Source: a virus. Taken from it: DNA of 64,000 nt. This document shows positions 1 to 64,000 of this stretch, in pieces; within the stretch, counting starts at the first letter, position 1, and the number at the start of each line of letters is the position of its first letter. The notes below the pieces were generated by a model. That model was not told where the DNA came from and searched no databases. It saw only the letters and a list, made by a program, of their open reading frames with translations. The stretch lies in IMG/VR virus record IMGVR_UViG_3300045988_111426. One strand, 5' to 3'. The position numbers and the translations under genes are program-made.

Positions 1-2571
1 CCATTCGTGAAGTTTACGTGGACTACCATTGATCATAGCATCGATTTCAATAGAACTGTCGGTATAAGACACGAACCGCATATCGAGTTCTATACCAAAC
101 ATCTGGTCATATTCCTGCATCTTGATAGTGTCATTGTTCTGAGAATCGACACCAATCTTCAGAAGACCACTGACACCTTCAAAGTCGATTCTATCACCAT
201 CGATTATCTTCCCATCTTTAGACTTGGTGGATTGAGACCCCATTGTGTAAAGATTAAGGAAGGAGAGGTTGTTTTTCGATATCTTGTAGTCATTGTAAGA
301 AATCGTACAGATCATGACGATATTCTTGAATCGACGATTTCTTACAATGCGTATGGAAGATTGACCATTTGGATTTACGTTGAGGATCGAGGAGAATCTG
401 TAACCGTCGATGTCGTTCTTGGAAGTGATACTAATAAGCACACCTCTGAAGAAAGTGACATAGTCACCGACATTGTTCTTCGAGATTATCGACCAATTTT
501 CGGAAGGATCAGTCTTTGAATATGCCCCATTTCTAAAGCTATAACCGAAGACAGTGAAGTATTCTTGGAAGTAGTCATAACTCGAGAAACAATACTTCAG
601 TTCGTTGAATGGTTCAGAGAAGTATGATGACATTTTCCCATCTTCCTCCACGAGTGGATGTCTCGAAATTGGGAAGAACTCATGGGTGTAATACTTCGGA
701 TTAGGATAGGAGATGTTGAATGACGGAGAGAAGTTGTCAGTACCGAACTCTTCCGATACGTTCAGACGATACTCATCCAGACGTACATCTTTAAACTCAG
801 AAACCCACTTACAGACGGACTGTAGAGAAACAAGAGGTCTCTTCTCATCAATCGATACGACATCATAACCGAGGAACTTTGACAAATCGGGATCTGTCTT
901 CTGCTCTTCTGGTGTATATTGTCCAAGTTCAATGAGTATGTCGTTTCTCTTGGTCTTCGTCTTGAGCATGAAGTCGAAGTCACAAATGTCGATAAAGTTC
1001 ACTACAGACAAGGTGAACTCGGTCTGATCATAAACCTGTATGACGTTCTTTGTCTGATAGATTGGTGTGTCCGAGATTATGTCGAACATGTCAACATGTC
1101 GTCTCTTCTTGACGTGCTTGATTCGTTCGAAGTGATTCCCATTCTTCACGTATTTGCCTACACAGTTGAGAGCATTAGAATGGGACATCATGAAGTTGTT
1201 ATCACTTCTTGAGAATTTCTCATACAAGAGCGAAAGTGTTCCATCGGCAGAGGTTATCTCGAACTCAATAGAAGGTCTTGTTGAGTTTTCGACGATTATT
1301 CTATCGTGGTCATTATCCACGAAGACTTTCACACCATACAGACGGAGAGCATCAACGACCCATTCAAGACACGAAGCAATTCTCTGAAGGACTTCTTCTT
1401 TAGATCCGAATGGGTTGTAATATGTCAAGAACCATCCATCTCGAGACCATTTCTCATAACCATAGTCACCCCTTTCAAGATTCGAGAGTGTGTTGGAGAG
1501 TATCGTTTCTGATTCCTTACCATCAATGAAGATCTTTATAGACGTGTTGATCATCGGCTTTCGTGAAGCGTCGTAGATGATCTCGTTGTAAGCAGGTTCT
1601 TGCTCTTGATCTCCCTGCAAACGTATGTTGAAGATATTCGTTGTTGTGTATTGTGGGAAATCTTTCTTTCGAAAGTTCTTGATATCAACAACTGCGTCAT
1701 CAGTCTTCATAAGACAAAGATCGACATCTTTGAAGTTGTCTTGTATCTTCTGTATTACGACATCATTCAGATCGGAATAAAGATAAGTCGTGAGGTTTAT
1801 GTCATCAGCATAAAGACCGAAGTAATTCTCATACTTAAGTTCCGTTGAAGGATCATCAAACAAGAACTCGAAGTTGAAGAGCTTGTGGGATACAAGCGAA
1901 TGTCTCTTGTAACCTTCAGTGATCCATTTGTCAAACTCATAGACACTTTGAGCACCACCGACGAAGTCTTCGATTGATTCTGATACTTGAACAATTGATG
2001 ATTTTTCCACCGATATACCAGTGTAAGTGACGTGTTTTTGTATGAAGTCGCATTGCACATGGGAATTTTGGAAAAGTGGGAAATCGGTGAGTTTCTCGAA
2101 GTACTTGCCTATTGGGGACTTATGAAGATCGATTATCTTCAAGATTTGGCAGTCACGAAGTCTGTCCTTCTTCCCATCTGACTTGTAGATGATGAAGTAC
2201 TTCGGAAGTTTTTCACCAATGTAAAGTGGGGCAAAAATCGAAAATTCCTCATCATAAAGCATCGACGTACATCTCTGAACTTTGTAAAGATAGGTCTGAT
2301 CAACCATGTCCGCATATTTCTCATAGACATAACCATCGGGTTTCGTGGGGGATTCGTAGAATATGTTCCGAGGAACATCAGCGAAAACTTTTGAGATATC
2401 ATCAAAAGGTGCTGATGATACACTAAGTGGTTTCGTATAAGCTATGCTCGACAAGGTATCATTAACTGGTATTGTGGAAATCTGGAAATCTCCATCTGAC
2501 TTCACTACAAACTTGATATTGCCAGTTAATAATGGGTTTGTTCTAACAATTGCTGATGATCTTTTAGACAT
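1..2571 (-). CDS. large virion-type protein, C-terminus beyond left window edge (at least 857 aa)
   Basis: Own translation of the minus strand from ATG at 2571 (MSKRSSAIVRTNPLLTGNIKF...) stays open to base 1. It is missing from the ORF track only because no stop lies in the window. Track ORFs at 7-2426 are short and in other frames. A TAAATAACGAAA motif lies just upstream. Confidence 0.7.
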   Translation of the reverse strand, partial: MSKRSSAIVRTNPLLTGNIKFVVKSDGDFQISTIPVNDTLSSIAYTKPLSVSSAPFDDISKVFADVPRNIFYESPTKPDGYVYEKYADMVDQTYLYKVQRCTSMLYDEEFSIFAPLYIGEKLPKYFIIYKSDGKKDRLRDCQILKIIDLHKSPIGKYFEKLTDFPLFQNSHVQCDFIQKHVTYTGISVEKSSIVQVSESIEDFVGGAQSVYEFDKWITEGYKRHSLVSHKLFNFEFLFDDPSTELKYENYFGLYADDINLTTYLYSDLNDVVIQKIQDNFKDVDLCLMKTDDAVVDIKNFRKKDFPQYTTTNIFNIRLQGDQEQEPAYNEIIYDASRKPMINTSIKIFIDGKESETILSNTLSNLERGDYGYEKWSRDGWFLTYYNPFGSKEEVLQRIASCLEWVVDALRLYGVKVFVDNDHDRIIVENSTRPSIEFEITSADGTLSLLYEKFSRSDNNFMMSHSNALNCVGKYVKNGNHFERIKHVKKRRHVDMFDIISDTPIYQTKNVIQVYDQTEFTLSVVNFIDICDFDFMLKTKTKRNDILIELGQYTPEEQKTDPDLSKFLGYDVVSIDEKRPLVSLQSVCKWVSEFKDVRLDEYRLNVSEEFGTDNFSPSFNISYPNPKYYTHEFFPISRHPLVEEDGKMSSYFSEPFNELKYCFSSYDYFQEYFTVFGYSFRNGAYSKTDPSENWSIISKNNVGDYVTFFRGVLISITSKNDIDGYRFSSILNVNPNGQSSIRIVRNRRFKNIVMICTISYNDYKISKNNLSFLNLYTMGSQSTKSKDGKIIDGDRIDFEGVSGLLKIGVDSQNNDTIKMQEYDQMFGIELDMRFVSYTDSSIEIDAMINGSPRKLHEW

Positions 2572-2584
2572 ATTTCGGACAAAG

Positions 2585-2596
2585 TTTCGTTATTTA
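2585..2596 (-). promoter_or_regulatory. late-type upstream motif TAAATAACGAAA (sense strand)
   Basis: Exact 12-mer about 14 nt upstream of the ATG at 2571. The same 12-mer recurs upstream of 7 virion-type genes in the window. Confidence 0.5.
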
Positions 2597-2606
2597 CAAA
2601 TATGTC

Positions 2607-2642
2607 GAGAGAGCCGATAGAAAAAGATCTGTCGGCTCTCTC
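2607..2642 (-). terminator. hairpin downstream of ligase gene
   Basis: GAGAGAGCCGA ... TCGGCTCTCTC, an 11-bp stem. Confidence 0.5.
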
Positions 2643-2664
2643 ATTAATGTTCTGGGGAGGATGA

Positions 2665-4626
2665 TTAGAAGAGTGCTTTTGAAGGATCTATCAACGACTT
2701 TTGCTGTTCCTCAATGATCGTCTCCATTCCCAACAGTTCTCTAAACTCTGATTCGCTATAAATCCTAATCCCTGCACTCATCGCCTTTTGTTCCTTCGAT
2801 GATCCACTTCCCTTCTCCTTAATGACAAGATCAGTAACTACCTTCGTGTATGTTGCAGACACTTTCCCACCATTTTTAACAATAGTGTCTTCCATCGCCT
2901 TGTTTCTGAAACCAGTGAAACAGAAAACTCTCCCTTGATAAATGTCGGATTCTGTGGTTTCTACCTTTGTCTTGAAAGTGAGTACCGAGGACAAGGACTT
3001 ATAGAAATCGATAAACTTCTTATAGTTTTCCACAAAGATACCTGCTTGGATATCCCCGAATCCGTTGATTTTGAGAATGTCTGTGGATGAGGGGTAGAAA
3101 TCTTCTAAGTTTTCCCACGTGAGAGAATACTCATCGACGATCCATTGAAGTTTGACTGATCCAAGACTTTGGAACATGTTTGATGCGTGCATAAGACGAG
3201 AAATGGTGATGTCGGATATACACTTTTCAAGCGAACGGACAATGTTGGAAGAACGCTTGTCTCCAAACTCTGAGAACACACTCGCACGATCTCTGATGAC
3301 TCTTACTATTTCGTCAGTGTATAAAGAATTCTTGTCGAAGATCTTCTCATATGTCACATCTGACATTCCTTCAACACCGAGCACTTTGAAGAAGAATATG
3401 AACTCTTGTAGATTTCTACCAGAGCATCTCTCATTTGGACAATAGACATCAACGAGAGAATCATCAAGAACAATAGGAGATGAACAGTAGGGACATTCTC
3501 GGAAGAGATGACCTTCTGTGACCATTTCTCCATAAGACTTCCATCTTTCTTTCTTTGGAATAGAGTGAATTCTTGGAATCACCTTTCCAGATCTCTTGAT
3601 GATAATCTCTTCACCGCATCTTAGTCCATTGTCACGGACATAACTCGCATTGTCGACGTAGATGTTGTTGCCACACATAGCACCATCAATGAGGACTTTA
3701 TCGGTGGTGATAGTTGGGTTGAAAGTCCCATCTTTCCCGATGAACCAATTCAAGGATCTAATAATCACTTTCTTTGTATCACCAAACGATCCCTTATAAG
3801 CAATAGCGAACTTTGGATTTCCGATAGAGTTGCGACCAAGAGAATCTGCAACAGAGAGGTCATTGATATCAATCACAAGACCATCGATTTCAAACTCAAG
3901 GATAAACTCTTGATAAGTTGTTGATAGGAATTCTTCGGTTATGTCTTCAAAGTCGACAAGAATGTACCGAACAGGTATCTTGTTGAGAGTGTTCAACCTG
4001 TCGATCATCTCCTGCTTTGTCTTATAAGAACCAGCATAACTGGTGTACTTCATAAAGACAAAGTCTCGAAGCTCCTCCGAAGACCTTGATCGTGGATTGA
4101 GCTTTCCTGCGACCATGTTTCTCACATTCTTGTATTCTGATGAGTACTTCTCTGAGAATACGCTCTGTGGGATGATAAGCTCACCGACTATTTCTTCATC
4201 ATCTTTAAAAAGTGGTTCTATAAGTGAGAAATGGTGAGAAATAGAAAAGCTCATATTCTCACGACCTTTCACGAGTGCTGTCACACTTCCATCTTCTGAT
4301 ATTTTCACCCCACAAGACACACCATCATACTTTGGTGTGACGATGAACTTCTGAGACTGGAGGTTATTTTTAGAGACCCACTCACGGAATTCCTCGATTG
4401 TCTTGATTTTCTCGAGACCATACATCGGGATCGAGTTTTCTACACGAGCGTGAGAAACACGACCATCGAAAAGTCTCGTACACGTGACCAGAGAATAGTG
4501 ATTATACGCCTTATCATAGTCTTCATCAGAGGCAGTTGGAAATCCAGAGCGATATTCATCGTTTCTCTCACGTAACCATTCTCTCAAAAGATCGAGGTCT
4601 AAGGAACAGATGTCGTCAATATTCAT
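2665..4626 (-). CDS. ligA: NAD-dependent DNA ligase
   Basis: Adenylation motif KYDGVS, Zn finger CPYCSSPIV...CPNERC, and a C-terminal BRCT-like GRVFCFTGF. Size of 653 aa fits. Confidence 0.9.
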   Translation of the reverse strand: MNIDDICSLDLDLLREWLRERNDEYRSGFPTASDEDYDKAYNHYSLVTCTRLFDGRVSHARVENSIPMYGLEKIKTIEEFREWVSKNNLQSQKFIVTPKYDGVSCGVKISEDGSVTALVKGRENMSFSISHHFSLIEPLFKDDEEIVGELIIPQSVFSEKYSSEYKNVRNMVAGKLNPRSRSSEELRDFVFMKYTSYAGSYKTKQEMIDRLNTLNKIPVRYILVDFEDITEEFLSTTYQEFILEFEIDGLVIDINDLSVADSLGRNSIGNPKFAIAYKGSFGDTKKVIIRSLNWFIGKDGTFNPTITTDKVLIDGAMCGNNIYVDNASYVRDNGLRCGEEIIIKRSGKVIPRIHSIPKKERWKSYGEMVTEGHLFRECPYCSSPIVLDDSLVDVYCPNERCSGRNLQEFIFFFKVLGVEGMSDVTYEKIFDKNSLYTDEIVRVIRDRASVFSEFGDKRSSNIVRSLEKCISDITISRLMHASNMFQSLGSVKLQWIVDEYSLTWENLEDFYPSSTDILKINGFGDIQAGIFVENYKKFIDFYKSLSSVLTFKTKVETTESDIYQGRVFCFTGFRNKAMEDTIVKNGGKVSATYTKVVTDLVIKEKGSGSSKEQKAMSAGIRIYSESEFRELLGMETIIEEQQKSLIDPSKALF

Positions 4627-4690
4627 ATCTTAAGAGATCTTTTTTAGTGTTTTGTACGATTCTTATCATAAGAACATACTTTCCTTATCA

Positions 4691-4752
4691 CAGAGAGGTA
4701 CTTTCCTTGCGCTCTGATAGGTCTTGTGGGGTGAAAATAGCACAAATAAGCG
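4691..4752 (+). repeat. partial copy of dispersed hairpin element (left arm plus core)
   Basis: GAGGTACTTTCCTTGCGCTCTGA followed by core GTGAAAATAGC. The right arm is replaced by a different hairpin. Confidence 0.7.
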
Positions 4753-4785
4753 ATGACCTCAAGAGAGAGGTTCTCTTGAGGTCAT
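4753..4785. terminator. hairpin
   Basis: ATGACCTCAAGAGA / TCTCTTGAGGTCAT, a 14-bp stem. Confidence 0.55.
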
Positions 4786-4816
4786 TATAGATTAAAGATT
4801 GTGTTATTGGAATCTG

Positions 4817-5212
4817 TTAGTACTTGAACAATAATTTCACTGCTTCTACGTGAGATTTCTGTCTTTCCCAAGACTTCTTATTCTTCTTGATAGATTCGAT
4901 AACTTCCACAGATTGTTCCGTTTCGAGCATTGTATCGAGATCTGAAATGTGGTTATCACAGACCTTGATAAGCTCGTTTACCTTATCCTCATTTGAGAAT
5001 TGTGACATGACCTGCGAAAGATTCCACAGAAGTCGGTGAGATTTTTCGAGTTGTTCAAACTCATATGCGTCGACAGATAACTCATCATCCTCGCCATTGT
5101 TACTCATGTCTTGAATGTAAGAGTAGATCTTTTGCAAGGTGACATTTAGAATCTTTGCATCGAACGAGGCATATTCTACTGGTACTGGACTAATCATTGA
5201 TTTTTCTTCCAT
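4817..5212 (-). CDS. hypothetical protein
   Basis: Track ORF of 131 aa. It overlaps the end of the upstream gene by 23 nt, so it is probably in the same operon. Confidence 0.55.
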   Translation of the reverse strand: MEEKSMISPVPVEYASFDAKILNVTLQKIYSYIQDMSNNGEDDELSVDAYEFEQLEKSHRLLWNLSQVMSQFSNEDKVNELIKVCDNHISDLDTMLETEQSVEVIESIKKNKKSWERQKSHVEAVKLLFKY

Positions 5213-6638
5213 CTTCGAGTTTTCTATCGTTTTTCTTAATATGTTCTATGAGCTTCTTGTTCAACACGACCATTTCATCAAACTTGGACGAGAGTGCGTT
5301 ATATCTGTCGATGATTTGCATCATTGTCGCCATTATTCTTGAAGAATCATCATTTACAGAGTGATGAGAAACGGCATCACCATAGTGGAAATCGGTCTTA
5401 AAGTTCAGTTTATATGACAGCGAATTACCCTGCTGATATGTGACGTTATCATGTCTTATTTTTCTTACTGTCGAGAGAACAGCAGATTCCGTGTTATATG
5501 GGACTACATCACCAAGGAACAGAACACCATAAAGATTGGTCACTGTTTCCCCAGAAGAATCTTCAACATCGTAATAGACGAGGATACAGTTGAAATCAAA
5601 GCTTCGTGCACCAGACTTCGTATTAAAATCACCGAGCGTGGATATTCTATCAGAATGTGTCTTGTTATATTCTTCGATCTGCTTGTAAGATGACACCTCA
5701 AAGTCGATCGAGATACCATCAAGTGATGATCTTTTGAAAGTGACTGGATCAGAACCATCTGCGTATGATCTCGTGATTTCTACATTCGTGGCATTTCCGA
5801 ACTCTTTATCGGTATAGTAACCATTTGGATACAACGTCGATTTCTCTTGCATCCACTGTTGAGAATAGGTCAGTGTGCCTGGTTGTGTGTCACAGTCATA
5901 AACCGCTTCCACAGAAAGTCCCATGTCGGTGATGTCTCTCGAACTTCTACCGTTTATAAGTTCAGATTGCGCACGATGTCTTACCACAGTCTGTTCGTTA
6001 TAGTTCTTATCGGATATTGATCTGAACATCACTTCTGGAGTAGAACCGTGATCAGAGGGAATGTTGATATAAGCTTCTGAATAAGAATCACCGTCGACGA
6101 TATTCTCTCTTACAGAAATGTCGATATCACCGATGTATTGAACAACTTTGTCGTATATTTCAGATTTTTCCTCGGTGAAGCGTTTGTCTTTGTCCGCTTT
6201 GAACTGTGACACCTCGGGCTGTTCTTCAAATCGGATCGCCCCAGTTTCCTTGAGCCACTTGAAGAAGATTCTCTCGGATGCATTTCGAAGAGTGGCACGG
6301 TCATAAGTGTCGGATTCAAGGAGAATGCTTTCCATGTTGAGGATGTAGTTTTGGAAAGATTCCGAGAGAATCTTCCTTGCACGGTCATGGATAAGGAGCG
6401 TCTTCTGACTATAGTCCGAGGTGTAGAAGCCTTCTATTCTTCGTGCATCAAGCGTATTTCTCTGAGAGGTATTTGTTTTAGATGCAACGATAGGTGGAAG
6501 ATTGAGAAGTGCAAACTTTGAAAACTTAAATCCGTTCGCATCATTCCCAGATGAAATCGTCTTTACATCTTCACCAGACGATTTAAAAGTTATAAATGTT
6601 CCCCTTTTCAGAAGTGGAAGAAGAGGTGTATAAGACAT
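5190..6638 (-). CDS. hypothetical virion-type protein
   Basis: Track ORF of 482 aa with the TAAATAACGAAA motif 14 nt upstream. Confidence 0.65.
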   Translation of the reverse strand: MSYTPLLPLLKRGTFITFKSSGEDVKTISSGNDANGFKFSKFALLNLPPIVASKTNTSQRNTLDARRIEGFYTSDYSQKTLLIHDRARKILSESFQNYILNMESILLESDTYDRATLRNASERIFFKWLKETGAIRFEEQPEVSQFKADKDKRFTEEKSEIYDKVVQYIGDIDISVRENIVDGDSYSEAYINIPSDHGSTPEVMFRSISDKNYNEQTVVRHRAQSELINGRSSRDITDMGLSVEAVYDCDTQPGTLTYSQQWMQEKSTLYPNGYYTDKEFGNATNVEITRSYADGSDPVTFKRSSLDGISIDFEVSSYKQIEEYNKTHSDRISTLGDFNTKSGARSFDFNCILVYYDVEDSSGETVTNLYGVLFLGDVVPYNTESAVLSTVRKIRHDNVTYQQGNSLSYKLNFKTDFHYGDAVSHHSVNDDSSRIMATMMQIIDRYNALSSKFDEMVVLNKKLIEHIKKNDRKLEDGRKIND

Positions 6639-6651
6639 GTTCTCGAGAATA

Positions 6652-6663
6652 TTTCGTTATTTA
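6652..6663 (-). promoter_or_regulatory. late-type motif TAAATAACGAAA
   Basis: Exact 12-mer. It contains the TAA stop of ORF 6657..7337. Confidence 0.5.
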
Positions 6664-7337
6664 AACTTCTGTTTCTGACGGAACAGAAAGTATATCAAAC
6701 GATCGAGAAATGTCTTCGTCCTTTTATTCCTATAGAAAAGTTCGAAGATTGACACTGATCCATGGCTTTCTTCATCTTTGATCTTTACTTCCACCTTTGT
6801 GTCAGAAGTTACACAATTGTGATTCAGAAGTCCATCGGAGAAGTAAAGCCTGTCACACGACACCGAGACATCATAAGTCATATGTGGGAAGTAGGAACGT
6901 TCCACACTTATGAGCTTTGAAACACCACCTTCTAAGTTTATGATGTAAATGTGTCTGTGAGAAACATCAATCTTCCTTCTGAAGAAAGACAAACAAGAAG
7001 ATATCCCAAACTTCTCAAGAGTGAAGATTCCGTAAGTTTCCGTGATTAGTGGATGATCTTTGGATATCACGGTCTTTTTACCATCTTCAAACCAGAGTTC
7101 ATAAAGATGCTCCATTTGGCATCTATGAACTTTCTGAAGTTGTCTTGTGTTATGGGGATGAAGTCTGCTGTTTATGCATCCCGATTTGTCATTTTTACAT
7201 TCGTGTGAGAGAACACGGAAGTTGGAAGATACGAGAAATGTCTCCAAAGTTTCATCTTTGGAGACATTTCTGAACTTCAGCAATCTTTCTGAAGATTCTA
7301 TGATGTAGAGAAGTAGAGATGCTAAAAATTTCCTCAT
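6657..7337 (-). CDS. Hint (intein-like) domain protein with a second block-A-like C-terminal tail
   Basis: Block B DGKKTVISKDHPLIT. Blocks F/G MTYDVSVSCDRLYFSDGLLNHN followed by C. The last 52 aa (CVTSDTKVEV...GSVSIFELF...TFLDRLIYFLF) resemble intein block A and the tail of the TerL fragment. Confidence 0.6.
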   Translation of the reverse strand: MRKFLASLLLYIIESSERLLKFRNVSKDETLETFLVSSNFRVLSHECKNDKSGCINSRLHPHNTRQLQKVHRCQMEHLYELWFEDGKKTVISKDHPLITETYGIFTLEKFGISSCLSFFRRKIDVSHRHIYIINLEGGVSKLISVERSYFPHMTYDVSVSCDRLYFSDGLLNHNCVTSDTKVEVKIKDEESHGSVSIFELFYRNKRTKTFLDRLIYFLFRQKQKFK

Positions 7338-8173
7338 CGATTAAGACTAAAATCGTTATAGTTCTTCGTTGTCACTGCAGAGATGAATCCACCCTTACCG
7401 CCGACACGACAGCGAACGAACCCCTTCATATTTAGGGTGGAAATAGTCCCAGCGATAGCGTGATCACCGTCCACAACGTCGGATGCACGGATGACATCAC
7501 GCATTTGTTGTTCCATTGATCGTACTATTGCCTTGTAAACGATCCATTCATTCTCGGTGAGGAACTGGAGACAAGGTTCGTTGGATTGGGCGAGTTCTTC
7601 TACGAATTCATAGCTTGCAAGACCATACTTGATGCTGTTGGTCTTGAGCATCTTCTGACGACGACTACGAGACACCTTCTCGCCTGTGAGAGTTATCTTT
7701 TCTTGCTCTTCGTCTTGCTGTTGTTCTTGAGCATCTTCGTCGATGATATCTTCGTTGTTATCCACACTGGTGAAATTAAGCTCGTGTTTTTCGCCATCAA
7801 GAAGATAAAGGACATGTCCCTTCATGTTGGAAGCATCGTCGAAGTTGATCGATATCTCAACGACATCTGTGCATTCTATGCCTTCATCATCGATGGAGTT
7901 GAGGATCTTGCAGATGAATTCCATCTGTTCTACCGTCATTACGGATTGATGACCGTTGTAGATATCGTTCGTCTGACGTGGCTTGAACGAGATGAAGTCG
8001 TCTGACCAAGCTATGAACTGTTCGTATGCGTCTTTGTCGGTGCAGTTTGCGTTCTCATCTACGAGGAATTTGACCCCATTGTGGTAGATTGAGCGGGTTT
8101 GTCCACGCTTAGTGCATGAGTTATAGACGTTAAGCAAAGAGCTGTACTTGAGGTTGAGGATCTGAGTTGCCAT
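7334..8173 (-). CDS. hypothetical protein (acidic central region)
   Basis: Track ORF of 279 aa with an ATGA overlap to the downstream Hint ORF. It is preceded by the duplicated leader. Confidence 0.6.
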   Translation of the reverse strand: MATQILNLKYSSLLNVYNSCTKRGQTRSIYHNGVKFLVDENANCTDKDAYEQFIAWSDDFISFKPRQTNDIYNGHQSVMTVEQMEFICKILNSIDDEGIECTDVVEISINFDDASNMKGHVLYLLDGEKHELNFTSVDNNEDIIDEDAQEQQQDEEQEKITLTGEKVSRSRRQKMLKTNSIKYGLASYEFVEELAQSNEPCLQFLTENEWIVYKAIVRSMEQQMRDVIRASDVVDGDHAIAGTISTLNMKGFVRCRVGGKGGFISAVTTKNYNDFSLNR

Positions 8174-8300
8174 GATCGGAATTGTTGTTTAGTTGAATTG
8201 ATTGATTGATCCGAGTGATCTTTCATAACAGTTATAACAAAAATCGTGCCAAATCATCACTGTCATGACAAAGTTGTCATATTCTGTCATCTTTGTCATA
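8174..8300 (-). repeat. duplicated leader/regulatory region, copy 1 (paralog of 55761-55902)
   Basis: About 130 bp nearly identical to 55761-55902, starting at the ATG (CATGATCGGAATTGTTGTTTAGTTGA...GATCCGAGTGATCTTTCATAACAGTTATAACAAA). Confidence 0.8.
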
Positions 8301-8346
8301 CTTCGTGTCATGTGTCTGTCATGTCATTCGTGTCATATTTTGTCAT
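8261..8346. promoter_or_regulatory. array of 9 TGTCAT repeats, including near-palindrome ATGACAAAGTTGTCAT
   Basis: TGTCAT at 8261, 8275, 8285, 8294, 8306, 8317, 8322, 8331 and 8341. Most spacings are 9-12 bp. Confidence 0.6.
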
Positions 8347-8376
8347 ATGTTCGGAAGGTACATAAACGAAAAAGCG

Positions 8377-9111
8377 ATGACAAGAGAAGCATTCATAAAG
8401 CATGTAACTGATGAACTCACAGAGGGTGGTGTTATTCCAGCAAGTCCAAGCATAACGAGAATAAACCAGATCATAGACAAATCACTCGCTTATTTCTATG
8501 ATCACGATGATGATTCTCACGAATATCAGTACTTGGTGGTTTCACCAAGCGCATTCAACACTGATTTGTTCAGATTAAAGAGACAGATTGCTTTCCCAAA
8601 GAATGTTCATGCCGTGATGAGATTCCGTCAAACCCGTCAGAACAGCTTTATGGGGAATTCTTATCTGATGGGAGGAGATTTCAGAGGAACGAATTATAAC
8701 TTAAGAATGGCGATAAATGGCGATTCTGAAGCATATCTCACGGCAATCGCATCATCTTACTTTTATCAACAGATCGAAAAGTTCTGCATAAGTGACGTTC
8801 AATACGACTATTCATCAATATCAAACATGCTCACTGTCATTGGTGTAGATCCAAAAGCAAGTTGTGTAGCTCATGTCTCAGTGAAAGTCCCCGATGAAGC
8901 AATGTTTGAACACGAACTTTTCTTCAGATACGTTTGTGGTCAATGTAAGGTATCGATTGCATCGATCTTTGGATTTACAGATCAGAAACTGATCGCTGGT
9001 TATAAGATCGACCACGCATCAATAAAAAGTGAAGGAAAGGAACTGGTAAAGGATGTCCTACAAGAACTACAAGAAAAGAGAACTGGTGACTTTATGGACT
9101 TCTTTGATTAA
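8377..9111 (+). CDS. hypothetical virion-type protein
   Basis: Track ORF 8293..9111 trimmed to the in-frame ATG at 8377 (MTREAF...). The first 28 codons only translate the TGTCAT repeats. An ATG at 8347 is an alternative start. Confidence 0.55.
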   Translation: MTREAFIKHVTDELTEGGVIPASPSITRINQIIDKSLAYFYDHDDDSHEYQYLVVSPSAFNTDLFRLKRQIAFPKNVHAVMRFRQTRQNSFMGNSYLMGGDFRGTNYNLRMAINGDSEAYLTAIASSYFYQQIEKFCISDVQYDYSSISNMLTVIGVDPKASCVAHVSVKVPDEAMFEHELFFRYVCGQCKVSIASIFGFTDQKLIAGYKIDHASIKSEGKELVKDVLQELQEKRTGDFMDFFD

Positions 9112-9137
9112 CTCGTTGATAGACGAATAACACTAAT

Positions 9138-9190
9138 ACTTATTGGGCGATATCTTCCTAAAAATCCGAGGTCGATATCGCCCAATAAGT
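9138..9190. terminator. bidirectional hairpin between convergent genes
   Basis: ACTTATTGGGCGATATC / GATATCGCCCAATAAGT, a 17-bp stem. Confidence 0.6.
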
Positions 9191-9207
9191 GTCGATCAGC
9201 TATTTCT

Positions 9208-9414
9208 TCAGCCGATCTTTTGTATTTCTTCTATTTCTTTCTTTGATTGTTCCGCAACATCATAGAGATCAGAGACCTTTGCATCTTTGTTCTCGTTTAT
9301 AAGCTTTACAATGTTCGAAATGAGAACAGCATCCTCTTGTGTCACCTGCAAACCGATAGTTCTAAGTGCTATGGCCAGATTTCTGTAATAGGCGATCTTT
9401 TCCTTGTTGTTCAT
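9208..9414 (-). CDS. hypothetical protein
   Basis: Track ORF of 68 aa, tightly packed after 9419..10129. Confidence 0.5.
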   Translation of the reverse strand: MNNKEKIAYYRNLAIALRTIGLQVTQEDAVLISNIVKLINENKDAKVSDLYDVAEQSKKEIEEIQKIG

Positions 9415-9418
9415 TGAT

Positions 9419-10129
9419 TTATTCGTTTAGTTTCTTAGAATCTTCAATTTCGAGAAGTGATGAGATCTTATAGGAGAGTGCTTCAAGTTCATCCATAAGA
9501 TCAAACTCGCTCTCTTCACTCATCTCCTCCTTTACAAAGTCAACACCAATAAAGCCAATAGGATAATCTTTAGAGTTCTTTATAAGCTTAATGTATAGCG
9601 ACTTCGTATCATACTTGGTGATATTCAAGAGAGATTGGTCTTGATTGTCACGACGGAAATCTGCAACGGATCTCACACAAACCTGCTCATTTATCAGAAC
9701 TTCTTGATTGAGATTGATCATCATCCCAGTTGGAATACCTTGCATTGCAGTCTTGTGAGATGTGAACCCAGGCTTTGAAGTTTCATAAGTCTCAGACATT
9801 TTTGCGAAAGCAAGACCATTTAAGTTTGATTCACCATTGTGATATTCGAAGATGTAAACACGATCGGCTTCATGATCCCTGCGGAAATCATCAATCAGTC
9901 TTGATATTCTTTTGTTAATCTCAAGTCTTAGATTTATGGATTCTTTGTGCTTTTCTGATACTTCGATCTGATCTTTCTTACGATGATCTTCGAGTATCAT
10001 CTTCATGAGTTTGTTATTCTGATCGATCGTATTCTTTATGAATTTAACAGCAATAGTAACGAATATAACGGAAATGGCGATCGACAAACCAAACTCTTGG
10101 ACTAATGTTCTGAGTATTTGAATATCCAT
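9419..10129 (-). CDS. membrane-anchored hypothetical protein
   Basis: Track ORF of 236 aa with an N-terminal hydrophobic segment (LSIAISVIFVTIAVKFI). Confidence 0.55.
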   Translation of the reverse strand: MDIQILRTLVQEFGLSIAISVIFVTIAVKFIKNTIDQNNKLMKMILEDHRKKDQIEVSEKHKESINLRLEINKRISRLIDDFRRDHEADRVYIFEYHNGESNLNGLAFAKMSETYETSKPGFTSHKTAMQGIPTGMMINLNQEVLINEQVCVRSVADFRRDNQDQSLLNITKYDTKSLYIKLIKNSKDYPIGFIGVDFVKEEMSEESEFDLMDELEALSYKISSLLEIEDSKKLNE

Positions 10130-10138
10130 TTGTTATCA

Positions 10139-10151
10139 ATTTCGTTTATTT
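10139..10151 (-). promoter_or_regulatory. late-type motif variant TAAATAAACGAAA
   Basis: A one-base-insertion variant, about 10 nt upstream of the ATG at 10129. Confidence 0.35.
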
Positions 10152-10160
10152 AAAAAGGCT

Positions 10161-10194
10161 TTGGGGATGTCTCGGATACCAGAGACATCCCCAA
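10161..10194 (-). terminator. hairpin
   Basis: TTGGGGATGTCTC / GAGACATCCCCAA, a 13-bp stem. Confidence 0.55.
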
Positions 10195-10222
10195 ATCTTC
10201 AGTTTACGAAACGACAAGATGA

Positions 10223-10729
10223 CTATTCAATAAGACCAAACGTGACTATGTTCTTAATGCTTTCGCCAGTGATCTCTTGGGGGAAATGCTGAATACTTGC
10301 AACATCTACCTCAACGTTCATCTTTGATGAGATGATTTCCTCATATTCACTGTTAATCTCGTTGATCTTCTTTATGGTTTCCGAGAATTCTTCATCGACC
10401 TTCTTTGTTTCTTCTTCGAACTTCTGAAGATCTTCGTCGGAAATGTCGAGCTTACCGTCGACCATCTTCGATTCTCCATTTTCATCGAGAATGCCGTACT
10501 TGATACCAAGCTCTCTTAGTTTCTGTCTATATTCTTCGTGCTTCTCGACATTCTGCATCGCTTCATTGTAGCCCTTTCGAATGTTCGAGATTATCTCTTG
10601 TAGCTTCTGAAGATTCTTGTTTGAGAACACAGCAAGATGAATTGATGGGATCTTCTGTACGAACTCAAGTTCCGAGATGATGCTCGATATCTCGACAACA
10701 TCGACGCTGATTACCTTCGTAGTACTCAT
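10223..10729 (-). CDS. hypothetical protein
   Basis: Track ORF of 168 aa, acidic and coiled-coil-like. Confidence 0.55.
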   Translation of the reverse strand: MSTTKVISVDVVEISSIISELEFVQKIPSIHLAVFSNKNLQKLQEIISNIRKGYNEAMQNVEKHEEYRQKLRELGIKYGILDENGESKMVDGKLDISDEDLQKFEEETKKVDEEFSETIKKINEINSEYEEIISSKMNVEVDVASIQHFPQEITGESIKNIVTFGLIE

Positions 10730-10736
10730 TTACTAA

Positions 10737-11441
10737 TTAGTTATTGATATTTTCTTGTTTTAAAAAGTATTCTAACATCCAGTACGAGTCGATGATATCC
10801 TGTACAGGACATAAGACCTCGTTGAATTCCTTCCCTTTCTTTATACGTTTTTTTATGAACTGATTTTCATTTTCAGAGATGCACTTATGGAAGGCATTCA
10901 CTGCTCCGTTATTAATGTAAGATCTAAGCATGTCGTATTTGTCGAATGAACCTTTACCAACAAACGCTTTCACCTTTGGTGCAGGGATTATGTAAAAGTT
11001 CTCAAGATTACAAACACGCTCGATAAGTGATCTTTTGAGGGAGAACGTGTTTTCCACCATTTGGATAAGAGTGGAAGATTGTGACGAGTATGAGTAGTTT
11101 TCTATTATACAAGCCACGGATTCCCGATTATACTCACCATAAAGCTCGAGGAGAGTTCTTGAAATCTTCTGACAGAGATCTTCTCCGTAGTAGATGCAAT
11201 TTTCAACATGTTCTCTTTCCCAACCATAGAGACCGTCTTCTCGGAGGTTCGGAGACGTAACTGGGGAACGATAATAAGAATGATAGGAAAAGTTGGACGA
11301 TTCAGAAAGTTTGTCTATGATTTCCTTGGTTTTCTTCGATGATTTATCGAAGTTGATATAGCTCATGAAGTGATATTCTCCATCTTTATAGAACGTCACA
11401 CCAGTGCTATTAAGAGAAAAGTCTATCGAGACGTAGATCAT
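10737..11441 (-). CDS. RuvC-like Holliday junction resolvase
   Basis: MIYVSIDFSLNSTG (first Asp), CIIENYSYS (Glu) and IIPAPKVKAFVGKG. Track ORF trimmed to the ATG at 11441, because the longer form overlaps the divergent gene. Confidence 0.55.
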   Translation of the reverse strand: MIYVSIDFSLNSTGVTFYKDGEYHFMSYINFDKSSKKTKEIIDKLSESSNFSYHSYYRSPVTSPNLREDGLYGWEREHVENCIYYGEDLCQKISRTLLELYGEYNRESVACIIENYSYSSQSSTLIQMVENTFSLKRSLIERVCNLENFYIIPAPKVKAFVGKGSFDKYDMLRSYINNGAVNAFHKCISENENQFIKKRIKKGKEFNEVLCPVQDIIDSYWMLEYFLKQENINN

Positions 11442-11461
11442 ACTTTTATTATTCTTATAAT

Positions 11462-11890
11462 ATGGAAGTTTTTGGAGCTTTAACGAAAGTGGAAGTTGAG
11501 AACGGTTGTGTGAAAGTGACTGTCGATGAACCAATCCAACCATTCATTGATGAGCTTCGTCATATCGGTTTCAAGAAGCAGACAGCCTCGTTGTACGTGG
11601 CAGACAACACAGAACTCTTGGAATCTGCTCGAGAGATTTGTTCGTTCTATTTTTCTGCAGGGAAAACGATGACCTCGGGAAATCGTAAGCTTTGTAAGAC
11701 GATAGAAGACTACTATTCAAACGGTTGTGGGACTGCAGATGTTGACTTCAAGAAAACTGACGAAGGAATCTGGGTTTACTCATTGAGTGGAATCTACGGA
11801 AGTGCTGAAGATATGGCAGAAGATATAAAAAAGATGAGAGCATCGATAATTTGCACAAGAAATGGAAGAAGAGTTTGTTTTACACGGTAA
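11462..11890 (+). CDS. hypothetical protein
   Basis: Track ORF of 142 aa. Confidence 0.5.
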   Translation: MEVFGALTKVEVENGCVKVTVDEPIQPFIDELRHIGFKKQTASLYVADNTELLESAREICSFYFSAGKTMTSGNRKLCKTIEDYYSNGCGTADVDFKKTDEGIWVYSLSGIYGSAEDMAEDIKKMRASIICTRNGRRVCFTR

Positions 11891-12161
11891 TATAAAGTTC
11901 ACAGAAAGTGGTGTTGTGAACCCACTTGGGCAGATCTGCACATATGAGGAGTTCATAGAGAAGATCCGAGACAATGATAATGTTCGAGACATCTTCGAAG
12001 ATGTCTCATATGCGTTCAAGATGACATATAACGACTATCATCGGATTTTCCCAGATAACAAGAGAAATCTTGAGCGAACGTTTAACATTGTCCCCCAATG
12101 TGGGAAAACCAGACACTTCGACTTTTATAAGAAACATGGGTTCGAGATCTACGTGGATTAG
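11862..12161 (+). CDS. hypothetical protein
   Basis: Track ORF of 99 aa, followed by a strong terminator. Confidence 0.5.
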   Translation: MEEEFVLHGNIKFTESGVVNPLGQICTYEEFIEKIRDNDNVRDIFEDVSYAFKMTYNDYHRIFPDNKRNLERTFNIVPQCGKTRHFDFYKKHGFEIYVD

Positions 12162-12189
12162 AATTCATAAATGTTTACGGGTTAAGTAG

Positions 12190-12223
12190 AAAGCCCCGAC
12201 GAGAACGATCTCGTCGGGGCTTT
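12190..12223 (+). terminator. rho-independent terminator
   Basis: AAAGCCCCGACGAGA / TCTCGTCGGGGCTTT followed by a T-run. Confidence 0.7.
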
Positions 12224-12241
12224 TGATTTTCGTGAATATGG

Positions 12242-12253
12242 TAAATAACGAAA
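12242..12253 (+). promoter_or_regulatory. late-type motif TAAATAACGAAA
   Basis: Exact 12-mer, 15 nt upstream of the ATG at 12269. Confidence 0.5.
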
Positions 12254-12268
12254 TCTCAAAGAACAATA

Positions 12269-13777
12269 ATGAATTCACGATACATACGAATAAGTACAGA
12301 ACTTCTACTTGAATTCGTTGCAAGTGCATCAGAGAAGCACGATACCGATGTTCGACTTCGTAGAATAACTTCGGAATATGACGGCACATGTACTCTGTAT
12401 AACGAGAAGGGAACTGGGAACAGTATCGACAAAGTGCATCTCATCACCGACAGGTATGACACAATGGCGGTTGGTGAAGAAGGTGGGAAACTGTCGGATT
12501 CCAACACGCTTTTCAGAGATGAAAAATGCGACCTTCGTTTCTATGACAAGATGAAATACAACAAGGTTCGTCTTCATCTTCTTTGTGGATACAACTTGCA
12601 GAACATAGAAGGCTTAGGTATAAACCTTTTCATTAGAGATACCGAGAAGGTCTTTAATCTTGCCGATATTGTCATTTTCTCTCCACGTATCGGAGATGTG
12701 ACATATACAAGATCACCAAAGAGAATCACGGAATCAGTCTTTGACAGATACATCGAGTTTGACATCATAAGCATTGACGATATTCTCGAATATTCTCGAA
12801 CAGATGAAGAAATGGTAAAGAGAGTGTTCGGACAAGATATGGTCATTGACGGCGTTCTTCATGTCGAGACTTATGAAATCCGAAATCTTCACGTAGAGAA
12901 CGGATTCAAGGTATTCCAAACATACAACAAGCATCGGTCATCATTTCCGATTGGGAACGAATATAAATCGTTAAGCGCAGAACTGAGATTTTCGGAAGAC
13001 AAGACTTGTGTTGAGTTCTCGGGAAGTTTTGAAGGTATGAGTTTCGAGGACTTCATGTACAGACTAAACTCGATGTCAAAGAACTCTTATTTTGTACAAC
13101 ACGAGATAAGAGTTGTTGAACAGGTTGGTAACTCTTTCATTGAGCAGGATACGTGGGTAACTGTACAGAACACTGACTTTGACAAGATCTTCAAGTTCAG
13201 ACCAGTGATAGAGAACAAGGGTGTGATCTCGGTCAGCATCGATTATAGGATGACCTTGGTGAATGCTTATAACGCAAACGGCATGAGTGTAGAAGCATCA
13301 ATAAGCACACGAGACATACAAAGTTTCCAAGGGAAGTTGGTAAAACTTCAAGCACCTTTGCAAAACATAAGAGTTGTGCAGAAAATTGCGAGATCTTCAG
13401 ATAAGAACATACGTGAGGTGTCAAACGATGTCATAAAGACGAAGTATATCACAAAGTACGTAAACGTTACCGATATCACAACCGACAAGAAGGACATCCA
13501 CGTCACGCCATTTAGATCGACCTACAGGATAAATCTGAAAGGTGTAGAATCACAGAACAACAATCATCGTGCTTTCCTCGTCTATGTTGATGACTATGGG
13601 CAGAAGCACTATATGAAGAACGTGGTGAGTGAAGAGCTGTCGGCTCGTGAGTACATGTTCATAATGGAAGAAAACACGTCTGTTACGATTCTTAAAAATG
13701 CGAATCGTAAGCTCTATTTCGTCATAATAGAGAATGATGTAGAAAATGTGATCGATGTCTTGAACATCACGACTTAA
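12269..13777 (+). CDS. hypothetical virion-type protein
   Basis: Track ORF of 502 aa with the late-type motif upstream. Confidence 0.65.
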   Translation: MNSRYIRISTELLLEFVASASEKHDTDVRLRRITSEYDGTCTLYNEKGTGNSIDKVHLITDRYDTMAVGEEGGKLSDSNTLFRDEKCDLRFYDKMKYNKVRLHLLCGYNLQNIEGLGINLFIRDTEKVFNLADIVIFSPRIGDVTYTRSPKRITESVFDRYIEFDIISIDDILEYSRTDEEMVKRVFGQDMVIDGVLHVETYEIRNLHVENGFKVFQTYNKHRSSFPIGNEYKSLSAELRFSEDKTCVEFSGSFEGMSFEDFMYRLNSMSKNSYFVQHEIRVVEQVGNSFIEQDTWVTVQNTDFDKIFKFRPVIENKGVISVSIDYRMTLVNAYNANGMSVEASISTRDIQSFQGKLVKLQAPLQNIRVVQKIARSSDKNIREVSNDVIKTKYITKYVNVTDITTDKKDIHVTPFRSTYRINLKGVESQNNNHRAFLVYVDDYGQKHYMKNVVSEELSAREYMFIMEENTSVTILKNANRKLYFVIIENDVENVIDVLNITT

Positions 13778-13846
13778 AGAGAGGTACTTTCCTTGAACTC
13801 GAAGACACCCAAGAATAGTTTCATAGCGGAAAGTATAAGAAAAAGC
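13774..13846 (+). repeat. partial copy of dispersed hairpin element
   Basis: TTAAAGAGAGGTACTTTCCTTGAACTCGAAG ... TTTCATAGCGGAAA. The TAA of TTAAAG is the stop codon of the upstream gene, and the right arm is replaced by a terminator hairpin. Confidence 0.7.
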
Positions 13847-13887
13847 AAGAGAGCCACATCTGGAACACTTCCAGATGTGGCTCTCTT
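13847..13887. terminator. bidirectional hairpin
   Basis: AAGAGAGCCACATCTGGAA / TTCCAGATGTGGCTCTCTT, a 19-bp stem. Confidence 0.65.
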
Positions 13888-13915
13888 GTTAGTAATATTA
13901 GAATAAAGTCGAATG

Positions 13916-15721
13916 TTAGTATTCGATACCTGCTTCTTGAGCTGTCTTTGCTCTTGTCTTCTTTCTCTTTGACATATCAATAACTGGCTTACTACCATCT
14001 TTGTTGATGATTCCTTTTTCGGGAACGTAAGTACGACCATAACCAAGAGCAAGCATAGACTGCCAGTCCCCAGAATCAAGCGCACGAGCTTTCTTCATAT
14101 TCACACGCAACCTCAAAGTATCGGGGAAATCATCGAATCCAAGAGTTCCATCGGGGAAGGTGATATCAAACGATTCCATTATGAGATTTCCAACAGAAGC
14201 TATCGGATTGTAAGGATTTCCGATGACCATGTGATATTCTCCCACTGGTGCACCACTTACCAATGAGTGAACAGCTACTGATTGTGGGCGAGATTGTGCA
14301 CTTCTCATATCCATTATCGTTCCGAAGCCCTTACCGAGAACACCTTTGATTGCGTTGAGGTCTCCCGAAAGAATCCCACCCATAAGCTGTTTGAAAGCAT
14401 CACCCACAACGCTAAATGCGCTCTTGAACTGATCCATAATGCTACCAAAGTAACCACCATAATCACCACTGTAGAACTTGCTAGCATCACCGAGGAATCC
14501 GAACTGCTTCTGAGTAGCTGGCATAAATCGGTTCGCACCACCCCACCATTTAGCGTGGAAGAAGGTGAGGGCAAGGAGGTTGTTAATGAGGTCTAACATT
14601 ACGAGCTTTGGATTCATGTTCGAGTAAGATTTCAACTGATAATCAAAGACAAGAGTGAACTTGAACTCGCCACCAATACCAGTGTCACGTGTCATAGTGT
14701 CCTTGACAACGTTGACTGGGCCGTAGACCTTGTGAGTATAACTAAAGTCCATAGATGCACGAGCTGCACTTATACTGGCATTTTGACGACCAGTGATATC
14801 ACCTTTACCAGTTATTGCAGAGAGGTACTTACCAATACCGACGTAGTTGTTATTCACCGTTGACGTGAGATTGTTGGCAGTCTTTGATGTCGCATTGAGA
14901 GCACCTGCAACACGACCAGTTCCAGAAAGTCTTCCAAGTTGACCGATCTTGTTAACCTTTGCAGATTCTTCAAGACCTGGTTGTGATTGGGCTTGAGCAT
15001 CCCATATCTGAGAAGAAACTGCTTTCCAATTGATCTTACCATTGATCTTCAAGATATCAGAGAGGTTGTTATCTGTCGGTTCTCCAAAGTAAGTGACGGC
15101 TTGTGCAACTGGTCTTATGTTCTTTCTTTCAGAGAACTCAAGGTTATCATAAGTCGGATAAGGATAACGACGAAGTGTGATAAGTCTGTTCAAAGGGAGC
15201 ATGCGATACCACTTACAATAAAGGAAGTCGTTGGCGTAGTAAGGCATCTGAGTGATTTCCTCCTTGTTATTGACCTTAAAATCGATAAGAAGTTGTTCAA
15301 TTGTAGGTTCACCAGCATTCTTCTTATGACCAAAGATTCCTCGATCACCTTTTCGATCGAGGAAGTCACGTGCACCAGAAGCAAGAGGATGAATCATAAT
15401 CGAATAATCATTAAAGATTGACGGAACACCTTTGGATTGGACACCACCAGTGAAATATTCATCCGCTTCTGCATTGTCATCATCAGAATCGTGTTCGGCA
15501 TAGACAAGCTGACTATTCCTCTCAAGACCTGCTGGTGCAGATACAGTGACCTCGTCGATCATGTGAGCATCTGGATCAGATGCGGTTATAGAACCATCAT
15601 CTGATGATTTCTCCCCATTTTTCACATTTGGGTTAACACCAGTTTTTATTATAGACTTCCCATCTTTCACAGATTTTGCAGGGGAATTCTTTGTTGTTTT
15701 TCTAACTTGTTTTTTCTTCAT
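13916..15721 (-). CDS. virion protein, possibly gp48-like baseplate/tail-tube junction protein
   Basis: Track ORF of 601 aa. It is the last gene of an operon driven from the late-type motif at 17422. There is only a loose pattern resemblance to T4 gp48 (FKFTLVFDY..., GNPYNPI...ITFPDG). Confidence 0.3.
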   Translation of the reverse strand: MKKKQVRKTTKNSPAKSVKDGKSIIKTGVNPNVKNGEKSSDDGSITASDPDAHMIDEVTVSAPAGLERNSQLVYAEHDSDDDNAEADEYFTGGVQSKGVPSIFNDYSIMIHPLASGARDFLDRKGDRGIFGHKKNAGEPTIEQLLIDFKVNNKEEITQMPYYANDFLYCKWYRMLPLNRLITLRRYPYPTYDNLEFSERKNIRPVAQAVTYFGEPTDNNLSDILKINGKINWKAVSSQIWDAQAQSQPGLEESAKVNKIGQLGRLSGTGRVAGALNATSKTANNLTSTVNNNYVGIGKYLSAITGKGDITGRQNASISAARASMDFSYTHKVYGPVNVVKDTMTRDTGIGGEFKFTLVFDYQLKSYSNMNPKLVMLDLINNLLALTFFHAKWWGGANRFMPATQKQFGFLGDASKFYSGDYGGYFGSIMDQFKSAFSVVGDAFKQLMGGILSGDLNAIKGVLGKGFGTIMDMRSAQSRPQSVAVHSLVSGAPVGEYHMVIGNPYNPIASVGNLIMESFDITFPDGTLGFDDFPDTLRLRVNMKKARALDSGDWQSMLALGYGRTYVPEKGIINKDGSKPVIDMSKRKKTRAKTAQEAGIEY

Positions 15722-15736
15722 ATCAACCAGTGATGA

Positions 15737-16825
15737 CTAATAATTGAGAGACGATGAAAGTCCATCATCTTCGGCTTCCGTGAGTGAATCTGCACCATCT
15801 GCAGGATCAGAGTTTGGAACATAGATTCGAGCTTCATCTTCCACTAGTGGATCATTTGTCACAAGCTTCGTATTCGGAGATTTTGGAATCTTCATATCGG
15901 AAGATGCGGAACGGAACTCTGCAAGCTTCTTGATAAGTTCTGCTCTTGAGTTAGTGGAAAGTGATCCATCGTCATGGGTAACATCCACGACATCAACATC
16001 CACGACATCATCTTGTGCAAAGATCTCTTCTTCACTGTCCTTTTTCAGATTCTTAAATGATGATTGCACCGAATCGATGTATTCTCTTTGATACTTCGAA
16101 AGGTCAAGGATCATCTTCTGCAGTTTTACCAGTGAATCGATATTCTTCGGTGAAGGATTCTTCACTATCTCTTTGTAGATCTTCTTGAGAAGTCTGTTAG
16201 AGATGACAATTTGAAGAGTGATCGATGAGATCGATTGTTGTTCAAAGGCGAGTTTGTTGAGGATGAACTTATGCTTCTCGATCGTTCCCTTATCAAGGTA
16301 GAGTTCAGCGACAGATTTTAGGAGATCATTGGCTCTCGAAAGTGCCATTGTCGTGTTCTCGTCATATTCACCATCTGCAAGTTCTGCTTCTTGAAGTCTT
16401 TGAAGTCTTTCCTTTTCCTCATCGGAAGCATCATCCCCAAGAATTGTCGACGGAAGATAGCCGTCCATCAGCGAGGTTTCAAGCATGTGAATCAGACGAT
16501 CATCTTCCTCATCCTCTTCATTCTTGATATGCTCTTTGTTGGAGAGTATGTTGTCCCCGAAGAACTTCTCAGCATCTTGTTTTGTTGAGAACACTTCGAT
16601 ATCTTCAAGTTCTTCCCCATCTGTCGTGCAGAAAGTCACGATCCATTTGTCGTTGAACTTTTCACGATACTTATCGGCTTCCTTCTTGCTTTTAAACTTT
16701 TCGACTATCTTTGTTGATTTCTTCCCATCTATAAACTTGTTCACTTGATAAGGTTGATTTTTACCAAGTGTGTAAGATTGTGAACATGTCACATAATAAG
16801 GCTTATTTGCGATTTTAATAGACAT
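15737..16825 (-). CDS. hypothetical acidic protein
   Basis: Track ORF of 362 aa. Confidence 0.55.
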   Translation of the reverse strand: MSIKIANKPYYVTCSQSYTLGKNQPYQVNKFIDGKKSTKIVEKFKSKKEADKYREKFNDKWIVTFCTTDGEELEDIEVFSTKQDAEKFFGDNILSNKEHIKNEEDEEDDRLIHMLETSLMDGYLPSTILGDDASDEEKERLQRLQEAELADGEYDENTTMALSRANDLLKSVAELYLDKGTIEKHKFILNKLAFEQQSISSITLQIVISNRLLKKIYKEIVKNPSPKNIDSLVKLQKMILDLSKYQREYIDSVQSSFKNLKKDSEEEIFAQDDVVDVDVVDVTHDDGSLSTNSRAELIKKLAEFRSASSDMKIPKSPNTKLVTNDPLVEDEARIYVPNSDPADGADSLTEAEDDGLSSSLNY

Positions 16826-17408
16826 TTTCAGACGAAAGTTTTAGTGGGGTCATTTCTTCCAAAGGTGAGACTTCTTCGATTGAGTTGTATCTGAAAGTGC
16901 AGGTAAACTCTCTGTAACCAAAGCCATTCTCATTTTTCTTCAAGGAAATCGAAGATATGCTCTCGAAGACAACACCGTGGTAATTCTGTGTGAAGATCAC
17001 ATAGCCGTACTGATCGATAATGTCGAGCGTGATATGAGGAAGAATGAAGTCAGTGTTCTTATCACGACGATCTATGAACTCGACAAACATTGATCTCATG
17101 AGAAAGTAAGTGAAGAAGTTGTTCCTTATCTTGAAACTAACAGTGATCGACTTTTTGATTGATGATGTAGCAGACAGAGAACCTGCGTAATGTCTCTTTG
17201 ATCCGTCTCTGGATGTTTGATCAACTATTTGTGTAGACATCTGAGGGATGTCAACACCGTATATTGAATCGTTGACATATGCAATCATAGAATCAAAGAC
17301 TGGTGTCTGTCTATCAAACCATCTCTGAAACTTCTTCCTCACAGAAGGTATGAGAAATTGTCTCGAAAAGTATAAGTGAAATCTGTTAAAAACTGGATTA
17401 GAAAGCAT
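16815..17408 (-). CDS. hypothetical virion protein (tail-tube-fold-like pattern)
   Basis: Track ORF of 197 aa with the late-type motif 14 nt upstream. Confidence 0.4.
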   Translation of the reverse strand: MLSNPVFNRFHLYFSRQFLIPSVRKKFQRWFDRQTPVFDSMIAYVNDSIYGVDIPQMSTQIVDQTSRDGSKRHYAGSLSATSSIKKSITVSFKIRNNFFTYFLMRSMFVEFIDRRDKNTDFILPHITLDIIDQYGYVIFTQNYHGVVFESISSISLKKNENGFGYREFTCTFRYNSIEEVSPLEEMTPLKLSSENVY

Positions 17409-17421
17409 CTTCCGTCAGCGA

Positions 17422-17433
17422 TTTCGTTATTTA
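17422..17433 (-). promoter_or_regulatory. late-type motif TAAATAACGAAA
   Basis: Exact 12-mer upstream of the ATG at 17408. Confidence 0.5.
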
Positions 17434-17457
17434 CGATATCTTTTCCCGACGTATATC

Positions 17458-17469
17458 TTTAAATAAAGG
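17458..17469 (+). promoter_or_regulatory. late-type motif variant TTTAAATAAAGG
   Basis: 20 nt upstream of the ATG at 17490, divergent from the motif at 17422. Confidence 0.35.
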
Positions 17470-17489
17470 CTGTAGATAAAAACAAAAAG

Positions 17490-17831
17490 ATGAAAGATAT
17501 CAACATCGATCCAAGTGCAACAAAAATGGACATAAATGACAATATCAACAAATACATCCAAGAAATTGTCATGATCCTCAACACTTCACCCCATGAAGTC
17601 ATGGGATCTTTTGGAATGCCACTTGATCTTGAAAGACTGGTTTATGAGACAAACATCGATAATAAGGCGCTGGAACGTGAGATAATGACGAAGATAAGAG
17701 AATATTCTACTTATTACGACATGTTCCACACTGAGGTTGAAGTTAGCTTCATGGAAACCGAGGAGCGAGATACTTGCATAATTGACATAACAATAAACTA
17801 TACTAAAAAACTGTCATTCGTTATACGATAA
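17490..17831 (+). CDS. baseplate wedge protein, GPW/gp25 family
   Basis: IQEIVMILNTSPHEVMGSFGMPLDLERLVYE matches the gp25-family core. Size of 113 aa fits. Confidence 0.7.
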   Translation: MKDINIDPSATKMDINDNINKYIQEIVMILNTSPHEVMGSFGMPLDLERLVYETNIDNKALEREIMTKIREYSTYYDMFHTEVEVSFMETEERDTCIIDITINYTKKLSFVIR

Positions 17832-17881
17832 GAACCATAAAGAAAGTATTCGAGTAAAACAACTCATAACAACAAATCTTT

Positions 17882-18445
17882 ATGACTTCGGCAAGAATAG
17901 ATGGGCGACAATTCACCACAAGCTCAAAACAGCGTGAACTTTTCGCATTGTGCTTGAAAGTTATCAAGGGTGGAATGAGACTTCAAGATGTTCCACAGAA
18001 GAAGTACTATGGTGTGAAAAACATCGTCGAGAGATACTATCAAGGAAAGATTTCTATGGAGCATATTCTCGAAAAGTCAACATCCGCAATAGTTCGAGGT
18101 GATAATGGTAATCAGACGATCATCACGAATGGTTACAAGATTGAGAAGAATCCAAACTATGAAGATGAAGGGGGGGAGACGATTTTCTACATGTACCTCC
18201 CAAAAAGAGCGATCGACGAAATCCCGAGGATCTTCAACTATGGTATCCGATCGATGAATTATGGATCGATGACAGAGACGAACGAGTTCTGTAGATTCCA
18301 AGACAACGTTGTGGTTGTGATATCGACAAACATAAAGGTGAGAAAGAAGATAGACGAATTCAAAAGGAAGGCGGTCTATTATGGTCTTGATGTTGTAAGA
18401 CCTCAAGATATCAGAGAAATACAATACAAACTGGAAAATGTCTAA
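17882..18445 (+). CDS. hypothetical protein
   Basis: Track ORF of 187 aa. Confidence 0.55.
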   Translation: MTSARIDGRQFTTSSKQRELFALCLKVIKGGMRLQDVPQKKYYGVKNIVERYYQGKISMEHILEKSTSAIVRGDNGNQTIITNGYKIEKNPNYEDEGGETIFYMYLPKRAIDEIPRIFNYGIRSMNYGSMTETNEFCRFQDNVVVVISTNIKVRKKIDEFKRKAVYYGLDVVRPQDIREIQYKLENV

Positions 18446-19244
18446 TAGAAGTGAAATAATCCACAGAGACCTTTTTGGTGAACTCAAGGAGATGATGTCA
18501 TGTAGTCATCTTGGAGAAATCGTCTCTCTTGAGGGAACAGATAAAGACCCAGGCAGGGTAAAAATTAGGGTCTTTGGGGTGTTTGATTCCAAAGACCTCG
18601 GAAGCATACCAGATGAAGATCTTCCATACGCTTATCCAATAGAAACCCTTTCATTTGGTAGCAAAAGTGGTGCAGGTGCGTATTCTGCACCAAAGGTGGG
18701 AAGCATTGTAAGAGTGGTGTTCAAGGACGACATTTATCATCCTCGATACTTCTCTATTGAATGGTTAGATGAAGAACTTCGGCAGGAAATAAAAAATGAT
18801 CCCGAGAACTTCCATTCACTTCTGTTCGATACTGATGAGAAGATGAAGATCTTCTACAGTAAAAAGAAAGGTATGATGATTGATTACAATGAATCAAACG
18901 TAAACATCAAGCCAGATGGGTCGATAGTGATCACGCATCGTGGAGGATCTGCAGTTATAGAACTCAGAGGTGACGATATCGACATTGTCTCCAAGAATCA
19001 GATCAACATCTCTTCAGAGAATAGCGTCACCGTGAACTCACAGAAGATACACGACAATGGTTCTGAGTACATGGCAGGTGCAAATCCTTCTTACAAAATG
19101 GTAAATGGTGAACCACTGATGATACTCCTTAAAGGTCTTGCACAGATAATAGGAACTAAACTTCCAATTGATCCAAGCGCATCAACACTCGTGCAATCTA
19201 TGGAACAATCAGTGCTTAGTGCAACTTGTAAAGTTTCTCCTTAA
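18438..19244 (+). CDS. baseplate central spike, gp5/VgrG-like (OB domain plus beta-helix)
   Basis: GRVKIRVFGV...DLPYAYP...PKVGSIVRVVFKDDIYHPRYF, followed by repetitive beta-helix-like VNIKPDGSIVITHRGGSAVIELRGDDIDIV. Confidence 0.65.
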   Translation: MSNRSEIIHRDLFGELKEMMSCSHLGEIVSLEGTDKDPGRVKIRVFGVFDSKDLGSIPDEDLPYAYPIETLSFGSKSGAGAYSAPKVGSIVRVVFKDDIYHPRYFSIEWLDEELRQEIKNDPENFHSLLFDTDEKMKIFYSKKKGMMIDYNESNVNIKPDGSIVITHRGGSAVIELRGDDIDIVSKNQINISSENSVTVNSQKIHDNGSEYMAGANPSYKMVNGEPLMILLKGLAQIIGTKLPIDPSASTLVQSMEQSVLSATCKVSP

Positions 19245-19266
19245 AAAGGGAAACTAAGAAATAAGA

Positions 19267-19318
19267 AAAACCGATTGGGGTCATCTGATGCTATTTTCAG
19301 ATGACCCCAATCGGTTTT
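19267..19318. terminator. bidirectional hairpin
   Basis: AAAACCGATTGGGGTCATCTGA / TCAGATGACCCCAATCGGTTTT, a 22-bp stem. Confidence 0.7.
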
Positions 19319-19333
19319 CAAGTATGTCTTCTG

Positions 19334-19430
19334 ATAAAGACGAGGTACTTTCCTTGAACTTGGAGGTACTCGAAGCTATGAAAACAACACCAAACTTTTC
19401 AGAGTGCAAGGAAAGTGCCTTCCTTGAAGT
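19334..19430 (+). repeat. dispersed hairpin element, diverged full copy
   Basis: GGTACTTTCCTTG at 19344 and CAAGGAAAGTGCC at 19407. It abuts the stop codon of the TerL fragment. Confidence 0.75.
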
Positions 19431-19433
19431 CGG

Positions 19434-19895
19434 TTAACCATAGATCATCGTGTAAAGCTTTGATCTTAATCTGTTGATGAATGTTTGAGGGAAGAGGTCA
19501 GAAATCTTGAAGTTTCCGTGTTGCCCATTTATGACAGATCCCCAACCTTTACTTTTCCCAATCTGACGTGAAGCAAGGATAACGTTGTGCCTGTAATACT
19601 GAAGCTGTTGGATGATTCTTGTCTGATATGGTCTCAGTTTGATATGCTTGATACCATCATCAGTTTTTACCTTGGCCAGATTTTCTGAGAAGTACAAGAC
19701 AGAATCTTGAACCTTTGCAAGTTCAAGAAGTTCATCCTCTGTGTATGAGAAGTTGATACGTGGTTTCCTCAAGCGAACATCACCACTATAAAACGGATTC
19801 TTCTTGGGAAGTACACCCTTGTCGTTGAATTCCTGTATGAGCTTCTCTACACGTTCTGTAGACCACAGCATGTTCTCTACAACCTTCTTCGCCAT
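19434..19895 (-). CDS. terL: terminase large subunit, N-terminal fragment ending in an intein block-A-like tail
   Basis: Collinear with T4 gp17 up to Walker A (VLYFSENL...KLRPYQTRII...ILASRQIGK). It then switches to SKGWGSVINGQHGNFKISDLF...TFINRLRSKLY and stops. No Walker B or nuclease part is present. Confidence 0.7.
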   Translation of the reverse strand: MAKKVVENMLWSTERVEKLIQEFNDKGVLPKKNPFYSGDVRLRKPRINFSYTEDELLELAKVQDSVLYFSENLAKVKTDDGIKHIKLRPYQTRIIQQLQYYRHNVILASRQIGKSKGWGSVINGQHGNFKISDLFPQTFINRLRSKLYTMIYG

Positions 19896-19986
19896 ATGTT
19901 GGTTTTTCTTTATATTTTCAAAAAGACGAGTGTCGGAGATGCCTTCTTTGACACCTCCGACACCTTTTATCTTCTCTTCGTTTTTG

Positions 19987-20610
19987 TTATTTCTCCCAAA
20001 GTGGGGAATAATCGTGCTTATCGAGTTCTTTCTTTACACGTTCCCAATATTTCCCAGCTTCTGGATCTGTTCCACTGATGTCGTGACGTGACCAGATTCT
20101 ACAAGCCATTTCATAGGACATCTTCTTGTTATACTTCTTCTGAGTTATGAGGAACATCTGCACCGCCTTCTTGGGGTCAAGTCGATCCTCATATTTGAAA
20201 GCAGAATCTGTCGACAGGTTACAATCATCAACGTTGATTCTTGACTGTTGAAGAAGACCTTTATACTTTCCGCTCTTGGAGACCATGTTTGGAATCCCAC
20301 GAGATTCAACATGTGCTATTGCGGAAAGTAGTGGCTTGAATTTTTCATAGACTTCGATGTATTCATAAGAATAAACGTAGTCGGGGAACTTTGAAGAATC
20401 GACCTTCAAGGGAGCTTCGATCTCTTGTTCGATCGTGATTACAGATTCTAATGAATCCTGTGGTAGAGAATCTACAACAGTCGATTCAAGAGCGGTAGTG
20501 TCAGTGATAGATTTACCAGAACTACCATTACAGCTTTTTACACAGATCACTGTAATCACAAACAAAAGTACTACAGCACCTACGAGATAGATTGTTTTTT
20601 TCTGTTTCAT
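19987..20610 (-). CDS. lytic transglycosylase (SLT domain) with signal/lipobox
   Basis: N-terminal LVGAVVLLFVITVICVKSC. SLT core AIAHVESRG...GKYKGLLQ. Confidence 0.65.
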   Translation of the reverse strand: MKQKKTIYLVGAVVLLFVITVICVKSCNGSSGKSITDTTALESTVVDSLPQDSLESVITIEQEIEAPLKVDSSKFPDYVYSYEYIEVYEKFKPLLSAIAHVESRGIPNMVSKSGKYKGLLQQSRINVDDCNLSTDSAFKYEDRLDPKKAVQMFLITQKKYNKKMSYEMACRIWSRHDISGTDPEAGKYWERVKKELDKHDYSPLWEK

Positions 20611-20622
20611 TAGTCGTATTAA

Positions 20623-22239
20623 TTAAAAGATAGTTTCTGATTCTTTGATTTCCATAGCACCCTCCTTTGTTATGTCAACATTGTAGGATTCTACTATCAA
20701 ATCTTCAGATCTGTAGTATTCAAGTCTCGACTTTGACCAATTCTGCATGAAACACTTCTTGGTTTCCTTTTGTCCAGTCATCGGATTTGACCTTACCACA
20801 GTAGTATCTTCTGTTATATCGTAAAAGTATGACATTTCCTTACCATCCGAAAGTCTCAAAAGTCGACCAGATGATTGGTTGAGAAGAATATCACTCTTAA
20901 TTGCTTCACCAGTGACGACATTCACGAGGTTTTTAATCGATTGCCCAGTAGAGAAAACTGAGTAATTCGCCACGAGAATCGATTGACCTTCCGTGTCGTT
21001 TCTCATGTAGTCTTTTATCACTTCTCTTTCATTGGAGGAAATGTCGCCATCAATATAGAACACTTTCTTGGAAAGTCCTCTTTGGAAAGATATCTCTTGA
21101 AGTCTTTCGTAGATCTTTCGACCATAGCCACCCTTTTTGTCATTGAAGTAGACAAGGGTGTTACCTTTCAAGGAGCATATGAACTGACACTTCCATTCAA
21201 GAAGACGCTTATGATTTCGGATGAACTGTTGTTCATATCTCAGTGACTTCTCACCATCTTCGATATAGTCCTTTTCGGATGATAAAGCAATGAGTTCTGA
21301 TCTACTACAGAACTTGACGTTTATCATTCTGATCGTTATGTTAGTCGCTGCACCTCTATTGATCAGATCAGTTTTCTTGATAACTCTCACAACTGGTCCG
21401 AAGTTCTCTTCAACGGTGAACTCATCGGCATCACCTTTTCCCTTGTAGAATGAACCCGAACATCCAAGAAGGTTCTCAACCGCACCACACTTTGCAATGA
21501 TTTGTTTGATTGTGGTGGCAACGGATCTGTGTGCTTCGTCACAGATTACAGTGTCAAACTTCTCAAAGAACTCATCGGGGAGGTTTATTAATGATGCAAA
21601 GTTTCCAATTGCGTGTGGGAAGTCGTTCGCAGAGAGTTTGTCCTTAGAACCTCCGTGGATCATTGCCACTTTTAGGTTGTATTTTCCACAAGCATAATCT
21701 CGCCATTCATCATAAGACTGAATGACAAGACCTGGGTCGGGTTCAATGATAAGGATGTTCTTCGAGATTTTCAAGTATCTCAGAAGCATCATGTACATGT
21801 ACATGATCAACGTTTTACCACCACTCGTTGCGACCTCTACACAACTGAAACGAGACCTGATTGCTTTATAGACAGTGTCAATCTGATAGTCGTATGGTCT
21901 GATCTTTGGATGACAAGAGAGAAGCTTCTTACAGAACTTTTCTACAAATTCATAGGTGATCTCCTCACGGATGAAACCATCAAAGTTCTCAAACTCAAGA
22001 GGAAACTGGTATTTCTCACACATTTCTATGAGCTTCGACCACATCGTTGATCTTATCCGCTTCCCTTTGTAGATGTACGCCACGATACCATTCCAACCTT
22101 TGAACTTCTTCTTCATGAAATGGTAGTTTTTTACTTTCCTATGGAAGTAGTCGTTTGTCTGTAGCATTTCGCCTTCATTTTCATAATGAAGGTCGATGAA
22201 CATCTTGTCTTCAGAAAGTATTGCTTTCATTGTCTTCAA
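20623..22239 (-). CDS. SF2 DEAH-box DNA helicase (UvsW-like role)
   Basis: Walker A ATSGGKT and DEAH box VICDEAHR. Size 538 aa. Confidence 0.75.
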   Translation of the reverse strand: MKTMKAILSEDKMFIDLHYENEGEMLQTNDYFHRKVKNYHFMKKKFKGWNGIVAYIYKGKRIRSTMWSKLIEMCEKYQFPLEFENFDGFIREEITYEFVEKFCKKLLSCHPKIRPYDYQIDTVYKAIRSRFSCVEVATSGGKTLIMYMYMMLLRYLKISKNILIIEPDPGLVIQSYDEWRDYACGKYNLKVAMIHGGSKDKLSANDFPHAIGNFASLINLPDEFFEKFDTVICDEAHRSVATTIKQIIAKCGAVENLLGCSGSFYKGKGDADEFTVEENFGPVVRVIKKTDLINRGAATNITIRMINVKFCSRSELIALSSEKDYIEDGEKSLRYEQQFIRNHKRLLEWKCQFICSLKGNTLVYFNDKKGGYGRKIYERLQEISFQRGLSKKVFYIDGDISSNEREVIKDYMRNDTEGQSILVANYSVFSTGQSIKNLVNVVTGEAIKSDILLNQSSGRLLRLSDGKEMSYFYDITEDTTVVRSNPMTGQKETKKCFMQNWSKSRLEYYRSEDLIVESYNVDITKEGAMEIKESETIF

Positions 22240-22241
22240 AC

Positions 22242-22290
22242 AGATCGTTGCGTACCTACTTTCTTATATTTTGTAGATACGCAACGATCT
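22242..22290. terminator. hairpin with 23-nt loop
   Basis: AGATCGTTGCGTA / TACGCAACGATCT. Confidence 0.4.
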
Positions 22291-22314
22291 ATAAACAGTT
22301 ATTTATGAACCTGT

Positions 22315-22857
22315 TTATTTAGATTGTTTGTCCTTTAAGAAAGTCTTCTTTAAGAAATCTTCATCGACGTACTTGACGATATAAGAGGTGGATTCGAGAA
22401 GTTCATAGATGAACTGGATCTCATCGACGTAAACACCTTCCGATATGTTCTTGTAGATCTTCTCACCAACAGTGAAGAATGTCTCTTCATCCCGAGCATT
22501 CATCAGACTTTCAACGTCTGCCTTGTATTCTTGGGATTTGTATTCGTGTCGATTTATGCATTCGATCACATTCTCATAGTTCTCGAGATTGAACTTATAA
22601 GCATTCATCACAGACTTGTAGAAACTGTACTTAGTCCTCGCATCGAGGAAGTTCTTATAAGTGATCGCATGAACATAGAACATTGCGACGACACTTACCG
22701 AGATGATGAATCTTAATCTGTACAAAGATGAAGGATCACGATCAACTGCATAGAACACGAGGTAGAGAATGATGACGAGACATAGGAGATCGAAGAACAT
22801 TTTCCCCAACCATGTGTAATAGTTGTTACGTGCTTTTGTGTACCCAGATTTCTTCAT
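22315..22857 (-). CDS. membrane protein, hypothetical
   Basis: Track ORF of 180 aa with two hydrophobic segments. Confidence 0.55.
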   Translation of the reverse strand: MKKSGYTKARNNYYTWLGKMFFDLLCLVIILYLVFYAVDRDPSSLYRLRFIISVSVVAMFYVHAITYKNFLDARTKYSFYKSVMNAYKFNLENYENVIECINRHEYKSQEYKADVESLMNARDEETFFTVGEKIYKNISEGVYVDEIQFIYELLESTSYIVKYVDEDFLKKTFLKDKQSK

Positions 22858-22899
22858 TTGTTCGTTGTTGTTAAAAGTTGCTTATTGATTGATGATTAG

Positions 22900-23421
22900 T
22901 TAGTAGTTTTTACGATATTCTTCAAACTGGATGACGTACGTGAAGCCGTAGATCATATCAGTCAAGTTCTTTACGGAATCCGTTATAAACTGGATGTGGT
23001 TATCAAGTGTGTCCACAACGAGTTGCATGTCAGAAAGATTTCCATCAAGAATCATCCTGCGCTCTGTGTCATTTGAAGGACGAATCCCATCTTCATTGCT
23101 ACCCACCTTATACGATATCATCTCCTTCTTTTTCATTTTTGCCATTTCTGCAACAATGAAAGATTGATCATCAAGGATGAGTTGCTTTCTTGTGATGAGC
23201 TTTTGTCTATAATTGTAGAACTTAGAACTTATCTTCGAAAGATCACCAATGGAAACCATCGACTTGGAGAATGATGAGATAGCGTTCGATATGGATGAGA
23301 CATCCTTTGCCTTTCTACCACAAGAATACTCGTAGATTTCCGAGGTGTCTTGAAGTATGCCGTTTGTGAGAAGATATCTTACGGAATGTGAGAATTCTTC
23401 AAGGTTTATTTCTTTCTCCAT
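22900..23421 (-). CDS. hypothetical protein
   Basis: Track ORF of 173 aa. Confidence 0.55.
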   Translation of the reverse strand: MEKEINLEEFSHSVRYLLTNGILQDTSEIYEYSCGRKAKDVSSISNAISSFSKSMVSIGDLSKISSKFYNYRQKLITRKQLILDDQSFIVAEMAKMKKKEMISYKVGSNEDGIRPSNDTERRMILDGNLSDMQLVVDTLDNHIQFITDSVKNLTDMIYGFTYVIQFEEYRKNY

Positions 23422-23437
23422 TTTGCTACCAAGCCGT

Positions 23438-23677
23438 TTACCAGAGAGGTTTGTTCTTGTTTTTCTTTGTTTCTATTATTCTTATAACACTTTCAGTAGC
23501 ATCTTCTTGTTTTACACTTTTCTCGAAGTCGATGTCCATTTCTTTGTCGATTGACTTCGATTCTATAACGCCAGTGTCAATATCGAAGTCCACTTTGAGT
23601 TTTATTGTCCCAGATTCATCCTCGAGGTCATCAAAGGAATCTGGGACAATAAAGCTTCTACTTCTGGTTGTACTCAT
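23438..23677 (-). CDS. hypothetical small acidic protein
   Basis: Track ORF 23438..23773 trimmed to the internal ATG at 23677 (MSTTRSRS...), which overlaps the Rad50-like stop by 20 nt. Confidence 0.4.
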   Translation of the reverse strand: MSTTRSRSFIVPDSFDDLEDESGTIKLKVDFDIDTGVIESKSIDKEMDIDFEKSVKQEDATESVIRIIETKKNKNKPLW

Positions 23678-26282
23678 CAATTGATCGAATCTGAAGACGT
23701 GAGAAGTGGTCAACCATCTCAAGTTCAAAGATATTATCGAAGAACGACGAGGAAATGAAAGAGTGGTTGACAAGGAACACGTGCAGTTTCATCTCCGCCT
23801 TGAGTTCACGGTGAATGATTTCCATCATCTGAGAAACGGCAGATGTGTGGAGCGACGAGAAGATCTCATCATAGAACACGATGTTAATACCACCACATTT
23901 CGAAATCAAGAACTTCGTAATTGTGAAGATGATAGCAGAATCGATCATCTTTGTCTGCCCAGTGGAGATTGATGATGTCGAAACCTGCTTGCCAAATCTA
24001 AAAATCGAAGGCTTGAAATTATCGTCAAATCTGACAACGAGAGGTATCTCAAGATTGGAGAGGATGTCGTTGACTGACTTGTTGATGTAAGGGACTACGT
24101 TGCGGATAATGTAGGACTTCACACCATCGTCAGAGATAATGTTCTCCATGACGTTATAAAATCTGATCGATTTGTAACAACGCTTGATATTCTCACGAGT
24201 TTCCTCAAGTTTATCGTCATACTTCTTTATTACAGACTTCTTTGCTTCGATCTGAGATTCTTCTGCAACATTGATCTTGGAGATCTCGATCTTGATCTCC
24301 GAAATCTCTGACTTCAAAGTGTTGATCTTCTTGGAAAAATCACGGATCTTCTGATCAATCTGGGAGAACTCGGAATCTGGGAGAAGGTCGGATTCTGTGA
24401 AATCTTCGAAGTCTCCATCGATAAGTCTCATCTTCGCATTCTCCATTGCGAGGTTTTTATGAGAGATTTCCTCGATCTTCTGACGAATATCCTCGTTGTA
24501 CTTCTCTCTTATGGATTCCAGATAGGACTTTTCGCCTATGAGTTCTTCTTCAGATTCTTCTGGGATTTCCACATCAGAATCTTCAACGTCGGAGACTTGA
24601 TCAATGATGTAGTTCATCTTAGAAATCTGTGAATCTCTTAAAGACTTCTTTTCAGAGATCTTCGACTTCAACTCATCGATTGGTGTGTCATAATCGACAT
24701 TTTCCGAAGATTCGAGAACATCCTCTTGGGAAAGATCGTTCTGGAGAAGAAGTGTGGAGATTTCCTTATCAATGTCTTCAACACCGATCTTCGAATCTTC
24801 GATGTCCGTGTCGATGTTTCTTATTCTCGAGGTCAGGTTCGTGATCTTCTCGTTATACTCAGAAACGATCGACCTGTATTCTTTCTTGCTCTCTTCAAGT
24901 TCTGAGATGCGAGATTCGATATTCTCAAGTTCATCCTCGAATTCACCGATCTTGGACAGAGACTGAGGATCTTTGAACTCCGATCCACATTGATCGCAAT
25001 GACCAGATTCATAAGTCTCCTTCTTTCTCTTTATAGACTTGTACGAAACGTGAAGATCCGCAATTTTCGTAGAAAGATCGTCGACAGTCTTTTGAGCATC
25101 ATCACGCTTCTGTACAGCATCATCTTTGTCTTTCTCAAGATCTTCCTTTTCCTTTACAAGAGAAGTTATGGTTTCACGAAGATGATCGGATTCATTAATC
25201 TTCGATCGAATATCTTGCTTTACGTGATAAACAGACCTCTCGGAGATGAGCACAGAAAGTCTCTCCTCATGTGTGGAAATCTCCGACTTCAAAGCGTCGA
25301 TTTCTCCCTGTAACTTTTCTGCTTCCTCCATTGCTTTCACTTTCCTTGCATATTCTCTATGCTTAGAATGTAAAGCGATCTTTGAAGATACCTCCGAAAG
25401 CTTCTTCTTTGATTCTTCAGATTCCTCTTCGAGTGAATCTTTGTATTCGTTTATTTTCGATATGTCTTCCGATAATCTTTGTATATCTTCCTTGAGCTTC
25501 TCGTTCTTCCTCTTATTCTCATACGAGAGATGACGATGACGCTTGTTCTCGAGGTCAGAAATAGTCTCGTCGGTTTCCTTGATCTCCGCTTTCTTCTCCT
25601 CGATTTTTCCTTCAAGTTCATCGATCTTCTCTCGAGAATCGCTATTTGCTTCAAGTTCTTCAATCTCTGCACGTAGATCATCACGAGTTTCTTCAAGAGA
25701 TTGAAGCGAGAGAAGGTTGGTCTTGTGGATTTCCGATTGAGATTTCAGAGAAAGTTTCAAGCTTTCCATCATGTCATTCAAGACATAGAAGCCGAAGATT
25801 CTGTCACGAATGTTTCTCGTGTCCTTTGGAGACATTGACAGGAATGACTTGAAGTCATTGACCGAGAGACTGAGGATGTTGGAGAAGATGTGATAAGGAA
25901 TGTCAACAACATCCGACTTTATCATCTTCTTTGTATCTGGAATCTTCCCCCAGTCTTGCTCTATTCCGTTCTTATAAACACGGATCGTGGACAGCTTTGT
26001 ACGAGTGTATTCCGATTCGATCCTCCAGTCATTTCCTTTCGATTCGATATCGATCGAGAGGAATCCGTTGCCGTTTATATCGTTTGCGATACTGTCCATT
26101 GTGACACCATCAGCATCGAAATAAAGAGCTAACTTATGGAGCTTGATAAAAGATGACTTCCCACAACCATTCTTCCCAAGGATCATGTTGAGAGAACCAT
26201 CACCAAGATTGTCATAATCGACGACCATCTTCTTATTACCAAACGAGAAGATGTTCTGAAACTCTATCTTTTTAATTTTCAT
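23658..26282 (-). CDS. SbcC/Rad50-like ATPase (T4 gp46-like)
   Basis: Walker A LGKNGCGKSS, a long coiled coil with CxxC hook CDQCGSEF, and Walker B IVFYDEIFSSLH. Confidence 0.85.
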   Translation of the reverse strand: MKIKKIEFQNIFSFGNKKMVVDYDNLGDGSLNMILGKNGCGKSSFIKLHKLALYFDADGVTMDSIANDINGNGFLSIDIESKGNDWRIESEYTRTKLSTIRVYKNGIEQDWGKIPDTKKMIKSDVVDIPYHIFSNILSLSVNDFKSFLSMSPKDTRNIRDRIFGFYVLNDMMESLKLSLKSQSEIHKTNLLSLQSLEETRDDLRAEIEELEANSDSREKIDELEGKIEEKKAEIKETDETISDLENKRHRHLSYENKRKNEKLKEDIQRLSEDISKINEYKDSLEEESEESKKKLSEVSSKIALHSKHREYARKVKAMEEAEKLQGEIDALKSEISTHEERLSVLISERSVYHVKQDIRSKINESDHLRETITSLVKEKEDLEKDKDDAVQKRDDAQKTVDDLSTKIADLHVSYKSIKRKKETYESGHCDQCGSEFKDPQSLSKIGEFEDELENIESRISELEESKKEYRSIVSEYNEKITNLTSRIRNIDTDIEDSKIGVEDIDKEISTLLLQNDLSQEDVLESSENVDYDTPIDELKSKISEKKSLRDSQISKMNYIIDQVSDVEDSDVEIPEESEEELIGEKSYLESIREKYNEDIRQKIEEISHKNLAMENAKMRLIDGDFEDFTESDLLPDSEFSQIDQKIRDFSKKINTLKSEISEIKIEISKINVAEESQIEAKKSVIKKYDDKLEETRENIKRCYKSIRFYNVMENIISDDGVKSYIIRNVVPYINKSVNDILSNLEIPLVVRFDDNFKPSIFRFGKQVSTSSISTGQTKMIDSAIIFTITKFLISKCGGINIVFYDEIFSSLHTSAVSQMMEIIHRELKAEMKLHVFLVNHSFISSSFFDNIFELEMVDHFSRLQIRSIDEYNQK

Positions 26283-26300
26283 TGTTGTTGCTTACTGCCA

Positions 26301-27503
26301 TTATTCTTGATCTTCGGGCTTTGACTTTTCAGAGACTGAATCGTAGATCTTCTTCAGCGATTCTTGTATCTTCAACTTTGCTTTTTCAGACAAGGGAATC
26401 AGCGTGCCTTGGATGACAACTGAATCAATGCTTTCGATATAGTCATTGATGTAGCTAAAAATGTCGGATGATAGTTCTACGTTCGAGATATCTTGGAGGT
26501 CGTCATCATCTTCCAAGTCAACACTTTCTCCACCAATCTTTTGATTTTTATCGAACACCTGCTTGTAGTCGATCTTCTTATAACCTTCTACAGATTGGGT
26601 TATACGTGGTGTCTGGAATCTCATAATGGTGTCGTTAGGACACTGAACGACGACCTTGTTGCCTTTCACAAATTCCAATGCTTCTGATCTCCGCATGTCG
26701 AGGAACTTGAAGAGGTCTATTTTCACATATCTCGAAGATACCTTGTTCTCAATCTTCTGAATCTTTCCAGTCTCGGTGTCAAGAATAACTATTTGTGGAA
26801 CATTTCTCCATTCGTTAACTCTTGTATGATAAGCACTTCCAACATAGGTGATATTTGCACTGTCTTGTGGCTTGTGAATATGACCCATGAAGACATGCTT
26901 GAACCTTTCAAACTCAGACATTGGTAAAGAGTGAATCTCAGAAACTTCCTTGCCTTCATAATGGAAGCCAGAGATCTCGTCATGACCAAAGATGTAAGAA
27001 GAATCTTCACAAAGATCAACTGCCTTCTTGAACAGCTCCTTATTCCCATAATTAGGTAAGAGGAAAGCAGGTGTTCCAGATTCTGTGAGGATCTTTGTGA
27101 TGTTCGGGATGACATTCACTCTTGGAATGAGAGAGATTGATTTGTTGTTGTTGATATGACGGATGTCCTTATAAACAGTGTCGTGATTCCCAACAAGAAC
27201 ATAAACGTCGTTCTTTGATGCAAGTCTTAAGAAGATATCAATGACGTTGTTCCCAGTAAGTGTTCCAACAGATGACTTATTATCAAAGACATCACCCATC
27301 TGAATGATCGACACGTTCCCTCCGCATTTCTCATTCATTCTCTCGAGAAGTGGGAACAAGAACTCGTGAAAATATCTCACACTTTCATCGAGTTCGGACT
27401 GATCATTAGAAGCACGACCAAAGTGTAAGTCACCAATCAGTAGAAGATACCTTTTTAATCTGTTGTCGTCTATTGTTGTCAAGTTTGTTGTTACATTTTC
27501 CAT
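26301..27503 (-). CDS. SbcD/Mre11-like nuclease (T4 gp47-like)
   Basis: Phosphoesterase motifs GDLHFG, GDVFD, GNHD and GHIH. It is adjacent to the Rad50-like gene. Confidence 0.85.
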   Translation of the reverse strand: MENVTTNLTTIDDNRLKRYLLLIGDLHFGRASNDQSELDESVRYFHEFLFPLLERMNEKCGGNVSIIQMGDVFDNKSSVGTLTGNNVIDIFLRLASKNDVYVLVGNHDTVYKDIRHINNNKSISLIPRVNVIPNITKILTESGTPAFLLPNYGNKELFKKAVDLCEDSSYIFGHDEISGFHYEGKEVSEIHSLPMSEFERFKHVFMGHIHKPQDSANITYVGSAYHTRVNEWRNVPQIVILDTETGKIQKIENKVSSRYVKIDLFKFLDMRRSEALEFVKGNKVVVQCPNDTIMRFQTPRITQSVEGYKKIDYKQVFDKNQKIGGESVDLEDDDDLQDISNVELSSDIFSYINDYIESIDSVVIQGTLIPLSEKAKLKIQESLKKIYDSVSEKSKPEDQE

Positions 27504-27607
27504 CTTTATACGAAATTTCCACTTCTCTTATATGTTTTGTCGTGACGATGTGGTAGAAAAACCAATCGTCACGACAAAACGAAAAAATAAGCAACTAAAG
27601 ATCGGTT

Positions 27608-27958
27608 TTATCTGTGAGTGATATACTGCACAAACCTCTGTACAACATCCTCAACAGTAGCAGATTCGCTTATGGTTTCCATCACACTCTGGTTCTCGTC
27701 ATGGTACTTGCCGTAGACTGACGTGTCACAAAGAGCATAGAGAATGCCGTCTGTCATTGTACAGATCGTATACGTCTTTTCTATACCTTCTTGAGAGATA
27801 TTACAATCGACGTGGACAGATTTGCCTTCGTGTAGAGAAACTGACACACGAAGATCATCGAAGTAGATACCGTTATCTAACAATGACGATTTTATAGAAT
27901 CGTGAAAGAGATTGATGACCTCATGATTCAGATTCTTCAATAGTTCTAAGACTTTCAT
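27608..27958 (-). CDS. hypothetical protein
   Basis: Track ORF of 116 aa. Confidence 0.5.
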   Translation of the reverse strand: MKVLELLKNLNHEVINLFHDSIKSSLLDNGIYFDDLRVSVSLHEGKSVHVDCNISQEGIEKTYTICTMTDGILYALCDTSVYGKYHDENQSVMETISESATVEDVVQRFVQYITHR

Positions 27959-27996
27959 ATAGAGAAGAGTTGGTTTTGTTCATAGTTTTTATATGG

Positions 27997-28032
27997 ATTG
28001 GGCTGTCGAGATTTCTCCCCCGACAGCCCAAT
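27997..28032. terminator. hairpin
   Basis: ATTGGGCTGTCG / CGACAGCCCAAT. Confidence 0.55.
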
Positions 28033-28065
28033 TCGGATAAATGGTTATTTGAAAGAATAAGTTTT

Positions 28066-28650
28066 TTAGATGTCTTCTGCTCTGTATGACTTCACATTTT
28101 CACACTGGAACTTAAAACCAGTGATCTTATAGATCGCTTCCTGTGTGTTGTTCAGTTCCCATGCAGGAAGATTTGACTTTGGGAACATGATCCCCACGTC
28201 GACGTGGCGGATAAGTCTGCCGATCTTGTCAGTGACATCTATCGTACATTTCCCTGCATAGTCTTTCTTGAGAGATTGGAAGCCAGTGTTAGGATCATAA
28301 CAGAGACGAAGCCAATCCTGCAGGAGGTTGTAAGGATAAGGAACGTTCGTTTCGGAATCCACGTTTACTTCAAAGTCAAACGACAGTTCCACCTTAGTAT
28401 CAAGAATAGTACCAATGAACGATCTATCGTTATAGCGGAACTTCTGTGTGACAGTACCTGGTACCTTATCGAGATCAAGACCACCAATTTTCAACATCTG
28501 TTCGTGGAGAAGTTCTGCTGTACCATACTTTTCTTTGAGGATGTCTGGAAGTATGATGTTTGCAGAGAACTTCGTAAGGAACAATGGTTCATCCAGCGAA
28601 TTATTCACTCTACTCTTGGAGAAGTGATAATCTCTTGTATTGTTACTCAT
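28066..28650 (-). CDS. tail tube protein, gp19-like (pattern match only)
   Basis: 194 aa. The order of conserved hydrophobic/Gly/Pro positions parallels T4 gp19 (LFLTKFSANIILP..., DWLRLCYDPNTG, GIMFPKSNLPAWEL, ITGFKFQ). A late-type motif variant lies upstream. Confidence 0.45.
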   Translation of the reverse strand: MSNNTRDYHFSKSRVNNSLDEPLFLTKFSANIILPDILKEKYGTAELLHEQMLKIGGLDLDKVPGTVTQKFRYNDRSFIGTILDTKVELSFDFEVNVDSETNVPYPYNLLQDWLRLCYDPNTGFQSLKKDYAGKCTIDVTDKIGRLIRHVDVGIMFPKSNLPAWELNNTQEAIYKITGFKFQCENVKSYRAEDI

Positions 28651-28677
28651 ATTTTAATTCGTCTTTCTTTTAGATAT

Positions 28678-28692
28678 TTTGCTTATTTAAGG
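28678..28692 (-). promoter_or_regulatory. late-type motif variant CCTTAAATAAGCAAA
   Basis: Identical 15-mer to 54327-54341. It lies upstream of the ATG at 28650. Confidence 0.4.
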
Positions 28693-28695
28693 TGG

Positions 28696-28703
28696 TATAT
28701 TTG
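28696..28703 (+). promoter_or_regulatory. TATATTTG, matching the Bacteroidota -7 box TAnnTTTG
   Basis: Perfect TAnnTTTG about 50 nt upstream of the ATG at 28753. An 11-bp hairpin (28714-28746, CGTTTCTTTAT/ATAAAGAAACG) lies between it and the start. Confidence 0.3.
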
Positions 28704-28752
28704 CCCGACGGAAACGTTTCTTTATTTTACATAAAGAAACGGAAAAATCATC

Positions 28753-29349
28753 ATGAACCACCTAATAAAACCAATCTTTGAAAGTTGGAGATCAGATTTC
28801 ACAAGGGTTATTGATTGTGGCTACGATGTTGATATCTATGACGAAATACTAGCAAGTGTTATTGATGGTGACATTATGCAACCATTAAACACAGGTGGTG
28901 AAAGTTTCGTTTGGAAGCATATCGACGGAGACAAGGTTGTCAAAAGCACATCCACAAGACTTCTTGGTGTATCTTGCGACTATGAGGTCAACGCTGACTT
29001 CTGGTGCAGATCTCTTAAAACTTATAATCAAGTTTTCCCAGAGAGTAAGATAACACCGATCGCTTTCTGCATAATCGAGAACGACAGCAGTTACTTTATG
29101 ACCACTCAGAAGTTCATCGAAGGTGTTGATGCTACAGAAGAAGAAATAAGAAGAGATCTTCGCAAGAGAGGTTTTAGACCATGTAAAAACAAAGAAACTG
29201 GTTATTCTCGAAACATCTACTTTGATGGTTATTATCTGATAGATGATGTTCGAGAATCAAACGTAATAAAAAGTGGTGGCGAATTTTACTACATTGATGT
29301 AGGTTGCTACATTGTGAACAATCCCGACAACTACGAGTTTATCGATTAA
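28753..29349 (+). CDS. small protein-kinase-fold protein (RIO/Kdo-like), putative
   Basis: G-loop-like TGGESFVW, Lys in KVVKS, catalytic-loop-like DDVRESNVI, and a DFG-like YIDVG. Confidence 0.4.
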   Translation: MNHLIKPIFESWRSDFTRVIDCGYDVDIYDEILASVIDGDIMQPLNTGGESFVWKHIDGDKVVKSTSTRLLGVSCDYEVNADFWCRSLKTYNQVFPESKITPIAFCIIENDSSYFMTTQKFIEGVDATEEEIRRDLRKRGFRPCKNKETGYSRNIYFDGYYLIDDVRESNVIKSGGEFYYIDVGCYIVNNPDNYEFID

Positions 29350-29355
29350 AAATAA

Positions 29356-29400
29356 AGATTGGGCGTAACAACAAAAATAGAAAGTTGTTACGCCCAATCT
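29356..29400. terminator. bidirectional hairpin between kinase-like and phosphatase genes
   Basis: AGATTGGGCGTAACAAC / GTTGTTACGCCCAATCT, a 17-bp stem. Confidence 0.65.
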
Positions 29401-29417
29401 GTGTTCGGATTATTGTT

Positions 29418-30143
29418 TTATCTTAGGATTTCACACTCTCCAGTCTCGGTATCCAAGATGAATGCTTCGTGTTGATTAGAATCTGTGAAATAGAGGTTCT
29501 TACCATTGTCCATAGTCACACGATTAGAATCGATATTCGAGAAATCGAAAGCAGTATGACCAACTATTTGGTGATAATCTCCGTAAGGGTTTTCCGAGAG
29601 AGCATTTGGTCGAATCCAGATTGGAGACTGATGAATGTTGTCACCATATTGCGATGTTGTCCGTTCATCTTTTCGGAACTCGACAATCCTTGGAGATTGC
29701 TTGAACACACCATTGATATCTTCGACACTTGAATCTTCTCCAACCATTTCCTTGAACCAAGTCTCGGAGACCCCAGCATGAGAGAAAAGATAACCGTCAG
29801 ATTCATAGGAGAGAACCAAAGTTCCTCGATCTACAAGCTCATCAAGGAGACTTCCTACAAGGACAAATGTCGTGGTGGAAAATCCGCTGTATCTTCCCAT
29901 GCAAAACTTTGTATAGTGGAAGTCATGGTTTCCGATAAGCATTATGACTTTTTCCACTCCAATAGATTCTCGAAGAGCGAGGATCTTCTTGAAGTTCTCT
30001 GAAGCCACCTGCGCAGAGACTTTCTTGAATGAATCGAAATAGTCCCCCATAAAAACGATCTTCTCGACACTGTCTTTGTTTTTTTGAACATGTTCTATCC
30101 AAAAGTCGCTTTCGTGAATGTCACCAATTATGAGAATCTTCAT
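29418..30143 (-). CDS. calcineurin-like metallophosphoesterase (Ser/Thr phosphatase type)
   Basis: Motifs GDIHE, GDYFD, GNHD, SHAG and VGHT in canonical order. Confidence 0.75.
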   Translation of the reverse strand: MKILIIGDIHESDFWIEHVQKNKDSVEKIVFMGDYFDSFKKVSAQVASENFKKILALRESIGVEKVIMLIGNHDFHYTKFCMGRYSGFSTTTFVLVGSLLDELVDRGTLVLSYESDGYLFSHAGVSETWFKEMVGEDSSVEDINGVFKQSPRIVEFRKDERTTSQYGDNIHQSPIWIRPNALSENPYGDYHQIVGHTAFDFSNIDSNRVTMDNGKNLYFTDSNQHEAFILDTETGECEILR

Positions 30144-30230
30144 TTATCGTCTAATCGTTGTTTATTGATTGTCTTTACCTATCTGCATTATCTTATAGCA
30201 GATAAACAACAAAACATTTCTTCAGAAAGT

Positions 30231-31880
30231 ATGAAAAAATTGAGGACTGTAGGTTCTTCGGCTATATTCGACATAGAGAAATCGCCAATGGAGATCGAGT
30301 ATGTTATGGAGAAGGTTGAAGGTGAAAACTCATCTTCCTTGCTTCTCCGAGACTTTACGACTTCTTCCGATGGGAAAAATTGGGATTCGTGGAAATCGTA
30401 TAACAGAGATTCTCTTGTCGGTGTTCACGGAAAACATATCAAAGTCAGATACTCTCTTGTGGAGAACTTCTTGGGATCGACTATATCGATCGAGAAACCA
30501 CTAATCAAGTACAAATCTCCACAGACCACTTTTATAGATCAAGGAGAATCGTTCCTGCTGTCTGGTGTGGATTCACTTGCTGATTATTCTCGAATGTCAA
30601 TAGGTCTTCAGAAATTGGAGATCGACATGAACTATTACATCCAGCAACATTCAGCGGTGAGTGTTAAGTATTGGCACACAAATCCAGATCTGAAGTCCAA
30701 AGATGAGTTCTTAAGAGAATATTCTCTGCAGAATGTCGTCGACATGAAGATCTTAAAAGTTGTCTTGAAAGACAACCAGATCCCAGAACCTAAGCATGAG
30801 TTCTCACAATGGGGGATCGAGTTTGAAAAACTGGAAGTTTACTTTGAGAAGACCTATTTCGAAGAAGTGTTTGGGATAAAAGAAGAACCAAGAAAAATGG
30901 ACTACCTTTACTTCTCGGAGATTAACAGAATGTACATGATCCAAGACGTTTATCTCAATCATGGGATAGGTGAACATGGAAGCTTCTATGTTTGTACAAT
31001 CAAGAAGTATGAAGACATGACGAATGTCGACAAAAGGGATGATGATCTTGAGTTCTTAAAAGAACACGTGAAGATTGACGATTATTCAGATGAACAAATA
31101 GACGAAATGGAAGACATGCAGAACACGAAGCAAAATCTGGACAACGTAGGGGTTGATGATCTTCTTCATTCAGAGTTTGATCCAAGTCTTGTTAAATCTG
31201 AAAGATGTGATTATGATAACAATGGGAACTCACTTGGAAAGTTCATCTACGACATGTCAGTAGGGAAAACTGGAGAAACAGCTATCAAATACCTCCCGAG
31301 AGTTCATTCACGGCAGGGGATTTCCTTCATGTTCTGGATAGAACTTCTCGACGACAGTCTTTCGAAAGTGATCAATGTAGATGGGAAACCATTCTCAATT
31401 TCCGTTTCAACAAAGAACATAGTCGTCAGTGGTGAACATTCGTTCTCTTTGGAAATTGATCTTGAGCGGAGAAAGTTCTATTGTGTTGTCATAGGAATCA
31501 ACAATGAACACCACTTTATGAGGTTCAATATCTATCAAGTAAACGATGGAGATTCAACAATTCTCAAGAGTGTCTTCGACCATACAGAACCAATGGAGAA
31601 GGTCATGAAACTTCTGTACAGAGAAAGGTCATCTGTTTTGGAGATTGATGGACAAGTCGCACTAATTACTGGGAAATACGCCATTCGACAGATTCGAATC
31701 GCAAATCACGAAGTTGATGAAACTTACCATTCTTACATTATGTCGAAACAAATGGTGAAGACACCTTCGAAGTTCTTCATAATCGATGATTGTCGTGATC
31801 CATTGAACTTGGATAAAAAGTCAAGATCACTTTTCAGAGAAATCAACGAAAGTTTCCTTAAAAGAAGAACCATTCACTAA
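30231..31880 (+). CDS. hypothetical large protein
   Basis: Track ORF 30084..31880 trimmed to the ATG at 30231 (MKKLRTVG...). The longer form overlaps the phosphatase gene. Confidence 0.55.
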   Translation: MKKLRTVGSSAIFDIEKSPMEIEYVMEKVEGENSSSLLLRDFTTSSDGKNWDSWKSYNRDSLVGVHGKHIKVRYSLVENFLGSTISIEKPLIKYKSPQTTFIDQGESFLLSGVDSLADYSRMSIGLQKLEIDMNYYIQQHSAVSVKYWHTNPDLKSKDEFLREYSLQNVVDMKILKVVLKDNQIPEPKHEFSQWGIEFEKLEVYFEKTYFEEVFGIKEEPRKMDYLYFSEINRMYMIQDVYLNHGIGEHGSFYVCTIKKYEDMTNVDKRDDDLEFLKEHVKIDDYSDEQIDEMEDMQNTKQNLDNVGVDDLLHSEFDPSLVKSERCDYDNNGNSLGKFIYDMSVGKTGETAIKYLPRVHSRQGISFMFWIELLDDSLSKVINVDGKPFSISVSTKNIVVSGEHSFSLEIDLERRKFYCVVIGINNEHHFMRFNIYQVNDGDSTILKSVFDHTEPMEKVMKLLYRERSSVLEIDGQVALITGKYAIRQIRIANHEVDETYHSYIMSKQMVKTPSKFFIIDDCRDPLNLDKKSRSLFREINESFLKRRTIH

Positions 31881-31909
31881 ACGAAGAGACTTATCAACTA
31901 AAAAGAAGA

Positions 31910-31945
31910 ATGTGGGGAGAAGATGTTCGAAACTTCTCCCCACAT
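31910..31945 (+). terminator. hairpin
   Basis: ATGTGGGGAGAAG / CTTCTCCCCACAT. Confidence 0.6.
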
Positions 31946-32028
31946 CTGTATTCAAACATTGACCTTCCAGTCATATTCAGAAAAATTGACTGGAAAAATG
32001 ACTGGAAATGTGTTATTAAACTATCACA

Positions 32029-32131
32029 TTAAAGGAAGGTACTTTCCTTGCACTCGAAATAGCCCGAGAATATGAAAATAGCGGAAAATGGATCAGAGTT
32101 CAAGGAAAGTACCAAGGAAAGCCAAGGAGAG
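32029..32131 (+). repeat. dispersed hairpin element, copy A
   Basis: GGTACTTTCCTTG at 32038, core GAATATGAAAATAGCGGAAA, and CAAGGAAAGTACC at 32101 followed by AAGGAAAGCCAAGGAGAG. Confidence 0.85.
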
Positions 32132-32180
32132 GTATTCCGTGAGACTATGGGTCATCGTCCGAAGGCAATAGACCATTTCG

Positions 32181-32275
32181 AAGGATTATGGAAGACTATG
32201 GAAGACTATGAAAGACAATGACGATTGTTGAAAGACAACGGAGGATTATCAAAGGATTATGAAGAGACAATAGTT
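32181..32275 (+). repeat. 10-bp-phased degenerate repeat array
   Basis: aaggattatg|gaagactatg|gaagactatg|aaagacaatg|acgattgttg|aaagacaacg|gaggattatc. The units stay in register with the 10-nt blocks of the listing. Confidence 0.75.
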
Positions 32276-32286
32276 CTGATTTGTTA

Positions 32287-32392
32287 ATTAAGACGAGGTA
32301 CTTTCCTTGCGCTCTGAGATATTCAAGAATATGAAAATAGCGGAGACTATACTCGAGTTCAAGGAAAGTACCTTCCTGTAATCAGGAGACAT
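32287..32392 (+). repeat. dispersed hairpin element, copy B
   Basis: GGTACTTTCCTTG at 32297 and CAAGGAAAGTACC at 32360, then TTCCTGTAATCAGGAGAC. Confidence 0.85.
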
Positions 32393-32399
32393 ATTCTCG

Positions 32400-32580
32400 A
32401 GGATTATGGGTTTCTGTCGGAAGACAATCAAAGACAATGACTGATTATGGAAAGACAATGATGATCATCAAAGGACTATTGAAAGACAATGACTAATCAT
32501 CGAATACTATGAACGATAATCGGAAGACAATGAAGGATTATCAAAGGATTATTGAAAGAAAATGGCTAAAAATGGTCGAA
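32400..32580 (+). repeat. 10-bp-phased degenerate repeat array
   Basis: aagacaatca|aagacaatga|ctgattatgg|aaagacaatg|atgatcatca|aaggactatt|gaaagacaat|gactaatcat|... Confidence 0.75.
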
Positions 32581-32685
32581 TTAAAGAGAGGTACTTTCCT
32601 TGTCCTCGAAGACATTCAGTGGGGTAGAAATAGCGTCAAATAGATCAGAGCGCAAGGAAAGTACCTTCCTGTAATCAGAAGAGGT
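32581..32685 (+). repeat. dispersed hairpin element, copy C
   Basis: TTAAAGAGAGGTACTTTCCTTG at 32581 and CAAGGAAAGTACC at 32653, then TTCCTGTAATCAGAAGAG. Confidence 0.85.
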
Positions 32686-32699
32686 ATTCTGTTGAATGG

Positions 32700-33290
32700 T
32701 GGGTTTCTGTCGGAAGACAATGACTATTGTCAATGACTATGGAAAGACAATCGACTATGGAAAGACAATAGAGGATCGTGAAAAGATCATCAAAGACTTT
32801 GAAAGACAATCAAAGACAATAGCTGATTCTTTGAAGACTTTGGAATCTATTGATTAATCATTGAAAAGATCATCACTTCTTTGAAAATTTCTCTAAAGAT
32901 TGATTGATAGACTGATGACTTTTGTCTGAATCATAGATTTCCGCCCCTTTAATGATAATCGTTTTGAAGACAAAAGATGATCGTTAAATGGTTTTATTGT
33001 GGACGAGGATTGTTGAAAATCAAAATCAGTCTTTTTTGAATCCCAGAATAGACCAGAACAATTGAAAGAGACCATTGATGATTCCCGAGATATTTATGAT
33101 TCTTGGAAAGACTATGATTCTTGGAAAGACAATGGAGGATTATTCAAAGAGAGATTGAAATTGAAAGATAATCATTCCAAGAACGGAGATTTGTTAAGAA
33201 TTGTTAACTGATTTTGAATGGAAAGTTGAAAATTGGAGGATTCATCAGACAGATAATCATACAGATAATCAGATTATCCTCGGAATTTGC
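32700..33290 (+). repeat. extended degenerate repeat field (GAAAGACAAT / GACTATGG / GATTATC family)
   Basis: The same short units recur throughout, and no protein-like ORF is present. Confidence 0.6.
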
Positions 33291-33372
33291 CGACAAACCG
33301 TGCGTATACACGAAACTTTAAAAAAACGCGCGAATTCCCGTGTATACCCGTATACGCATGCGGTATTTTTTT

Positions 33373-33497
33373 CCAGTTTTATCGTAAATACAAAGTATTT
33401 ACAACTGGTTTGGGGTCAGCCTTGGCACGATAGTGCCAAGCCAGGCTGCCCCAAACCATACATTGAGCGCAGAAACATGTCGTGCGCATGTTTTTAA
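33373..33497 (+). ncRNA. candidate small structured RNA or DNA structure at the centre of the palindromic region
   Basis: Three consecutive hairpins: CCAGTT..GTAAATAC/GTATTTAC..AACTGG (33373-33408), GGTTTGGGGTCAGCC..TGGCAC/GTGCCA..GGCTGCCCCAAACC (33407-33457), and AAACATG/CATGTTT plus a T-run (33473-33495). Confidence 0.3.
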
Positions 33498-33714
33498 ATT
33501 TCCAGTTTAAACCAAAAGTACCAGGTGCGTGTTAGGGAACTTTAAAAAAACGCATGCGTGAAACTCCAAAAAAAGCGCACGCACGCAAAAAACTTTAAAA
33601 AAGACCTGTGTCAAATCCCCCGAACAGATTAACACCTTTTAACACCTTAAAACCGATATTCTCTTTCCAAGATATTCCTCCCATAAGCCACAGAGACCAT
33701 AACCCTCGAAAATA

Positions 33715-33820
33715 TGTCTCCTTGGCTTTCCTTGGTACTTTCCTTGAACTCGAGTATAGTCTCCGCTATTTTCATATTCTCAGATATCTCAGAGCGCAAG
33801 GAAAGTACCTTCCTTTAATT
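33715..33820 (-). repeat. dispersed hairpin element, copy B' (reverse complement of copy B)
   Basis: GGTACTTTCCTTG at 33734, core in reverse (TCCGCTATTTTCATATTC), and CAAGGAAAGTACC at 33797. Confidence 0.85.
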
Positions 33821-33824
33821 CAAT

Positions 33825-33960
33825 TATTTTCGATCATTGTCTCGATAGTCATTGATGATCTTCCATTGTCCTTCATTATTGTCATAGTCTTTTGATAATC
33901 CTTGGAAATAACCATTGTTTTCGGAAGATGATTCATAAACCTCAAAAATGTTCAGAATCG
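33825..33960 (-). repeat. mirrored degenerate repeat array
   Basis: CATTGTC / CATAGTC / GATAATCC units, which are reverse complements of the left-arm units. Confidence 0.65.
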
Positions 33961-34004
33961 ATATTCCCATGTGAACCGAGGAGACCATAATAATCAGAAA
34001 ATAC

Positions 34005-34107
34005 TCTCCTTGGCTTTCCTTGGTACTTTCCTTGCGCTCTGATCTATTTTCCGCTATTTTCATATTCTTGAACCTCTCAGAGCGCAAGGAAAGTACCTCT
34101 CTTTAAA
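34005..34107 (-). repeat. dispersed hairpin element, copy A' (reverse complement of copy A)
   Basis: CTCCTTGGCTTTCCTTGGTACTTTCCTTGCGCTCTGA ... TCAGAGCGCAAGGAAAGTACCTCTCTTTAAAG, with a 21-bp perfect stem. Confidence 0.85.
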
Positions 34108-34173
34108 GCGTATCAATTGATAATACACTTTAACACATTTCTTCAATCTTCAATCATCCCTCAAACAACAATC

Positions 34174-34235
34174 CGCCAATCTCCGATGAATTGGTTCTTT
34201 TTGATAAAAAAGAACCAATTCATCGGAGATTGGCG
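34174..34235. terminator. 29-bp perfect hairpin followed by a T-run
   Basis: CGCCAATCTCCGATGAATTGGTTCTTTTT gata AAAAAGAACCAATTCATCGGAGATTGGCG TTTTT. Confidence 0.55.
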
Positions 34236-34381
34236 TTTTTGGCATTAATAACTGTGATGGTCGTGAATAGCTTCCAATAATCCTCCAAAATCATCAATAA
34301 TCATCATTGAAACTAACATCTTGACATTCACAATAAGAACACCGAAGCAATCATTCAGAAGAGATTGTTTAAGGTTGGTTC

Positions 34382-34454
34382 GATTTCATAGCTCAACAGG
34401 TAGAGCACTGCACTTTTAATGCAGGGGTTGTGGGTTCGATCCCCACTGGAATCA
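34382..34454 (+). tRNA. tRNA-Lys (anticodon TTT)
   Basis: Hand-folded cloverleaf: acceptor GATTTCA/TGGAATC, D-arm GCTCAACAGGTAGAGC, anticodon stem CTGCA/TGCAG with loop CTTTTAA, T-arm GTGGGTTCGATCCCCAC. Confidence 0.85.
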
Positions 34455-34475
34455 CAAAAAAGAACAAGAAACACA

Positions 34476-35021
34476 ATGCAAATCTTCGAAGATTACAAAT
34501 TGGTGACTTTCTTCACTGGTTCGGACATTTTTAGCAACTTCTATAAGTCTGAGATCGATTATAATGGGATGACTTTCCATTGCGGTGAATCGTTGTTCAT
34601 GTTCTTGAAAGCGAAGTACTTCGGTGATGAAGATATCGCAATGGAAATCCTCAAGAACTCTGATAGTCCTCGTTTTTGTAAAGAGCTTGGAAGACTTGTT
34701 CGAAACTTCGAAGATGGAAAATGGTCATCTGTCAGATATGACGTGATGCTCTTTGTAGTTCTCATGAAGCTAAGATCTTCCAAGACAATCAGAGATCACT
34801 ACACACAACTGATAGATGAAGGTTATGAGTTTGTAGAAGCCAGTCCTTATGACAAAATCTGGGGGTGTGGACTTGCAGAAAATGATCTTCGTATCTTGGA
34901 CAAATCAAAGTGGAGAGGATCGAATCTTCTTGGTACGGTTTACAACAATGTTCACGAGATTCTGGATAATGATTCATTGAGAGATCTTTCGGATGTTTTT
35001 GGATACAGTAAAACGTTCTAA
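34476..35021 (+). CDS. NADAR (DUF1768/YbiA-like) domain protein
   Basis: FFTGSDIFSNFY...GMTFHCGESLFMFLKAKYFGD...KIWGCGL. Track ORF trimmed to the ATG at 34476, because the longer form starts inside the tRNA. Confidence 0.65.
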   Translation: MQIFEDYKLVTFFTGSDIFSNFYKSEIDYNGMTFHCGESLFMFLKAKYFGDEDIAMEILKNSDSPRFCKELGRLVRNFEDGKWSSVRYDVMLFVVLMKLRSSKTIRDHYTQLIDEGYEFVEASPYDKIWGCGLAENDLRILDKSKWRGSNLLGTVYNNVHEILDNDSLRDLSDVFGYSKTF

Positions 35022-35090
35022 AAACGTCTTTTATAAGATTTCTGAAAAGGTTCATTAATTAATAATCACTCTTTGTTCAATTGAACAAAT

Positions 35091-35164
35091 GTTCCAATAG
35101 CTCAGTCGGTAAGAGCAACTGACTCATAATCAGTAGGTCGTAGGTTCAATCCCTACTTGGAACA
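35091..35164 (+). tRNA. tRNA with CAT anticodon (Met, or Ile2 if lysidinylated)
   Basis: Acceptor GTTCCAA/TTGGAAC, D-arm GCTCAGTCGGTAAGAGC, anticodon loop CTCATAA, T-arm GTAGGTTCAATCCCTAC. Confidence 0.85.
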
Positions 35165-35177
35165 CTCAAGAAAAAAT

Positions 35178-36182
35178 ATGAACAATCTGGAAAAGGGTTC
35201 AATCTCAAATCTCATCATGCATAACACAGCTCCCTCTTGTTATGATGTTTTTGTTGCAAACGATGAGGTGGAAATTGGTGAAGGGAAAACTGTCTCTCGA
35301 AAAGCAGTTTTCCATGTGGAGACACCACGTTCATTGGGTGATGAAAATGAACTGTCTATCGACTGCACAGAAGAGACCATGACTGGGAATGAGGATGTCT
35401 ATTATAAGACCTATCTGTATGAAGGTGGTAAGTACATTGATAGGTCAGAGAAACTACATGATGATGTTTATGAATGTGTTTCCTATGCTATGCGAAAGAT
35501 CTTTGAGAGATGCAAGGAACACAGTGATAAATTCACCCCAGAGTTTGACTTCGAAATCCAATATGCAAGTTATGATAACGACGACGATTGTGTCCGCTGG
35601 ATCTCTGCTGTAACACCTTGTGATGAAAGCACAATCCTTGGATATGTCAATGTAGGATATAGGACTGTTGCACACCGCATCTGCAATGCATACCAAACAA
35701 TCAATAGCCACTTCGATAAATCAACACAAGATTGCGTTACTCCACATATCGGTTTATATGAATCCATCATATTTTATAGAAGGCTCTATGATGGAAAATG
35801 GGGAGATTACACAGATTCAGACAGACCTAAAGTGAACCTCAATGCATATCTGAAGAAGTCCACCATCACTGATGATATAATCTTAACATGTTACGGATGT
35901 CTAGGGATTGGCGGAAAGATAAAAGATTTTCATCATAATCTAGGCGAAGATCATAACAATGCTGTTTCCGAAGCATGTAATATCATCACCCATCATATCC
36001 TCAATGAATACTTCTTCTCATCCCCTCCAAGGATGATTATCAGATCAATCGAGAAGTATAAACACATGGTGACTTTTGAAGGTGTGGATATTGGTTATTT
36101 CTTGTTTGCAAGAAGAGAAGATGCGATCACCTTCTTGACCTTCTTCGGGACGGCGGTTAGAAATCAGTTAGAGAAACAATAA
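35178..36182 (+). CDS. hypothetical protein
   Basis: Track ORF trimmed to the ATG at 35178 (MNNLEKG...). The longer form starts in the tRNA. Confidence 0.55.
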   Translation: MNNLEKGSISNLIMHNTAPSCYDVFVANDEVEIGEGKTVSRKAVFHVETPRSLGDENELSIDCTEETMTGNEDVYYKTYLYEGGKYIDRSEKLHDDVYECVSYAMRKIFERCKEHSDKFTPEFDFEIQYASYDNDDDCVRWISAVTPCDESTILGYVNVGYRTVAHRICNAYQTINSHFDKSTQDCVTPHIGLYESIIFYRRLYDGKWGDYTDSDRPKVNLNAYLKKSTITDDIILTCYGCLGIGGKIKDFHHNLGEDHNNAVSEACNIITHHILNEYFFSSPPRMIIRSIEKYKHMVTFEGVDIGYFLFARREDAITFLTFFGTAVRNQLEKQ

Positions 36183-36195
36183 AAATACCAACAAA

Positions 36196-36411
36196 ATGTT
36201 TCGATTAATTCTCATAGACAAAGGCAGGGCACCTCTTCAAGTTATAAAGTGCCTAATGGATCATCTTCGTATTTCACTTAGCTTCGCTATGGAACTTGTT
36301 CGTCAGAATGAACCAGTTCTTTATGAAACGGAAGATAAGCAGGACATCCTTGATCTTGAGGAAAAGTTGAAGAAGTTTTGCGCTGTTACAAAAATCGTAA
36401 ACGACAATTAG
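36196..36411 (+). CDS. ribosomal protein bL12 (L7/L12) C-terminal-domain-like protein
   Basis: 71 aa. FRLILIDKG..LQVIKCLMDHLRISLSFAMELVRQNEP.LYE..DKQDILDLEEKLKKFCAVTKI aligns position for position with E. coli L7/L12 CTD ([61 protein letters not shown]). Confidence 0.5.
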   Translation: MFRLILIDKGRAPLQVIKCLMDHLRISLSFAMELVRQNEPVLYETEDKQDILDLEEKLKKFCAVTKIVNDN

Positions 36412-36418
36412 ACGAGTT

Positions 36419-36643
36419 ATGCTTGAAGAATATGAACAGAGGAGACGGAAAGCTCTGAAGAGCTATGAAAGGTTCAAAGAGGTCACTTTGAAGCAACTCG
36501 ATTTCATCCAGTCTCTGGAATTTGAGAAGTTGTCACCAGATGAGAAGTTCTTTCAGCAGACTAAGTACGAATACATGCACGGCTATCTTCGCTGTCTGAG
36601 ACTGGAATTCGATAGGATCTTAGCAGAAGAAAAAGATCTGTAA
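36419..36643 (+). CDS. hypothetical protein
   Basis: Track ORF of 74 aa. Confidence 0.45.
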   Translation: MLEEYEQRRRKALKSYERFKEVTLKQLDFIQSLEFEKLSPDEKFFQQTKYEYMHGYLRCLRLEFDRILAEEKDL

Positions 36644-36658
36644 TGGTTGATCATAAGC

Positions 36659-37801
36659 ATGTTAAGAGCAATTAAAGTAAGGTTATATCCAAACAAAGCG
36701 CAGGAACAAGAACTTAACAAGGTTCTTGGTGCTTATCGTTTTGTCTATAACCACATGCTCGATAAAAGAAAGACTGCTTATGAAACTGACAAGACAAGTC
36801 TAAGCGAAAACGATCTATCAAAGTACTTCCATGGAACATTGCTGAAAGATGAACAACATGTTTGGATAAAAGAACAGAACACAAAGGTGATGAACCAAGC
36901 AATCAAACAGATGGTCGGTGCTTATCAAAACTTCTTCAATCATCATAAAGGATTTCCAAAGTTTAAATCAAAGAAAGACAAACAATCGGCATTGTTTCCT
37001 CGTAATGCCATTTCAAAGAGGAACACTTTCGAAACGAAGCACATAACTTTAATCACTTCCCTTAAGAACCTCAGATTCCGTTGTTCTGACTTATATCACA
37101 AACGCTTGCAGAAATACAAGGACAACATAAGAAGCGCAACTCTCTCGAAAACCAAGAGTGGGAATTTCTTCTTGTCGATTCTTGTAGACATTCCCGAAGC
37201 GGAATTTGTGAAATTCGGAAAGACCAACAAACAAGTTGGTATTGACCTTGGCGTGAAAGATTTCGTTATAACCTCCGATGAAACTGTGTTTGAAAACAAA
37301 CACTTCTTCAAGAAGGAGGAAAAGAAGATGATCAAACTTCAACGTCAATTATCCAGAAAGGTCAAAGGTTCAAACAATAGGAACAAACAGAGAATCAGAC
37401 TTGCAAAAGTGATTGCGAATATAACGAACAAGAAAGAGAACTACATCCACTCAGTTGTGAACGAGATATTGAAATCATACGACACGGTGTTCATGGAAGA
37501 CTTGAATATTAAAGGGATGCTTGGAAATCGTTATCTTGCGAATGCTATCCAAGAGTCTGGATTTTATCGGTTCAAGTCGATATTGCAATATAAGGCTCTT
37601 ATGAATGATAAGCGAGTTGTTCTTATCAATAGGTTCTATCCAAGTTCAAAGACTTGTTCGTGTTGTGGTTACAAGAAGAAAGACTTGAAACTCGGTGATA
37701 GGTTTTGGACTTGTCCCGAATGTGGTGAATATCACGACAGAGATATAAACGCTTCGAAGAACATTCTTTTTGAAGGACAAAGAAAACTTCGAACTGGCTA
37801 A
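36659..37801 (+). mobile_element. tnpB: TnpB (IS200/IS605-family OrfB) RNA-guided nuclease gene, with no tnpA
   Basis: N-terminus MLRAIKVRLYPNKAQEQ. RuvC-I GIDLGVKDF, RuvC-II VFMEDLNIKGM, Zn finger CSCCGY...CPECGEYHDRDINASKNI (RuvC-III Asp). Confidence 0.85.
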
Positions 37802-38090
37802 GATATAAAAAAGATGAATAGGTGTTCGTAACACCGAATTTACGCTTGCGGACTGCTCTCTTATGGATGACCGAACCTCGTGTTCCTAAAAAGTAATGGT
37901 AGGTTGAAACAAGAAGTGAGAACTGGATAAAACGCAGATTTTTCACATACGATAAGGCTTTTACACATCCAAGGGAAGATTTGTCGATAGGTATGAAGCT
38001 TGTAAAATAGCCAAAGAATCTGGCCAAATAGAGGTCGATGATGAAAATATGGTTCTTTACTCGGAAGACCTCTACTGAATCACAAGATCA
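37802..38090 (+). ncRNA. candidate omega/reRNA scaffold and right end of the TnpB element
   Basis: 289 nt of ORF-free sequence directly 3' of tnpB, with local hairpins (for example GGTGTTcgtAACACC at 37822). The position matches where TnpB guide RNAs are encoded. The boundary was not determined. Confidence 0.4.
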
Positions 38091-38558
38091 ATGATTAGTC
38101 CTACAGAGTTTTACGAAGGTCTTGATAAAGGTGAATATAAGACGAATATCAAGATATATCAATCATCACAGACATTGGACTACAATGGAAGTCCAATGTT
38201 TGAGGTTGAAATAACAACAACAAAAACACGGATGCCTATCAAAGACGATCCTTACGATAGTCCCTATGAGTTCAAGCTCACGATAAAAAGGAATCAACGA
38301 GAAATCAACGATTTTATCACACATGTAAAGTTGGTTAGCTTACGTTGGAAATCATCTGAAGAGGTTGATAAAACCGTTGCTAAATTGGAACGGCTTATAA
38401 ACGATTTCACTAATGCTTGCTATGGCTATCAAAATGGAGAGTACAACTCAAGATCGGACTATTACGCATATCTAACATTGCGAGGTTGTTATGAATATCT
38501 AAGCTCGTACTTTGATGATTTACAATATGTCTACGATGCTTATATTGTACGGACTTAA
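38091..38558 (+). CDS. hypothetical protein
   Basis: Track ORF of 155 aa. Confidence 0.55.
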   Translation: MISPTEFYEGLDKGEYKTNIKIYQSSQTLDYNGSPMFEVEITTTKTRMPIKDDPYDSPYEFKLTIKRNQREINDFITHVKLVSLRWKSSEEVDKTVAKLERLINDFTNACYGYQNGEYNSRSDYYAYLTLRGCYEYLSSYFDDLQYVYDAYIVRT

Positions 38559-38615
38559 TAAGTCTGTCACACACAAATCCCTAAACAGAAGAATAGTTAA
38601 AACTTGAATCGAAAC

Positions 38616-39569
38616 ATGGTAAGGAAGGCAACTAATAAGTTACTTCAGAAGGCTAAAAAGCAGAAGAACGACGAGTTCTATACGCAACTTATTGACATCG
38701 AGAGAGAATTGCGACATTATGAAAGCTATTTTAAGGGGAAAGTTGTGTATTGCAATTGTGATGATCCTTTGACGGGTAACTTTTTCAGATACTTCGTTTC
38801 TAACTTCAAAGCATTAGGACTTAAGAAGGTGATCGCATCTTGTTATAAGGAAAACGGTCATGGCTTTTTCTTTGAATACACAGGGACAGAACTTGCTGAT
38901 GCAGATCCAAAGACCGCCAATGTTGTCTACTTCAAGGGCGATGGCGACTTTCGTAGCCAAGAAAGTATTGCCTTACTGGAACAATCTGACATAGTTGTTA
39001 CCAATCCACCATTTTCGTTGTTCCGTGAGTATGTTGCACAATTAACAAGATATGATAAGCTCTTTCTCATTATTGGGAATATCAACGCCATCACTTATAA
39101 AGAGATTTTCAAGCTCATTCAAGATGGTAAGGTATGGCTTGGTGTGAATATTGCGAGAGGAATTTCTGGGTTTGTTGTACCAGCTCATTATGAACTCTAC
39201 GGAACAGAAACAAGGATAGACGAATCTGGTAACAGGGTTGTATCTACCAACAATTGTCTGTGGCTTACGAATTTGGACAATTTTACGCATCGTAAAGAGA
39301 TCTCGCTTACCAAAAGCTACTATGGGCACGAACATGAATATCCCAAATACGACAATTATGATGGTATAAATGTTGATAAGACTAAGAACATACCACGAGA
39401 TTACAGTGGTTATATGGGAGTTCCGATAACATTCTTACATAAATTCGATCCACGCCAATTTGAGATTGTGGGTTCCAGAAAGGGAAACGATGGGAAATGT
39501 TTATCTGTGAATGGGAAATGTTCTTATTTTAGGATAATCATCAAGAAGAAACAAACTACGACTAAATGA
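38616..39569 (+). CDS. N6-adenine DNA methyltransferase (EcoRI-methylase-like family)
   Basis: KNDEFYTQ near the N-terminus and catalytic VVTNPPFSLFREY. The TTG start in the track was replaced by the ATG at 38616. Confidence 0.6.
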   Translation: MVRKATNKLLQKAKKQKNDEFYTQLIDIERELRHYESYFKGKVVYCNCDDPLTGNFFRYFVSNFKALGLKKVIASCYKENGHGFFFEYTGTELADADPKTANVVYFKGDGDFRSQESIALLEQSDIVVTNPPFSLFREYVAQLTRYDKLFLIIGNINAITYKEIFKLIQDGKVWLGVNIARGISGFVVPAHYELYGTETRIDESGNRVVSTNNCLWLTNLDNFTHRKEISLTKSYYGHEHEYPKYDNYDGINVDKTKNIPRDYSGYMGVPITFLHKFDPRQFEIVGSRKGNDGKCLSVNGKCSYFRIIIKKKQTTTK

Positions 39570-39730
39570 TCTGATCAATAGAGATCAATGATGATAAAAA
39601 GAAGGAAACGAAACCGATAGGAAGATCAAATAATAAGACTTATGAAGAGATTCAGAAAAAGGTCTGATGATCTAACCATAAAGATCAGAGAGGTTCGACC
39701 CCTCTTCTCTTCGCAAAAATAAAAAGGAAC

Positions 39731-39814
39731 AGAGGTGTCGCATAGTGGCAATTGCAAGTGACTGTAAATCACTCGTCTTAAAAGGCTTCGTAAGTTCGAT
39801 TCTTACCACCTCTA
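39731..39814 (+). tRNA. tRNA-Tyr (anticodon GTA), class II with long variable arm
   Basis: Acceptor AGAGGTG/CACCTCT, D-arm GCA-TAGTGGCAAT-TGC, anticodon stem AGTGA/TCACT with loop CTGTAAA, T-arm GTAAGTTCGATTCTTAC. Confidence 0.8.
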
Positions 39815-40175
39815 CAAAAATAAAAAGAAAAAGCGACTCGAGGGCTACTTGAAAAGATACACAGTAGCTATCTTCACGGAATCTTTCATAGAGTTGGGAC
39901 TTTCTTGAAGATATCGCAATATTGAACAACAACTCTATCACTCGGCTTGGTCTTTGATTAATGGGACTATAGGTCGATAGGTAAAGAACAACCTTGATAG
40001 CGTGTAAGATTATCAGAAAAGTCTCTTGTGCAGAGTGACAAAGCCCTCATTGGAGAAGCTAAAATCCCTAGTGGTTTGAACCATGATGATGATACGGCTG
40101 TTGAGTAGATTGAGAGAGCGTTTAGGATTTATAGTGATGCTCCACCAACCTCTCTGGGCAAGTAAAAAACTCGTT
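39815..40175 (+). ncRNA. ORF-free inter-tRNA spacer, candidate structured RNA
   Basis: 361 nt between two tRNAs. Long-range complementarity GAGGGCT (39840) / AGCCCTC (40041). The GAAGATATCGCAAT box is shared with 40288-40301. Confidence 0.25.
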
Positions 40176-40260
40176 GGAGAGATGGCAGAGCGGTCTATCG
40201 CATCAGTCTTGAAAACTGAAGGTCGGAAACGATCCGTGGGTTCGAATCCCACTCTCTCCT
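40176..40260 (+). tRNA. tRNA-Ser (anticodon TGA), class II
   Basis: Acceptor GGAGAGA/TCTCTCC, anticodon stem TCAGT/ACTGA with loop CTTGAAA, long variable arm GGTCGGAAACGATCC, T-arm GTGGGTTCGAATCCCAC. Confidence 0.8.
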
Positions 40261-40743
40261 CAAAAATGACTATTGGATTCACAGCAAGAAGATATCGCAA
40301 TTGCTCCTAAAAATTACGTAGTCCACTGGGAAGTCATCAAAACAAAAGCGTTCTTTTAAAGAATTCTCAATGTCGAGATTTATAGACATACAGCAAACAT
40401 AATTATTCATAACTGGCTCATAGACCGTCTGTAGTAAAGATTTCGACGAAAACATTAAGAAAACATCCGTTTAGATAGCAGATTTCCTGCATTGAAAATC
40501 TAAGGTTAATGGCTTCGTGCTCCTGTCGGCACTATCTGCAGTCATCTAAACGGTTATCAATCATAGTCTCCGATTTGCAGATATTCAGCAATGAATCTTC
40601 ATTATCGTTTGTCTACGTGTTAAACGTCTGCAGTATAATCGGAATCCATAAAGTGATGACACTATACTTCGCCTCCTACAATAGGTTCACCACTTTTTGT
40701 TGTTAGAAGGGCTGTCGTTCGATTCAGAGAACGACAGCCCTTC
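40261..40743 (+). ncRNA. candidate large structured ncRNA downstream of tRNA-Ser, ending in a strong terminator
   Basis: There is no credible ORF. Nested helices: CCGTTTAGATAGCAGAT (40467) / ATCTGCAGTCATCTAAACGG (40534), and CCGATTTGCAGA (40570) / TCTGCAGTATAATCGG (40626) enclosing two hairpins. Terminator GAAGGGCTGTCGTTC/GAACGACAGCCCTTC at 40706-40743. Confidence 0.4.
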
Positions 40744-40786
40744 GTCATTTTCTAAAGATAACTAAAAAGATATCACAACACATACG

Positions 40787-41089
40787 ATGAAGAAGACTTT
40801 AAAGCGTAAGATGCTTACCGATGGAGAACTGTCTATCCGATTTGAACGAGATAGGTACTTGGATACTGAGAAAGTTGCTCGTGGAAATGGCTATAAGATG
40901 TTCAAGTACCGTGGTCGATTTTTAGCAGAAGTTCGTGGGAAGAATCCTCGTTATGTCCAAATCTTTAAACATAAACACGTCTCTATGGGAAGATGTAACT
41001 GTTCGCTATGTGAATGGCGAAGAAAACGTACCATTCAATATAAGGCGAAAAAGATGAACGAGAAGACAGAAGCATTTGGAGAATGGTGA
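40787..41089 (+). CDS. hypothetical basic protein
   Basis: Track ORF of 100 aa. Confidence 0.5.
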   Translation: MKKTLKRKMLTDGELSIRFERDRYLDTEKVARGNGYKMFKYRGRFLAEVRGKNPRYVQIFKHKHVSMGRCNCSLCEWRRKRTIQYKAKKMNEKTEAFGEW

Positions 41090-41112
41090 TTTGATCGCTA
41101 TCTTTGAAAAAC

Positions 41113-41151
41113 GAAAGGCGACAACTCGATTTAGAGAGTTGTCGCCTTTTC
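41113..41151 (+). terminator. rho-independent terminator
   Basis: GAAAGGCGACAACTC / GAGTTGTCGCCTTTTC. Confidence 0.65.
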
Positions 41152-41183
41152 TGCATATTGGGATTAAAATCAAGATTTGTTGA

Positions 41184-41279
41184 ATTAAAGAGAGGTACTT
41201 TCCTTGTCCTCGAAGATATCTGAGAATATGAAAATAGCGGAAACTATACTCAAGCTCAAGGAAAGTACCTCTCTTTAAT
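41184..41279 (+). repeat. dispersed hairpin element, most symmetric copy
   Basis: 23-bp perfect terminal inverted repeats ATTAAAGAGAGGTACTTTCCTTG ... CAAGGAAAGTACCTCTCTTTAAT around core GAATATGAAAATAGCGGAAA. Confidence 0.9.
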
Positions 41280-41294
41280 CAGGAGAGTACTTTC

Positions 41295-41771
41295 TCATTT
41301 AAAGAACTTCTCTGTCACGAAGAGATATTTCCAACCTCTCTCTGCACAGAACTTTTCTGCAGATCTTCTCTTTACTTCTACATTCAGATTTGTCTGTAGT
41401 TCTCGGCTATATGTCGATTTCGATTTCTTTGCACTTCTCTTAGGAATCTGAGTTTGAGAGTAAGGTTTTACTTCTATGAGGAACGTTTTAAGTTCTCCCT
41501 TCACTCTCATCTGCATCCAAAAATCTGGGTAGTAAGTCCTCTGTTTTTGCATCATTGGATCGAAATACGAGATCTTTGTGTCGGGATGTTCGTATGTCCA
41601 CTTTTCTACATTCGGATTCGCATCAATAAGTCGCATGAACTTGAGTTCTAAAGATGATCTGTACGGAACACCTTCTTTGTTGAGATGTCCAACAAACTTG
41701 TCCTTATTGGTTGGAATGTAGTAACCTTGTTTATATCCTCTTGTGTTATTAGGATTTGGATTCTGTAGCAT
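41295..41771 (-). CDS. head completion nuclease, T4 gp4-like (PD-(D/E)xK)
   Basis: YRSSLELKFMRLIDANPNVEKW, YYPDFWMQ, FLIEVKPYSQT, and a C-terminal ...AEKFCAERGWKYLFVTE. Size of 158 aa fits. Confidence 0.6.
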   Translation of the reverse strand: MLQNPNPNNTRGYKQGYYIPTNKDKFVGHLNKEGVPYRSSLELKFMRLIDANPNVEKWTYEHPDTKISYFDPMMQKQRTYYPDFWMQMRVKGELKTFLIEVKPYSQTQIPKRSAKKSKSTYSRELQTNLNVEVKRRSAEKFCAERGWKYLFVTEKFFK

Positions 41772-41784
41772 GTGTTCTTTCTAA

Positions 41785-43194
41785 TTATGCAGGAAAGCCC
41801 ATGTAAGGTGTCTGCTTCCTCATCATTTCGTTGAGGAAAGCTATGAATTGTAAATTGTTCATTCCCATTCTTTCAAAAGGTGGGAAATCGTCAGATTGGA
41901 TAGCAAGGGATTGGAATGAGGAAGGATCAGTGTCGACTATTGCAGATCCTCCATTTTCCGTCTCCGTCTTTAAGTTTGTGTTTATAACAATCGATCCTCC
42001 ATTGTCTTTTATCTTCACAGATCCTCCACGGAAGAGAATCCTCCATGTCGAGGAGACTTTTCGATTAAGGTCTATTTCAAGCATTGTGGGGAAAACTACG
42101 ACACCGTTGATAGTCAGCCACACAACGAAGATCTTCCCAATTATGACTGCAGGAATGACCACCATGAACTTGTGGATGATCGGAAGCTTGATAGGTGTGG
42201 AAGGTGGAAGGATTATACCAGTTGTCCAATACGTAGGGATCACCGAGACAATGTTCAAAAAGCTCGTGAACTTTCTCCAATATGCAGGTTTTGTGATATC
42301 ATAAGCCTTTGGATTTCTGGAGATTTCACGTAAAGACATATCAGCATCTTGATTTGTCGATGATTTGTCTTCCTTCGCATTATCATCACCAATCATTGAC
42401 TGTATTACACATTTCACCGCTCGAAGATCATCCACGATCTGTTTCTCTTTGAGTTCTGTATCGAAAACTACGAACTTGTTACAAAAGTCTATTATGAAGT
42501 GCTCTACGTAAGACTGATGGAAGATTCTCGACTTCAGTTTTTTACCATCCTTCTTCCCGAAGATCTTTATCGCATTCTTCGAATCGTACTTCCTCTTGCT
42601 GTTTGTACAATTGTTGAATATACGAAGAGCATAATCAAGAGATTCGAGAAGTTTCTCCAAACTCTCAAAGTTGAGTTTTCGAGAGAGATCTTCAACTCTC
42701 TCTATTGGTGATGATGATTTTTGATGGGCATTTTTAATCACATCATAAACTCTCGAAGGGATACCCGCTTCAAGACCAGTTATCTTCGATCTATCTTTTA
42801 AAGATTTCTCGTGGATAAAAGAGCAAGCATAAATCAAAGACAGATCTTTGGAAAGTTCAAGTATTCTTCGAATTGTTCCTTTATCTTTCTCTACTCTTGT
42901 AGATACGTTACTTATAGTAGAACTAATCGAAGACAAACATTCATCAATTGAAAATGGTGGTTCTTCTTGCTTTGTGAGTTTGTCGACAGCGTCTAATAAC
43001 GACTTGTCAATCACAGGCTTTATGTCGGAAGGTATCGTCAAGTGACATCCTTCCAGAGGACATGCAGGAATCTCGTCGAAGTGTATCTTACACATGTCGA
43101 CTTCTGCCGTGCTTTCCATCACACGTTCATATTCCTTGAAAAGATCCTCACCGAGGATGTCTTTAATTGATGTAGTCTTCATCTTTGTCGACAA
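41785..43194 (-). CDS. hypothetical protein with C-terminal hydrophobic segments
   Basis: Track ORF of 469 aa. Confidence 0.55.
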   Translation of the reverse strand: MSTKMKTTSIKDILGEDLFKEYERVMESTAEVDMCKIHFDEIPACPLEGCHLTIPSDIKPVIDKSLLDAVDKLTKQEEPPFSIDECLSSISSTISNVSTRVEKDKGTIRRILELSKDLSLIYACSFIHEKSLKDRSKITGLEAGIPSRVYDVIKNAHQKSSSPIERVEDLSRKLNFESLEKLLESLDYALRIFNNCTNSKRKYDSKNAIKIFGKKDGKKLKSRIFHQSYVEHFIIDFCNKFVVFDTELKEKQIVDDLRAVKCVIQSMIGDDNAKEDKSSTNQDADMSLREISRNPKAYDITKPAYWRKFTSFLNIVSVIPTYWTTGIILPPSTPIKLPIIHKFMVVIPAVIIGKIFVVWLTINGVVVFPTMLEIDLNRKVSSTWRILFRGGSVKIKDNGGSIVINTNLKTETENGGSAIVDTDPSSFQSLAIQSDDFPPFERMGMNNLQFIAFLNEMMRKQTPYMGFPA

Positions 43195-43396
43195 GGAAGT
43201 TCACTCTCTTCTTGATAGATTTCACGGAATAGACAAGATGCGTCATTATGTCTTCGATATACTTCAAGAATCCTTCAACATTTTCATTAAGGTAGATTAT
43301 AGAGGAAAGCGATCTCTGCATGATCTTTCCTCTATAATCGTACCCGAGATTCTTCAGTTTTGTTTTTCTTCTATGAAGTGCCTTGTAATTATCCAT
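43163..43396 (-). CDS. hypothetical small protein
   Basis: Track ORF of 77 aa that bridges two genes with short overlaps. Confidence 0.4.
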   Translation of the reverse strand: MDNYKALHRRKTKLKNLGYDYRGKIMQRSLSSIIYLNENVEGFLKYIEDIMTHLVYSVKSIKKRVNFLVDKDEDYIN

Positions 43397-44969
43397 TTTG
43401 CTTCATTGATTCTTCAAAAACAGATCGAACATACTCAAACTTCGACTTGTTCTCGGTTATTATTTCACGAAGTTGCTCACGAGTGTCATCCTCTTGCTTT
43501 CTTGGGAATTCGAATTCAGAGTTCTCCTTTATAGACTTCAGAGCTTTTGCAGTCTCTTCTTTTGACGTACCGAACTGGTCGTTATGACTTTTAATGATCT
43601 GTCCACCTTGCTCTGAATCATTCCCTGCACTTCCTGTATCCCCCATAAAAGCTTTCAACTTTGAAATTGCAGTATCTGCTACAGCATCCACTTTGTCGAT
43701 TGCACGCTTTGCAGAATCACCTGCTTTCTTTGCTTGTTTGTTTACAAATCTTCCTGCAACATTTGAAGGTCTGAACTCGGTCTCAAGTTCATCAAGCTTC
43801 TGTTTCAATGCTTTAGTTGCGTGTGATGCTGTTCCCTTGATCTGGTTATCGATCGCTCTTGTAATAGCTTCTGATGTCTTTCGAGCTTCCTCAATGGCGA
43901 TCTTCTTGACGATATCGCCAATCCCCGAAGAGGAAGACTTCTGACCATCTGTCGTGAATCTTCTGACCTCTCTCGAGATTTCAGATTGTTTGTCTGATCT
44001 CTGATAAACGTGTGGTTCTACTTCCTCGAGGAATCTCTTCTTTCTTGCCGATTCTGAGAACACGTCAAGATCGTGATATCTGAAGTCCATACGACCAAGC
44101 GATATCTTGAACTTTGTAGACACTTCTTTACCTCCTTCATTGGAGACACTGGAAAGATAGGAGAAAGTTTCTGAAAAGTCGAACTCACAATCTGTGAACT
44201 TGTAGGCATGAGTTCCGAGGTAAGGATTGAGGAAGACCATACCGTCACGATCCTCAATGAATCTCTCGGATTCACCACCATGTTCTTCCATTATCTTCTT
44301 GTACTTCTCATCATTGTTGAAGTAGTTAGTGAGAAGCGACTTTATGTTTCTGATTTCGTGAATGACGACGATCATGTCAAACCGTCGAAGGTTGATCGGT
44401 GCGACATTCTTCATGTTCTGATAGTCGTACGTTGCATGAAGATAGTCATCTGCCATCGAAGATATGAACATGTCCATCGATTCTATCGTGCTAATCGTTA
44501 TCTCTTGTGGGAGAAATGCGACTTTTGGCTGTATCTTCCAAAAACTTCCAAGACCATCCATTGACTTCATGTAATGGAATCGATTGGTCATTAGTTCTCG
44601 CATCTTTCCTTGGAAATTCAGAAGTTTTTCCTTTCTCCAAGTCTGGTTTACCGATTCTAAGTAATACGACAGACTTTCACCACCTCCCATTTTCTCTTTC
44701 CTCACTTGAACACGCTTGTCGTTGTTCCTAAAAAGTGGTGATGTCCAATCGATGATTATCTTAAAAGAGAGGAATGTTGGATCTTCAATTCTGATCAGTG
44801 ACTTCTTCGAAAGATACCACTTTGAGTACATCTCCAGCAGTGAATCAAGGTCTTGTGGTCTGTCTTTCCCAGTCTTGATCCTCTCTGCATCTTTCCATAA
44901 GAGATCATCGACAATACCTGTTGTAAGATTGCCGTCGGCTATATTGTCGTATAGTTTCTTGATATTCAT
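43389..44969 (-). CDS. hypothetical virion-type protein
   Basis: Track ORF of 526 aa with the late-type motif upstream. Confidence 0.6.
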   Translation of the reverse strand: MNIKKLYDNIADGNLTTGIVDDLLWKDAERIKTGKDRPQDLDSLLEMYSKWYLSKKSLIRIEDPTFLSFKIIIDWTSPLFRNNDKRVQVRKEKMGGGESLSYYLESVNQTWRKEKLLNFQGKMRELMTNRFHYMKSMDGLGSFWKIQPKVAFLPQEITISTIESMDMFISSMADDYLHATYDYQNMKNVAPINLRRFDMIVVIHEIRNIKSLLTNYFNNDEKYKKIMEEHGGESERFIEDRDGMVFLNPYLGTHAYKFTDCEFDFSETFSYLSSVSNEGGKEVSTKFKISLGRMDFRYHDLDVFSESARKKRFLEEVEPHVYQRSDKQSEISREVRRFTTDGQKSSSSGIGDIVKKIAIEEARKTSEAITRAIDNQIKGTASHATKALKQKLDELETEFRPSNVAGRFVNKQAKKAGDSAKRAIDKVDAVADTAISKLKAFMGDTGSAGNDSEQGGQIIKSHNDQFGTSKEETAKALKSIKENSEFEFPRKQEDDTREQLREIITENKSKFEYVRSVFEESMKQNG

Positions 44970-44978
44970 CAGAACGAG

Positions 44979-44990
44979 TTTCGTTATTTA
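44979..44990 (-). promoter_or_regulatory. late-type motif TAAATAACGAAA
   Basis: Exact 12-mer, 9 nt upstream of the ATG at 44969. Confidence 0.5.
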
Positions 44991-45024
44991 GAGTTTCGTT
45001 CTGACCGTATTTCGGAAACATTTG

Positions 45025-45036
45025 TAAATAACGAAA
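45025..45036 (+). promoter_or_regulatory. late-type motif TAAATAACGAAA
   Basis: Exact 12-mer, 16 nt upstream of the ATG at 45053. It is the divergent partner of 44979-44990. Confidence 0.5.
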
Positions 45037-45052
45037 TGTATATTCGACAGGT

Positions 45053-45517
45053 ATGAAGAAATTGAAGATCTTTGAGGGGATTGGAGAGATAAACGGAAGT
45101 GTTCTACAATCTGCTATACGGCAAAGATACTACGTGCAATTCTACTATTCTCGAGACGATGACGGTGTGCTCCCAGGTCCCAGATTTGTCGAGCCGTATT
45201 GTTATGGTTATTCAGTTGTCGACGGCAAGATTCGTCAATATCTCCGTGCGTGGATGGTGGCATCGACAGACAAAGAAGATAACCTCCGAGGAAAAGTGAA
45301 GATTCGATCTGTTTCAAAATCTGGGAGACGTGGGAGACGTGAATGGTCTGTCGAATCGGGCTGGAGACTTTATAGGGTCGATTCTATGTCGAACATGTAC
45401 GTTCATCGTCGAAAGTTCTCATACTATCGTAAAGGTTATAACGGTTCGACCGATATCGCAATGTCGACCATAATCGAACAGATTCCCAAGGGTGAATTCA
45501 AGGGTGAGAAGAGATGA
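45053..45517 (+). CDS. hypothetical virion-type protein
   Basis: Track ORF of 154 aa. Confidence 0.55.
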   Translation: MKKLKIFEGIGEINGSVLQSAIRQRYYVQFYYSRDDDGVLPGPRFVEPYCYGYSVVDGKIRQYLRAWMVASTDKEDNLRGKVKIRSVSKSGRRGRREWSVESGWRLYRVDSMSNMYVHRRKFSYYRKGYNGSTDIAMSTIIEQIPKGEFKGEKR

Positions 45518-46863
45518 AAGAAGTAGTCGTTATTTTTGATCCCACAATTGATATCCAGAAGCACGGTGATATAAAAATCCCAGATGTCAAGGACATTCCG
45601 ATAGAAACAAAGAAGCGTGTGGGAAGATATGCTCCGTTTATTGATATCAATGGATTCCAATTTGACCACGGTTCAATTGAGAGCTTCGAACTTTCGATTG
45701 GGAAGTCTTTTTTACCTACGATTTCTTGTACTCTCCAAGACACTTTCGGGGTGATGAGGTCTTATGGAACTCTGACAGATGATGTATTAAAGTTATTCAT
45801 TCGTTCCGATAACAAAGACTTCAAACCAATAAGACAGAACTTCAGAATCATAAACTCGTCATCTTCATCTGGATCAGAAAATGCGAGAATCACGATCTTT
45901 GGTATTCTTGAAATCGAAGATTTCCACCATGACATAGTGAAATCGTTCGGAAAGAAGTCCTCGTTCGACACTTTGCAAGACATTGCAAAAATGTTCGGTC
46001 TTGGATTTGCATCAAACGACACGAAAACTGATGATGTGATGACGAGAATCTGTCCGAACATCACAATTCAAGAATTCTTGCAAACTGATCTCATTCCTTC
46101 AATGTACAAAGACGACAAATCTTTCTTCAGAGTTTTTGTTGATCAATATTACTACTTGAATGTTGTCGAGGTCAATGAGCTTTTTGATATAGACATTGAC
46201 ATTCGGAAAGTGAGAGAATCTCTCAAATATGGTGATCGTGATTTCGATACGAGTGATGAAGAAAAATCCGAGATGACACCATTCTTCTTGTCAAATGCTA
46301 ACATAAAGCTCTTGACAGAGAATGGAATCTCGTACTATCGTGTTGTGAACTCTATCGGAGATATGACAGAAGACGGTAACAAGATAAGCTGTCACTACTA
46401 TGATCACGATTCTTCGGAATATAAAGAGTTCTTCCAAAAGAGCTTGGAAACCGATGGTGATAGTCATAAACTCACGGATAGAACAGTTCATAAATCAGTG
46501 AACTTCATCGAGCAATATTCCGAAAATGTCCACAAGAACTACTACTTCTCAAAGATGTCAAACCTCCTACAAAGAAAGTCATCTTCACGATTTGGTCTTG
46601 AGTGTCACTTGATGGACATAAACAACTACGTTCGTGTATGTCAACAAATCCCGATCTTCATCCAAAGAGACAGAGAAGAGAGAGACAGAGCAGGAGACAG
46701 AGAAGAAGGGATCAGATTTGACAATATGCTATCTGGCCAATACGTCTCTGATGATCTTTCGTACGTTTACAGGTCTGATAGAGGTTTTTATACGAGATTG
46801 AAATGTGTAAAACGTGACTTTTGGAAAGGTGATGATGAAGAAGAGGGTGGAGGAGGAAAATAA
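45514..46863 (+). CDS. virion protein, possibly baseplate hub (gp27-like)
   Basis: Track ORF of 449 aa with an ATGA overlap to the upstream gene. There is only a loose pattern resemblance to hub proteins. Confidence 0.3.
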   Translation: MKEVVVIFDPTIDIQKHGDIKIPDVKDIPIETKKRVGRYAPFIDINGFQFDHGSIESFELSIGKSFLPTISCTLQDTFGVMRSYGTLTDDVLKLFIRSDNKDFKPIRQNFRIINSSSSSGSENARITIFGILEIEDFHHDIVKSFGKKSSFDTLQDIAKMFGLGFASNDTKTDDVMTRICPNITIQEFLQTDLIPSMYKDDKSFFRVFVDQYYYLNVVEVNELFDIDIDIRKVRESLKYGDRDFDTSDEEKSEMTPFFLSNANIKLLTENGISYYRVVNSIGDMTEDGNKISCHYYDHDSSEYKEFFQKSLETDGDSHKLTDRTVHKSVNFIEQYSENVHKNYYFSKMSNLLQRKSSSRFGLECHLMDINNYVRVCQQIPIFIQRDREERDRAGDREEGIRFDNMLSGQYVSDDLSYVYRSDRGFYTRLKCVKRDFWKGDDEEEGGGGK

Positions 46864-46889
46864 CCAATAATCCTTAACACAATAATAAC

Positions 46890-46930
46890 GAGAAAGCCCA
46901 ACAACTTGATAGAAGTTGTTGGGCTTTCTC
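46890..46930. terminator. bidirectional hairpin
   Basis: GAGAAAGCCCAACAACTT / AAGTTGTTGGGCTTTCTC, an 18-bp stem. Confidence 0.65.
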
Positions 46931-46934
46931 TTTG

Positions 46935-47022
46935 CCTTTTCCTTGGGCTTTCTTGCCTTCGATGCTATGTAAGTACCACTAAGACCATCAGAGTGCAAGG
47001 AAAGTACCTTCCTGTAATCAGA
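46935..47022 (+). repeat. degenerate copy of dispersed hairpin element (right arm intact)
   Basis: CAGAGTGCAAGGAAAGTACCTTCCTGTAATCAGAAGACC at 46989-47022. The left part is degraded (CCTTGGGCTTTCTTGCC). Confidence 0.6.
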
Positions 47023-47026
47023 AGAC

Positions 47027-48424
47027 CTATGTGAAGATCTGATAATCTTCTGGACTTATGAGTTCCCCAGTTTCTATGATTCTCATCTTTGAGAATTCTG
47101 TATCAAACTTTGCGAAGAAGTTCTTGTATTTCGAATCACGACATTTTAGATTCTTCATGTACATCGTGTGCTCGACCTGCATCTTCTCAGTGGCGATCAT
47201 CCCGATAACGCTATCGCATCTATAAACAATACCGTAAGATTCAGCAACAGATGAAAGTGTCATATCGGACATGTTCAAAGCACCTCTATTCAACTGATGA
47301 GCAGTTATCACACACCAGTTCGTCTCTGAAGCCATTTGATAGAGATCATCGGCATTCTGCTTGTGATATTGATACGTTTTATCTTGAGCCGTGCCGTGAT
47401 CGTTTTGTAGTTCTGTGAAATAGTCTATCACGATTGCGTGCCACTTGATCCCATGCTTCTCTTCAAGTCTCTTTGCAGTTCCGTAGATGTTTGAGACACC
47501 AGTCTTTGGGAACTTCAAGGCGAGGAACTTACCTGGTGGTACACCAATGTTCATGTGCTTCTGTCTAAACTTTTGGATAGATTCTGATAGAAGTGCGTCG
47601 TCGTTGGAGAATGTGTCATATTCCGATATTGGAATGTCGAAGGCGTTCGAGCCAATTCGTCGGAAAGTTCTTGGAATTGACATTTCGACAGACACAAACA
47701 GCACATTTTTGCCCGATCTTGAAATGTTGAGTGCAAGATTACCAAGGATCACCGATTTCCCAGAGTTTGTAGATCCCATGAACATGTTGAGAGTACCAGG
47801 TATGAATCCGTTATGTCTGTCCTCGGTGAGCATCTGGTTGAGCATTCCGTAACCAGTGTCGATATAATCTTCGATAGAAATCTGCTTGTGAGATTGAGGA
47901 TCATAGAAGTCAAAGACCTCCTCATCACCAAACGATAAAGATGATCCTCGAACTACAATCTCTCGTGCTTTTGATATCACTTCCTTTACATTCTCGGGTG
48001 TGATATTCTGTGTCTGCATATAAGATATTGATTCTTTATATGCTCGCTGGTTGTTTTGCCACATTATCCATGCACCAACAGTCTCGTCAAGCCATTCCTC
48101 AGAGAATGCTTTTATGTTTGTCTTGATGATGTATGATGCGTTCGCAATGAAAGTCTTCGCATTGTCGTCCTCTGACATGTTCAAGTCAATCATAAACGAC
48201 TTTTTGTCTTCCATTACGAGATATTCGATCTGCTCTACACTTGGATTTTCTGGAGAGAATATCTGCTCGTGGAATCTTTCGTAGAATTGTTTGGTGAGCT
48301 TTGATAGTGCCTTCAGAGTTGGAGATTTGAAGAACTCATGATCAACAGATTTCCAAAGGTGAGGTTGTGAGTTTATGTAAACGTAAGCTATGTTCTCAAA
48401 GTTCTGACCAAATCCAACAGCCAT
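47027..48424 (-). CDS. DnaB-like replicative helicase (gp41-like role)
   Basis: Walker A GSTNSGKS, Walker B AIVIDYF, and AHQLNRG. The GTG start in the track lies inside a terminator hairpin, so the ORF was trimmed to the ATG at 48424. Confidence 0.75.
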   Translation of the reverse strand: MAVGFGQNFENIAYVYINSQPHLWKSVDHEFFKSPTLKALSKLTKQFYERFHEQIFSPENPSVEQIEYLVMEDKKSFMIDLNMSEDDNAKTFIANASYIIKTNIKAFSEEWLDETVGAWIMWQNNQRAYKESISYMQTQNITPENVKEVISKAREIVVRGSSLSFGDEEVFDFYDPQSHKQISIEDYIDTGYGMLNQMLTEDRHNGFIPGTLNMFMGSTNSGKSVILGNLALNISRSGKNVLFVSVEMSIPRTFRRIGSNAFDIPISEYDTFSNDDALLSESIQKFRQKHMNIGVPPGKFLALKFPKTGVSNIYGTAKRLEEKHGIKWHAIVIDYFTELQNDHGTAQDKTYQYHKQNADDLYQMASETNWCVITAHQLNRGALNMSDMTLSSVAESYGIVYRCDSVIGMIATEKMQVEHTMYMKNLKCRDSKYKNFFAKFDTEFSKMRIIETGELISPEDYQIFT

Positions 48425-48498
48425 TTTCTTGTTGTAGTTTTTTGAAGATAGTTTGTGGGGGCTTTGTGCTTTTATTTCCAGCAAAGCCCACACATTCT

Positions 48499-48762
48499 TT
48501 ATAAGAGAGAAATCGTCTTGTCTTCTTCACCTATCACGGAAGCATGACCAAGAGAGACCATATCGTCCACAAGAGACCAAAGTTGGTCACGTTTCTCTTC
48601 ACCGAACACTTTCACGATGTCGTTGAACTTCATCGATTTCCTACCTTTCGAGAGGATTGCATAAACGACATCATCAATAGAGTGGTTTGTATAGTGAAGA
48701 TATTCACCAGAGATGTGCTTTATCTTCAGATCCTGCTTATCTACGAGTTCATCGATCTTCAT
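48499..48762 (-). CDS. hypothetical protein
   Basis: Track ORF of 87 aa with an ATGA overlap to the recombinase gene. Confidence 0.5.
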   Translation of the reverse strand: MKIDELVDKQDLKIKHISGEYLHYTNHSIDDVVYAILSKGRKSMKFNDIVKVFGEEKRDQLWSLVDDMVSLGHASVIGEEDKTISLL

Positions 48763-50528
48763 AATCCGCTCATAATCTTGTCCATTTCGGAAAGTTCTTC
48801 AATATCGGTGTTTGAAAGATCACCGTCCATGTCCTCATATTCTTTATCTCTGTAAGAGAACAGAGGAATCATGACCTTCTCATCAAGCGTCTTCAAGATT
48901 TCGTCAGTGAAGACATGTTTGTTGAAGATTTCCAGATTCTTGAAGGACTTATTGAGATGACGGACTACCCATTCAGTCCCAGTGGGTGTGGGGAAACAGA
49001 CCTTCTCCGTAGATGATGGCGTGAGTTTTCCATCTTCGAATCTTTCCGTGAAGAACTTCTCGGTGAATACGAATTTCTGATCCTTCTTTTCGTTGATTTC
49101 CTGCGTCTGTTCAGATTCGACTTCGATGAGTCTTTCCACATAAGACCCATCATTTATCGACTGGATGATCGACTTCTTGAACTTGAGTTTCTGATTCTTT
49201 GCAACGTCGAGTTTCACATTCCCGACCATATAAGCATCACCGCTGTCGATATAGCTCGAGATCATCTTCGTCATTGCTTCATCAGAATAGATGCCGTGCA
49301 CGATCAGTTTGTCCTTGATCGTCTTTGTTTCGAGATCTTCTGTGAAGTCAAACACATCTTGCTCCATCATACGTATGAGGTCTGGCAGTACGATCGTGTT
49401 ATCTGACGATACAATTCGAATATGACCATTGTAGAGGTCGTATGACAGAGATTGATAGAACGTTTGCTTCTTTGCCTGTGCAAGTTCTCGTTCTATTTCC
49501 TTCGTCGAGTAAGTCTTCGTTTTGTCAAGACCGATCTTCTTTGATATCTCTGAAGCCACGTCTACATACGCCACCATTCTTCCTCGGTCGATCCCACAGA
49601 TGTTCCAAGATACGAATTCCTGTAAGCCCATGTAAGCGTTAAGCCCCTTTGTGAAGGAGATGTAAAACTCTACTGGTCTGTGAATTGAGAATCGAGATTC
49701 ATTGATCCCTGCAGTTACAATGACCCCCATCTTCTGCTTGTTCTCATCCCGATCGAACTTCTTACGAAGAGATACAAGAACGGATGCCATGTAAGTGATC
49801 CCTTTACCACCGCTTGTTACACGAACTCGCTGATATCCTTGCTCGGCTTCGTATTCATGTGCAGTACAGAGCATTGGGATGTCGAGCTTCCCAAGACGAG
49901 GTGTGATCATGTTGAACAGAAGCTTGATTTCCTTGGCTACTGTCCCCATGTCCTGCTTCATTTCACCACTTAGAGCATCGGAGAATTGCTTCGATGAGTT
50001 CAGTGCAGAAAGTGAATCGATGAAAACTGCAACCTTTGGGATTTCAAGCTTTTCATCTTCGGAAAGCTTCTTGTTCTTCTGCTCGTATTCCTTCTTCGTA
50101 TCAAGTAGTGATTGTGTGAGCTGTGTGAGCTGTACAGTGATGTCTGCCACAGTCTCTGGTACAATCACACGTACGCCTTGAGGATCAACGCCTTGTGCTA
50201 TAAATCTGTCATAGCTCGTGGCGTTCTCGGTGTCGAAATAGATGCAGAAATAACCCTTCTTTTGTAACTGTGCCATGCATGACAGAAGAACGAAGGATTT
50301 CCCAGTTTTTGGATCACCAGATATCGTGATGATTCTCCCAGAAGGTACACCTTTGAGGATTGATCCCGATATGCAGGCGTTGAGGACATAAGAACCTGTG
50401 TGAACCCATTCTCGGATTTCTGCTGTTGTGTGTTCAGAGAGCAGACCACCAGATTTATCAAAGTTTCCAATGAATTGGTTGATCTCTGAAAAACTCTTTG
50501 CGTTTCCGTTAAAGATAGTTTTTGCCAT
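48759..50528 (-). CDS. RecA/UvsX-like recombinase with long C-terminal extension
   Basis: Walker A GDPKTGKSF and Walker B VFIDSLSAL. The RecA-type core fills the first ~330 aa and is followed by ~250 extra aa. Confidence 0.75.
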   Translation of the reverse strand: MAKTIFNGNAKSFSEINQFIGNFDKSGGLLSEHTTAEIREWVHTGSYVLNACISGSILKGVPSGRIITISGDPKTGKSFVLLSCMAQLQKKGYFCIYFDTENATSYDRFIAQGVDPQGVRVIVPETVADITVQLTQLTQSLLDTKKEYEQKNKKLSEDEKLEIPKVAVFIDSLSALNSSKQFSDALSGEMKQDMGTVAKEIKLLFNMITPRLGKLDIPMLCTAHEYEAEQGYQRVRVTSGGKGITYMASVLVSLRKKFDRDENKQKMGVIVTAGINESRFSIHRPVEFYISFTKGLNAYMGLQEFVSWNICGIDRGRMVAYVDVASEISKKIGLDKTKTYSTKEIERELAQAKKQTFYQSLSYDLYNGHIRIVSSDNTIVLPDLIRMMEQDVFDFTEDLETKTIKDKLIVHGIYSDEAMTKMISSYIDSGDAYMVGNVKLDVAKNQKLKFKKSIIQSINDGSYVERLIEVESEQTQEINEKKDQKFVFTEKFFTERFEDGKLTPSSTEKVCFPTPTGTEWVVRHLNKSFKNLEIFNKHVFTDEILKTLDEKVMIPLFSYRDKEYEDMDGDLSNTDIEELSEMDKIMSGL

Positions 50529-50586
50529 ATTAATTCATAAATGGATGTTACCATTTTTCTCCACGTTTCTTATATTTCAGAAACAC

Positions 50587-50631
50587 TTTGAGGGGCTGAC
50601 AAACCTCAAGATGGTTCATCAGCCCCTCAAA
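50587..50631 (-). terminator. hairpin downstream of capsid gene
   Basis: TTTGAGGGGCTGA / TCAGCCCCTCAAA. Confidence 0.6.
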
Positions 50632-50661
50632 AAGGAGAGTGTATTTTTATGGCTTTCGTGT

Positions 50662-52284
50662 TTAGACGAGCTTGTCGCTACCTTCTACGACGAACGTCAT
50701 GTACTGAGCTTCTGGATGAGAACCACGTTCAGCGATAACGTAGCGAGACTTAAGTCTGAACTTCTTCTCCATCGTACCTTCAGCGACGGTTTCAACCTTT
50801 TCACCGAGGATGTATGGGCAGAATGCGAGACCTGGGGTCTTTTCACCACCCTTGTTGAAGACAGCTACACGGCAGTCGTTCAGATCCATCAGACCATCTT
50901 CGAAGACATCAATTCCGTAGAACTGACCGAGGTGGGCGAGGGATGACTGCGTCTGAAGCGTGTTTTCAAATGGGGCGATAGCAAAACCACGAACGTCACG
51001 GATAGCCGTAGAGTTCGTACCATTGACAACAGCGGTGTTACCTGCACCTACACGACCACGATTCTTGATGATCGTAGAAGCGAAGAACATTCTCGTGATG
51101 ATTCTCTTCTGCAGGGTGGAAAGGTTTTCTGCGATTGCACCAACAGCAGGGAGAACAGAGGTTGCACCAGAGATCTGCTTGAGTTCACCATCAAGACCAA
51201 CAAATTCCTGCGTTGCACCAGTACCAGTACCGAAGTTTGCGTTGAGGTTGATGTTGGAGAGCTTGTTGATAGCAACGTGATGATCCCAACCCGAAGCGAA
51301 GATCATAGAAAGAATGTGATCATTGATAGACTGATCGAGGTCATTCTTCATGATTTCTTCAGAGAATTCAAGCATGTCGAAGTCGTGATCCATGCGAGCG
51401 TCCTGAATCTGCTCCGTGGTCAGAGAGAGGTCAACGTGGAAGGTTTCTGCAGAGAACGTTCTGTTCCACATCTTCGTACCAAGAGTACGTGCACCCTGCG
51501 TTTCACCAACTTCACGTGACATTGGCTTGTACAGGGACTTGCCGTTGTTACGACCAACGTGGAAAGGATCGTTGTTCTGAAGACCAGAACCTGCGAAACC
51601 AGCGATGAAGTTCGTGAAGCCGTTCACGTAGTCGACAGTGTTACCACTGAGAACCCACTTACCGCTACCCGAGGTGATTTCTGCGTTTTCGAGGATTTCT
51701 GCCAGTACCTTGTCCTTATGAGTGGCTTCAACACTTACGAGATCGAAGATGAAGTTACCATTGTACTGGTGGATGCCGATGAACTTGGCTTCAGCAACCT
51801 TCGTTGCACCACCAGTTTCCTTGATTTCGTACTTTTCACCAACCTTCAGAGGATCTGCACTCGTCGTGGTCTTTGCCTTGATCTGGAAGACCTGCAGGTG
51901 ATTACCATTTGCAGATTCCTTCTTACCACCAGCGTAAACTGGTTCTGCAACAACCATCGTGATGTTGCTCTTCGTCATAGGAGCTACGTGCAGGAGGTCG
52001 AAACCAACGTTAGTAGCTGCAGTGTCTACGAATACCGTAAACAATCTGTCGAACATTTCTGCAGAACCGTGCTCAGTAGCCGATCCGAATGAGAACGCAC
52101 CACGACCTGGGACGTTAGCACCATTAGAAGCACTTTCGTAAATCTTTCTGGTGTGAGCCATGAGGGCGATATCACGAAGTCGAGACTCATTGACAGAATA
52201 ACCTCTGTCCTTAAACAGCTTTCTCAACTTAGAAGAGTGTTCATTGACCACTCTGTTGAGAAGACCTTCATTTATCTTAGTCAT
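50662..52284 (-). CDS. major capsid protein (gp23-like by position and size)
   Basis: 540 aa, immediately downstream of the gp21-like protease/scaffold gene, with its own late-type motif and a strong terminator. Confidence 0.65.
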   Translation of the reverse strand: MTKINEGLLNRVVNEHSSKLRKLFKDRGYSVNESRLRDIALMAHTRKIYESASNGANVPGRGAFSFGSATEHGSAEMFDRLFTVFVDTAATNVGFDLLHVAPMTKSNITMVVAEPVYAGGKKESANGNHLQVFQIKAKTTTSADPLKVGEKYEIKETGGATKVAEAKFIGIHQYNGNFIFDLVSVEATHKDKVLAEILENAEITSGSGKWVLSGNTVDYVNGFTNFIAGFAGSGLQNNDPFHVGRNNGKSLYKPMSREVGETQGARTLGTKMWNRTFSAETFHVDLSLTTEQIQDARMDHDFDMLEFSEEIMKNDLDQSINDHILSMIFASGWDHHVAINKLSNINLNANFGTGTGATQEFVGLDGELKQISGATSVLPAVGAIAENLSTLQKRIITRMFFASTIIKNRGRVGAGNTAVVNGTNSTAIRDVRGFAIAPFENTLQTQSSLAHLGQFYGIDVFEDGLMDLNDCRVAVFNKGGEKTPGLAFCPYILGEKVETVAEGTMEKKFRLKSRYVIAERGSHPEAQYMTFVVEGSDKLV

Positions 52285-52311
52285 ATAAATCTTCTTTTGT
52301 TATAATTTTGA

Positions 52312-52323
52312 TTTCGTTATTTA
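52312..52323 (-). promoter_or_regulatory. late-type motif TAAATAACGAAA
   Basis: Exact 12-mer, 27 nt upstream of the capsid ATG. Confidence 0.5.
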
Positions 52324-52343
52324 GGAGAGATTTCTCTCGGTCA

Positions 52344-54305
52344 TTAAAGACCGAGAGAATCCCAAATGGAGAAGAATTCCGATTTAGATCTCGGATTCTT
52401 TGTTTCAAAAACAGATTTCACGTAAGTCTTCTGATCCTCATCAAGCGAGTTGTACTGCTTTGCAAATCTGTTAGGAACGTAGAGTGAGCCGTCAGATTCA
52501 AACACACGGAAAGCGGGTGCTTGTGCCTTGATCGTCTCGATGACGTTGTCGATTCTTGAACCAATGCTTGTAGCATCTTCAATCTTTCGAGCGGTTGCAG
52601 ATTCCTTCACCATCTGCTTCGTTCTGTCTGCAGATTCTGCGATGAAGGAAACATCGCTTTCGATATTGTCGACATGAGACATTACTGCTTGCTGTGATGA
52701 TTCGATATCCTCGATCTTCTGACTAAAGGTTTTGGCAACACCATCCAGCTTCTGGGAGATCTTTGCAACTTCTGCAGACTTGTCAAGTGCAGAGTTGTTT
52801 GATTCGATCCATGAGATAATGTTATAAACATCGTCACGTATTTCATCAATCGTGCAGAATGCGCTTTCGATATCTGCCTTGTATTCTTCAAGAACTCGGT
52901 TTACATTTCCGACGAGAGAATTTATCGATTTCTTGAACTCCGCTCTATCTTGGTTGATCTGTGCATAAAGCTTGTTGACGATATGCTTGACATCTGCGAT
53001 TTCGTTTTTCGATCTGACTTCCGAGTTTTCGATTTCGTCATAGATGAAATCGTTCTTCATATCACAAGCGATAAGAACAACATCTTCCATCGTGCAATCA
53101 TCCACAACTACGCCATATTCGGGATACTTGACAAAGAACTCTCTGGCGACTTCGAACTTATCTTCATATCCGTAAGAAGGATCGTTGCAGAAGTCAGAAA
53201 CTACCAACTTCACAGATTCGCATTCGTTCACAGACTGGATCTTGCGCAGAACATTTCTCTTTGATTTCTTGCTTTCTTCGATGATGCGAGCATAGCGATC
53301 AATGTCTGCCTTACCATCACCTTCTTCTACGGATTCCCCGAAGTTGTTCTTGAATACCTGCTTGATTTCTGCGAAATAATCATCACATGCACGACCAACT
53401 TCGATCTTGATGAAGTCACCGATATTTTCACAAGACGTTCCATCATCGTAAACGTATCTACCACAATCCATGAAGTAGTTCACGATTGCATCAGAAAGCA
53501 TTGGACTTGGATCATTTTCGTTGAAATAATCGATAAACTTTGGATAGTCAAAGAATTCGTCGAGTTTTTCGATCACATCACTCGTGAAATCATAAGCTCC
53601 CTTCACCGAAGGATTGAACAGAAGCGAGAGAACATCTTCCTTTGTGAGTTCGCTTAGCTTATAAGTCTTATTTTCCATATTAATATTTTCAGATTCAGTA
53701 CCATCTACCGCCTTCTGTCTTGAGTAAACGCTGGTATAACTGCTCTTTCCATCGAATGATTCGAGGACTGGAGAAAGTTTAGCGTTCCCAAACCCAGGTC
53801 TGTAGACGATATCGTATGTGTGAATTTGTGCCAACCATACTCGTCCATCTTTGTCAATGAGACCAGATGATCTTGAGCTAATGAACAGTGGCATACCAGC
53901 ATCAACACAAGCCTTTGCGTCCTTACCCCATTCAGTGTCGAGAAGCTTGATTCTGATCCAGACTTCATCAGTCTCTGGCTTGTACCAAAGCTTTGTGATG
54001 AGGTGGGACAGGTCTTTCATTTTTGGCGTGAAGATGTCCTTCGTTTCGTCCTCTTCATCACCATTGGGATGATCAAGAGATCCTGCAAGCGAGTTCTGTT
54101 CTATTTCCTTCTGTAGGTACTCGACATGACGAAGATACTCATCTCTGTCGTAGAATCTTGCGTTTTCGTTTTTCCCATTAAAGGTAGCACAGACACCCTC
54201 AAAGACATAATCTTTGACCCCATTTGCGGTTTCCAACGATTCATTTACACGATTCATTGGAACGCTATGGTTCTCAAAGATTACAACATTTTTATTGTTA
54301 CTCAT
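52344..54305 (-). CDS. prohead serine protease (T4 gp21-like) fused to a scaffold-like coiled-coil region
   Basis: NARFYDRDEY...LAGSLDHP...FISSRSSG parallels T4 gp21 NKRLYPKRIL...LGELNHP...GVSSRGLGS. The C-terminal ~400 aa are acidic and helical. Confidence 0.7.
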   Translation of the reverse strand: MSNNKNVVIFENHSVPMNRVNESLETANGVKDYVFEGVCATFNGKNENARFYDRDEYLRHVEYLQKEIEQNSLAGSLDHPNGDEEDETKDIFTPKMKDLSHLITKLWYKPETDEVWIRIKLLDTEWGKDAKACVDAGMPLFISSRSSGLIDKDGRVWLAQIHTYDIVYRPGFGNAKLSPVLESFDGKSSYTSVYSRQKAVDGTESENINMENKTYKLSELTKEDVLSLLFNPSVKGAYDFTSDVIEKLDEFFDYPKFIDYFNENDPSPMLSDAIVNYFMDCGRYVYDDGTSCENIGDFIKIEVGRACDDYFAEIKQVFKNNFGESVEEGDGKADIDRYARIIEESKKSKRNVLRKIQSVNECESVKLVVSDFCNDPSYGYEDKFEVAREFFVKYPEYGVVVDDCTMEDVVLIACDMKNDFIYDEIENSEVRSKNEIADVKHIVNKLYAQINQDRAEFKKSINSLVGNVNRVLEEYKADIESAFCTIDEIRDDVYNIISWIESNNSALDKSAEVAKISQKLDGVAKTFSQKIEDIESSQQAVMSHVDNIESDVSFIAESADRTKQMVKESATARKIEDATSIGSRIDNVIETIKAQAPAFRVFESDGSLYVPNRFAKQYNSLDEDQKTYVKSVFETKNPRSKSEFFSIWDSLGL

Positions 54306-54326
54306 TGGATAGTCTTTCTTGAATTG

Positions 54327-54341
54327 TTTGCTTATTTAAGG
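54327..54341 (-). promoter_or_regulatory. late-type motif variant CCTTAAATAAGCAAA
   Basis: Identical to 28678-28692. It lies 21 nt upstream of the protease ATG and contains the stop codon of the upstream gene. Confidence 0.4.
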
Positions 54342-54968
54342 TTGGGAAAGGTCTAAATACTTACCATCTTCGAGCGAGACAATGCCTTTTAAAACACCTT
54401 TTGAAGCATAATTTCGAATCGACTGTATTGCAGATTGTTCTGTTTTGTAGTGATGATCTATCGACGATATCACGGTCACGAGTTCTGACTTCCCATGTTC
54501 TTCGAGGTACTTCTTGATCTCGGAGACGGTCTTCTTGAATGGTGTGAAGTATGGAACACCACCACTTCCTGCAAGAGCGAACGATTTCTGTTCATCGTAT
54601 AGTTTTAAGGTTTGCGTGGGGATTTCTTGTGCAGGGTTGTATTGGATGCTTACATTTCCATCAAAATCTACAACAATAATACCAATGTTCAGACCTCTGC
54701 ACATACCAGAGATCATCTTTCGTCGAGATTTCCGATAGATGTTCTCGGGAATTGCAATGAAAGAGTAATTACACCACTTCTTGTTCTTGAATGCCTGTTC
54801 CCAAAGTTTCATATTCAACGTCACTTTGGTTTCTATTGCCATAAGTCCCGATTTCCTACGAACCACAATATCAATGACACGTGAAGAACAAGCTTTCACT
54901 TCTTGATACACTTCGCAATCTTTGGAGAAATGAGAGACTACCAATTTTGCTAAATCTACCTCTAACAT
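54336..54968 (-). CDS. PD-(D/E)xK nuclease-fold protein, putative
   Basis: EVYQEV...RVIDIVVRRKSGLMAIETKV gives the E...D...ExK arrangement. Size 210 aa. Confidence 0.4.
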   Translation of the reverse strand: MLEVDLAKLVVSHFSKDCEVYQEVKACSSRVIDIVVRRKSGLMAIETKVTLNMKLWEQAFKNKKWCNYSFIAIPENIYRKSRRKMISGMCRGLNIGIIVVDFDGNVSIQYNPAQEIPTQTLKLYDEQKSFALAGSGGVPYFTPFKKTVSEIKKYLEEHGKSELVTVISSIDHHYKTEQSAIQSIRNYASKGVLKGIVSLEDGKYLDLSQP

Positions 54969-54996
54969 ATTGATGATGATCGATATTTTTAAAAAA

Positions 54997-55033
54997 GTGA
55001 AACCTCGTGATAACGAATATCACGAGGTTTCAC
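54997..55033. terminator. bidirectional hairpin flanked by A- and T-runs
   Basis: GTGAAACCTCGTGATA / TATCACGAGGTTTCAC. Confidence 0.65.
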
Positions 55034-55076
55034 TTTTTGTTTGTGTTATTTAAAATATCGATCTCGACGGAGACGG

Positions 55077-55760
55077 TTATTTCGTCATTCTACCATAGCA
55101 CCACTTATCAGCACCATTTATGAAGTCGATAGATTCTCGCATAGCTTCCGACATTGTCGTGCTGATGATCTTCTTTTCATAAGTCCCACTCATGGTGCGT
55201 GCAGTGAACGTTAGAATATCGATTTTGTCGTTGTTGTCTCGGTCTTTATCCCAATATTCCAACGTGACAGTCATCATCACATCATAATTGATATTAAAGA
55301 TGAAGTTGTCGAAAGATGTCCCCTTGACATCATCATCTCCGTATTTGTGCTCCCATGTCGTGTTAAGTGTTGCACAAACGACATCACTTACAAGATCATA
55401 CTCATCTACCGACCCATTATCAAGATCTTGATCTTCATCTTTGTTTTCTGGTTTCTTGTATATCATGAGATCAGATAGCGTCGATACGATCTTTTCGATG
55501 TAGTCATCTTCGCTTTCAAGTGTTTCCACGATCATCGAAGATTCATTCACCGAGAAAAGATCGTTGATGACCATCCCGAACATGTTTGGGAAGCAGTTTG
55601 CGTGGAAGATGATCGTATGACCGTCTTCGCAAGTGATCGTGTATGTTACGTGGTATAATGATTCGTTCTGTACCGCTTTCGATTTGTCGAATCGTGCGTT
55701 GGAAGATGAACAAACAAACTCTACGTTCTTGTCCAGCTTGTCTTGTACTGTTGTTGTCAT
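55077..55760 (-). CDS. hypothetical protein
   Basis: Track ORF of 227 aa, preceded by the duplicated leader. Confidence 0.55.
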   Translation of the reverse strand: MTTTVQDKLDKNVEFVCSSSNARFDKSKAVQNESLYHVTYTITCEDGHTIIFHANCFPNMFGMVINDLFSVNESSMIVETLESEDDYIEKIVSTLSDLMIYKKPENKDEDQDLDNGSVDEYDLVSDVVCATLNTTWEHKYGDDDVKGTSFDNFIFNINYDVMMTVTLEYWDKDRDNNDKIDILTFTARTMSGTYEKKIISTTMSEAMRESIDFINGADKWCYGRMTK

Positions 55761-55906
55761 GATCGGAATTGTTGTTTAGTTGAGTTGAAGTTGATTGACT
55801 GATCCGAGTGATCTTTCATAACAGTTATAACAAAGATCGTGCCAAATCATAACTGTCATGACAAAATTGTCATACTCTATCATTCTTGTCATGACAAAAT
55901 TGTCAT
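55761..55906 (-). repeat. duplicated leader/regulatory region, copy 2, with two 16-bp palindromes
   Basis: Near-identical to 8174-8300. ATGACAAAATTGTCAT occurs at 55858-55873 and 55891-55906, 33 bp apart. Confidence 0.8.
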
Positions 55907-56349
55907 AATAACAGAGTTTTTTGAAGGAATGAAGCGATAAAGTTTATGGCTTCATCTCTTGATACGTTTCCAATTGATGATTCATTATCATATTCATACG
56001 CCATACTGATGTTGATGATTTCACCTTCCCCATTTTCGTGACTTTCGTAGTTTATGACAATATCCACGAACGATCCATCGTATTGGTTCTCAAGCATAAA
56101 CTCGTAGCACGTGGTATTTGTGGCTTTATACGTGTGACAATCCTCATGATGTACAAAGTAGCCAGTCCCATGAGAAGCTATCACGACCATATTGTGAGGT
56201 ATGATGTCGTACTTTGTGACTTCTTGTATTTGGTGGAAATGAGAAGGATTATAACGAAGATCTTCATGCGAAACATAAGACCTCTTCGTGTTCACAATCT
56301 TTCTATTATTCACGAATTCCTTCATCGCTTTCAAAAGTCCCATGATCAC
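55903..56349 (-). CDS. hypothetical protein
   Basis: Track ORF of 148 aa. Confidence 0.5.
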   Translation of the reverse strand: MIMGLLKAMKEFVNNRKIVNTKRSYVSHEDLRYNPSHFHQIQEVTKYDIIPHNMVVIASHGTGYFVHHEDCHTYKATNTTCYEFMLENQYDGSFVDIVINYESHENGEGEIINISMAYEYDNESSIGNVSRDEAINFIASFLQKTLLL

Positions 56350-56750
56350 TTCCTGATTTTCTGTTCAACACTATCCACAAACGCTTGTATCTTCGAGATT
56401 ATGGATGACTTCTTTTTCACTGATACAGTGTTATCAACGATCTCGTGATTATCATCGATGTACGTTAGAGATGCGTAGTAACTACTATCTTCGAATTCTG
56501 CATAAACTCTGACAAATCCGTATTCGTCGTTTTCCATTTCACAGTTCATATCGAAAGATCCGCCACGAACGTTTGTCTCTCGAGAGTAGATTTCAAAGTT
56601 TGTCATCGATTGAAGTTTGTCGATACAATCATTGACAAATGACACGACCTCATTGATGTCGTTCTGATTTTCTTTTGCCATCTTTTGCCATTCATCGAGG
56701 AAATTGTTGACGAAAGAGAGCGTGCCGTTACTTGGTCTTGCTTTTGCCAT
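56346..56750 (-). CDS. hypothetical protein
   Basis: Track ORF of 134 aa with a 4-nt overlap. Confidence 0.5.
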   Translation of the reverse strand: MAKARPSNGTLSFVNNFLDEWQKMAKENQNDINEVVSFVNDCIDKLQSMTNFEIYSRETNVRGGSFDMNCEMENDEYGFVRVYAEFEDSSYYASLTYIDDNHEIVDNTVSVKKKSSIISKIQAFVDSVEQKIRK

Positions 56751-57018
56751 CTTCGTCTTTTATTACAGTCTCCATAATACAACCTATCGTATGAAGATAG
56801 GCAGTCCATGCGATATCTTTAGCAGTTTCAAGGGAGACTGGTTTGTTATATTCTAAACAGTCATTGTCCGAGTATATTCTGTGAACCAAGTAACATTCAC
56901 CCACCTTTTCAAGTTTCAGATTGTACTTCAAGACTGTTTCTGCAGTGATAACTCTTCCGTTATCATAGCTTCGCCAACAGAGTGGTTTTACTATCTTTTC
57001 GAGTTCTTGTTTGTCCAT
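56728..57018 (-). CDS. hypothetical protein
   Basis: Track ORF of 96 aa. Confidence 0.5.
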   Translation of the reverse strand: MDKQELEKIVKPLCWRSYDNGRVITAETVLKYNLKLEKVGECYLVHRIYSDNDCLEYNKPVSLETAKDIAWTAYLHTIGCIMETVIKDEDGKSKTK

Positions 57019-57070
57019 AAGTGTTTAATCGACTTGTTGTTATTAGTTTCCACATAAGTTCTATAATACA

Positions 57071-57106
57071 GATGATGAGCAACGTTTTTCAACATTGCTC
57101 ATCATC
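57071..57106 (-). terminator. hairpin
   Basis: GATGATGAGCAA / TTGCTCATCATC. Confidence 0.5.
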
Positions 57107-57140
57107 CGATCTTCCAACTACCGCTATTTCTTCGGTCTTC

Positions 57141-57482
57141 CTACTTTTTGTTCAGAAGCTCATCGATCGTTTTGTCGTACAATGACAAAAATTCTTCAGA
57201 CGATGTGAATCTGAATGACTTCGTAGACCACTTCTCACCATTGTTATGAGTTATGGTGCAGATGCTGGACTTATCGTCGAAAGTGATATTCGTGACGACA
57301 CTTCCCAGTTTATGGCAGGTCTCTTGATGTATCTTCATAATCCCAGAAGATATTGATGAACTTTCATACTTGCACGATAAACCATACTTCTTGTAGACTT
57401 TAAGAAGTGATTGCCTTACCTTGATAGATTCTGCTGTTTTCATTTCAGAGATTTGTAATAGTTGTTTAGCGTGAATACACAT
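57141..57482 (-). CDS. hypothetical protein (positioned like a clamp-loader small subunit)
   Basis: Track ORF of 113 aa, directly downstream of and overlapping the gp44-like gene. There is no motif support. Confidence 0.3.
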   Translation of the reverse strand: MCIHAKQLLQISEMKTAESIKVRQSLLKVYKKYGLSCKYESSSISSGIMKIHQETCHKLGSVVTNITFDDKSSICTITHNNGEKWSTKSFRFTSSEEFLSLYDKTIDELLNKK

Positions 57483-58450
57483 GACTTGAGAACAATCATA
57501 GGATCGACCGACATTTGTAGTTTGTAGAGGTGATCACAGACCACAATACAAATCGTAGGAATTGCAGATGTCATAGAAGAACCGAGCTTTGCGGTCATGT
57601 ACTCGATGAAGTCAGTATCCAACGATTCGATGATTTCTGAAGCCATGGATGAATAATCACCTCCGAGGAGCTTATGAATGTCGACAGGATTTGCCGATTT
57701 ATCAAGGATCAAGTCGTAGATTTCGGAGAATCTGTCACCATAAGACGAAATCGAGTTCTTATCGACTACCTTCGAACCGTTGTAGACGCTCTGCAGGAAG
57801 TTCAAGGTTGACCTAAAGTCGGGGTAATACTTCTTCATCAGCATTTCGAACCCTTCTTCCGAGCACTCGATTCCACAACCTTCGAGAATCTTCCCAATTC
57901 TCGATTTGTACCCTTTCAAGATCTGTTCTTCTTCTTCCTTCGTCTGAGGTGTGAAGTCGACAGAGACCATTCTTGATTTGATCGGATCGGGTATCTTGTG
58001 GAAGTGGTTCGTTGTTGCAAGGAAGATGACTGATGAGTACTCTTCCATGAAGCCCTTAAGTCCTTCGAAGAATTGTGCAGATGCGCCATTTATCTCGTCG
58101 AAAAGGACTACCTTTCTATCGGAATTGACACCATCATCAAAAAGAAGTGGGGAAGAATCACAGAATTCTGTGACGATATCACGAAGGTCTTCAATTCTTC
58201 CGTTTGTCGATGCGTTGATGTATAAGAAAACGTACTTCTTGCCGAGATATTTTGCAAGACTTGATTTCCCACATCCTTGAAGACCATAGAAGATCATCGA
58301 TTGTCGAAGTGGATCGTCTTCGTCTTTGAACATGTCCTTTATCCTTTGAGGAAGGACAAAGGCAGAAAGCTTCTTCGGAGAGAATTTTGATACGAATAAC
58401 TGATCTATCATAAACTCTTGGAGGTTTTTATTTCTCTGTGTTAACACCAA
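57440..58450 (-). CDS. AAA+ clamp loader large subunit (gp44/RFC-like)
   Basis: Walker A GLQGCGKSS, Walker B VVLFDEINGA, and sensor-1-region IKSRMVSVDF. Confidence 0.75.
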   Translation of the reverse strand: MVLTQRNKNLQEFMIDQLFVSKFSPKKLSAFVLPQRIKDMFKDEDDPLRQSMIFYGLQGCGKSSLAKYLGKKYVFLYINASTNGRIEDLRDIVTEFCDSSPLLFDDGVNSDRKVVLFDEINGASAQFFEGLKGFMEEYSSVIFLATTNHFHKIPDPIKSRMVSVDFTPQTKEEEEQILKGYKSRIGKILEGCGIECSEEGFEMLMKKYYPDFRSTLNFLQSVYNGSKVVDKNSISSYGDRFSEIYDLILDKSANPVDIHKLLGGDYSSMASEIIESLDTDFIEYMTAKLGSSMTSAIPTICIVVCDHLYKLQMSVDPMIVLKSCVFTLNNYYKSLK

Positions 58451-59186
58451 ACTTCGTCAGCACTTCCTTTCCCTTATACTTTTCGATGAGGTAAGTGTAC
58501 TTATAGAAGTGGGTTACAAACTGTTCATATGCCTTCTCTGGAGACCAATAGTCGAACTCGAACATGATCGGCTTTTGATATGGGTAAATGCCACCACGAG
58601 ACCAATCACGATTATCGAGATCTCTGAGTTTGTCTGAGAGATACTGATCGATACCGATCTGCTGACCAAGAAGGAACTCAAGTTCATCATTGCAGATTTG
58701 AGTGTCGATGAACTTGATCAACTTTGAATCGATGTATTCTTCAACACCAAAGTGTGAGAAAATCACCTTCTCGATATCCTTCTCGATCTGCTTGATGTGA
58801 TCGGGAAGTTCTCTCTTCAGAGTGTAAGGGATATCCGAAACGTAGCATTCTGTAGCGTCGTGGAGCAGAATGGCGAGAGCAAGTCGAACGTCACCATACG
58901 CAAGATAAGCGGATTCTGCCATGCGTACACAGTGTTGGGCTACCGAGTAGAACCCATTTGTCGATCCGTTGTATCGACATTGATTCGACAGAGATCTGGC
59001 CACCGCATGAATGTTGATGTTTTCTGCCTTGAAATCGAAGAGGTTGAAAGTGTCTGCCATATTTGTGACAGTCACCCCCTTGCCCATCATTTCGGGGTTT
59101 GTATTTCTGATAGATGCGATGTCCTTAAGGCATCCCGACTTCTTCAGCTTCTTGAATTTTTCTTGTATCTTCTTTCTTTTTCCCAT
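58428..59186 (-). CDS. HD-domain phosphohydrolase
   Basis: SVAQHCVRM ... LLHDATECYVSDIP gives the H...HD...D arrangement. Confidence 0.65.
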   Translation of the reverse strand: MGKRKKIQEKFKKLKKSGCLKDIASIRNTNPEMMGKGVTVTNMADTFNLFDFKAENINIHAVARSLSNQCRYNGSTNGFYSVAQHCVRMAESAYLAYGDVRLALAILLHDATECYVSDIPYTLKRELPDHIKQIEKDIEKVIFSHFGVEEYIDSKLIKFIDTQICNDELEFLLGQQIGIDQYLSDKLRDLDNRDWSRGGIYPYQKPIMFEFDYWSPEKAYEQFVTHFYKYTYLIEKYKGKEVLTKFGVNTEK

Positions 59187-59278
59187 GCTTTGTATCGATG
59201 TTTTATATTTTCGAAGGCACAGAGCGCAACGGAAATACCTCTCTATGCCTTCAAAAATACTTTCTTATGATTGGCGGT

Positions 59279-59701
59279 TTATGCTGTCAGTTCTACTGTG
59301 AGAATGTTAGTGCTCGTGACTTGAACCACACCAAAGGGAATAATCACCTCATTACTCATTCTCTCTGAGATGTCGTTAGAGATATCAGAAATGTTGTTAT
59401 CACCACAGATTAGGATCTGGAACTTCTCAGAATCAGTCTTTACGACTGCCTTGTACCACTGTGGGCGATGGAGGATGTTCTGATTGTCCATGCCGAATAT
59501 GTATTCGAAATGCACCTTTGAGATCGACTTCATCTCGAACTCGGTATGACCTGTTGGAACTGCTTCCCCAAAGGCGTGCATAGCGTCCTTTTCTGCTTCT
59601 GCGAAATTCTTAGAATTCACGATGATCTGCTTCGTGAACTTCTTCAGCTTACCTTCATCATCTGATGCACGATAAGCCACTACTACCTTAAAGTACTCCA
59701 T
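59279..59701 (-). CDS. hypothetical protein (DUF4494-like from memory only)
   Basis: YFKVVVAYRASDDEGKLKKFTKQIIVNSKNFAEAEKDAMHAF resembles my recollection of a Bacteroidota/phage DUF. This is unverified. Confidence 0.3.
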   Translation of the reverse strand: MEYFKVVVAYRASDDEGKLKKFTKQIIVNSKNFAEAEKDAMHAFGEAVPTGHTEFEMKSISKVHFEYIFGMDNQNILHRPQWYKAVVKTDSEKFQILICGDNNISDISNDISERMSNEVIIPFGVVQVTSTNILTVELTA

Positions 59702-61025
59702 TGTTTTCTCTCATTTTTTTATAGAATTCATAAATCTTATCATCAACCTTCACGTCACGTATCGACATGTTTGATATAAGCTGTATTCCTTGCATCGATC
59801 TGCATCTCGAAAGTGCAACGTAGAGCTGACCTGTGTCGAATGCACCTTTACCAATGTCGATCTTCACCTCGTCAAGTGTGATCCCTTGTGATTTATGTGC
59901 AGTCATTGCGTACGATACGACGATTGGGAAGCAAGTCATGGAAGATGTTTCTTTGGCTTCGATTTCCCCAGTTTTCGAGTTGTATTCGAACTTGGAATCC
60001 GTGAACTCGACCTTTTCCATTATCTGCTTATCACCACCGTCTAGTTCGATTATGATCTTTTCATCGCTGACCTTCTTGACGAACTTTGCGATCGTTCCAT
60101 TCACCCATCTTTCATCCTTGTCATTGTTTCGGCACATGATACGGCATCCAGGTCTTACACGTGTGATTTCCTTGACTGGGCAAGACTTTGGATTGAAGAA
60201 GCCATTTATCGAAGAATAAAGGAACACATCTTCTGCTTTGATCTCGTTGAGCTTATAATCGTTGATCATATCGACGACATCATTTCTGAACGAGATCACC
60301 ATAGCATCATCAGACACCTTGTTTGATGTGAAGATGTCATTGAGCTTTATGATATCACTTTGTGTTATCGTTCCAGTTCTGATCTTGTTGAGATAACCAA
60401 TAAACTCGGGATCATTCTGTCTGAAGATTTCCGTGAACTCGACGAACTTGATATTTACCTCCTTGAAGATTGTAGCATCGAAGAAGTATTTCCCACCAAA
60501 TCTGTCCTTAGTATACTGTCTTTCAGCGTCAGATCCAATAACTGGTGGGAGCTGTGCCATATCACCAACAAGGACTATCTGCTTTCCACCGAATGGTTCA
60601 TCAGAATCAAAGTTGATCCGATAAAAATCATCGATTGCCTGCATCATCATTGACGATACCATCGAACACTCATCAATGATGATTGTATCAACGTTGAGAT
60701 ACAACTGTCTGTTCTCCTTGTATTTCTTGGAAGATAGCCTTGGAATGTTCGAGGTGAAAAGTGGCTTATTGCCAAACTTGAAGAACTTATGGATGGTGGA
60801 AGCTCGGATTGGGAGAAGGTTTACAGCTCCCATACCAGTCGGAGACAGAACGACTGTCTTCTTTGAGGTGTTACTTAGCCACCATTTTAGGAATGTGGTC
60901 TTTCCAGATCCTGCATCCCCAGTCAGAAACACGAATTCCTTCGTATGTTCAAGAAGGTCATAGGCTTTCTTGAACTCTTCGGTGAGCAGGAGACCATTCG
61001 GCATCTGAGGATAGTTGTTTTCCAT
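59688..61025 (-). CDS. SF1B helicase, Dda/Pif1/RecD-like
   Basis: GDAGSGKTT, IIIDECSMV, VGDMAQLPPV, TAHKSQGITLDEV and YVALSRCRS. Confidence 0.8.
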   Translation of the reverse strand: MENNYPQMPNGLLLTEEFKKAYDLLEHTKEFVFLTGDAGSGKTTFLKWWLSNTSKKTVVLSPTGMGAVNLLPIRASTIHKFFKFGNKPLFTSNIPRLSSKKYKENRQLYLNVDTIIIDECSMVSSMMMQAIDDFYRINFDSDEPFGGKQIVLVGDMAQLPPVIGSDAERQYTKDRFGGKYFFDATIFKEVNIKFVEFTEIFRQNDPEFIGYLNKIRTGTITQSDIIKLNDIFTSNKVSDDAMVISFRNDVVDMINDYKLNEIKAEDVFLYSSINGFFNPKSCPVKEITRVRPGCRIMCRNNDKDERWVNGTIAKFVKKVSDEKIIIELDGGDKQIMEKVEFTDSKFEYNSKTGEIEAKETSSMTCFPIVVSYAMTAHKSQGITLDEVKIDIGKGAFDTGQLYVALSRCRSMQGIQLISNMSIRDVKVDDKIYEFYKKMRENNGVL

Positions 61026-61042
61026 CTTTTATCTTTTGTCTG

Positions 61043-61351
61043 TTAATAGTTCTCGTCAAGAGAGATCTCATCGAGCTTTACTTCACACGTGATAGATTCG
61101 TGCGGACTGTCATAGTTTCTCATGATGTAGTCATAAACTCGACATTCATCATCATCCGAGGAGAAGTTGCTTATTTCATCAACACCCATCTCTTCCAGTT
61201 TTTTGAATGATTCGTATACGTGATCGGGAACTTCACATTCTTCTACTTCATAGACGGAAACCACTCTAAAGCCTATGCGACCTATCTTTTTCATATTCTT
61301 ACTTTGATTGATTGATATTTCTTCATCATTCATTAATCTTATAATCAGCAT
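61043..61351 (-). CDS. hypothetical protein
   Basis: Track ORF trimmed to the ATG at 61351, because the GTG start in the track lies inside a hairpin. Confidence 0.45.
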   Translation of the reverse strand: MLIIRLMNDEEISINQSKNMKKIGRIGFRVVSVYEVEECEVPDHVYESFKKLEEMGVDEISNFSSDDDECRVYDYIMRNYDSPHESITCEVKLDEISLDENY

Positions 61352-61369
61352 GGTTTCATCTATACACCA

Positions 61370-61408
61370 AGAGCCGTGCTGAAGGAACTTTCTCCTTAGC
61401 ACGGCTCT
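61370..61408 (-). terminator. hairpin
   Basis: AGAGCCGTGCT / AGCACGGCTCT. Confidence 0.5.
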
Positions 61409-61449
61409 TTCTCGTCTGGGGGCGATTTGTCTGTTATTTCTCTAATTTG

Positions 61450-62253
61450 TTATTTCTCTAACTTGATGATGTCTGGGATTTTACCGTAGATTGGTGTCTT
61501 ACCATCCCACTTTTCTATGAATTCCTTCATCAGCAGTTTTTCATCAATTCCACTTGAACGGATCTTGTTCTGTTCTGCACGAAGCTGTTCGAGTTGGTTT
61601 CTTTTCTTTTGTTCTTCAATCTGTTGATCAAGGACAGAAAGATTGGTGTTGACCTCATTTCGAGAATCGATCTTTTCCCTTACTTTTTCGGAAAACTCAA
61701 GTTGGGCAGAGAAAGTGAGTAGTTCGAATCCTCGCTTTTTGAATTCCTCACGTATGACATCTTCAAGCGACTTTTCAAAGGAAAGTGAACCACCGTCCGC
61801 CATGAGTTCATCGGTCTTATGCTTTCGAGATTCTTCCTTGATGAGGTCATAGATTCTTGGTTCTATGATGTTGTCCTCGATTGATGAGATGAAGTTAGTG
61901 GAATCATTCAGAGGACTTGATTCGATATGCTTGTTATCAAACACGACATCGATCGCACGATCCTTGATAACCTTGTAAGAATACGTTGGTCGAGCAGTGA
62001 ATTCGGTGTTGTCAGAACTTTTAAGAGTTACCTTTTCCGAGAATTCCCCACGTTGTTCAAACAGAGGGACTTGGAAAAGTTCAGTACCTGGTGCCATCGT
62101 GTTGACACGACCAGTTACTATGTTGAAGTCGGATTTACCATTCTTGCCGTAATTCTCCATGAGAACACCAGCATAGTTTGGCGCAACTCTTTGACACGAG
62201 AAGGCAAGTGTTGCAAGCGCACCGATAGACAGAAGTTTAGCGATCTTCTTCAT
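61450..62253 (-). CDS. SPFH/band-7 (prohibitin-like) lipoprotein, putative
   Basis: Lipobox signal MKKIAKLLSIGALATLAFSC, a beta-rich core and a C-terminal coiled coil (QQIEEQKKRNQLEQLRAEQ), as in SPFH proteins. This is a pattern-level call. Confidence 0.45.
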   Translation of the reverse strand: MKKIAKLLSIGALATLAFSCQRVAPNYAGVLMENYGKNGKSDFNIVTGRVNTMAPGTELFQVPLFEQRGEFSEKVTLKSSDNTEFTARPTYSYKVIKDRAIDVVFDNKHIESSPLNDSTNFISSIEDNIIEPRIYDLIKEESRKHKTDELMADGGSLSFEKSLEDVIREEFKKRGFELLTFSAQLEFSEKVREKIDSRNEVNTNLSVLDQQIEEQKKRNQLEQLRAEQNKIRSSGIDEKLLMKEFIEKWDGKTPIYGKIPDIIKLEK

Positions 62254-62461
62254 CTTCTTTTTCGATATGAGTTTTATAGATTCCTGTCAGAGATTTGTAG
62301 AGGACATAAACCGATCCTCCGTAAGACATCCACCCTAACCAAGGATTGACGTATTCAAAGACATACCTTGATAGAATAATCAATAACACTGAGATCAGTA
62401 GCATGTGGATCGGCTTAAGGTTGATATTCTTAATGCTTTCGAAAATCTTCATAGTCTTCAT
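62237..62461 (-). CDS. small two-TM membrane protein
   Basis: Track ORF of 74 aa, overlapping the SPFH gene start by 17 nt. Confidence 0.5.
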   Translation of the reverse strand: MKTMKIFESIKNINLKPIHMLLISVLLIILSRYVFEYVNPWLGWMSYGGSVYVLYKSLTGIYKTHIEKEDEEDR

Positions 62462-62476
62462 TTTTCTTTGGACTTT

Positions 62477-63223
62477 TTATAGCGTGTAGATTCCGTTATC
62501 TTCTGCGTTACACGAGAGTCTTACTTGATTCCCACCTCTCAAGGCTTTGGGTGATGTGTAGTCAAGCGATTTCTTTATCGAGTTGTTACACAAAGATGTT
62601 AAGAATTGGAATGCAGGAGAAAATGGAACAAATGAGTAGACATTTTCACCGATAATGTTATAATAGCCGTCTTCAAGGATTAGTGGTTGTTCATTTGGAA
62701 GTTCATGGACGATCAACTTTGAGAACACGGAGAGATCTTCTTGATTGTGAAGGTCTCTAATCATCATCTTGTGATTAGAAGTATTGTTTGTCACTCTTAT
62801 TATGTCCGAAAGTGGTTTTTCTTGGCAGAGTATCATAAGAGATCTGATCGATTTGTTTGCAGTATCTCTGATCTCGAAAGTCATAGTTTCCTTATCGAGC
62901 TTTTCCCCAGCAGTAAAGATGAACGTTCCCGAGTTTTCTATTATGAGTTCAAGTTTTTCACCAACTTGGAAGTTTCTATTGAACTTGAGGAACACGTTGT
63001 TTTGTACGGCAAAAGATTTCCAATTGTGAAGAAAATCGACCATGCACGTAGAAACTGCATCATTCTTATCGTCATCATCTGGGAAATAGAAACGTCTGCA
63101 AACATTCTTCGCATGAATGGAGAACATTTCTATCATCTTTGCCGACAATTTGTCTTGTTTCACACATTTAACCAGTTCATCATTGTACTCTGAAGGGTTT
63201 ATGTACTGTGATTTTTTAGCCAT
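62477..63223 (-). CDS. candidate late-transcription sigma factor (T4 gp55-like)
   Basis: The N-terminal ~75 aa (YINPSEYNDELVK...MFSIHAKNVCRRFYFPDDDDKNDAVSTCMVDFLHNWKSF) parallel T4 gp55 (YNYVNNKELLQ...IMLIAEGLSKRFNFSGY...IEASIKGLHNF). The C-terminus is longer than in gp55. Confidence 0.35.
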   Translation of the reverse strand: MAKKSQYINPSEYNDELVKCVKQDKLSAKMIEMFSIHAKNVCRRFYFPDDDDKNDAVSTCMVDFLHNWKSFAVQNNVFLKFNRNFQVGEKLELIIENSGTFIFTAGEKLDKETMTFEIRDTANKSIRSLMILCQEKPLSDIIRVTNNTSNHKMMIRDLHNQEDLSVFSKLIVHELPNEQPLILEDGYYNIIGENVYSFVPFSPAFQFLTSLCNNSIKKSLDYTSPKALRGGNQVRLSCNAEDNGIYTL

Positions 63224-63274
63224 TGGTGTATACGCCTTTTTTATATGATTCTTATCAATTGAACCATATAAAAA

Positions 63275-63313
63275 GTTTCAGCCCGACCATTCTTATTATG
63301 GTCGGGCTGAAAC
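63275..63313 (-). terminator. hairpin
   Basis: GTTTCAGCCCGACCAT / ATGGTCGGGCTGAAAC, a 16-bp stem. Confidence 0.65.
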
Positions 63314-63337
63314 AGTTTCTTATGTTAGTTTTGTCTT

Positions 63338-64000
63338 TTAGCGACGAATTCTTGAAAGACGCTTTTCGTAGACTGCACGATTAGCTTTTCTCGAGAGCGA
63401 TTCTCTAATTGCTCTACGAAGTCGACGAGCCTGTGATTCGTTGACCTGTGTATCCTTGACAGAAACCTTGACAGCTTCTTCAGTTGCAATTTCAATGACA
63501 TCATCGATAACTTCCTTTTCAACGCTCTGTTCGGTGAGTTCAGTTACAACTTCTTCAAGTGAAACTTCCTTCTTCTCTGGGAGAGCGTCGATGACTGCGT
63601 CGATCTGCTTCGTAGAGAGTTCTGCCTGCTTCAGTACGTTTTCTACATCTTCTGCGTTGAGGATATCCTGCTGTACGAGTTCATCAGCACTCTTGAGAGA
63701 AGCCGTTGCCTGCTTGGTAGAAAGACGAGAAGCTTCTCTCTGTGACTGACGAGTTGCCTGCTTTGCAGATGCTTCCTTATAAGACAGACGAGTCTTACGG
63801 CTTGTAGAAGTTGCCTGCTTGGCAGATGCCATACTTGCGATAGCTTCACGAATAGATGATGACTGCTTGGCAGAAGCTTCCTTCTTCATTGAGCGTGCAA
63901 CAGCTTCACGGAGAGAAGCCTGCTTGGCAAGTGACTTCTGACGTGCAGATGCTTCCTTCGAAATCGTACGAGCAATAGCTTCACGGAAAGAAGCCTGCTT
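63338..64000 (-). CDS. repeat-rich Ala/Lys/Gln/Ser protein, N-terminus beyond right window edge
   Basis: My codon-by-codon check shows the frame of track ORF 63338..63889 stays open from 63890 to 64000 (KQASFREAIARTISKEASARQKSLAKQASLREAVARSM...). The KEASAKQ / REAIA units are degenerate repeats. Confidence 0.6.
   Translation of the reverse strand, partial: KQASFREAIARTISKEASARQKSLAKQASLREAVARSMKKEASAKQSSSIREAIASMASAKQATSTSRKTRLSYKEASAKQATRQSQREASRLSTKQATASLKSADELVQQDILNAEDVENVLKQAELSTKQIDAVIDALPEKKEVSLEEVVTELTEQSVEKEVIDDVIEIATEEAVKVSVKDTQVNESQARRLRRAIRESLSRKANRAVYEKRLSRIRR

Follow-up and report, generated by a model that had tools for sequence, protein, structure and literature searches.

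The window analysed here, a continuous stretch of 64,000 nucleotides of viral DNA, contains an ORF of 226 residues in which a set of intein motifs runs up to a C-terminal His-Asn that is followed directly by a cysteine and a second segment resembling intein block A. This arrangement raises the question of whether the ORF is a genuine intein protein and, if so, what it would act on. Three readings had been put forward in the initial annotation: a circularly permuted intein, in the order used artificially for peptide cyclisation; a Hint domain that cleaves at its C-terminus and releases a 52-residue peptide; and, together with a fragment of the large terminase subunit (TerL) in the same window, a multi-piece or relay trans-splicing system.

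The ORF combines a Hint domain with a second N-intein segment

The boundaries and the length of the ORF were borne out, and the gene was assigned to the minus strand, which had not been given before. The features of the locus are compiled in Table 1. The motif of block B, DGKKTVISKDHPLIT, is present as described, but it occupies residues 84-98 and not 83-97. The translation places blocks F/G, MTYDVSVSCDRLYFSDGLLNHN, at residues 153-174; Cys175 directly follows the His-Asn, and the final 52 residues are CVTSDTKVEVKIKDEESHGSVSIFELFYRNKRTKTFLDRLIYFLFRQKQKFK. In contrast, the segment RNVSKDETLETF, which had been taken for a degenerate block A, is the linker after the N-terminal helix and aligns with the region past block A in normal inteins. 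A block A with a position-1 nucleophile is absent from the N-terminus of the Hint domain, which forms a helix instead. From Met1 onwards, the N-terminal 174 residues align colinearly with the IntC pieces that ordinary IntC-TerL-C proteins carry. Block A is found at two other places, namely at residues 175-202 past the C-terminal Asn and on the TerL fragment. A class 3 intein mechanism was considered and rejected: position 4 of block F is Asp156 and not Cys, and Cys161 is conserved in the close clade only.

Table 1. Coordinates of the ORF, its neighbourhood and the TerL fragment in the window.
Feature	Residues	Position	Strand	Basis or remark
Whole ORF	1-226	6657..7337	minus	IntCa-IntNb hybrid, proposed middle piece of a split TerL intein system
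N-terminal head helix, consensus LIxxIExxE	2-21	7275..7334	minus	AF2, family conservation
IntCa, Hint domain lacking block A only	1-174	6816..7337	minus	Profiles, Pfam
Block B (H95)		7044..7088	minus	Within IntCa
Blocks F/G (D156 ... H173-N174)		6816..6881	minus	Within IntCa
Cys175	175	6813..6815	minus	Invariant in family alignment
IntNb block-A segment (CVTSDTKVEV...SIFELFY)	175-202	6732..6815	minus	Profile matches, AF2 strands
C-terminal tail helix (TFLDRLIYFLFRQKQKF)	210-225	6663..6710	minus	AF2, family conservation
Putative transcription unit with the ORF		4817..8173	minus	Gene order and terminator-like hairpin
First gene of the unit, 279 aa, upstream of the ORF		7334..8173	minus	
Third gene of the unit, 482 aa, downstream of the ORF		5190..6638	minus	
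Fourth gene of the unit, 131 aa		4817..5212	minus	
Terminator-like hairpin		4753..4785		After the 131-aa gene
TerL fragment, 153 aa	1-153	19434..19895	minus	PHROG terminase large subunit, 1e-15
TerL N-extein, end ...LRPYQ...ASRQIGK	1-114	19554..19895	minus	PHROG, 1e-15
IntNa (S-KGWGSVINGQHGNFKISDLFPQTFINRLRSKLYTMIYG), Ser1 and tail helix	115-153	19437..19553	minus	Insertion site of relatives

The four-base ATGA overlap with the preceding 279-aa gene was confirmed, whereas no evidence was found for the label "early-type" that this gene had been given. The 279-aa and 482-aa neighbours were tested as homing endonucleases, and no endonuclease domain was found in either.

Searches with the single ORF sequence against PDB, PHROGs, NCBIfam and the INPHARED phages yielded nothing significant; its homology becomes visible with family profiles only. 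Pfam Intein_splicing (PF14890) aligns residues 67-174 with profile positions 38-155 of 155 (E 0.005; 17 bits versus a cut-off of 35.8), and TIGR01443 scores 11.5 bits versus a cut-off of 15.6. Thus, the ORF does not reach the own cut-offs of the curated intein models PF14890, TIGR01443 and TIGR01445. The family profile, however, matched 54 PDB chains at E values up to 1, and almost every one is an intein or a BIL domain; the 22 chains below 1e-4 belong to these two groups without exception. The best match is gp41-1 (5.7e-13), and the IntC of Cat (2.2e-7) and VidaL (1.9e-3) were also retrieved. Because solved inteins are reached at this level, intein homology can be accepted notwithstanding the curated thresholds. 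These matches start past block A and stop at the terminal His-Asn.

The structure prediction agrees with the profiles. An AF2 model computed from 19 sequences reached a pLDDT of 84.3 and a pTM of 0.81; a run with nine close homologues had given a pLDDT of 44. The model contains helices at residues 2-21 and 210-225 and strands at residues 181-185 and 192-196. A Foldseek comparison returned exclusively inteins and BIL domains among the top 50 PDB entries (gp41-1, TMt 0.65; Cat IntC, TMt 0.70). The junction thus belongs to a genuine Hint domain, as had been proposed.

The segment past the junction is a genuine IntN, so that the order of the halves is IntC before IntN. The similarity of this tail to the tail of the TerL fragment, which had been pointed out in the initial annotation, is modest and above chance: the Smith-Waterman score is 36 versus 18.5 +/- 3.7 for shuffled sequences (p = 0.0017), and a profile-profile comparison of ORF tails with TerL-N tails gave P = 5.4e-5. 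The tail part of the family profile (positions 152-207) matched the IntN of two canonical TerL N-pieces (L089, 5.5e-6; L061, 1.4e-4), and a profile of the tail only (A4) matched the IntN of LR756501.1 at 1e-5. The ORF tail also resembles CatN (PDB 6dsl_A; P = 9e-4); the tail-only profile produced no matches in the PDB. Cys1, T180 and Y202 of this segment, termed IntNb, are invariant. Canonical N-inteins with Cys1 are closer to the ORF tail than to the tail of the TerL fragment, which fits IntNb as the original partner of an IntC borne by TerL-C.

On comparison with aligned relatives, Cys175 is predicted to double as the +1 nucleophile of the preceding IntC (IntCa) and as residue 1 of IntNb. 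Since this leaves zero extein residues between Asn174 and Cys175, a peptide cyclisation of the SICLOPPS type, to which the initial annotation had alluded, is inapplicable. Plain C-terminal self-cleavage that frees the 52-residue peptide is a possible rival reading.

The TerL fragment ends in an N-intein inside the Walker A motif

The second component of the proposed system, the TerL fragment, proved genuine. Its extein part is 40% identical to the TerL of Flavobacterium phage MaF61, and an alignment with full-length TerLs shows that it is a terminase whose Walker A motif is cut past the Lys. The gene continues as ...SRQIGK↓S-KGWGSV... (arrows mark splice junctions), and a 39-residue IntN-like tail, IntNa, precedes the stop codon. 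This tail had been considered to lack a nucleophile. The canonical relatives found in this analysis, however, place the insertion site of the family inside Walker A, directly after the Lys and before the Ser/Thr (GK↓T/S), and Ser115 is therefore residue 1 of the N-intein. It is invariant in the six homologues that span the position (six of the seven aligned sequences), and 47 columns of the extein part are invariant across homologues that are 50-94% identical. IntNa, which is short and diverged, was not detected by the ORF-tail profile at E <= 1.

Both halves of the ORF match an atypically split TerL intein family

Judged by profile comparison, the two parts of the ORF are each homologous to one half of a known, atypically split TerL intein family of the GOS-TerL/AceL-TerL type. 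The ORF-family profile matched the N-terminal ~150 residues of IntC-TerL-C proteins at 1e-27 to 1e-34, and residues 1-177 of the ORF align with residues 1-149 of these proteins, which are ~620-690 residues long. The same profile matched TerL-N-IntN pieces (L089) and, in the canonical order IntN to IntC, contiguous TerL inteins (L046, L061). As in C-precursors of the TerL type, the IntC of the ORF is long and contains every motif except N1/block A. Its head helix is colinear with the starts of IntC-TerL-C proteins and, in contiguous relatives, directly follows the tail helix of IntN. A TerL C-extein is absent past the His-Asn; the 52 IntN-like residues that precede the stop codon have no similarity to terminases. 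Intein-free alleles of the site read ...SRQxGK-T-I-T-S-S-IF, and alleles with an intein read GK↓C...SHN↓T.

The arrangement of the pieces varies among relatives. TerL-N-IntN and IntC-TerL-C are adjacent in L089 and L079; in a 735-kb phage they lie 12.4 kb apart, and TerL pieces can thus be distant from each other. A DUF559/Vsr-like homing endonuclease gene (DUF559 and MucR) occurs between the intein halves of relatives. The homing-endonuclease-like gene located downstream of TerL-N in L005 no longer contains its nuclease domain.

The most direct connection between the two components comes from P0020, a metagenomic relative of 376 residues. In this one chain, TerL-N (...SRQIGK-S-C...) is followed by a complete intein, by ...VHN↓CVTSDTTVDV..., by the tail helix and by the stop codon. 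The module of the ORF type is therefore physically linked to TerL-N.

The module is conserved, selected and recurrent

Homologues of the permuted ORF had been suggested as a check, and they exist. Eight close homologues are 56-96% identical to the ORF, and remote free-standing homologues of ~200 residues with identical architecture fall into at least 12 distant 50%-identity clusters. H95, D156, H173, N174 and C175 are invariant in 17-19 sequences, which extend down to 24% identity with the ORF; Cys175 is invariant in all 19 aligned family members. The dN/dS ratio is 0.09-0.12 for the whole ORF, 0.11-0.12 for IntCa and 0.04-0.06 for the tail at dS values of 0.6-1.2, which points to strong purifying selection on both halves. 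Furthermore, TerL-N-IntNa and ORF homologues co-occur in shared samples in three lineages, and the downstream 482-aa gene and a DNA ligase are kept beside the ORF in relatives. A search of INPHARED with the window ORF and P0018 as queries yielded no cultured phage with a free-standing IntC-IntN gene. The phage lineage itself is common in human oral metagenomes, which makes material for experiments accessible.

These data bear on the notion that the locus is evolutionary debris. According to this explanation, duplication or recombination in a fractured TerL locus left behind a dispensable stub and a chimera, and an intact terminase is encoded elsewhere in the genome. It would account for the fact that TerL-C adjoins neither piece. 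Several assemblies break just past TerL-N, which suggests a variable or repeated region, and the endonuclease-like gene of L005 indicates that decay does occur in these loci. A decaying gene, however, is hard to reconcile with low dN/dS ratios in both halves, with catalytic residues that persist at 24% identity, with the invariant columns of the TerL-N extein part, with the recurrence of free-standing IntC-IntN genes in distant clusters and with the conserved synteny beside the DNA ligase. Debris is therefore a quite improbable explanation.

The invariant residues are equally relevant for the idea of a non-covalent scaffold. Here, splicing would have been lost, and the intein halves would serve as high-affinity dimerisation modules that keep a terminase of several chains, TerL-N, the ORF and TerL-C, assembled. 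The shortness and divergence of the TerL-N tail are compatible with such a role, and tight binding is a known property of split-intein halves; the folding of Cat has been described as capture-and-collapse (PMC11766414). A pure scaffold, however, would not need the block B His, the block F Asp, the His-Asn, Cys+1 or Ser1, all of which are invariant. Moreover, the break lies within the P-loop, between Lys and Ser/Thr; the way P-loop ATPases are generally built suggests that ATP would hardly be bound by a P-loop left un-ligated. The scaffold is the least probable of the explanations considered.

Search for the third piece

If the intein system is to restore a terminase, a protein consisting of a further C-intein and TerL-C (IntCb-TerL-C) would have to be encoded by the same genome. 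It was not found in ~131 of the ~150 kb of the lineage's genome. In the window, tblastn and HMM searches detected neither TerL-C nor any further IntC or IntN. The same holds for ~67 kb of extra sequence that was gained from near-identical contigs by a walk of six steps and by one further step from the right end. PHROG and Pfam scans of the long ORFs of the window and of most mid-sized ones did not reveal TerL-C, nor did a scan of genome contigs. Scanning IMG/VR with a TerL-C alignment retrieved other lineages only. An IntC-TerL-C profile was compared with 5.8 billion proteins and gave 3939 matches; the best 120, all of 577-853 residues, included none that could be identified as belonging to this lineage. 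IntC-TerL-C proteins, abundant as they are, were missing from the matches of a large search with the ORF-family profile. This search was thus limited in sensitivity, and its outcome is neutral with respect to the third piece.

A two-step trans-splicing relay as the best-supported reading

Taken together, the ORF can be interpreted as the middle piece of a TerL gene that is broken at one site by two related, atypically split inteins; a probability of about 0.55 is assigned to this interpretation. It draws on homologous and colinear matches for each piece, on catalytic residues that are conserved, on purifying selection, on the co-occurrence with TerL-N and on the fusion in one chain. The best reading of the order of the pieces is TerL-N-IntNa, IntCa-IntNb and IntCb-TerL-C. 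What had been a speculation about multi-piece or relay splicing is now the best-supported reading, backed by the natural fusion P0020. That the system operates as a natural two-step relay, with two paralogous split inteins at the same P-loop site and the ORF as a pure intein with a zero-length extein, is an evenly balanced proposition.

The predicted chemistry is as follows. The first piece would contribute TerL-N up to the Walker A Lys and, behind it, the 39-residue IntNa with Ser as residue 1. The second piece, the ORF, would contribute IntCa, which comprises the head helix, blocks B, F and G and the His-Asn, and then Cys175, which opens IntNb. IntNa would dock onto IntCa, aided by the pairing of its tail helix with the head helix, and an N-O acyl shift would take place at Ser1. 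Cys175 would then receive the acyl group of TerL-N, and IntCa would be released by cyclisation of Asn174. The predicted Ser1/Cys+1 pair of IntNa and IntCa is the pair that has been reported for GOS-TerL (PMC11766414). The product, TerL-N(...SRQIGK)-Cys-IntNb, would have the form of the N-precursor of ordinary family members (...SRQxGK↓C...). It could finally trans-splice with IntCb-TerL-C (...SHN↓T/S...), which we infer to be present in the genome, and the GK(T/S) P-loop would be restored. The pairing specificities, IntNa with IntCa and IntNb with IntCb, are likewise predicted. Such a relay could license or time DNA packaging, since TerL-N would be re-equipped with a new N-intein before it is ligated to TerL-C.

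The proposed relay has to be weighed against a self-contained, circularly permuted Hint domain, in which IntNb docks on its own IntCa and the only reaction is cleavage between Asn174 and Cys175, either by Asn cyclisation or by an N-S shift and subsequent hydrolysis. The protein would then be a regulator and no part of a relay. It might act as an IntC zymogen kept in a caged state, or time terminase assembly as a decoy that binds up either the TerL-N tail or the IntC of TerL-C. The AF2 single chain is compact, with a pLDDT of 74-90 over residues 171-226, and the head and tail helices of the ORF mimic the helical hairpin of contiguous relatives. The absence of extein residues at the junction and the failure to find the third piece also speak for this explanation. 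AF2, however, is blind to the difference between intra-chain and inter-chain contacts in fused halves. Furthermore, P0020 joins the module to TerL-N via a complete intein with a position-1 nucleophile, an arrangement that would be pointless without splicing onto Cys+1, and the invariant Cys1, T180 and Y202 together with the canonical IntN profile would not be expected of a mere cage. The self-contained permuted domain is therefore considered rather unlikely. Within the relay, the confidently predicted tail of the single-chain model is consistent with a docking of IntNb on its own IntCa; if so, IntNb would compete with IntNa.

Comparison with known systems and implications

In GOS-TerL, AceL-TerL and the consensus intein Cat (PDB 6dsl; reviewed in PMC11766414), a large terminase of the T4 type serves as host protein, as it does here. 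The split of GOS-TerL and AceL-TerL into an N-intein of 25-37 residues with block A only and a long C-intein with the other motifs is likewise found here. In these inteins, however, TerL-C follows the C-intein, whereas in the ORF its place is taken by a second N-intein, after which the frame stops; the gene is separated from TerL-N by 12 kb and adjoins no terminase part. They correspond to the fractured terminase gene described by Dassa et al. (2009; PMC2677866), which has an unusual break point and a long C part that lacks motif N1 only. Typical of a fractured gene is a free-standing homing endonuclease gene between the two intein halves; the 279-aa and 482-aa neighbours of the ORF show no such domain. 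Ordinary family members share with the ORF the head helix, blocks B, F and G, the His-Asn, the block-A segment and the tail helix. They differ in that IntN precedes IntC and that real exteins flank both sides (Cys1/Thr+1); in the ORF, IntC precedes IntN with zero extein residues between them, so that Cys+1 equals Cys1.

The order of IntC before IntN is known from SICLOPPS and other engineered permuted inteins (IntC-extein-IntN, for example PDB 5ol7) and from engineered caged split inteins; an inactivated Npu SICLOPPS construct was found at rank 50 of the Foldseek matches. SICLOPPS needs an extein peptide between the halves that can be cyclised, and the ORF has none. Moreover, these constructs are man-made, while the ORF occurs in nature, is conserved and is linked to TerL-N as its partner. 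Engineered three-piece trans-splicing, with two orthogonal split inteins or with three-fragment inteins (bioRxiv 10.1101/2023.01.30.526203), involves three polypeptides and two splicing events, as proposed here. There, a genuine extein forms part of the middle piece, whereas the ORF would consist of intein alone and would only transfer TerL-N between two N-inteins.

According to the preprint on three-fragment inteins, the natural inteins found to date are the product of either a single gene, when contiguous, or two genes, when split (bioRxiv 10.1101/2023.01.30.526203), and no description of an IntC fused directly to a second IntN was found for natural inteins. A conserved, selected, free-standing IntC-IntN gene that is tied to a split terminase would thus constitute a third natural intein architecture. 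If the relay is true, it would provide two atypical split inteins as a natural, presumably orthogonal pair, both with very short N-pieces; inteins of this class are used in peptide and protein labelling. It would further provide an adaptor from nature by which one N-intein tag is exchanged for another. It would also mean that inteins can invade a site that is already occupied by an intein, with the resident Cys1 becoming their +1 residue, and that an essential enzyme of a phage can require one splicing event after another.

The 226-aa ORF is a selected gene with a Hint fold

The 226-aa ORF, read as a C-terminal intein piece (IntCa, residues 1-174) followed by an N-terminal one (IntNb, from Cys175), is a genuine gene under selection, and its Hint fold is missing block A. 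The motifs quoted for it in the initial annotation were found in the translation, and its start codon lies on the stop of the upstream gene, which bears out the postulated ATGA overlap. The claim of a Hint fold is upheld by profile and structure comparisons. The ORF-family profile matched the solved inteins gp41-1 (5.7e-13), KlbA (8e-9), Cat IntC (2.2e-7; Cat is the consensus TerL split intein) and VidaL (1.9e-3), with alignments that begin past block A of the target and stop at its terminal Asn. The AlphaFold model, based on 19 sequences, has a pLDDT of 84.3 and a pTM of 0.81, and each of the 50 PDB structures it matches best is an intein or a BIL domain. The ORF alone gave a sub-threshold match to Pfam Intein_splicing (residues 67-174 versus positions 38-155 of 155; E 0.005). 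The compact, confident model would fit cis docking of the tail, and a cis-folded permuted Hint domain that cleaves at Asn174/Cys175 only, with a role as cage or decoy, remains an alternative reading.

A search for homologous permuted ORFs, suggested initially, yielded eight close homologues (56-96% identity) and, among 1.84 billion representative proteins searched with a profile, at least 12 more free-standing proteins of ~200 aa with the same layout. Invariant across the family are His95 (block B), Asp156 (block F), His173, Asn174, Cys175 and Tyr202. For relatives at dS 0.6-1.2, dN/dS is 0.09-0.12 overall; residues 1-174 give 0.11-0.12 and the 52-aa tail gives 0.04-0.06. Because of these low values, the gene is not decaying. 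A second alternative is that the ORF is evolutionary debris and an intact TerL lies elsewhere; both selection and the invariance of the catalytic residues speak against it.

The terminator-like hairpin would close a unit of four genes, one of them the ORF. The Cys/His-rich insertion, which is missing in remote family members and modelled with low confidence, could be a small metal-binding loop.

Coordinates of the features discussed (in the window unless a locus is named)
Feature	Coordinates	Strand	Remarks
226-aa ORF	6657..7337	-	block B motif DGKKTVISKDHPLIT, contains His95; MTYDVSVSCDRLYFSDGLLNHN at residues 153-174; Cys175, then CVTSDTKVEVKIKDEESHGSVSIFELFYRNKRTKTFLDRLIYFLFRQKQKFK
Cys/His-rich insertion	7140..7208	-	SHECKNDKSGCINSRLHPHNTRQ; ORF residues ~44-66; close clade only
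Gene upstream of the ORF	7334..8173
Terminator-like hairpin	4753..4785	-	strong; 14-bp stem and T-run, after 131-aa gene
TerL-N fragment	19434..19895	-	153 aa
RuvC-like Holliday junction resolvase	10737..11543	-	PHROG 159
UvsX/RecA-like recombinase	48759..50528	-	589 aa; residues 16-442 versus PHROG 97 positions 20-345
IS605-type TnpB/OrfB gene	36647..37801	+	Cas12f-like TNB domain
EcoRI-type adenine methyltransferase	38604..39569	+	E 4e-120
Stretch with no long ORF	~31900..34400
tRNA-Lys(UUU)	34382..34455
LR756501.1 TerL-N-IntN, in L149 (600000-632000)	23869..24414	-
LR756501.1 IntC-TerL-C, in L149 (600000-632000)	9230..11509	-	760 aa; ~60-aa gap in terminase match
MucR-type zinc-finger protein, L005	10483..11436		317 aa
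Vsr-like homing endonuclease, L079	4355..5572
Tandem paralogous ORFs, L129	92..1365
Tandem paralogous ORFs, L105	16501..18166

The terminase intein family inserts within Walker A

In the TerL-N fragment, similarity to the terminase large subunit stops at ...ASRQIGK. IMG/VR was scanned with a TerL-C alignment, and the ORFs of the resulting 80 T4-like terminase loci were searched with the ORF-family profile. Four arrangements were seen (slashes mark junctions): (a) IntC-TerL-C proteins, whose first ~150 aa match the profile with 1e-27 to 1e-34 and end in ...SHN/TITSSIF...; (b) TerL-N-IntN proteins, in which ...SRQIGK/C leads into block A, then a helix and the stop codon; (c) contiguous inteins (L046, L061), in which GK/C is followed by block A, the C-terminal helix of IntN (tail helix), the N-terminal helix of IntC (head helix), blocks B/F/G and HN/T; and (d) intein-free alleles ...SRQxGK-T-I-T-S-S-IF.... 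The family therefore inserts within Walker A, at the boundary between Lys and Thr or Ser. A purely non-covalent scaffold remains a third alternative, which is disfavoured by this break inside the P-loop as well as by selection and the invariant catalytic residues. With the insertion site known, Ser115 is residue 1 of the TerL-N tail; it is conserved in all six sequences reaching that position (six of seven aligned).

Both this intein family and the atypical way in which it is split are already known. The terminase split intein has an unusual break point, and its long C part misses motif N1 only (PMC2677866). In the characterised members, the N-intein is 37 aa (GOS-TerL) or 25 aa (AceL-TerL) long, and GOS-TerL uses the nucleophile pair Ser1/Cys+1 (PMC11766414). 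IntC-TerL-C proteins are abundant; the best 120 of 3939 matches span 577-853 aa. TerL-N-IntN adjoins IntC-TerL-C in L089, and a 1.3-kb gene lies in between in L079. The intervening gene encodes DUF559 (Vsr-like) and MucR-type zinc-finger domains, as in the "fractured genes" described by Dassa et al. 2009 (PMC2677866).

In L005, the 317-aa protein directly follows TerL-N-IntN with an ATGA overlap. It resembles the DNA-binding half of canonical Vsr-like homing endonucleases without the DUF559 nuclease domain and is probably a decayed homing endonuclease. The metagenomic contigs of three TerL-N gene relatives (L016, L017, L018) stop 29-226 bases past the TerL-N-IntN stop codon, which suggests a repeat or hypervariable region directly downstream.

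The tail of the 226-aa ORF is a second N-intein

Residues 1-177 of the ORF align with residues 1-149 of IntC-TerL-C proteins and are colinear with their IntC from Met1. In contrast to these proteins, the ORF has an IntN after its IntC: the second N-intein comes directly next, with zero residues between, and TerL-C is absent there. Peptide cyclisation, the analogy drawn initially, is thus excluded because no extein separates the two halves. Canonical TerL N-inteins were matched by the tail section of the family profile (L089, 5.5e-6; L061, 1.4e-4), a tail-only profile matched the N-intein of the 735-kb uncultured phage LR756501.1 (1e-5), and the tail resembles CatN (P = 9e-4). Its proposed likeness to the tail of the TerL-N fragment, which is shorter and more diverged, exceeds chance, if modestly (Smith-Waterman p = 0.0017; profile-profile P = 5.4e-5).

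The metagenomic relative P0020 is a single 376-aa polypeptide in which TerL-N (...SRQIGK-S-C...) is followed by a complete intein that belongs to the same intein family, then ...VHN/CVTSDTTVDV..., a tail helix and a stop. Thus, an ORF-type module is here covalently joined to TerL-N via the first N-intein. Furthermore, TerL-N-IntN and homologues of the ORF share samples in three lineages.

The phage and the missing TerL-C

The window belongs to a distant T4-like phage and has genes for a gp23-type capsid protein, a UvsX homologue, a clamp loader, Dda, SbcCD and an NAD-dependent ligase. Near-identical contigs of ~150 kb come from human oral metagenomes and IMG/VR; no near relative was found among deposited phage genomes. 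The window contains no TerL-C, and neither TerL-C nor a further IntC or IntN was found in ~131 of ~150 kb (window plus near-identical contigs walked in both directions). LR756501.1 has an ordinary two-piece split terminase, TerL-N-IntN plus IntC-TerL-C, 12.4 kb apart. Because TerL pieces can sit that far apart, the lack of a nearby TerL-C is not informative. The resolvase gene was rejected as a terminase piece; its match to the T4 gp17 nuclease region is weak and spurious.

The UvsX/RecA-like recombinase has ~100 extra residues and a long C-terminal extension, and no intein junction motif was seen there. Two IMG/VR assemblies of this phage, independent of each other, end at positions that correspond to ~32.6 kb and ~34.4 kb of the window (by coordinate mapping, not direct alignment), and the stretch with no long ORF may be a genome terminus or repeat. 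Outside the window, one set of short tandem paralogues comprises three ORFs of about 115-145 aa, the other three of about 160-195 aa; the L129 contig starts at its cluster (about window 68.5 kb).

A two-step trans-splicing relay is the most likely mechanism

The likeliest mechanism, yet unproven, is a two-step trans-splicing relay. The established parts of the case are the homology, the catalytic residues, the selection, the co-occurrence and the fusion seen in P0020; the splicing reactions and the third piece are inferred. IntNa on TerL-N (Ser1) would pair with IntCa of the 226-aa ORF. The first splicing would move TerL-N onto Cys175 and set IntNa and IntCa free. The resulting ...SRQIGK-C-IntNb would have the same form as the canonical N-precursor and would trans-splice with the predicted IntCb-TerL-C, restoring GK(T/S). 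An origin in three stages is plausible: starting from a canonical fractured TerL, a paralogous intein would have invaded just before Cys1 of the resident N-intein (the P0020 state); this second intein would then have been fractured at the same atypical point and relocated.

According to one preprint, the inteins known from nature are encoded by either one gene or two (bioRxiv 10.1101/2023.01.30.526203). For a natural free-standing IntC-IntN gene or a tandem two-intein site as in P0020, no description was found in the papers searched and no example in deposited phage genomes. The IntC-IntN finding matters to specialists in inteins and phage packaging, and it is directly testable.

Follow-up and report, generated by a model that had tools for sequence, protein, structure and literature searches.

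A terminase gene that ends at the P-loop

The window analysed here is a 64,000-nt stretch of viral DNA (IMG/VR record IMGVR_UViG_3300045988_111426). Its own contig (ERZ989771 k127_47954; 71,366 nt) comes from a human oral metagenome and ends at the right edge of the window, which represents nt 1-64,000 of that contig in reverse complement. The phage is T4-like: it encodes a gp23-type capsid protein, a gp13-type neck protein and a gp5-type baseplate hub, together with SbcCD, a DnaB-like helicase and a UvsX/RecA-like protein. A megablast search with 10 kb of the window against GenBank phages gave no match. The locus studied lies between two genes that can be recognized as a baseplate-hub gene and an SLT-like gene, and contains a short open reading frame that we call the N-fragment. 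Its features are as follows (IntN and IntC denote the two halves of the candidate intein, TerL the large terminase subunit).

18438..19244, plus strand: baseplate-hub gene, convergent with the N-fragment gene
19267..19318, no strand: perfect 22-bp hairpin with flanking A/T runs, terminator-like, between the convergent baseplate-hub and N-fragment genes
19334..19430, no strand: one copy of the repeated hairpin element, with arms at 19343-19360 and 19403-19420; it lies outside the intein, in the 3' untranslated region that follows the N-fragment ORF
19434..19895, minus strand: N-fragment ORF, 153 aa
19434..19436, minus strand: TAA stop codon closing the N-fragment
19437..19553, minus strand: putative IntN, 39 codons, read from the sequence, homologue tails, dN/dS of 0.125 and collinearity with cis inteins
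19554..19895, minus strand: N-extein, the N-terminal subdomain of TerL (residues 1-114), which closes with ...ILASRQIGK of Walker A; from PHROG 5989, tblastn to MaF61 TerL and dN/dS of 0.010
19929..19964, minus strand: terminator-like hairpin between the SLT-like and N-fragment genes
19987..20610, minus strand: SLT-like gene, upstream of the N-fragment gene

Most of the N-fragment is the beginning of a large terminase subunit. Residues 36-115 match PHROG 5989, a terminase large subunit family, with an E value of 1e-15, and a tblastn search of GenBank phages with the N-fragment retrieved 1365 TerL-bearing phage records, the best match being the TerL of Flavobacterium phage MaF61 (39.5% identity, E 2e-19). 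Among the matches listed, nearly all alignments end at N-fragment residues 115-117, that is, at the Walker A lysine of SRQIGK or just past it; three end at residues 123-126 and one low-identity match reaches the end of the query. No phage record in this search covered 80% or more of the 153-aa query. When full-length MaF61 TerL was used as the tblastn query against the window, its residues 6-113 matched the N-fragment at 39% identity; this N-terminal piece alone was matched, and the C-terminal part of TerL was not found in the 64 kb. After ASRQIGK, the N-fragment reads SKGWGSVINGQHGNFKISDLFPQTFINRLRSKLYTMIYG and then stops at TAA. A Pfam search with the 153-aa ORF gave no match even at an E value of 10. 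A sequence-only reading of this DNA had described an ORF that is collinear with TerL up to the P-loop and then runs into an odd tail and a stop codon, with no partner in the window; the PHROG and tblastn results agree with both points. That reading had also placed the break at a P-loop position known for terminase inteins, and the classic P-loop intein site of TerL does lie between the invariant Lys of Walker A and the Ser/Thr (PMC5050341).

The 39-residue tail may be the N-terminal piece of an intein. A serine, at the nucleophile position (Ser1), directly follows ...RQIGK, and all homologues have Ser or Cys at this position. Residues 1-21 form a block A-like region and residues 22-39 a helical tail. 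The block A spacing proposed in the sequence-only reading (S1, S6, I8, G13, I17, L20) matches the tail exactly, and in a by-eye alignment with the gp41-1 intein the pattern S1..S6.I8....G13...I17..L20 places CLDLKTQVQTPQGMKEISNI against SKGWGSVINGQHGNFKISDL. The block A positions are invariant among sibling sequences of the same species group. This 21-residue stretch lay outside every HMM, BLAST and hhalign alignment, and the 39 residues alone had no significant database match (nothing in Pfam), being too short to reach significance.

Conservation of the tail was examined in close and distant relatives. The N-fragment gene is 462 nt long in 12 of 12 sibling sequences, and the exact N-fragment protein occurs on at least 15 contigs. 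Among the siblings, the N-extein is nearly invariant and the tail varies at loop positions only. Nei-Gojobori estimates of dN/dS from the sibling genomes were 0.010 for the N-extein and 0.125 for IntN, with 0.049 for IntC and 0.016 for the ATPase core (both described below). As the tail has a conserved length and a dN/dS of 0.125, it is translated and under purifying selection. Homologues of the N-fragment at 94, 72, 69 and 50% identity are of similar size (153-161 aa), end at the same point and share the tail pattern S-x-x-x-x-S/x-V-I-N...I..L(F/Y)...R.R..LY..I. In addition, the tail is collinear with the N-terminal part of the contiguous inteins found at the same site, between GK and S/T, in two homologues, P0021 and P0073. 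Together, position, motif, conservation and collinearity with cis inteins suggest that the tail is an IntN. A structural model of the N-fragment alone had low confidence (pLDDT 54), a weak hint that the block A region may be unstructured on its own.

Partner genes in sibling genomes

The sequence-only reading had proposed a search of the rest of the genome for an ORF in which an IntC is followed by the C-terminal part of TerL. Such an ORF is present in every sibling genome of about 150 kb in IMG/VR. It was located by walking along sibling contigs, so that the partner described here is read from sibling genomes with N-fragments 95-99% identical to that of the window rather than from the window's own assembly. 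The siblings are five IMG/VR contigs of 144.8-151.6 kb, which are differently permuted and are probably complete genomes; all five carry both halves. The host of the intein is thus a phage of about 150 kb from human oral metagenomes. Positions in two of the siblings are given below, where ORF2 is the partner and ORF3 a nuclease gene.

3300009964_000001 (150,601 nt), plus strand: N-fragment 12,761-13,219; ORF2 103,157-104,239; ORF3 104,290-105,108
3300045988_122716, minus strand: N-fragment 112,014-112,472; ORF2 20,433-21,515; ORF3 19,560-20,378

In the sibling genomes, the two halves lie on the same strand and are separated by about 57-58 kb in one direction and by about 90 kb in the other. 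The position of the partner corresponds to roughly 15-17 kb past the right end of the window.

ORF2 encodes 360 aa from a conserved start, MRYILDKL; the 19 codons upstream of this start vary between genomes. It consists of a 143-aa IntC (...GSVNHLVY...QIVFDLSVVDETLSYFSDGILSHN) and a 217-aa TerL ATPase core, whose extein reads SVMSGIFIAWYILTNYDK...LLYADEFA...TSTARG.... PF03237 (T4-type terminase, Terminase_6) matches the partner with an E value of 7e-8, and the motifs LLYADEFA and TSTARG are both present. The IntC ends in ILSHN; next comes Ser+1 of SVMSGIF..., where TerL resumes exactly at the Walker A serine. Accordingly, MaF61 TerL aligns to the partner from residue 113 on, where its alignment with the N-fragment ends. 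When the exteins are joined, ASRQIGK followed by SVMSGIFIAWYIL is collinear with ASRQIGKSIVTSIFLAWLIL of MaF61, and GK plus S rebuilds Walker A.

This arrangement bears on the idea that the N-fragment has an independent role, for example in small terminase binding or in the regulation of packaging, and that the IntC-ATPase protein works without it. The N-terminal region of a T4-type TerL sits outside the core ATPase fold, and the N-fragment gene is a separate transcription unit between terminator-like hairpins, as such a role would allow. However, the Walker A Gly-Lys is on the N-fragment and the Ser opens the partner, so that neither piece has a complete P-loop, and an independent role would leave the intein motifs on both pieces unexplained. 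We therefore consider it very unlikely.

The rest of TerL is encoded by ORF3, which lies 50-54 nt downstream of ORF2 and specifies a 272-aa nuclease domain (SIDIAEGKGGDY...). It aligns to residues 374-613 of MaF61 TerL and also matches a PHROG terminase family. All parts of a T4-type TerL (Walker A, Walker B, the coupling motif and the RNase H-like nuclease) are present in these phages, spread over three ORFs. Thus, TerL is encoded in three pieces in this phage clade, with an intein at the first junction only. We considered read-through or frameshifting from the ATPase ORF into the nuclease ORF, but the spacers of 50-54 nt place the two ORFs in any of the three relative frames, depending on the genome; this speaks against the idea, which was dropped. 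In more distant relatives (45-47% identity), IntC, ATPase and nuclease are fused, and one 173-kb relative has no nuclease ORF within 10 kb of its ORF2.

The sequence-only reading had named a separate intact terL as a finding that would speak against a split gene. No such gene and no other TerL-like sequence was found across the entire sibling genome, which was covered through overlapping loci (partly orthologous sequence from the window and other siblings) and with tblastn. Likewise, no endonuclease domain was found in the neighbours of either half.

The same reading had pointed to the hairpin element beside the stop codon and had offered, as an alternative, that the ORF is the remnant of a terL broken by rearrangement at this element, leaving a functionless, out-of-context tail. 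The element has the form GGTACTTTCCTTG-N~45-CAAGGAAAGTACC and occurs in at least 10 copies in the window. The copy at 19334-19430 does lie next to the stop codon, ending 3 nt from it, and the window does lack the partner. However, a matching IntC partner exists and no intact terL was found elsewhere. The gene has the same length of 462 nt in all 12 siblings, its tail has a dN/dS of 0.125 with invariant block A positions, and homologues at 72, 69 and 50% identity share its end point and its tail pattern. The element is also missing downstream of the 50% homologue. We therefore reject the broken-gene or pseudogene explanation, which we consider hardly credible. The hairpin element as the cause of a gene break was dropped as well, because it is a general intergenic repeat. 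A scan of IMG/VR with the hairpin-element pattern returned 38 stretches, all in the same phage group, and the C-part was absent from all 38.

Intein motifs and relatives at the P-loop

We aligned the IntC with its relatives in a family of 21 sequences. The block B His (xNH), the block F Asp, the C-terminal S-H-N and the Ser/Thr at +1 are invariant or nearly so. Block B of the partner is SVNH; its His is invariant in the 21 family members, and the Thr position varies between S, A, C and T, being Ser in the present intein. Blocks F and G of the partner read VFDLSVVDETLSYFSDGILSHN followed by S, and here D163, S180, H181 and N182 are the invariant or nearly invariant residues. A second invariant His lies at position 92 of the fused intein (SSVHLK), 23 residues before the block B His. 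Proteins that consist only of IntC and ATPase (346-380 aa) occur on contigs of 147-191 kb and are conserved at identities between 98% and 48%.

A profile of the IntC family matched intein structures in the PDB as follows.

6vgv, VidaL: E 1e-14 (best PDB match)
6qaz, gp41-1: E 2e-13
6dsl_B, CatC, the AceL/GOS-TerL consensus: E 2e-9
8ubs, NrdJ-1: E 2e-6

The profile also matched DnaX, DnaE, PolB16 and DnaB inteins in the PDB, and a profile that included IntN gave similar matches. An hhalign comparison of the IntC family with gp41-1 gave a probability of 97%. Profiles were needed for this: single-sequence Pfam and PDB searches with the fused or insertion-deleted intein were marginal (E 0.006-0.11), and PF14890 matched constructs that contained IntC at E 0.006-0.02, below its curated cut-off and through the C-terminal blocks only. 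The match to intein profiles that the sequence-only reading had suggested looking for in the 39-aa tail is therefore found in the IntC partner and its family (PDB matches of 1e-14 to 2e-9), and not in the tail alone.

The structure of the intein was approached through P0021 (797 aa), which, like P0073 (809 aa), carries a contiguous cis-intein version (...RQVGK/CSLSS...ILSHN/TICSS..., where slashes mark the splice junctions). A BLASTP alignment with P0021 stops at GK[S/C] and does not cover the tail. An AlphaFold model of P0021 had a mean pLDDT of 79.5, with values of 70-96 across the intein. The model matches T4 gp17 (E 3e-25), the VidaL intein (E 1e-7, TM 0.65, rmsd 1.2 Å over 101 columns) and the Cat intein (E 4e-7, TM 0.73). 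In this model, the chain forms a β-hairpin at 132-145, then a short helix at 146-157 and a single long helix at 162-193; the position equivalent to the split, between residues 176 and 177, is in the middle of the long helix. The break therefore falls between blocks A and B, the atypical split site known from AceL-TerL and GOS-TerL.

In the window's phage, the intein would consist of an IntN of 39 aa, which holds the block A region only, and an IntC of 143 aa with blocks B, F and G. It has Ser1 and Ser+1, and there is no Cys in either half. Compared with gp41-1 and CatC, the family has about 50 inserted residues downstream of block A, namely IntN residues 22-39 and IntC residues 1 to about 30. 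CatC aligns from IntC residue ~30 onward, and relative to CatC the IntC has about 27 extra N-terminal residues. The predicted helical extensions on both fragments may help the two halves to find each other.

These data support the proposal of the sequence-only reading, an atypically split TerL intein, through the IntC-ATPase partner in the siblings and the conserved truncated architecture. We judge the probability to be about 85% that the ORF is the N-half of a naturally and atypically split class 1 intein at the P-loop, between GK and S, of a T4-type TerL. The locus reads as a working split gene of an already known kind rather than a broken gene, and its products would be joined by splicing.

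Fractured genes, in which the halves of a split intein flank a free-standing homing endonuclease gene, have been described and include a gp17-like terminase (Dassa et al. 2009, PMC2677866). A homologue of our locus resembles them. In LR756500, an uncultured 462-kb phage, a TerL homologue ends after ARQTGK with a 76-aa tail that starts with Cys. The next ORF (366 aa) has weak DUF559/Vsr-like endonuclease matches, and the third (628 aa) opens with ~147 residues that end in ...LYTNGILSSQ; after these it reads TICSSIYIAWYVLF..., where TerL resumes at the Walker A Thr. TerL-N plus IntN, a DUF559/Vsr-like ORF and IntC plus TerL-C are thus arranged as in a fractured gene, at the same site between GK and T. 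The last residues of the LR756500 IntN, FLDKIKYYLYKTY, are similar to those of the window's tail, FINRLRSKLYTMI. In contrast, the halves in the window's phage are not adjacent, and no endonuclease gene lies between them or beside either one. A protein search with the LR756500 C-part returned dozens of IntC-TerL-C clusters of ~625 aa, some already with Pfam PF14890; it was dominated by close relatives of that phage, and our partner was not among the matches. P0021 and P0073, with the uninterrupted intein, came from this search as well.

Split TerL inteins with a short N-piece were known, as the sequence-only reading had stated: AceL-TerL is split into 25 and 104 aa, and GOS-TerL, with Ser1 and Cys+1, into 37 and 115 aa (PMC11766414). 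GOS-TerL (Bachmann & Mootz 2015, summarized in PMC11766414) is similar to the present intein in being naturally split at an atypical site of a T4-type TerL, with Ser1, a short IntN (37 vs 39 aa here) and a long IntC (115 vs 143 aa here), and our IntC family profile matches the Cat consensus built from GOS-TerL and AceL-TerL (E 2e-9). It differs in having Cys+1, whereas the present intein has Ser+1 and no Cys, halves about 57 kb apart with no adjoining endonuclease gene, and the extra IntC N-terminal residues. The fractured terminase locus from Lake Gatun (Dassa et al. 2009, PMC2677866) may be where GOS-TerL originated. AceL-TerL and Cat-TerL (PDB 6dsl) are likewise atypically split, with an IntN of 25-30 aa that holds block A only and a 104-aa IntC, and are homologous in sequence and structure. 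However, they use Cys1 and Cys+1 and are without the long helical extension at the split site, and AceL-TerL is cold-adapted and comes from an Antarctic lake, whereas our phage has a 37 °C habitat.

VidaL and the PolB16 OarG intein (PDB 6vgv and 8cpo; PMC10189870) share a very short IntN and a long IntC with the present intein, and PolB16 also has Ser1 and Ser+1. Their IntN is only about 15-16 aa, however, and PolB16 resides in a PolB host protein. The invariant His92 may be the counterpart of the motif NX His that is described for Ser1 inteins (PMC10189870). Against this analogy, His92 lacks the preceding Arg/Lys that the PolB16 motif NX His has, and it is also kept in Cys1 relatives. In cyanobacteria, the split DnaE intein (Ssp/Npu) joins, by trans-splicing, two halves of an essential enzyme whose genes are distant from each other in the same genome. 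The present halves are likewise far apart in the same genome, but the DnaE intein is canonically split (IntN about 100-120 aa, IntC about 36 aa), has Cys1 and Cys+1, and is found in a cellular host. The TerL1-a P-loop inteins of mycobacteriophages (Kelley et al. 2016, PMC5050341) are also inserted between the invariant Walker A Lys and the Ser/Thr, but they are contiguous and cis-splicing and lie in a terminase_1-type TerL. In sum, the present intein is set apart from the characterized atypically split TerL inteins by Ser1/Ser+1 without Cys, by dispersed, endonuclease-free halves, by its helical insertion and by its 37 °C source. We also considered a second intein in the RecA/UvsX-like 589-aa ORF, which was not supported.

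A model for terminase assembly

We propose a model for how the three pieces could form a working terminase. The IntN, probably disordered when alone, would dock onto the larger IntC and complete the HINT fold. Ser1 would then undergo an N-O acyl shift at the Lys114-Ser1 bond, and the resulting ester would be transferred to Ser+1. Next, the terminal Asn would cyclize, and an O-N shift would seal the GK-S junction. Splicing is predicted to yield a TerL ATPase of 331 aa in which Walker A is intact and which could then act with the separately made nuclease subunit.

It is conceivable that the intein halves serve only as a non-covalent docking module, degenerate and catalytically dead, and that the TerL fragments associate but are never ligated. 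We infer splicing from sequence, which leaves some room for this view. The extra helical segments (IntN 22-39 and IntC 1-30), which form one long helix in the cis homologue, could stabilize such an association, and this TerL already seems to use separate polypeptides for its ATPase and nuclease. However, the residues that class 1 splicing requires (Ser/Cys1, the block B His, the block F Asp, the penultimate His, the terminal Asn and Ser/Thr+1) are all present and are invariant or nearly so across the family, down to about 25% identity. In addition, docking alone would leave Walker A cut between Lys and Ser with about 180 intein residues inserted. Mapping onto the TerL pentamer led to the expectation that an unspliced intein at the P-loop site blocks TerL assembly, and suggests that such an insertion is incompatible with it (PMC5050341). 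We therefore regard docking without ligation as unlikely and favour the splicing model.

The final part of our model concerns the motor as a whole. We think it somewhat more probable than its converse that this TerL motor is made of three pieces, two of which are ligated by a Cys-free Ser1/Ser+1 split intein with halves ~57 kb apart and no homing endonuclease, and that the nuclease is never covalently attached. If so, a T4-type terminase would work with its ATPase and nuclease as separate polypeptides. The conserved separation of these two TerL domains bears on packaging models that need a covalent hinge between them. The intein itself would then be a ready-made, redox-insensitive tool for use at 37 °C, with an IntN of 39 aa (perhaps about 21 aa). 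Naturally split inteins that are Cys-free, mesophilic and have a short IntN are rare, and such an intein is of relevance to protein engineering.

The relatives described here represent one TerL P-loop intein lineage in three states: contiguous (P0021 and P0073), fractured (LR756500) and dispersed without an endonuclease (the window's phage). This series should be useful for working out how split inteins become fixed. There is also a consequence for annotation: in this abundant group of human oral phages, all three pieces have to be recognized if terL is not to look truncated or missing.

As a separate observation, one TerL piece is already in GenBank, under the name ‘large terminase protein’ (DAS62198.1).

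Division of the terminase gene

Apart from the intein junction, the large terminase subunit (TerL) is split at a second point. Its ATPase core and its nuclease domain are two ORFs at locus L077, which was read from a sibling genome, and also at L076, L078, L079, L083 and L084. At L077 both ORFs lie about 15-17 kb past the right end of the window:

L077:2699-3781, + strand: TerL ATPase core ORF
L077:3836-4654, + strand: TerL nuclease-domain ORF

The spacer between the two ORFs is 50-54 nt long, AT-rich and conserved, and their relative frame differs by genome, with all three frames occurring. Relatives at identities as low as 48% keep the ATPase-only architecture. A 173-kb relative (L179) has no nuclease ORF within 10 kb of its ATPase ORF.

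The same TerL intein occurs as a classic fractured gene in the huge phage LR756500.1 (L028, 189000-198000), where a DUF559/Vsr-like ORF separates the intein halves and IntC ends in Ser-Ser-Gln in place of His-Asn. Two further ORFs lie downstream of this fractured gene:

L028 4333..5145, - strand: extra TerL-N-terminal-like ORF, 270 aa
LR756500: endonuclease-like ORF, 615 aa

Within the intein family, position 92 of the fused intein (IntC residue 53, in SSVHLK) is a histidine, 23 residues N-terminal to the block B His. It is invariant in alignment A3 (21/21 family members), in Ser1 and Cys1 inteins alike; both gp41-1 and VidaL, inteins with solved structures, have an aligned Phe. His92 may be a catalytic or structural residue specific to the family.

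Other enzymes of the genome

A second enzyme, a family B DNA polymerase, is split into two halves in the same genome, in this case without an intein. The N-half adjoins the TerL pieces and the C-half is about 23 kb away:

L077:5374-6870, + strand: N-half, 498 aa, ending just past motif A (DYESLFPS)
L092:16351-17610, + strand: C-half, about 400 aa, carrying motif B (KVALNSIYG) and motif C (YADTDS)

The window itself encodes a RecA/UvsX-like protein:

48759-50528, - strand: RecA/UvsX-like protein, 589 aa

RecA-type ATPase profiles match it only at residues ~30-200. Its long C-terminal extension had no Pfam match, and intein motifs were not apparent in the protein.

Repeated intergenic sequences

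Repeated sequences in the window, together with nearby tRNA genes, are:

4687, 13771, 19333, 32027, 32286, 32579, 33693, 33981, 41183, 46922: hairpin element copies, each about 100 nt
32000-34200: ORF-poor region with dense GAAAGACAAT-type direct repeats and several hairpin element copies
34382, 35091, 39731, 40176: tRNA genes following this region
8166-8299 and 55753-55892: two copies of a ~135-nt intergenic sequence

In the hairpin element, GGTACTTTCCTTG-N~45-CAAGGAAAGTACC, the loop is partly conserved. Every copy is intergenic, frequently between convergent genes. An IMG/VR scan recovered 38 stretches carrying it, every one from this phage group, and no match to an Rfam family reached gathering score. 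The element may act as a terminator or in regulation, or it may be a small mobile repeat.

The ORF-poor region may be an origin or regulatory region; a second, similar repeat cluster is found at another place in the genome (L051, about 11.6-13.4 kb). The ~135-nt copies, 92-94% identical and separated by 47.6 kb, contain the short repeat ATCAT..CTGTCATGACAAA.TTGTCATA and may represent a shared promoter or operator.

Follow-up and report, generated by a model that had tools for sequence, protein, structure and literature searches.

Conserved, covarying RNA elements interleaved with tRNA genes in a large tailed phage

The window analysed here is a stretch of 64,000 nucleotides of viral DNA. Between 39.6 and 40.75 kb it holds a non-coding stretch in which a tRNA-like relic, tRNA-Tyr, the element SP1, tRNA-Ser(UGA), the element SP2 and a terminator follow one another, all on the plus strand. 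The two tRNA genes, tRNA-Tyr(GUA) at 39731–39815 and tRNA-Ser(UGA) at 40176–40261, are called by both ARAGORN (the latter as tga) and Rfam, and neither encodes CCA. They are genuine, as an earlier sequence-only reading of this DNA had held, and the spacer it described between them is present, with a length of 360 rather than 361 nt. The tRNA-Tyr gene is bordered by 19-nt direct repeats (39714–39732 and 39815–39833) and is missing from the relative L006, where the flanks are joined at the 19-nt repeat. Directly 5' of it, the relic (39644–39714) is found by ARAGORN at the 80% threshold only and has no Rfam call; a 7-bp acceptor stem, a D arm and a T arm (AGAGG-UUCGACC-CCUCU) can be recognized, the anticodon arm is aberrant, and the sequence around it (39599–39732) shows 95% identity to L006. 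The unit is closed by the strong intrinsic terminator that had been noted at 40706–40743, a perfect 15-bp stem followed by a T-rich tail (−30.3 kcal/mol, z = −7.5), and relatives carry different stems with compensatory changes at this site.

SP1 fills the interval between the two tRNA genes (39816–40175), with a core at about 39833–40158 and A-rich linkers on both sides. It is present in five clades (A–E) of 150–250-kb metagenomic phages, with conservation across 14 non-redundant contigs from clades A–C and further occurrences in clades D and E. The predicted fold of ∼330 nt has at least 11 helices and two pseudoknots; of its 84 pairs, 90.5% are canonical and 19 have changed on both sides, compared with 4–7 in slid controls. 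The 5' domain (39833–39938) is modelled as a three-way junction formed by P1 (39833–36/39914–17), the Pa hairpin (39844–39868), whose loop UUGAAA.GAUA.A.A is invariant, and the Pb hairpin (39869–39913), with the Pb loop (39888–39896) pairing with 39930–39938 to give pseudoknot PK1. Across 17 sequences from the five clades, the 31 pairs of this domain are 89.6% paired and 22 of them have changed on both sides (4–12 in slid controls), including all 6 pairs of PK1, which occurs in five sequence versions. In the relative L195 an unrelated sequence stands in place of the 5' domain. The 3' domain (39943–40158), for which pairs were counted helix by helix, consists of the hairpins Pc (39943–39976), Pd (39979–39994), Pe (39996–40014) and Pf (40023–40035), then Pg (40043–40098), which encloses Ph (40071–40084), and finally Pi (40116–40142) and Pj (40103–05/40152–54). 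The long-range helix PK2, between about 40058–40073 and about 40119–40135, covaries in all clades and reaches 12 contiguous bp in clade D.

The surroundings of SP1 differ between clades, in the arrangements Tyr-SP1-Ser(tga), Ser(tga)-SP1-Ser(gct), Thr-SP1-Tyr and, in clade E, SP1 followed only by a minihelix of acceptor and T arm that ends in ACCA. On one side or both, SP1 always lies 0–8 nt from a tRNA or tRNA-like element. With the same boundaries in these differing contexts, SP1 behaves as a discrete unit. Three contigs of clade C have ∼630 nt between SP1 and the next tRNA, so that RNase P acting at a tRNA cannot make the SP1 3' end there. Three clades (C, D and E) have SP1 without SP2 and no convincing long-range helix was detected between the two; SP1 and SP2 are two separable elements.

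SP2 (core 40262–40645) comprises four hairpin modules, D1 (40266–40340), D2 (40372–40447), D3 (40467–40553) and D4 (40569–40643). In an alignment of 9 homologues, its 86 pairs in 14 helices are canonical in 97.8% of pair cells, and 12 pairs have changed on both sides versus 1–2 in slid controls. Two long-range helices reported from the sequence are both recovered. In D3, 40467–40476 pairs with 40544–40553 (10/10 bp) around an inner GCAGAT/ATCTGC helix; in D4, the CCGATTTGCAGA/TCTGCAGTATAATCGG helix spans 40570–40641 and is now better described as one of three related hairpin modules. Local fold z-scores for the two are −2.4 and −2.6. Modules D2, D3 and D4 have in common an outer helix, an internal loop on the 3' side, an inner helix and the apical motif WCAGCAA...GAAUCUUCA, with a mean column identity of 63% in their inter-alignment. 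D2 and D4 are reciprocal best nhmmer matches in the window, at E ∼0.03–0.06 in 64 kb, and D3 scores more weakly, while simple local alignment of the domains with each other found nothing past a 14-nt box; at these modest scores the three modules look related and may be paralogous.

Downstream of D4, a hairpin AAAGUGAUGA...UUCACCACUUU with the pyrimidine-rich loop CCUCC is predicted at 40650–40697 on the plus strand. It is confined to the 'variant II' 3' end and, judging the alignment by eye, is kept by pairing-preserving changes in L156, L165 and L167. The CCUCC loop is unlikely to act as an anti-Shine-Dalgarno seed because none of 26 genes has a Shine-Dalgarno motif.

The 14-nt box GAAGATATCGCAAT is indeed exact in both spacers on the plus strand, as had been reported. 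Its SP1 copy (39907–39920) spans the 3' strands of Pb and P1, the SP2 copy (40288–40301) lies in the apical loop of D1, which is variable among homologues, and a third exact copy occurs at 34629 inside a NADAR-domain gene. The box is not conserved among homologues.

The sequence-only reading had described the spacers as highly base-paired. Whole-spacer folding energies do not surpass those of shuffled sequences (z = −0.47 and −0.81), so that thermodynamics alone gives this description no support; it is covariation in homologues that bears it out. Covarying helices in homologues had been set in advance as a test, and covariation is strong in both SP1 and SP2, the stems of tRNA-Ser, which covary among the relatives, serving as a positive control of the helix scan. 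Comparative analysis shows the structures of SP1 and SP2, which are under selection, together with their conservation. The alignments of the two elements also contain 103 and 150 G-U cells, and reading the minus strand instead lowers canonical pairing from 97.8% to 85.1% for SP2 and from 90.5% to 76.6% for SP1. From these G-U pairs, the folded strand is the plus strand, as for the tRNAs.

On balance, we consider it probable that the large tailed phage carries, from 39.6 to 40.75 kb, an operon of non-coding RNAs, in which SP1 and SP2 are structured RNAs of new families released by tRNA-processing enzymes. SP1 and SP2 share their strand with the tRNAs and the upstream genes, and one strong terminator closes the unit; the order of the genes, their common strand and the direct abutment of the elements on tRNAs point to co-transcription and processing. 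In this scheme, SP1 and SP2 would be part of one plus-strand transcript with the tRNAs, and the host tRNA-maturation enzymes would release them as discrete stable RNAs, a step suggested by the anatomy of the locus. RNase P would cut at the 5' end of the tRNA that comes next, and RNase Z or 3' trimming, proposed because the tRNAs encode no CCA, would act at the preceding tRNA. No promoter was identified; the sigma-70 scan is uninformative, since the absence of a Shine-Dalgarno motif from all 26 genes points to a host that uses different signals.

The proposed release logic is that of tRNA punctuation. In mitochondrial transcripts, in MALAT1–mascRNA and in the tRNA-miRNA transcripts of MHV68, an adjoining tRNA or tRNA-like structure recruits RNase P or RNase Z, which sets the ends of the RNA. 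The anatomy described here fits this pattern, including the ACCA-ending minihelix of clade E; the precedents are eukaryotic or organellar, and cleavage at the phage locus is predicted. Phage T4 offers another comparison. Its stable RNAs C and D (species 1 and 2, rnaC/rnaD) are non-tRNA species encoded within the T4 tRNA cluster; they are made in one transcript with the tRNAs, are processed to their mature form by enzymes of the host and have no known function. At ∼120–140 nt, RNAs C and D are shorter than SP1 and SP2.

An alternative is that the spacers work in cis only, preventing tRNA misfolding, setting processing sites or blocking exonucleases, and have no function once excised. This is consistent with the elements always being butted against tRNAs, and with the A-rich linkers and the CAAAAAU trailer that is common to the tRNAs and found 3' of each. 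In relatives, moreover, the D4 3' strand shares sequence with the 5' portion of a tRNA-like element, so that a leader–tRNA pairing switch would be possible. Against this, a fold of 330 nt that contains invariant loops and a pair of pseudoknots far exceeds the needs of an insulator, the SP1 sequence is kept beside four different tRNAs and a minihelix, and most tRNAs in the same arrays lie 5–30 nt apart without an SP-type spacer. We therefore think that a role confined to the precursor is unlikely, but it is the alternative to which we give the most weight.

Decayed tRNA genes or duplicated tRNA fragments under no selection could also leave spacers of this kind, and since the region is rich in tRNA relics, some of its sequence may derive from tRNAs. 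Besides the relic upstream of tRNA-Tyr, SP2 is followed in five relatives by a tRNA-like element whose anticodon loop has 6 nt (42 bits in L006), the 3' strands of D2–D4 (GUCUGUAGU...) resemble a tRNA start, and the modules are near tRNA size. Yet helices and pseudoknots foreign to the tRNA fold are maintained by compensatory changes between clades of only 45–63% identity, and local alignment detected no similarity of the SP1 and SP2 domains to the tRNAs of the window. ARAGORN makes no call in SP1 or SP2 at its default or 80% threshold; its calls at 70% conflict with the covarying helices, among them a 'tRNA-Ser' in SP1 (40069–40155), which has a poor T arm and was judged spurious. Covariation largely refutes tRNA debris as an explanation, which we regard as very improbable.

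A divergent GOLLD or ROOL RNA, or a tmRNA, RNase P RNA or group I intron missed by the models, would share the niche of a phage tRNA island, and SP1, the tRNA and SP2 together make ∼870 nt with a tRNA between two parts, as in some GOLLD RNAs. By eye, GAAAGUC resembles RNase P P4 and UUCACAG...GUAGUCC resembles group I R/S, but these resemblances lack pairing partners in other clades. Searches of the 64 kb with Rfam 15 at the gathering score gave no match for GOLLD, ROOL, tmRNA, RNase P or group I intron, and all 4227 models at E ≤ 10 over 39500–40900 left the spacers unmatched. Weak matches (sX4, plastid UTR families and YrlA) all overlap tRNAs. At eight related loci, Rfam at E ≤ 1 or E ≤ 0.5 matched only tRNAs and tmRNAs; since true tmRNAs were recovered in L168 and L327, the sensitivity of these searches is adequate. 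Individual identities fare no better: GAAAAGUC at 40016–40023, a candidate for the RNase P helix P4 with its conserved GAAAGUC...GGCUUA partners, has no partner consistent across clades by eye; the elements lie between complete tRNA genes and not inside one, as a group I intron would; and ARAGORN and Rfam find no tmRNA in the window, although the same tools found one in L168, L327 and L328. We consider a divergent member of these families extremely improbable. Of the earlier suggestion that the locus belongs to the GOLLD or ROOL class or to a new one, the first half falls away at E ≤ 10 and the second stands: as far as model searches can tell, SP1 and SP2 are structured non-coding RNAs outside any described RNA family.

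BLAST of the locus against 50,697 GenBank phage records returned tRNAs only, and a pattern scan of genome contigs yielded 4 chance matches and zero homologues. Pattern scans with ATCGNNATATTGAACA and with the module motif gave mostly chance matches, which were removed via nhmmer, and an 18-mer match in L036 is also due to chance.

Other RNA systems were considered and set aside. A ToxI-like type III antitoxin or a CRISPR/TIGR-type array is not indicated, there being no tandem repeat family in the region; the modules are 75–90 nt long and only ∼63% alike, in contrast to the near-identical repeats of ∼30–45 nt in such arrays, and the neighbours of the locus are a methyltransferase gene and a gene for an unknown 100-aa protein, where such systems have a cognate nuclease gene. 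An omega RNA of TnpB (IS200/605), which would overlap or adjoin the 3' end of tnpB, is likewise rejected: tnpB lies 2 kb upstream (36647–37801), its position varies in relatives, and L005 has SP1 and SP2 but lacks tnpB in the equivalent stretch. The product of orf155 (38091–38558) has no Pfam or PHROG match and was rejected as a partner protein; the gene immediately precedes the SP1 unit in clades A–D but is 4.5 kb away in clade E.

That the stretch encodes one or more small proteins has a negligible probability: ORFs of 25–65 aa exist on both strands (for example a 65-aa ORF at 40509–40706), but among homologues none in the spacers is conserved in position, length or frame, indels are mostly not multiples of 3 (1-, 2- and 4-nt indels being frequent), and variable columns show no 3-periodicity (82/89/82 and 87/85/89 over codon positions). 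The ORFs of the stretch, which the sequence-only reading had called shadow ORFs, are all short, and the conserved small protein that would have counted against that reading is not seen.

Our preferred reading, of two new RNA families released from a tRNA operon, places the locus beside several known systems. GOLLD and ROOL, two classes of large phage RNA that occur near tRNA islands, have no assigned function. GOLLD is an intricately folded RNA of phages and prophages, encoded within or next to tRNA islands, and a tRNA sometimes lies inside it, between its two structured parts (PMC12286853). The arrangement SP1–tRNA-Ser–SP2 within a phage tRNA cluster likewise has a tRNA between structured parts, and the 5' domain of SP1 is replaceable (L195), like the 5' region of GOLLD (RF01998). 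In contrast to GOLLD, whose covariance model covers a conserved 3' domain and gives no match here, SP1 occurs without SP2 in some clades, and the two elements show no detected pairing with each other. SP1 resembles ROOL (RF03087), a large phage RNA with pseudoknots that is likewise encoded near tRNA genes and has no known protein partner; it differs in size (∼330 nt versus ∼580 nt for ROOL) and in the lack of a covariance-model match. tmRNA is also a pseudoknotted RNA of ∼360 nt in the tRNA arrays of related phages (L168, 5713–6079; L327, 5620–5987), but SP1 and SP2 have neither tRNA-like ends, nor a tag reading frame, nor a model match, and the coexistence of tmRNA and SP1 in L168 and L327 makes them distinct genes.

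The least supported step of this proposal is function in trans, which we put forward only tentatively: SP1 and SP2 would probably act in trans during infection. SP2 could serve as a platform or decoy that offers several binding sites to a factor recognizing its repeated motif, and SP1 could be a ligand- or protein-binding RNA, or one that self-assembles like other large tRNA-island RNAs. It is also conceivable, but quite unlikely, that SP1, or a tripartite SP1–tRNA–SP2, is a new ornate RNA-only machine, either one that self-assembles into a cage or scaffold, as in the homo-oligomeric cages of ROOL and GOLLD, or a ribozyme or decoy that acts on the host tRNA or translation apparatus. Such an RNA might, for example, counter anticodon-nuclease defences, given the Lys, Tyr, Ser, His and Gln tRNAs that accompany it. 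SP2 would then be a sponge with four binding sites for a single RNA-binding factor of the host or the phage.

Large structured RNAs without a known function are uncommon, and GOLLD and ROOL are among several of them that are found in phage tRNA islands. SP1 and SP2 would be independent examples with which to ask what such RNAs do. At ∼330 nt and with strong covariation, SP1 is suited to cryo-EM or chemical probing, and its constant position beside a tRNA or a minimal tRNA-like helix, on at least one side, would make it a simple system for the release of a non-tRNA RNA by RNase P and RNase Z in bacteria, while the repeated motif of SP2 offers a handle for the pull-down of binding partners. Even if the elements were only processing spacers, ∼0.85 kb of unannotated phage DNA would still be explained. 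As two further unrelated folds, SP1 and SP2 suggest that the tRNA arrays of big phages may be a general home for complex non-coding RNAs.

The tRNA-Tyr(GUA) (39731-39815) and tRNA-Ser(UGA) (40176-40261) genes lie on the plus strand on either side of a 360-nt spacer, SP1, and ~445 nt, including SP2 (core 40262-40645), separate tRNA-Ser from the stem of a plus-strand terminator (40706-40743). ARAGORN and Rfam agree on these and on the other two of the four tRNAs in the window, tRNA-Lys (34382-34455) and tRNA-Met (35091-35165); the strong terminator of the sequence-only reading is a perfect 15-bp stem (local fold z = -7.5), and its description of the spacers as lacking a long ORF also stands, the overlapping ORFs all being short. 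The window, whose gene content includes NAD-dependent ligase, helicases, UvsX-like recombinase, SbcC, head protease and a major-head-like protein, is a piece of a large tailed phage genome. Upstream of the locus, on the plus strand, lie an unknown gene of 341 aa, TnpB (36647-37801), an unknown gene of 155 aa (orf155) and an EcoRI-type adenine methyltransferase (38604-39569); downstream, a gene of 100 aa is followed by a TnsA-like endonuclease encoded on the minus strand (41295-41771). GenBank phages gave no match to the locus beyond the tRNAs.

Several features of these flanks were observed. The TnsA-like protein is 96-100% identical over clades A and B of related contigs, with adjacent genes at 77-93%, and its gene has the look of a mobile (homing-type) one that has been spreading recently. 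Just past the 100-aa gene, another strong terminator-like hairpin (14 bp, 41114-41149, minus strand) marks the meeting point of convergent plus- and minus-strand transcription units. The tRNA-Tyr gene sits between 19-nt direct repeats (CAAAAATAAAAAG..., 39714-39732 and 39815-39833), and in the related contig L006 (5443-5680) it is absent and the flanks are joined at the repeat, an arrangement that fits tRNA gain or loss via recombination between common CAAAAAU trailers.

Homologues were collected from IMG/VR and metagenome contigs, with proteins as anchors and by pattern searching; the related contigs are 150-250 kb long. Of these, 14 non-redundant contigs in three clades (A-C; inter-clade identity 45-63%) contain SP1, and clades D and E were reached through homologues of orf155. 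Gene order is Tyr-SP1-Ser(tga)-SP2 in clades A and B, Ser(tga)-SP1-Ser(gct) without SP2 in clade C and Thr-SP1-Tyr-tmRNA in clade D, while in clade E SP1 lies within a ~950-nt conserved ORF-free block and is directly followed by a tRNA-like minihelix that has no anticodon arm and ends in ACCA. In all cases at least one end of SP1 is 0-8 nt from a tRNA or tRNA-like element. One contig, L195, retains the 3' two-thirds of SP1, with the 5' domain swapped for unrelated sequence. Bacterial genomes, scanned at one per species, gave chance matches only, and SP1 and SP2 are so far known only from ~20 metagenomic contigs.

The relatives carry other elements of note. The clade E block (L324 ~1335-2300; also L325, L329, L332 and L334) is 88-96% conserved, has no Rfam match and continues past the minihelix for ~500 nt of conserved non-coding sequence with a further T-arm-like element plus a strong hairpin; in this clade (L324-L335) the orf155 homologue is directly preceded by a gene with a Pfam 'Sequestin' domain (PF21825), with a T4_Y16D-family gene nearby. 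Clade C has a suppressor-type tRNA with anticodon UUA, reading UAA (L002 2724-2797, L168 2267-2340, L172 1698-1771), a hint that this lineage may recode a stop codon. Full tmRNA genes (128-139 bits) lie within tRNA arrays of L168 (5713-6079, minus strand), L327 (5620-5987) and L328 (2568-2933), the tag in the last two being GNNTFRVAA; the window has no tmRNA.

Covariation analysis of homologues, proposed in the sequence-only reading, finds that helices of both spacers covary above slid controls, in which helix partners are shifted. The SP1 5' domain (39833-39938) comprises a four-bp closing helix (P1), a hairpin (Pa) with a 15-nt loop, UUGAAA.GAUA.A.A, that is the same in every clade, a long hairpin (Pb) and a pseudoknot (PK1) in which the Pb loop pairs with a segment 3' of the conserved AUAUUGAACA. 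In a set of 17 sequences that covers five clades, its pair cells are 89.6% canonical and both sides change in 22 of 31 pairs (4-12 with the partners slid by 1-3 columns); all six PK1 pairs covary, and PK1 occurs in five sequence versions (AUAGAGUUG/CAACUCUAU, UAUAGG/CCUAUA, UGCAG/CUGCA, AUGAGA/UCUCAU and GCAAGGU/ACCUUGU). The 3' domain (39943-40158) consists of hairpins Pc-Pj and a second long-range helix, PK2, which pairs AAAUCC(C)UAGUG with CGUUUAGGAUUU, covaries in all clades and reaches 12 contiguous pairs in clade D. For the whole of SP1 in clades A and C, 84 pairs are 90.5% canonical, with both-side changes in 19 as against 4-7 in slid controls.

SP2, with nine homologues (67-93% identical), has 14 supported helices, 97.8% canonical cells and both-side changes in 12 pairs compared with 1-2 in slid controls. 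Four successive hairpin modules make up the RNA, D1 (40266-40340), D2 (40372-40447), D3 (40467-40553) and D4 (40569-40643), the last two being the long-range helices recognized from sequence alone. Their local folds beat shuffles (z = -2.4 and -2.6), but the whole spacers do not stand out (z = -0.47 and -0.81), so that the description 'highly base-paired' cannot be claimed on folding energy alone. Units of D2, D3 and D4 from all genomes align together at 63% mean column identity and have in common an outer helix, an internal loop on the 3' side, an inner helix (..YAGAY / RUCUGYAG) and an apical motif, WCAGCAA...GAAUCUUCA...UAAUYGGYU; the CACAGCAA motif is also present in D1. Profiles of D2 and D4 alone are each the other's best non-self match in the window (E = 0.03 and 0.06), D3 being weaker in these searches, and neither the rest of the window nor the clade C-E loci contain additional copies. 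The 3' end takes two forms. In variant II (window, L156, L165 and L167) the terminator, whose stem varies in sequence by genome with complementarity always kept, is preceded by a hairpin (40650-40697) whose loop is CCUCC-rich; in variant I (L001, L006, L078, L157 and L161) a tRNA-like element, its 5' part being the 3' strand of D4, is followed by a hairpin leader and tRNA-His. The L006 element scores 42 bits as an Rfam tRNA and has a 6-nt anticodon loop.

The 14-nt box GAAGATATCGCAAT is indeed exact in both spacers, across the 3' strands of Pb and P1 in SP1 (39907) and as the D1 apical loop in SP2 (40288), a loop that varies among homologues (ATTACTATGCAAT, CAAATATCGCAAT and others). A third exact copy (34629) lies within a NADAR-domain gene (34476-35021, plus strand, E = 3e-32) between tRNA-Lys and tRNA-Met. 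Among relatives, the exact 14-mer occurs within the NADAR gene (four contigs; it encodes EDIAM there), in SP1 of the window and L078/L163, and in SP2 of the window, L001 and L167/L183; given this scatter, the box is sporadic and does not define the spacers.

The helices contain 103 (SP2) and 150 (SP1) G-U cells, and canonical pairing on the minus strand falls from 97.8% to 85.1% in SP2 and from 90.5% to 76.6% in SP1; the folded molecule is therefore the transcript of the plus strand, that of the tRNAs. SP1 and SP2 each form a discrete unit with a conserved fold of the plus-strand RNA, and no helix between them stands out. The anatomy of the locus suggests that they would be transcribed together with the tRNAs as far as the terminator, that RNase P would release the RNAs at the following tRNA or minihelix, and that RNase Z or 3' trimming would act at the preceding CCA-less tRNA. 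The released RNAs might act in trans, SP2 conceivably as a multivalent binding platform and SP1 perhaps by binding a ligand or protein or by self-assembly. The main rival is that the spacers are purely cis-acting.

Other explanations fare worse. Divergent GOLLD or ROOL RNAs, one branch of the sequence-only proposal, are contradicted by our tests: Rfam gave no match to the spacers at E<=10 in the window, nor to SP1 or SP2 in eight related loci at E<=1 or E<=0.5, where the same searches recovered the true tmRNAs of L168 and L327; the other branch, a new class, fits. A small protein encoded in the spacers is likewise contradicted, as no ORF is conserved in position or frame among homologues, 1-, 2- and 4-nt indels are frequent and variable sites are even over the three phases. 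Decayed tRNA debris is contradicted by the tests in this analysis, and a TnpB-linked element was rejected, TnpB varying in position and being missing from the corresponding L005 stretch. The TnpB gene itself (IS200/605 OrfB, Cas12f-like) is located within the tRNA region of the phage, and the 289 nt 3' of it, where its guide RNA would lie, are non-coding; in relatives it occupies differing places, clade C has N-terminal fragments only, and in L156 a fragment is inserted into the 100-aa gene just past SP2.

Elsewhere in the window, a repeat-filled 2.5 kb without a long ORF (31880-34400) contains five ~85-nt hairpin units (AGGTACTTTCCTTG...CAAGGAAAGTACCT; three in one orientation and two in the other, flanking a central part), a perfect 29-bp hairpin (34174-34235) and iteron-like units of 10 nt (GAAAGACAAT, GGAAGACTAT) by the dozen. 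The stretch may serve as a replication origin or be a further region of non-coding RNA; the ~85-nt unit also has a single copy 3' of the SP2 terminator in L167. A Shine-Dalgarno motif precedes 0 of 26 genes, a hint of a Bacteroidota-like host; the host probably uses other signals, and a sigma-70 promoter scan therefore says little. The motif AATAACGAAA has eight exact occurrences across the window (e.g. 2585, 6652, 12244, 17422, 44979, 45027 and 52312), lies 10-25 nt ahead of start codons in the copies that were inspected and may be a promoter or leader element of the phage.

Among known RNAs, the stable RNAs C and D of the T4 tRNA cluster come close to SP1 and SP2. The closest known RNAs are GOLLD and ROOL, which share their niche, a tRNA sometimes lying inside GOLLD, and whose function is likewise unexplained (PMC12286853). 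By the test of sequence and structure, SP1 and SP2 belong to no described family; the best classification for them is as new families within a kind already known.
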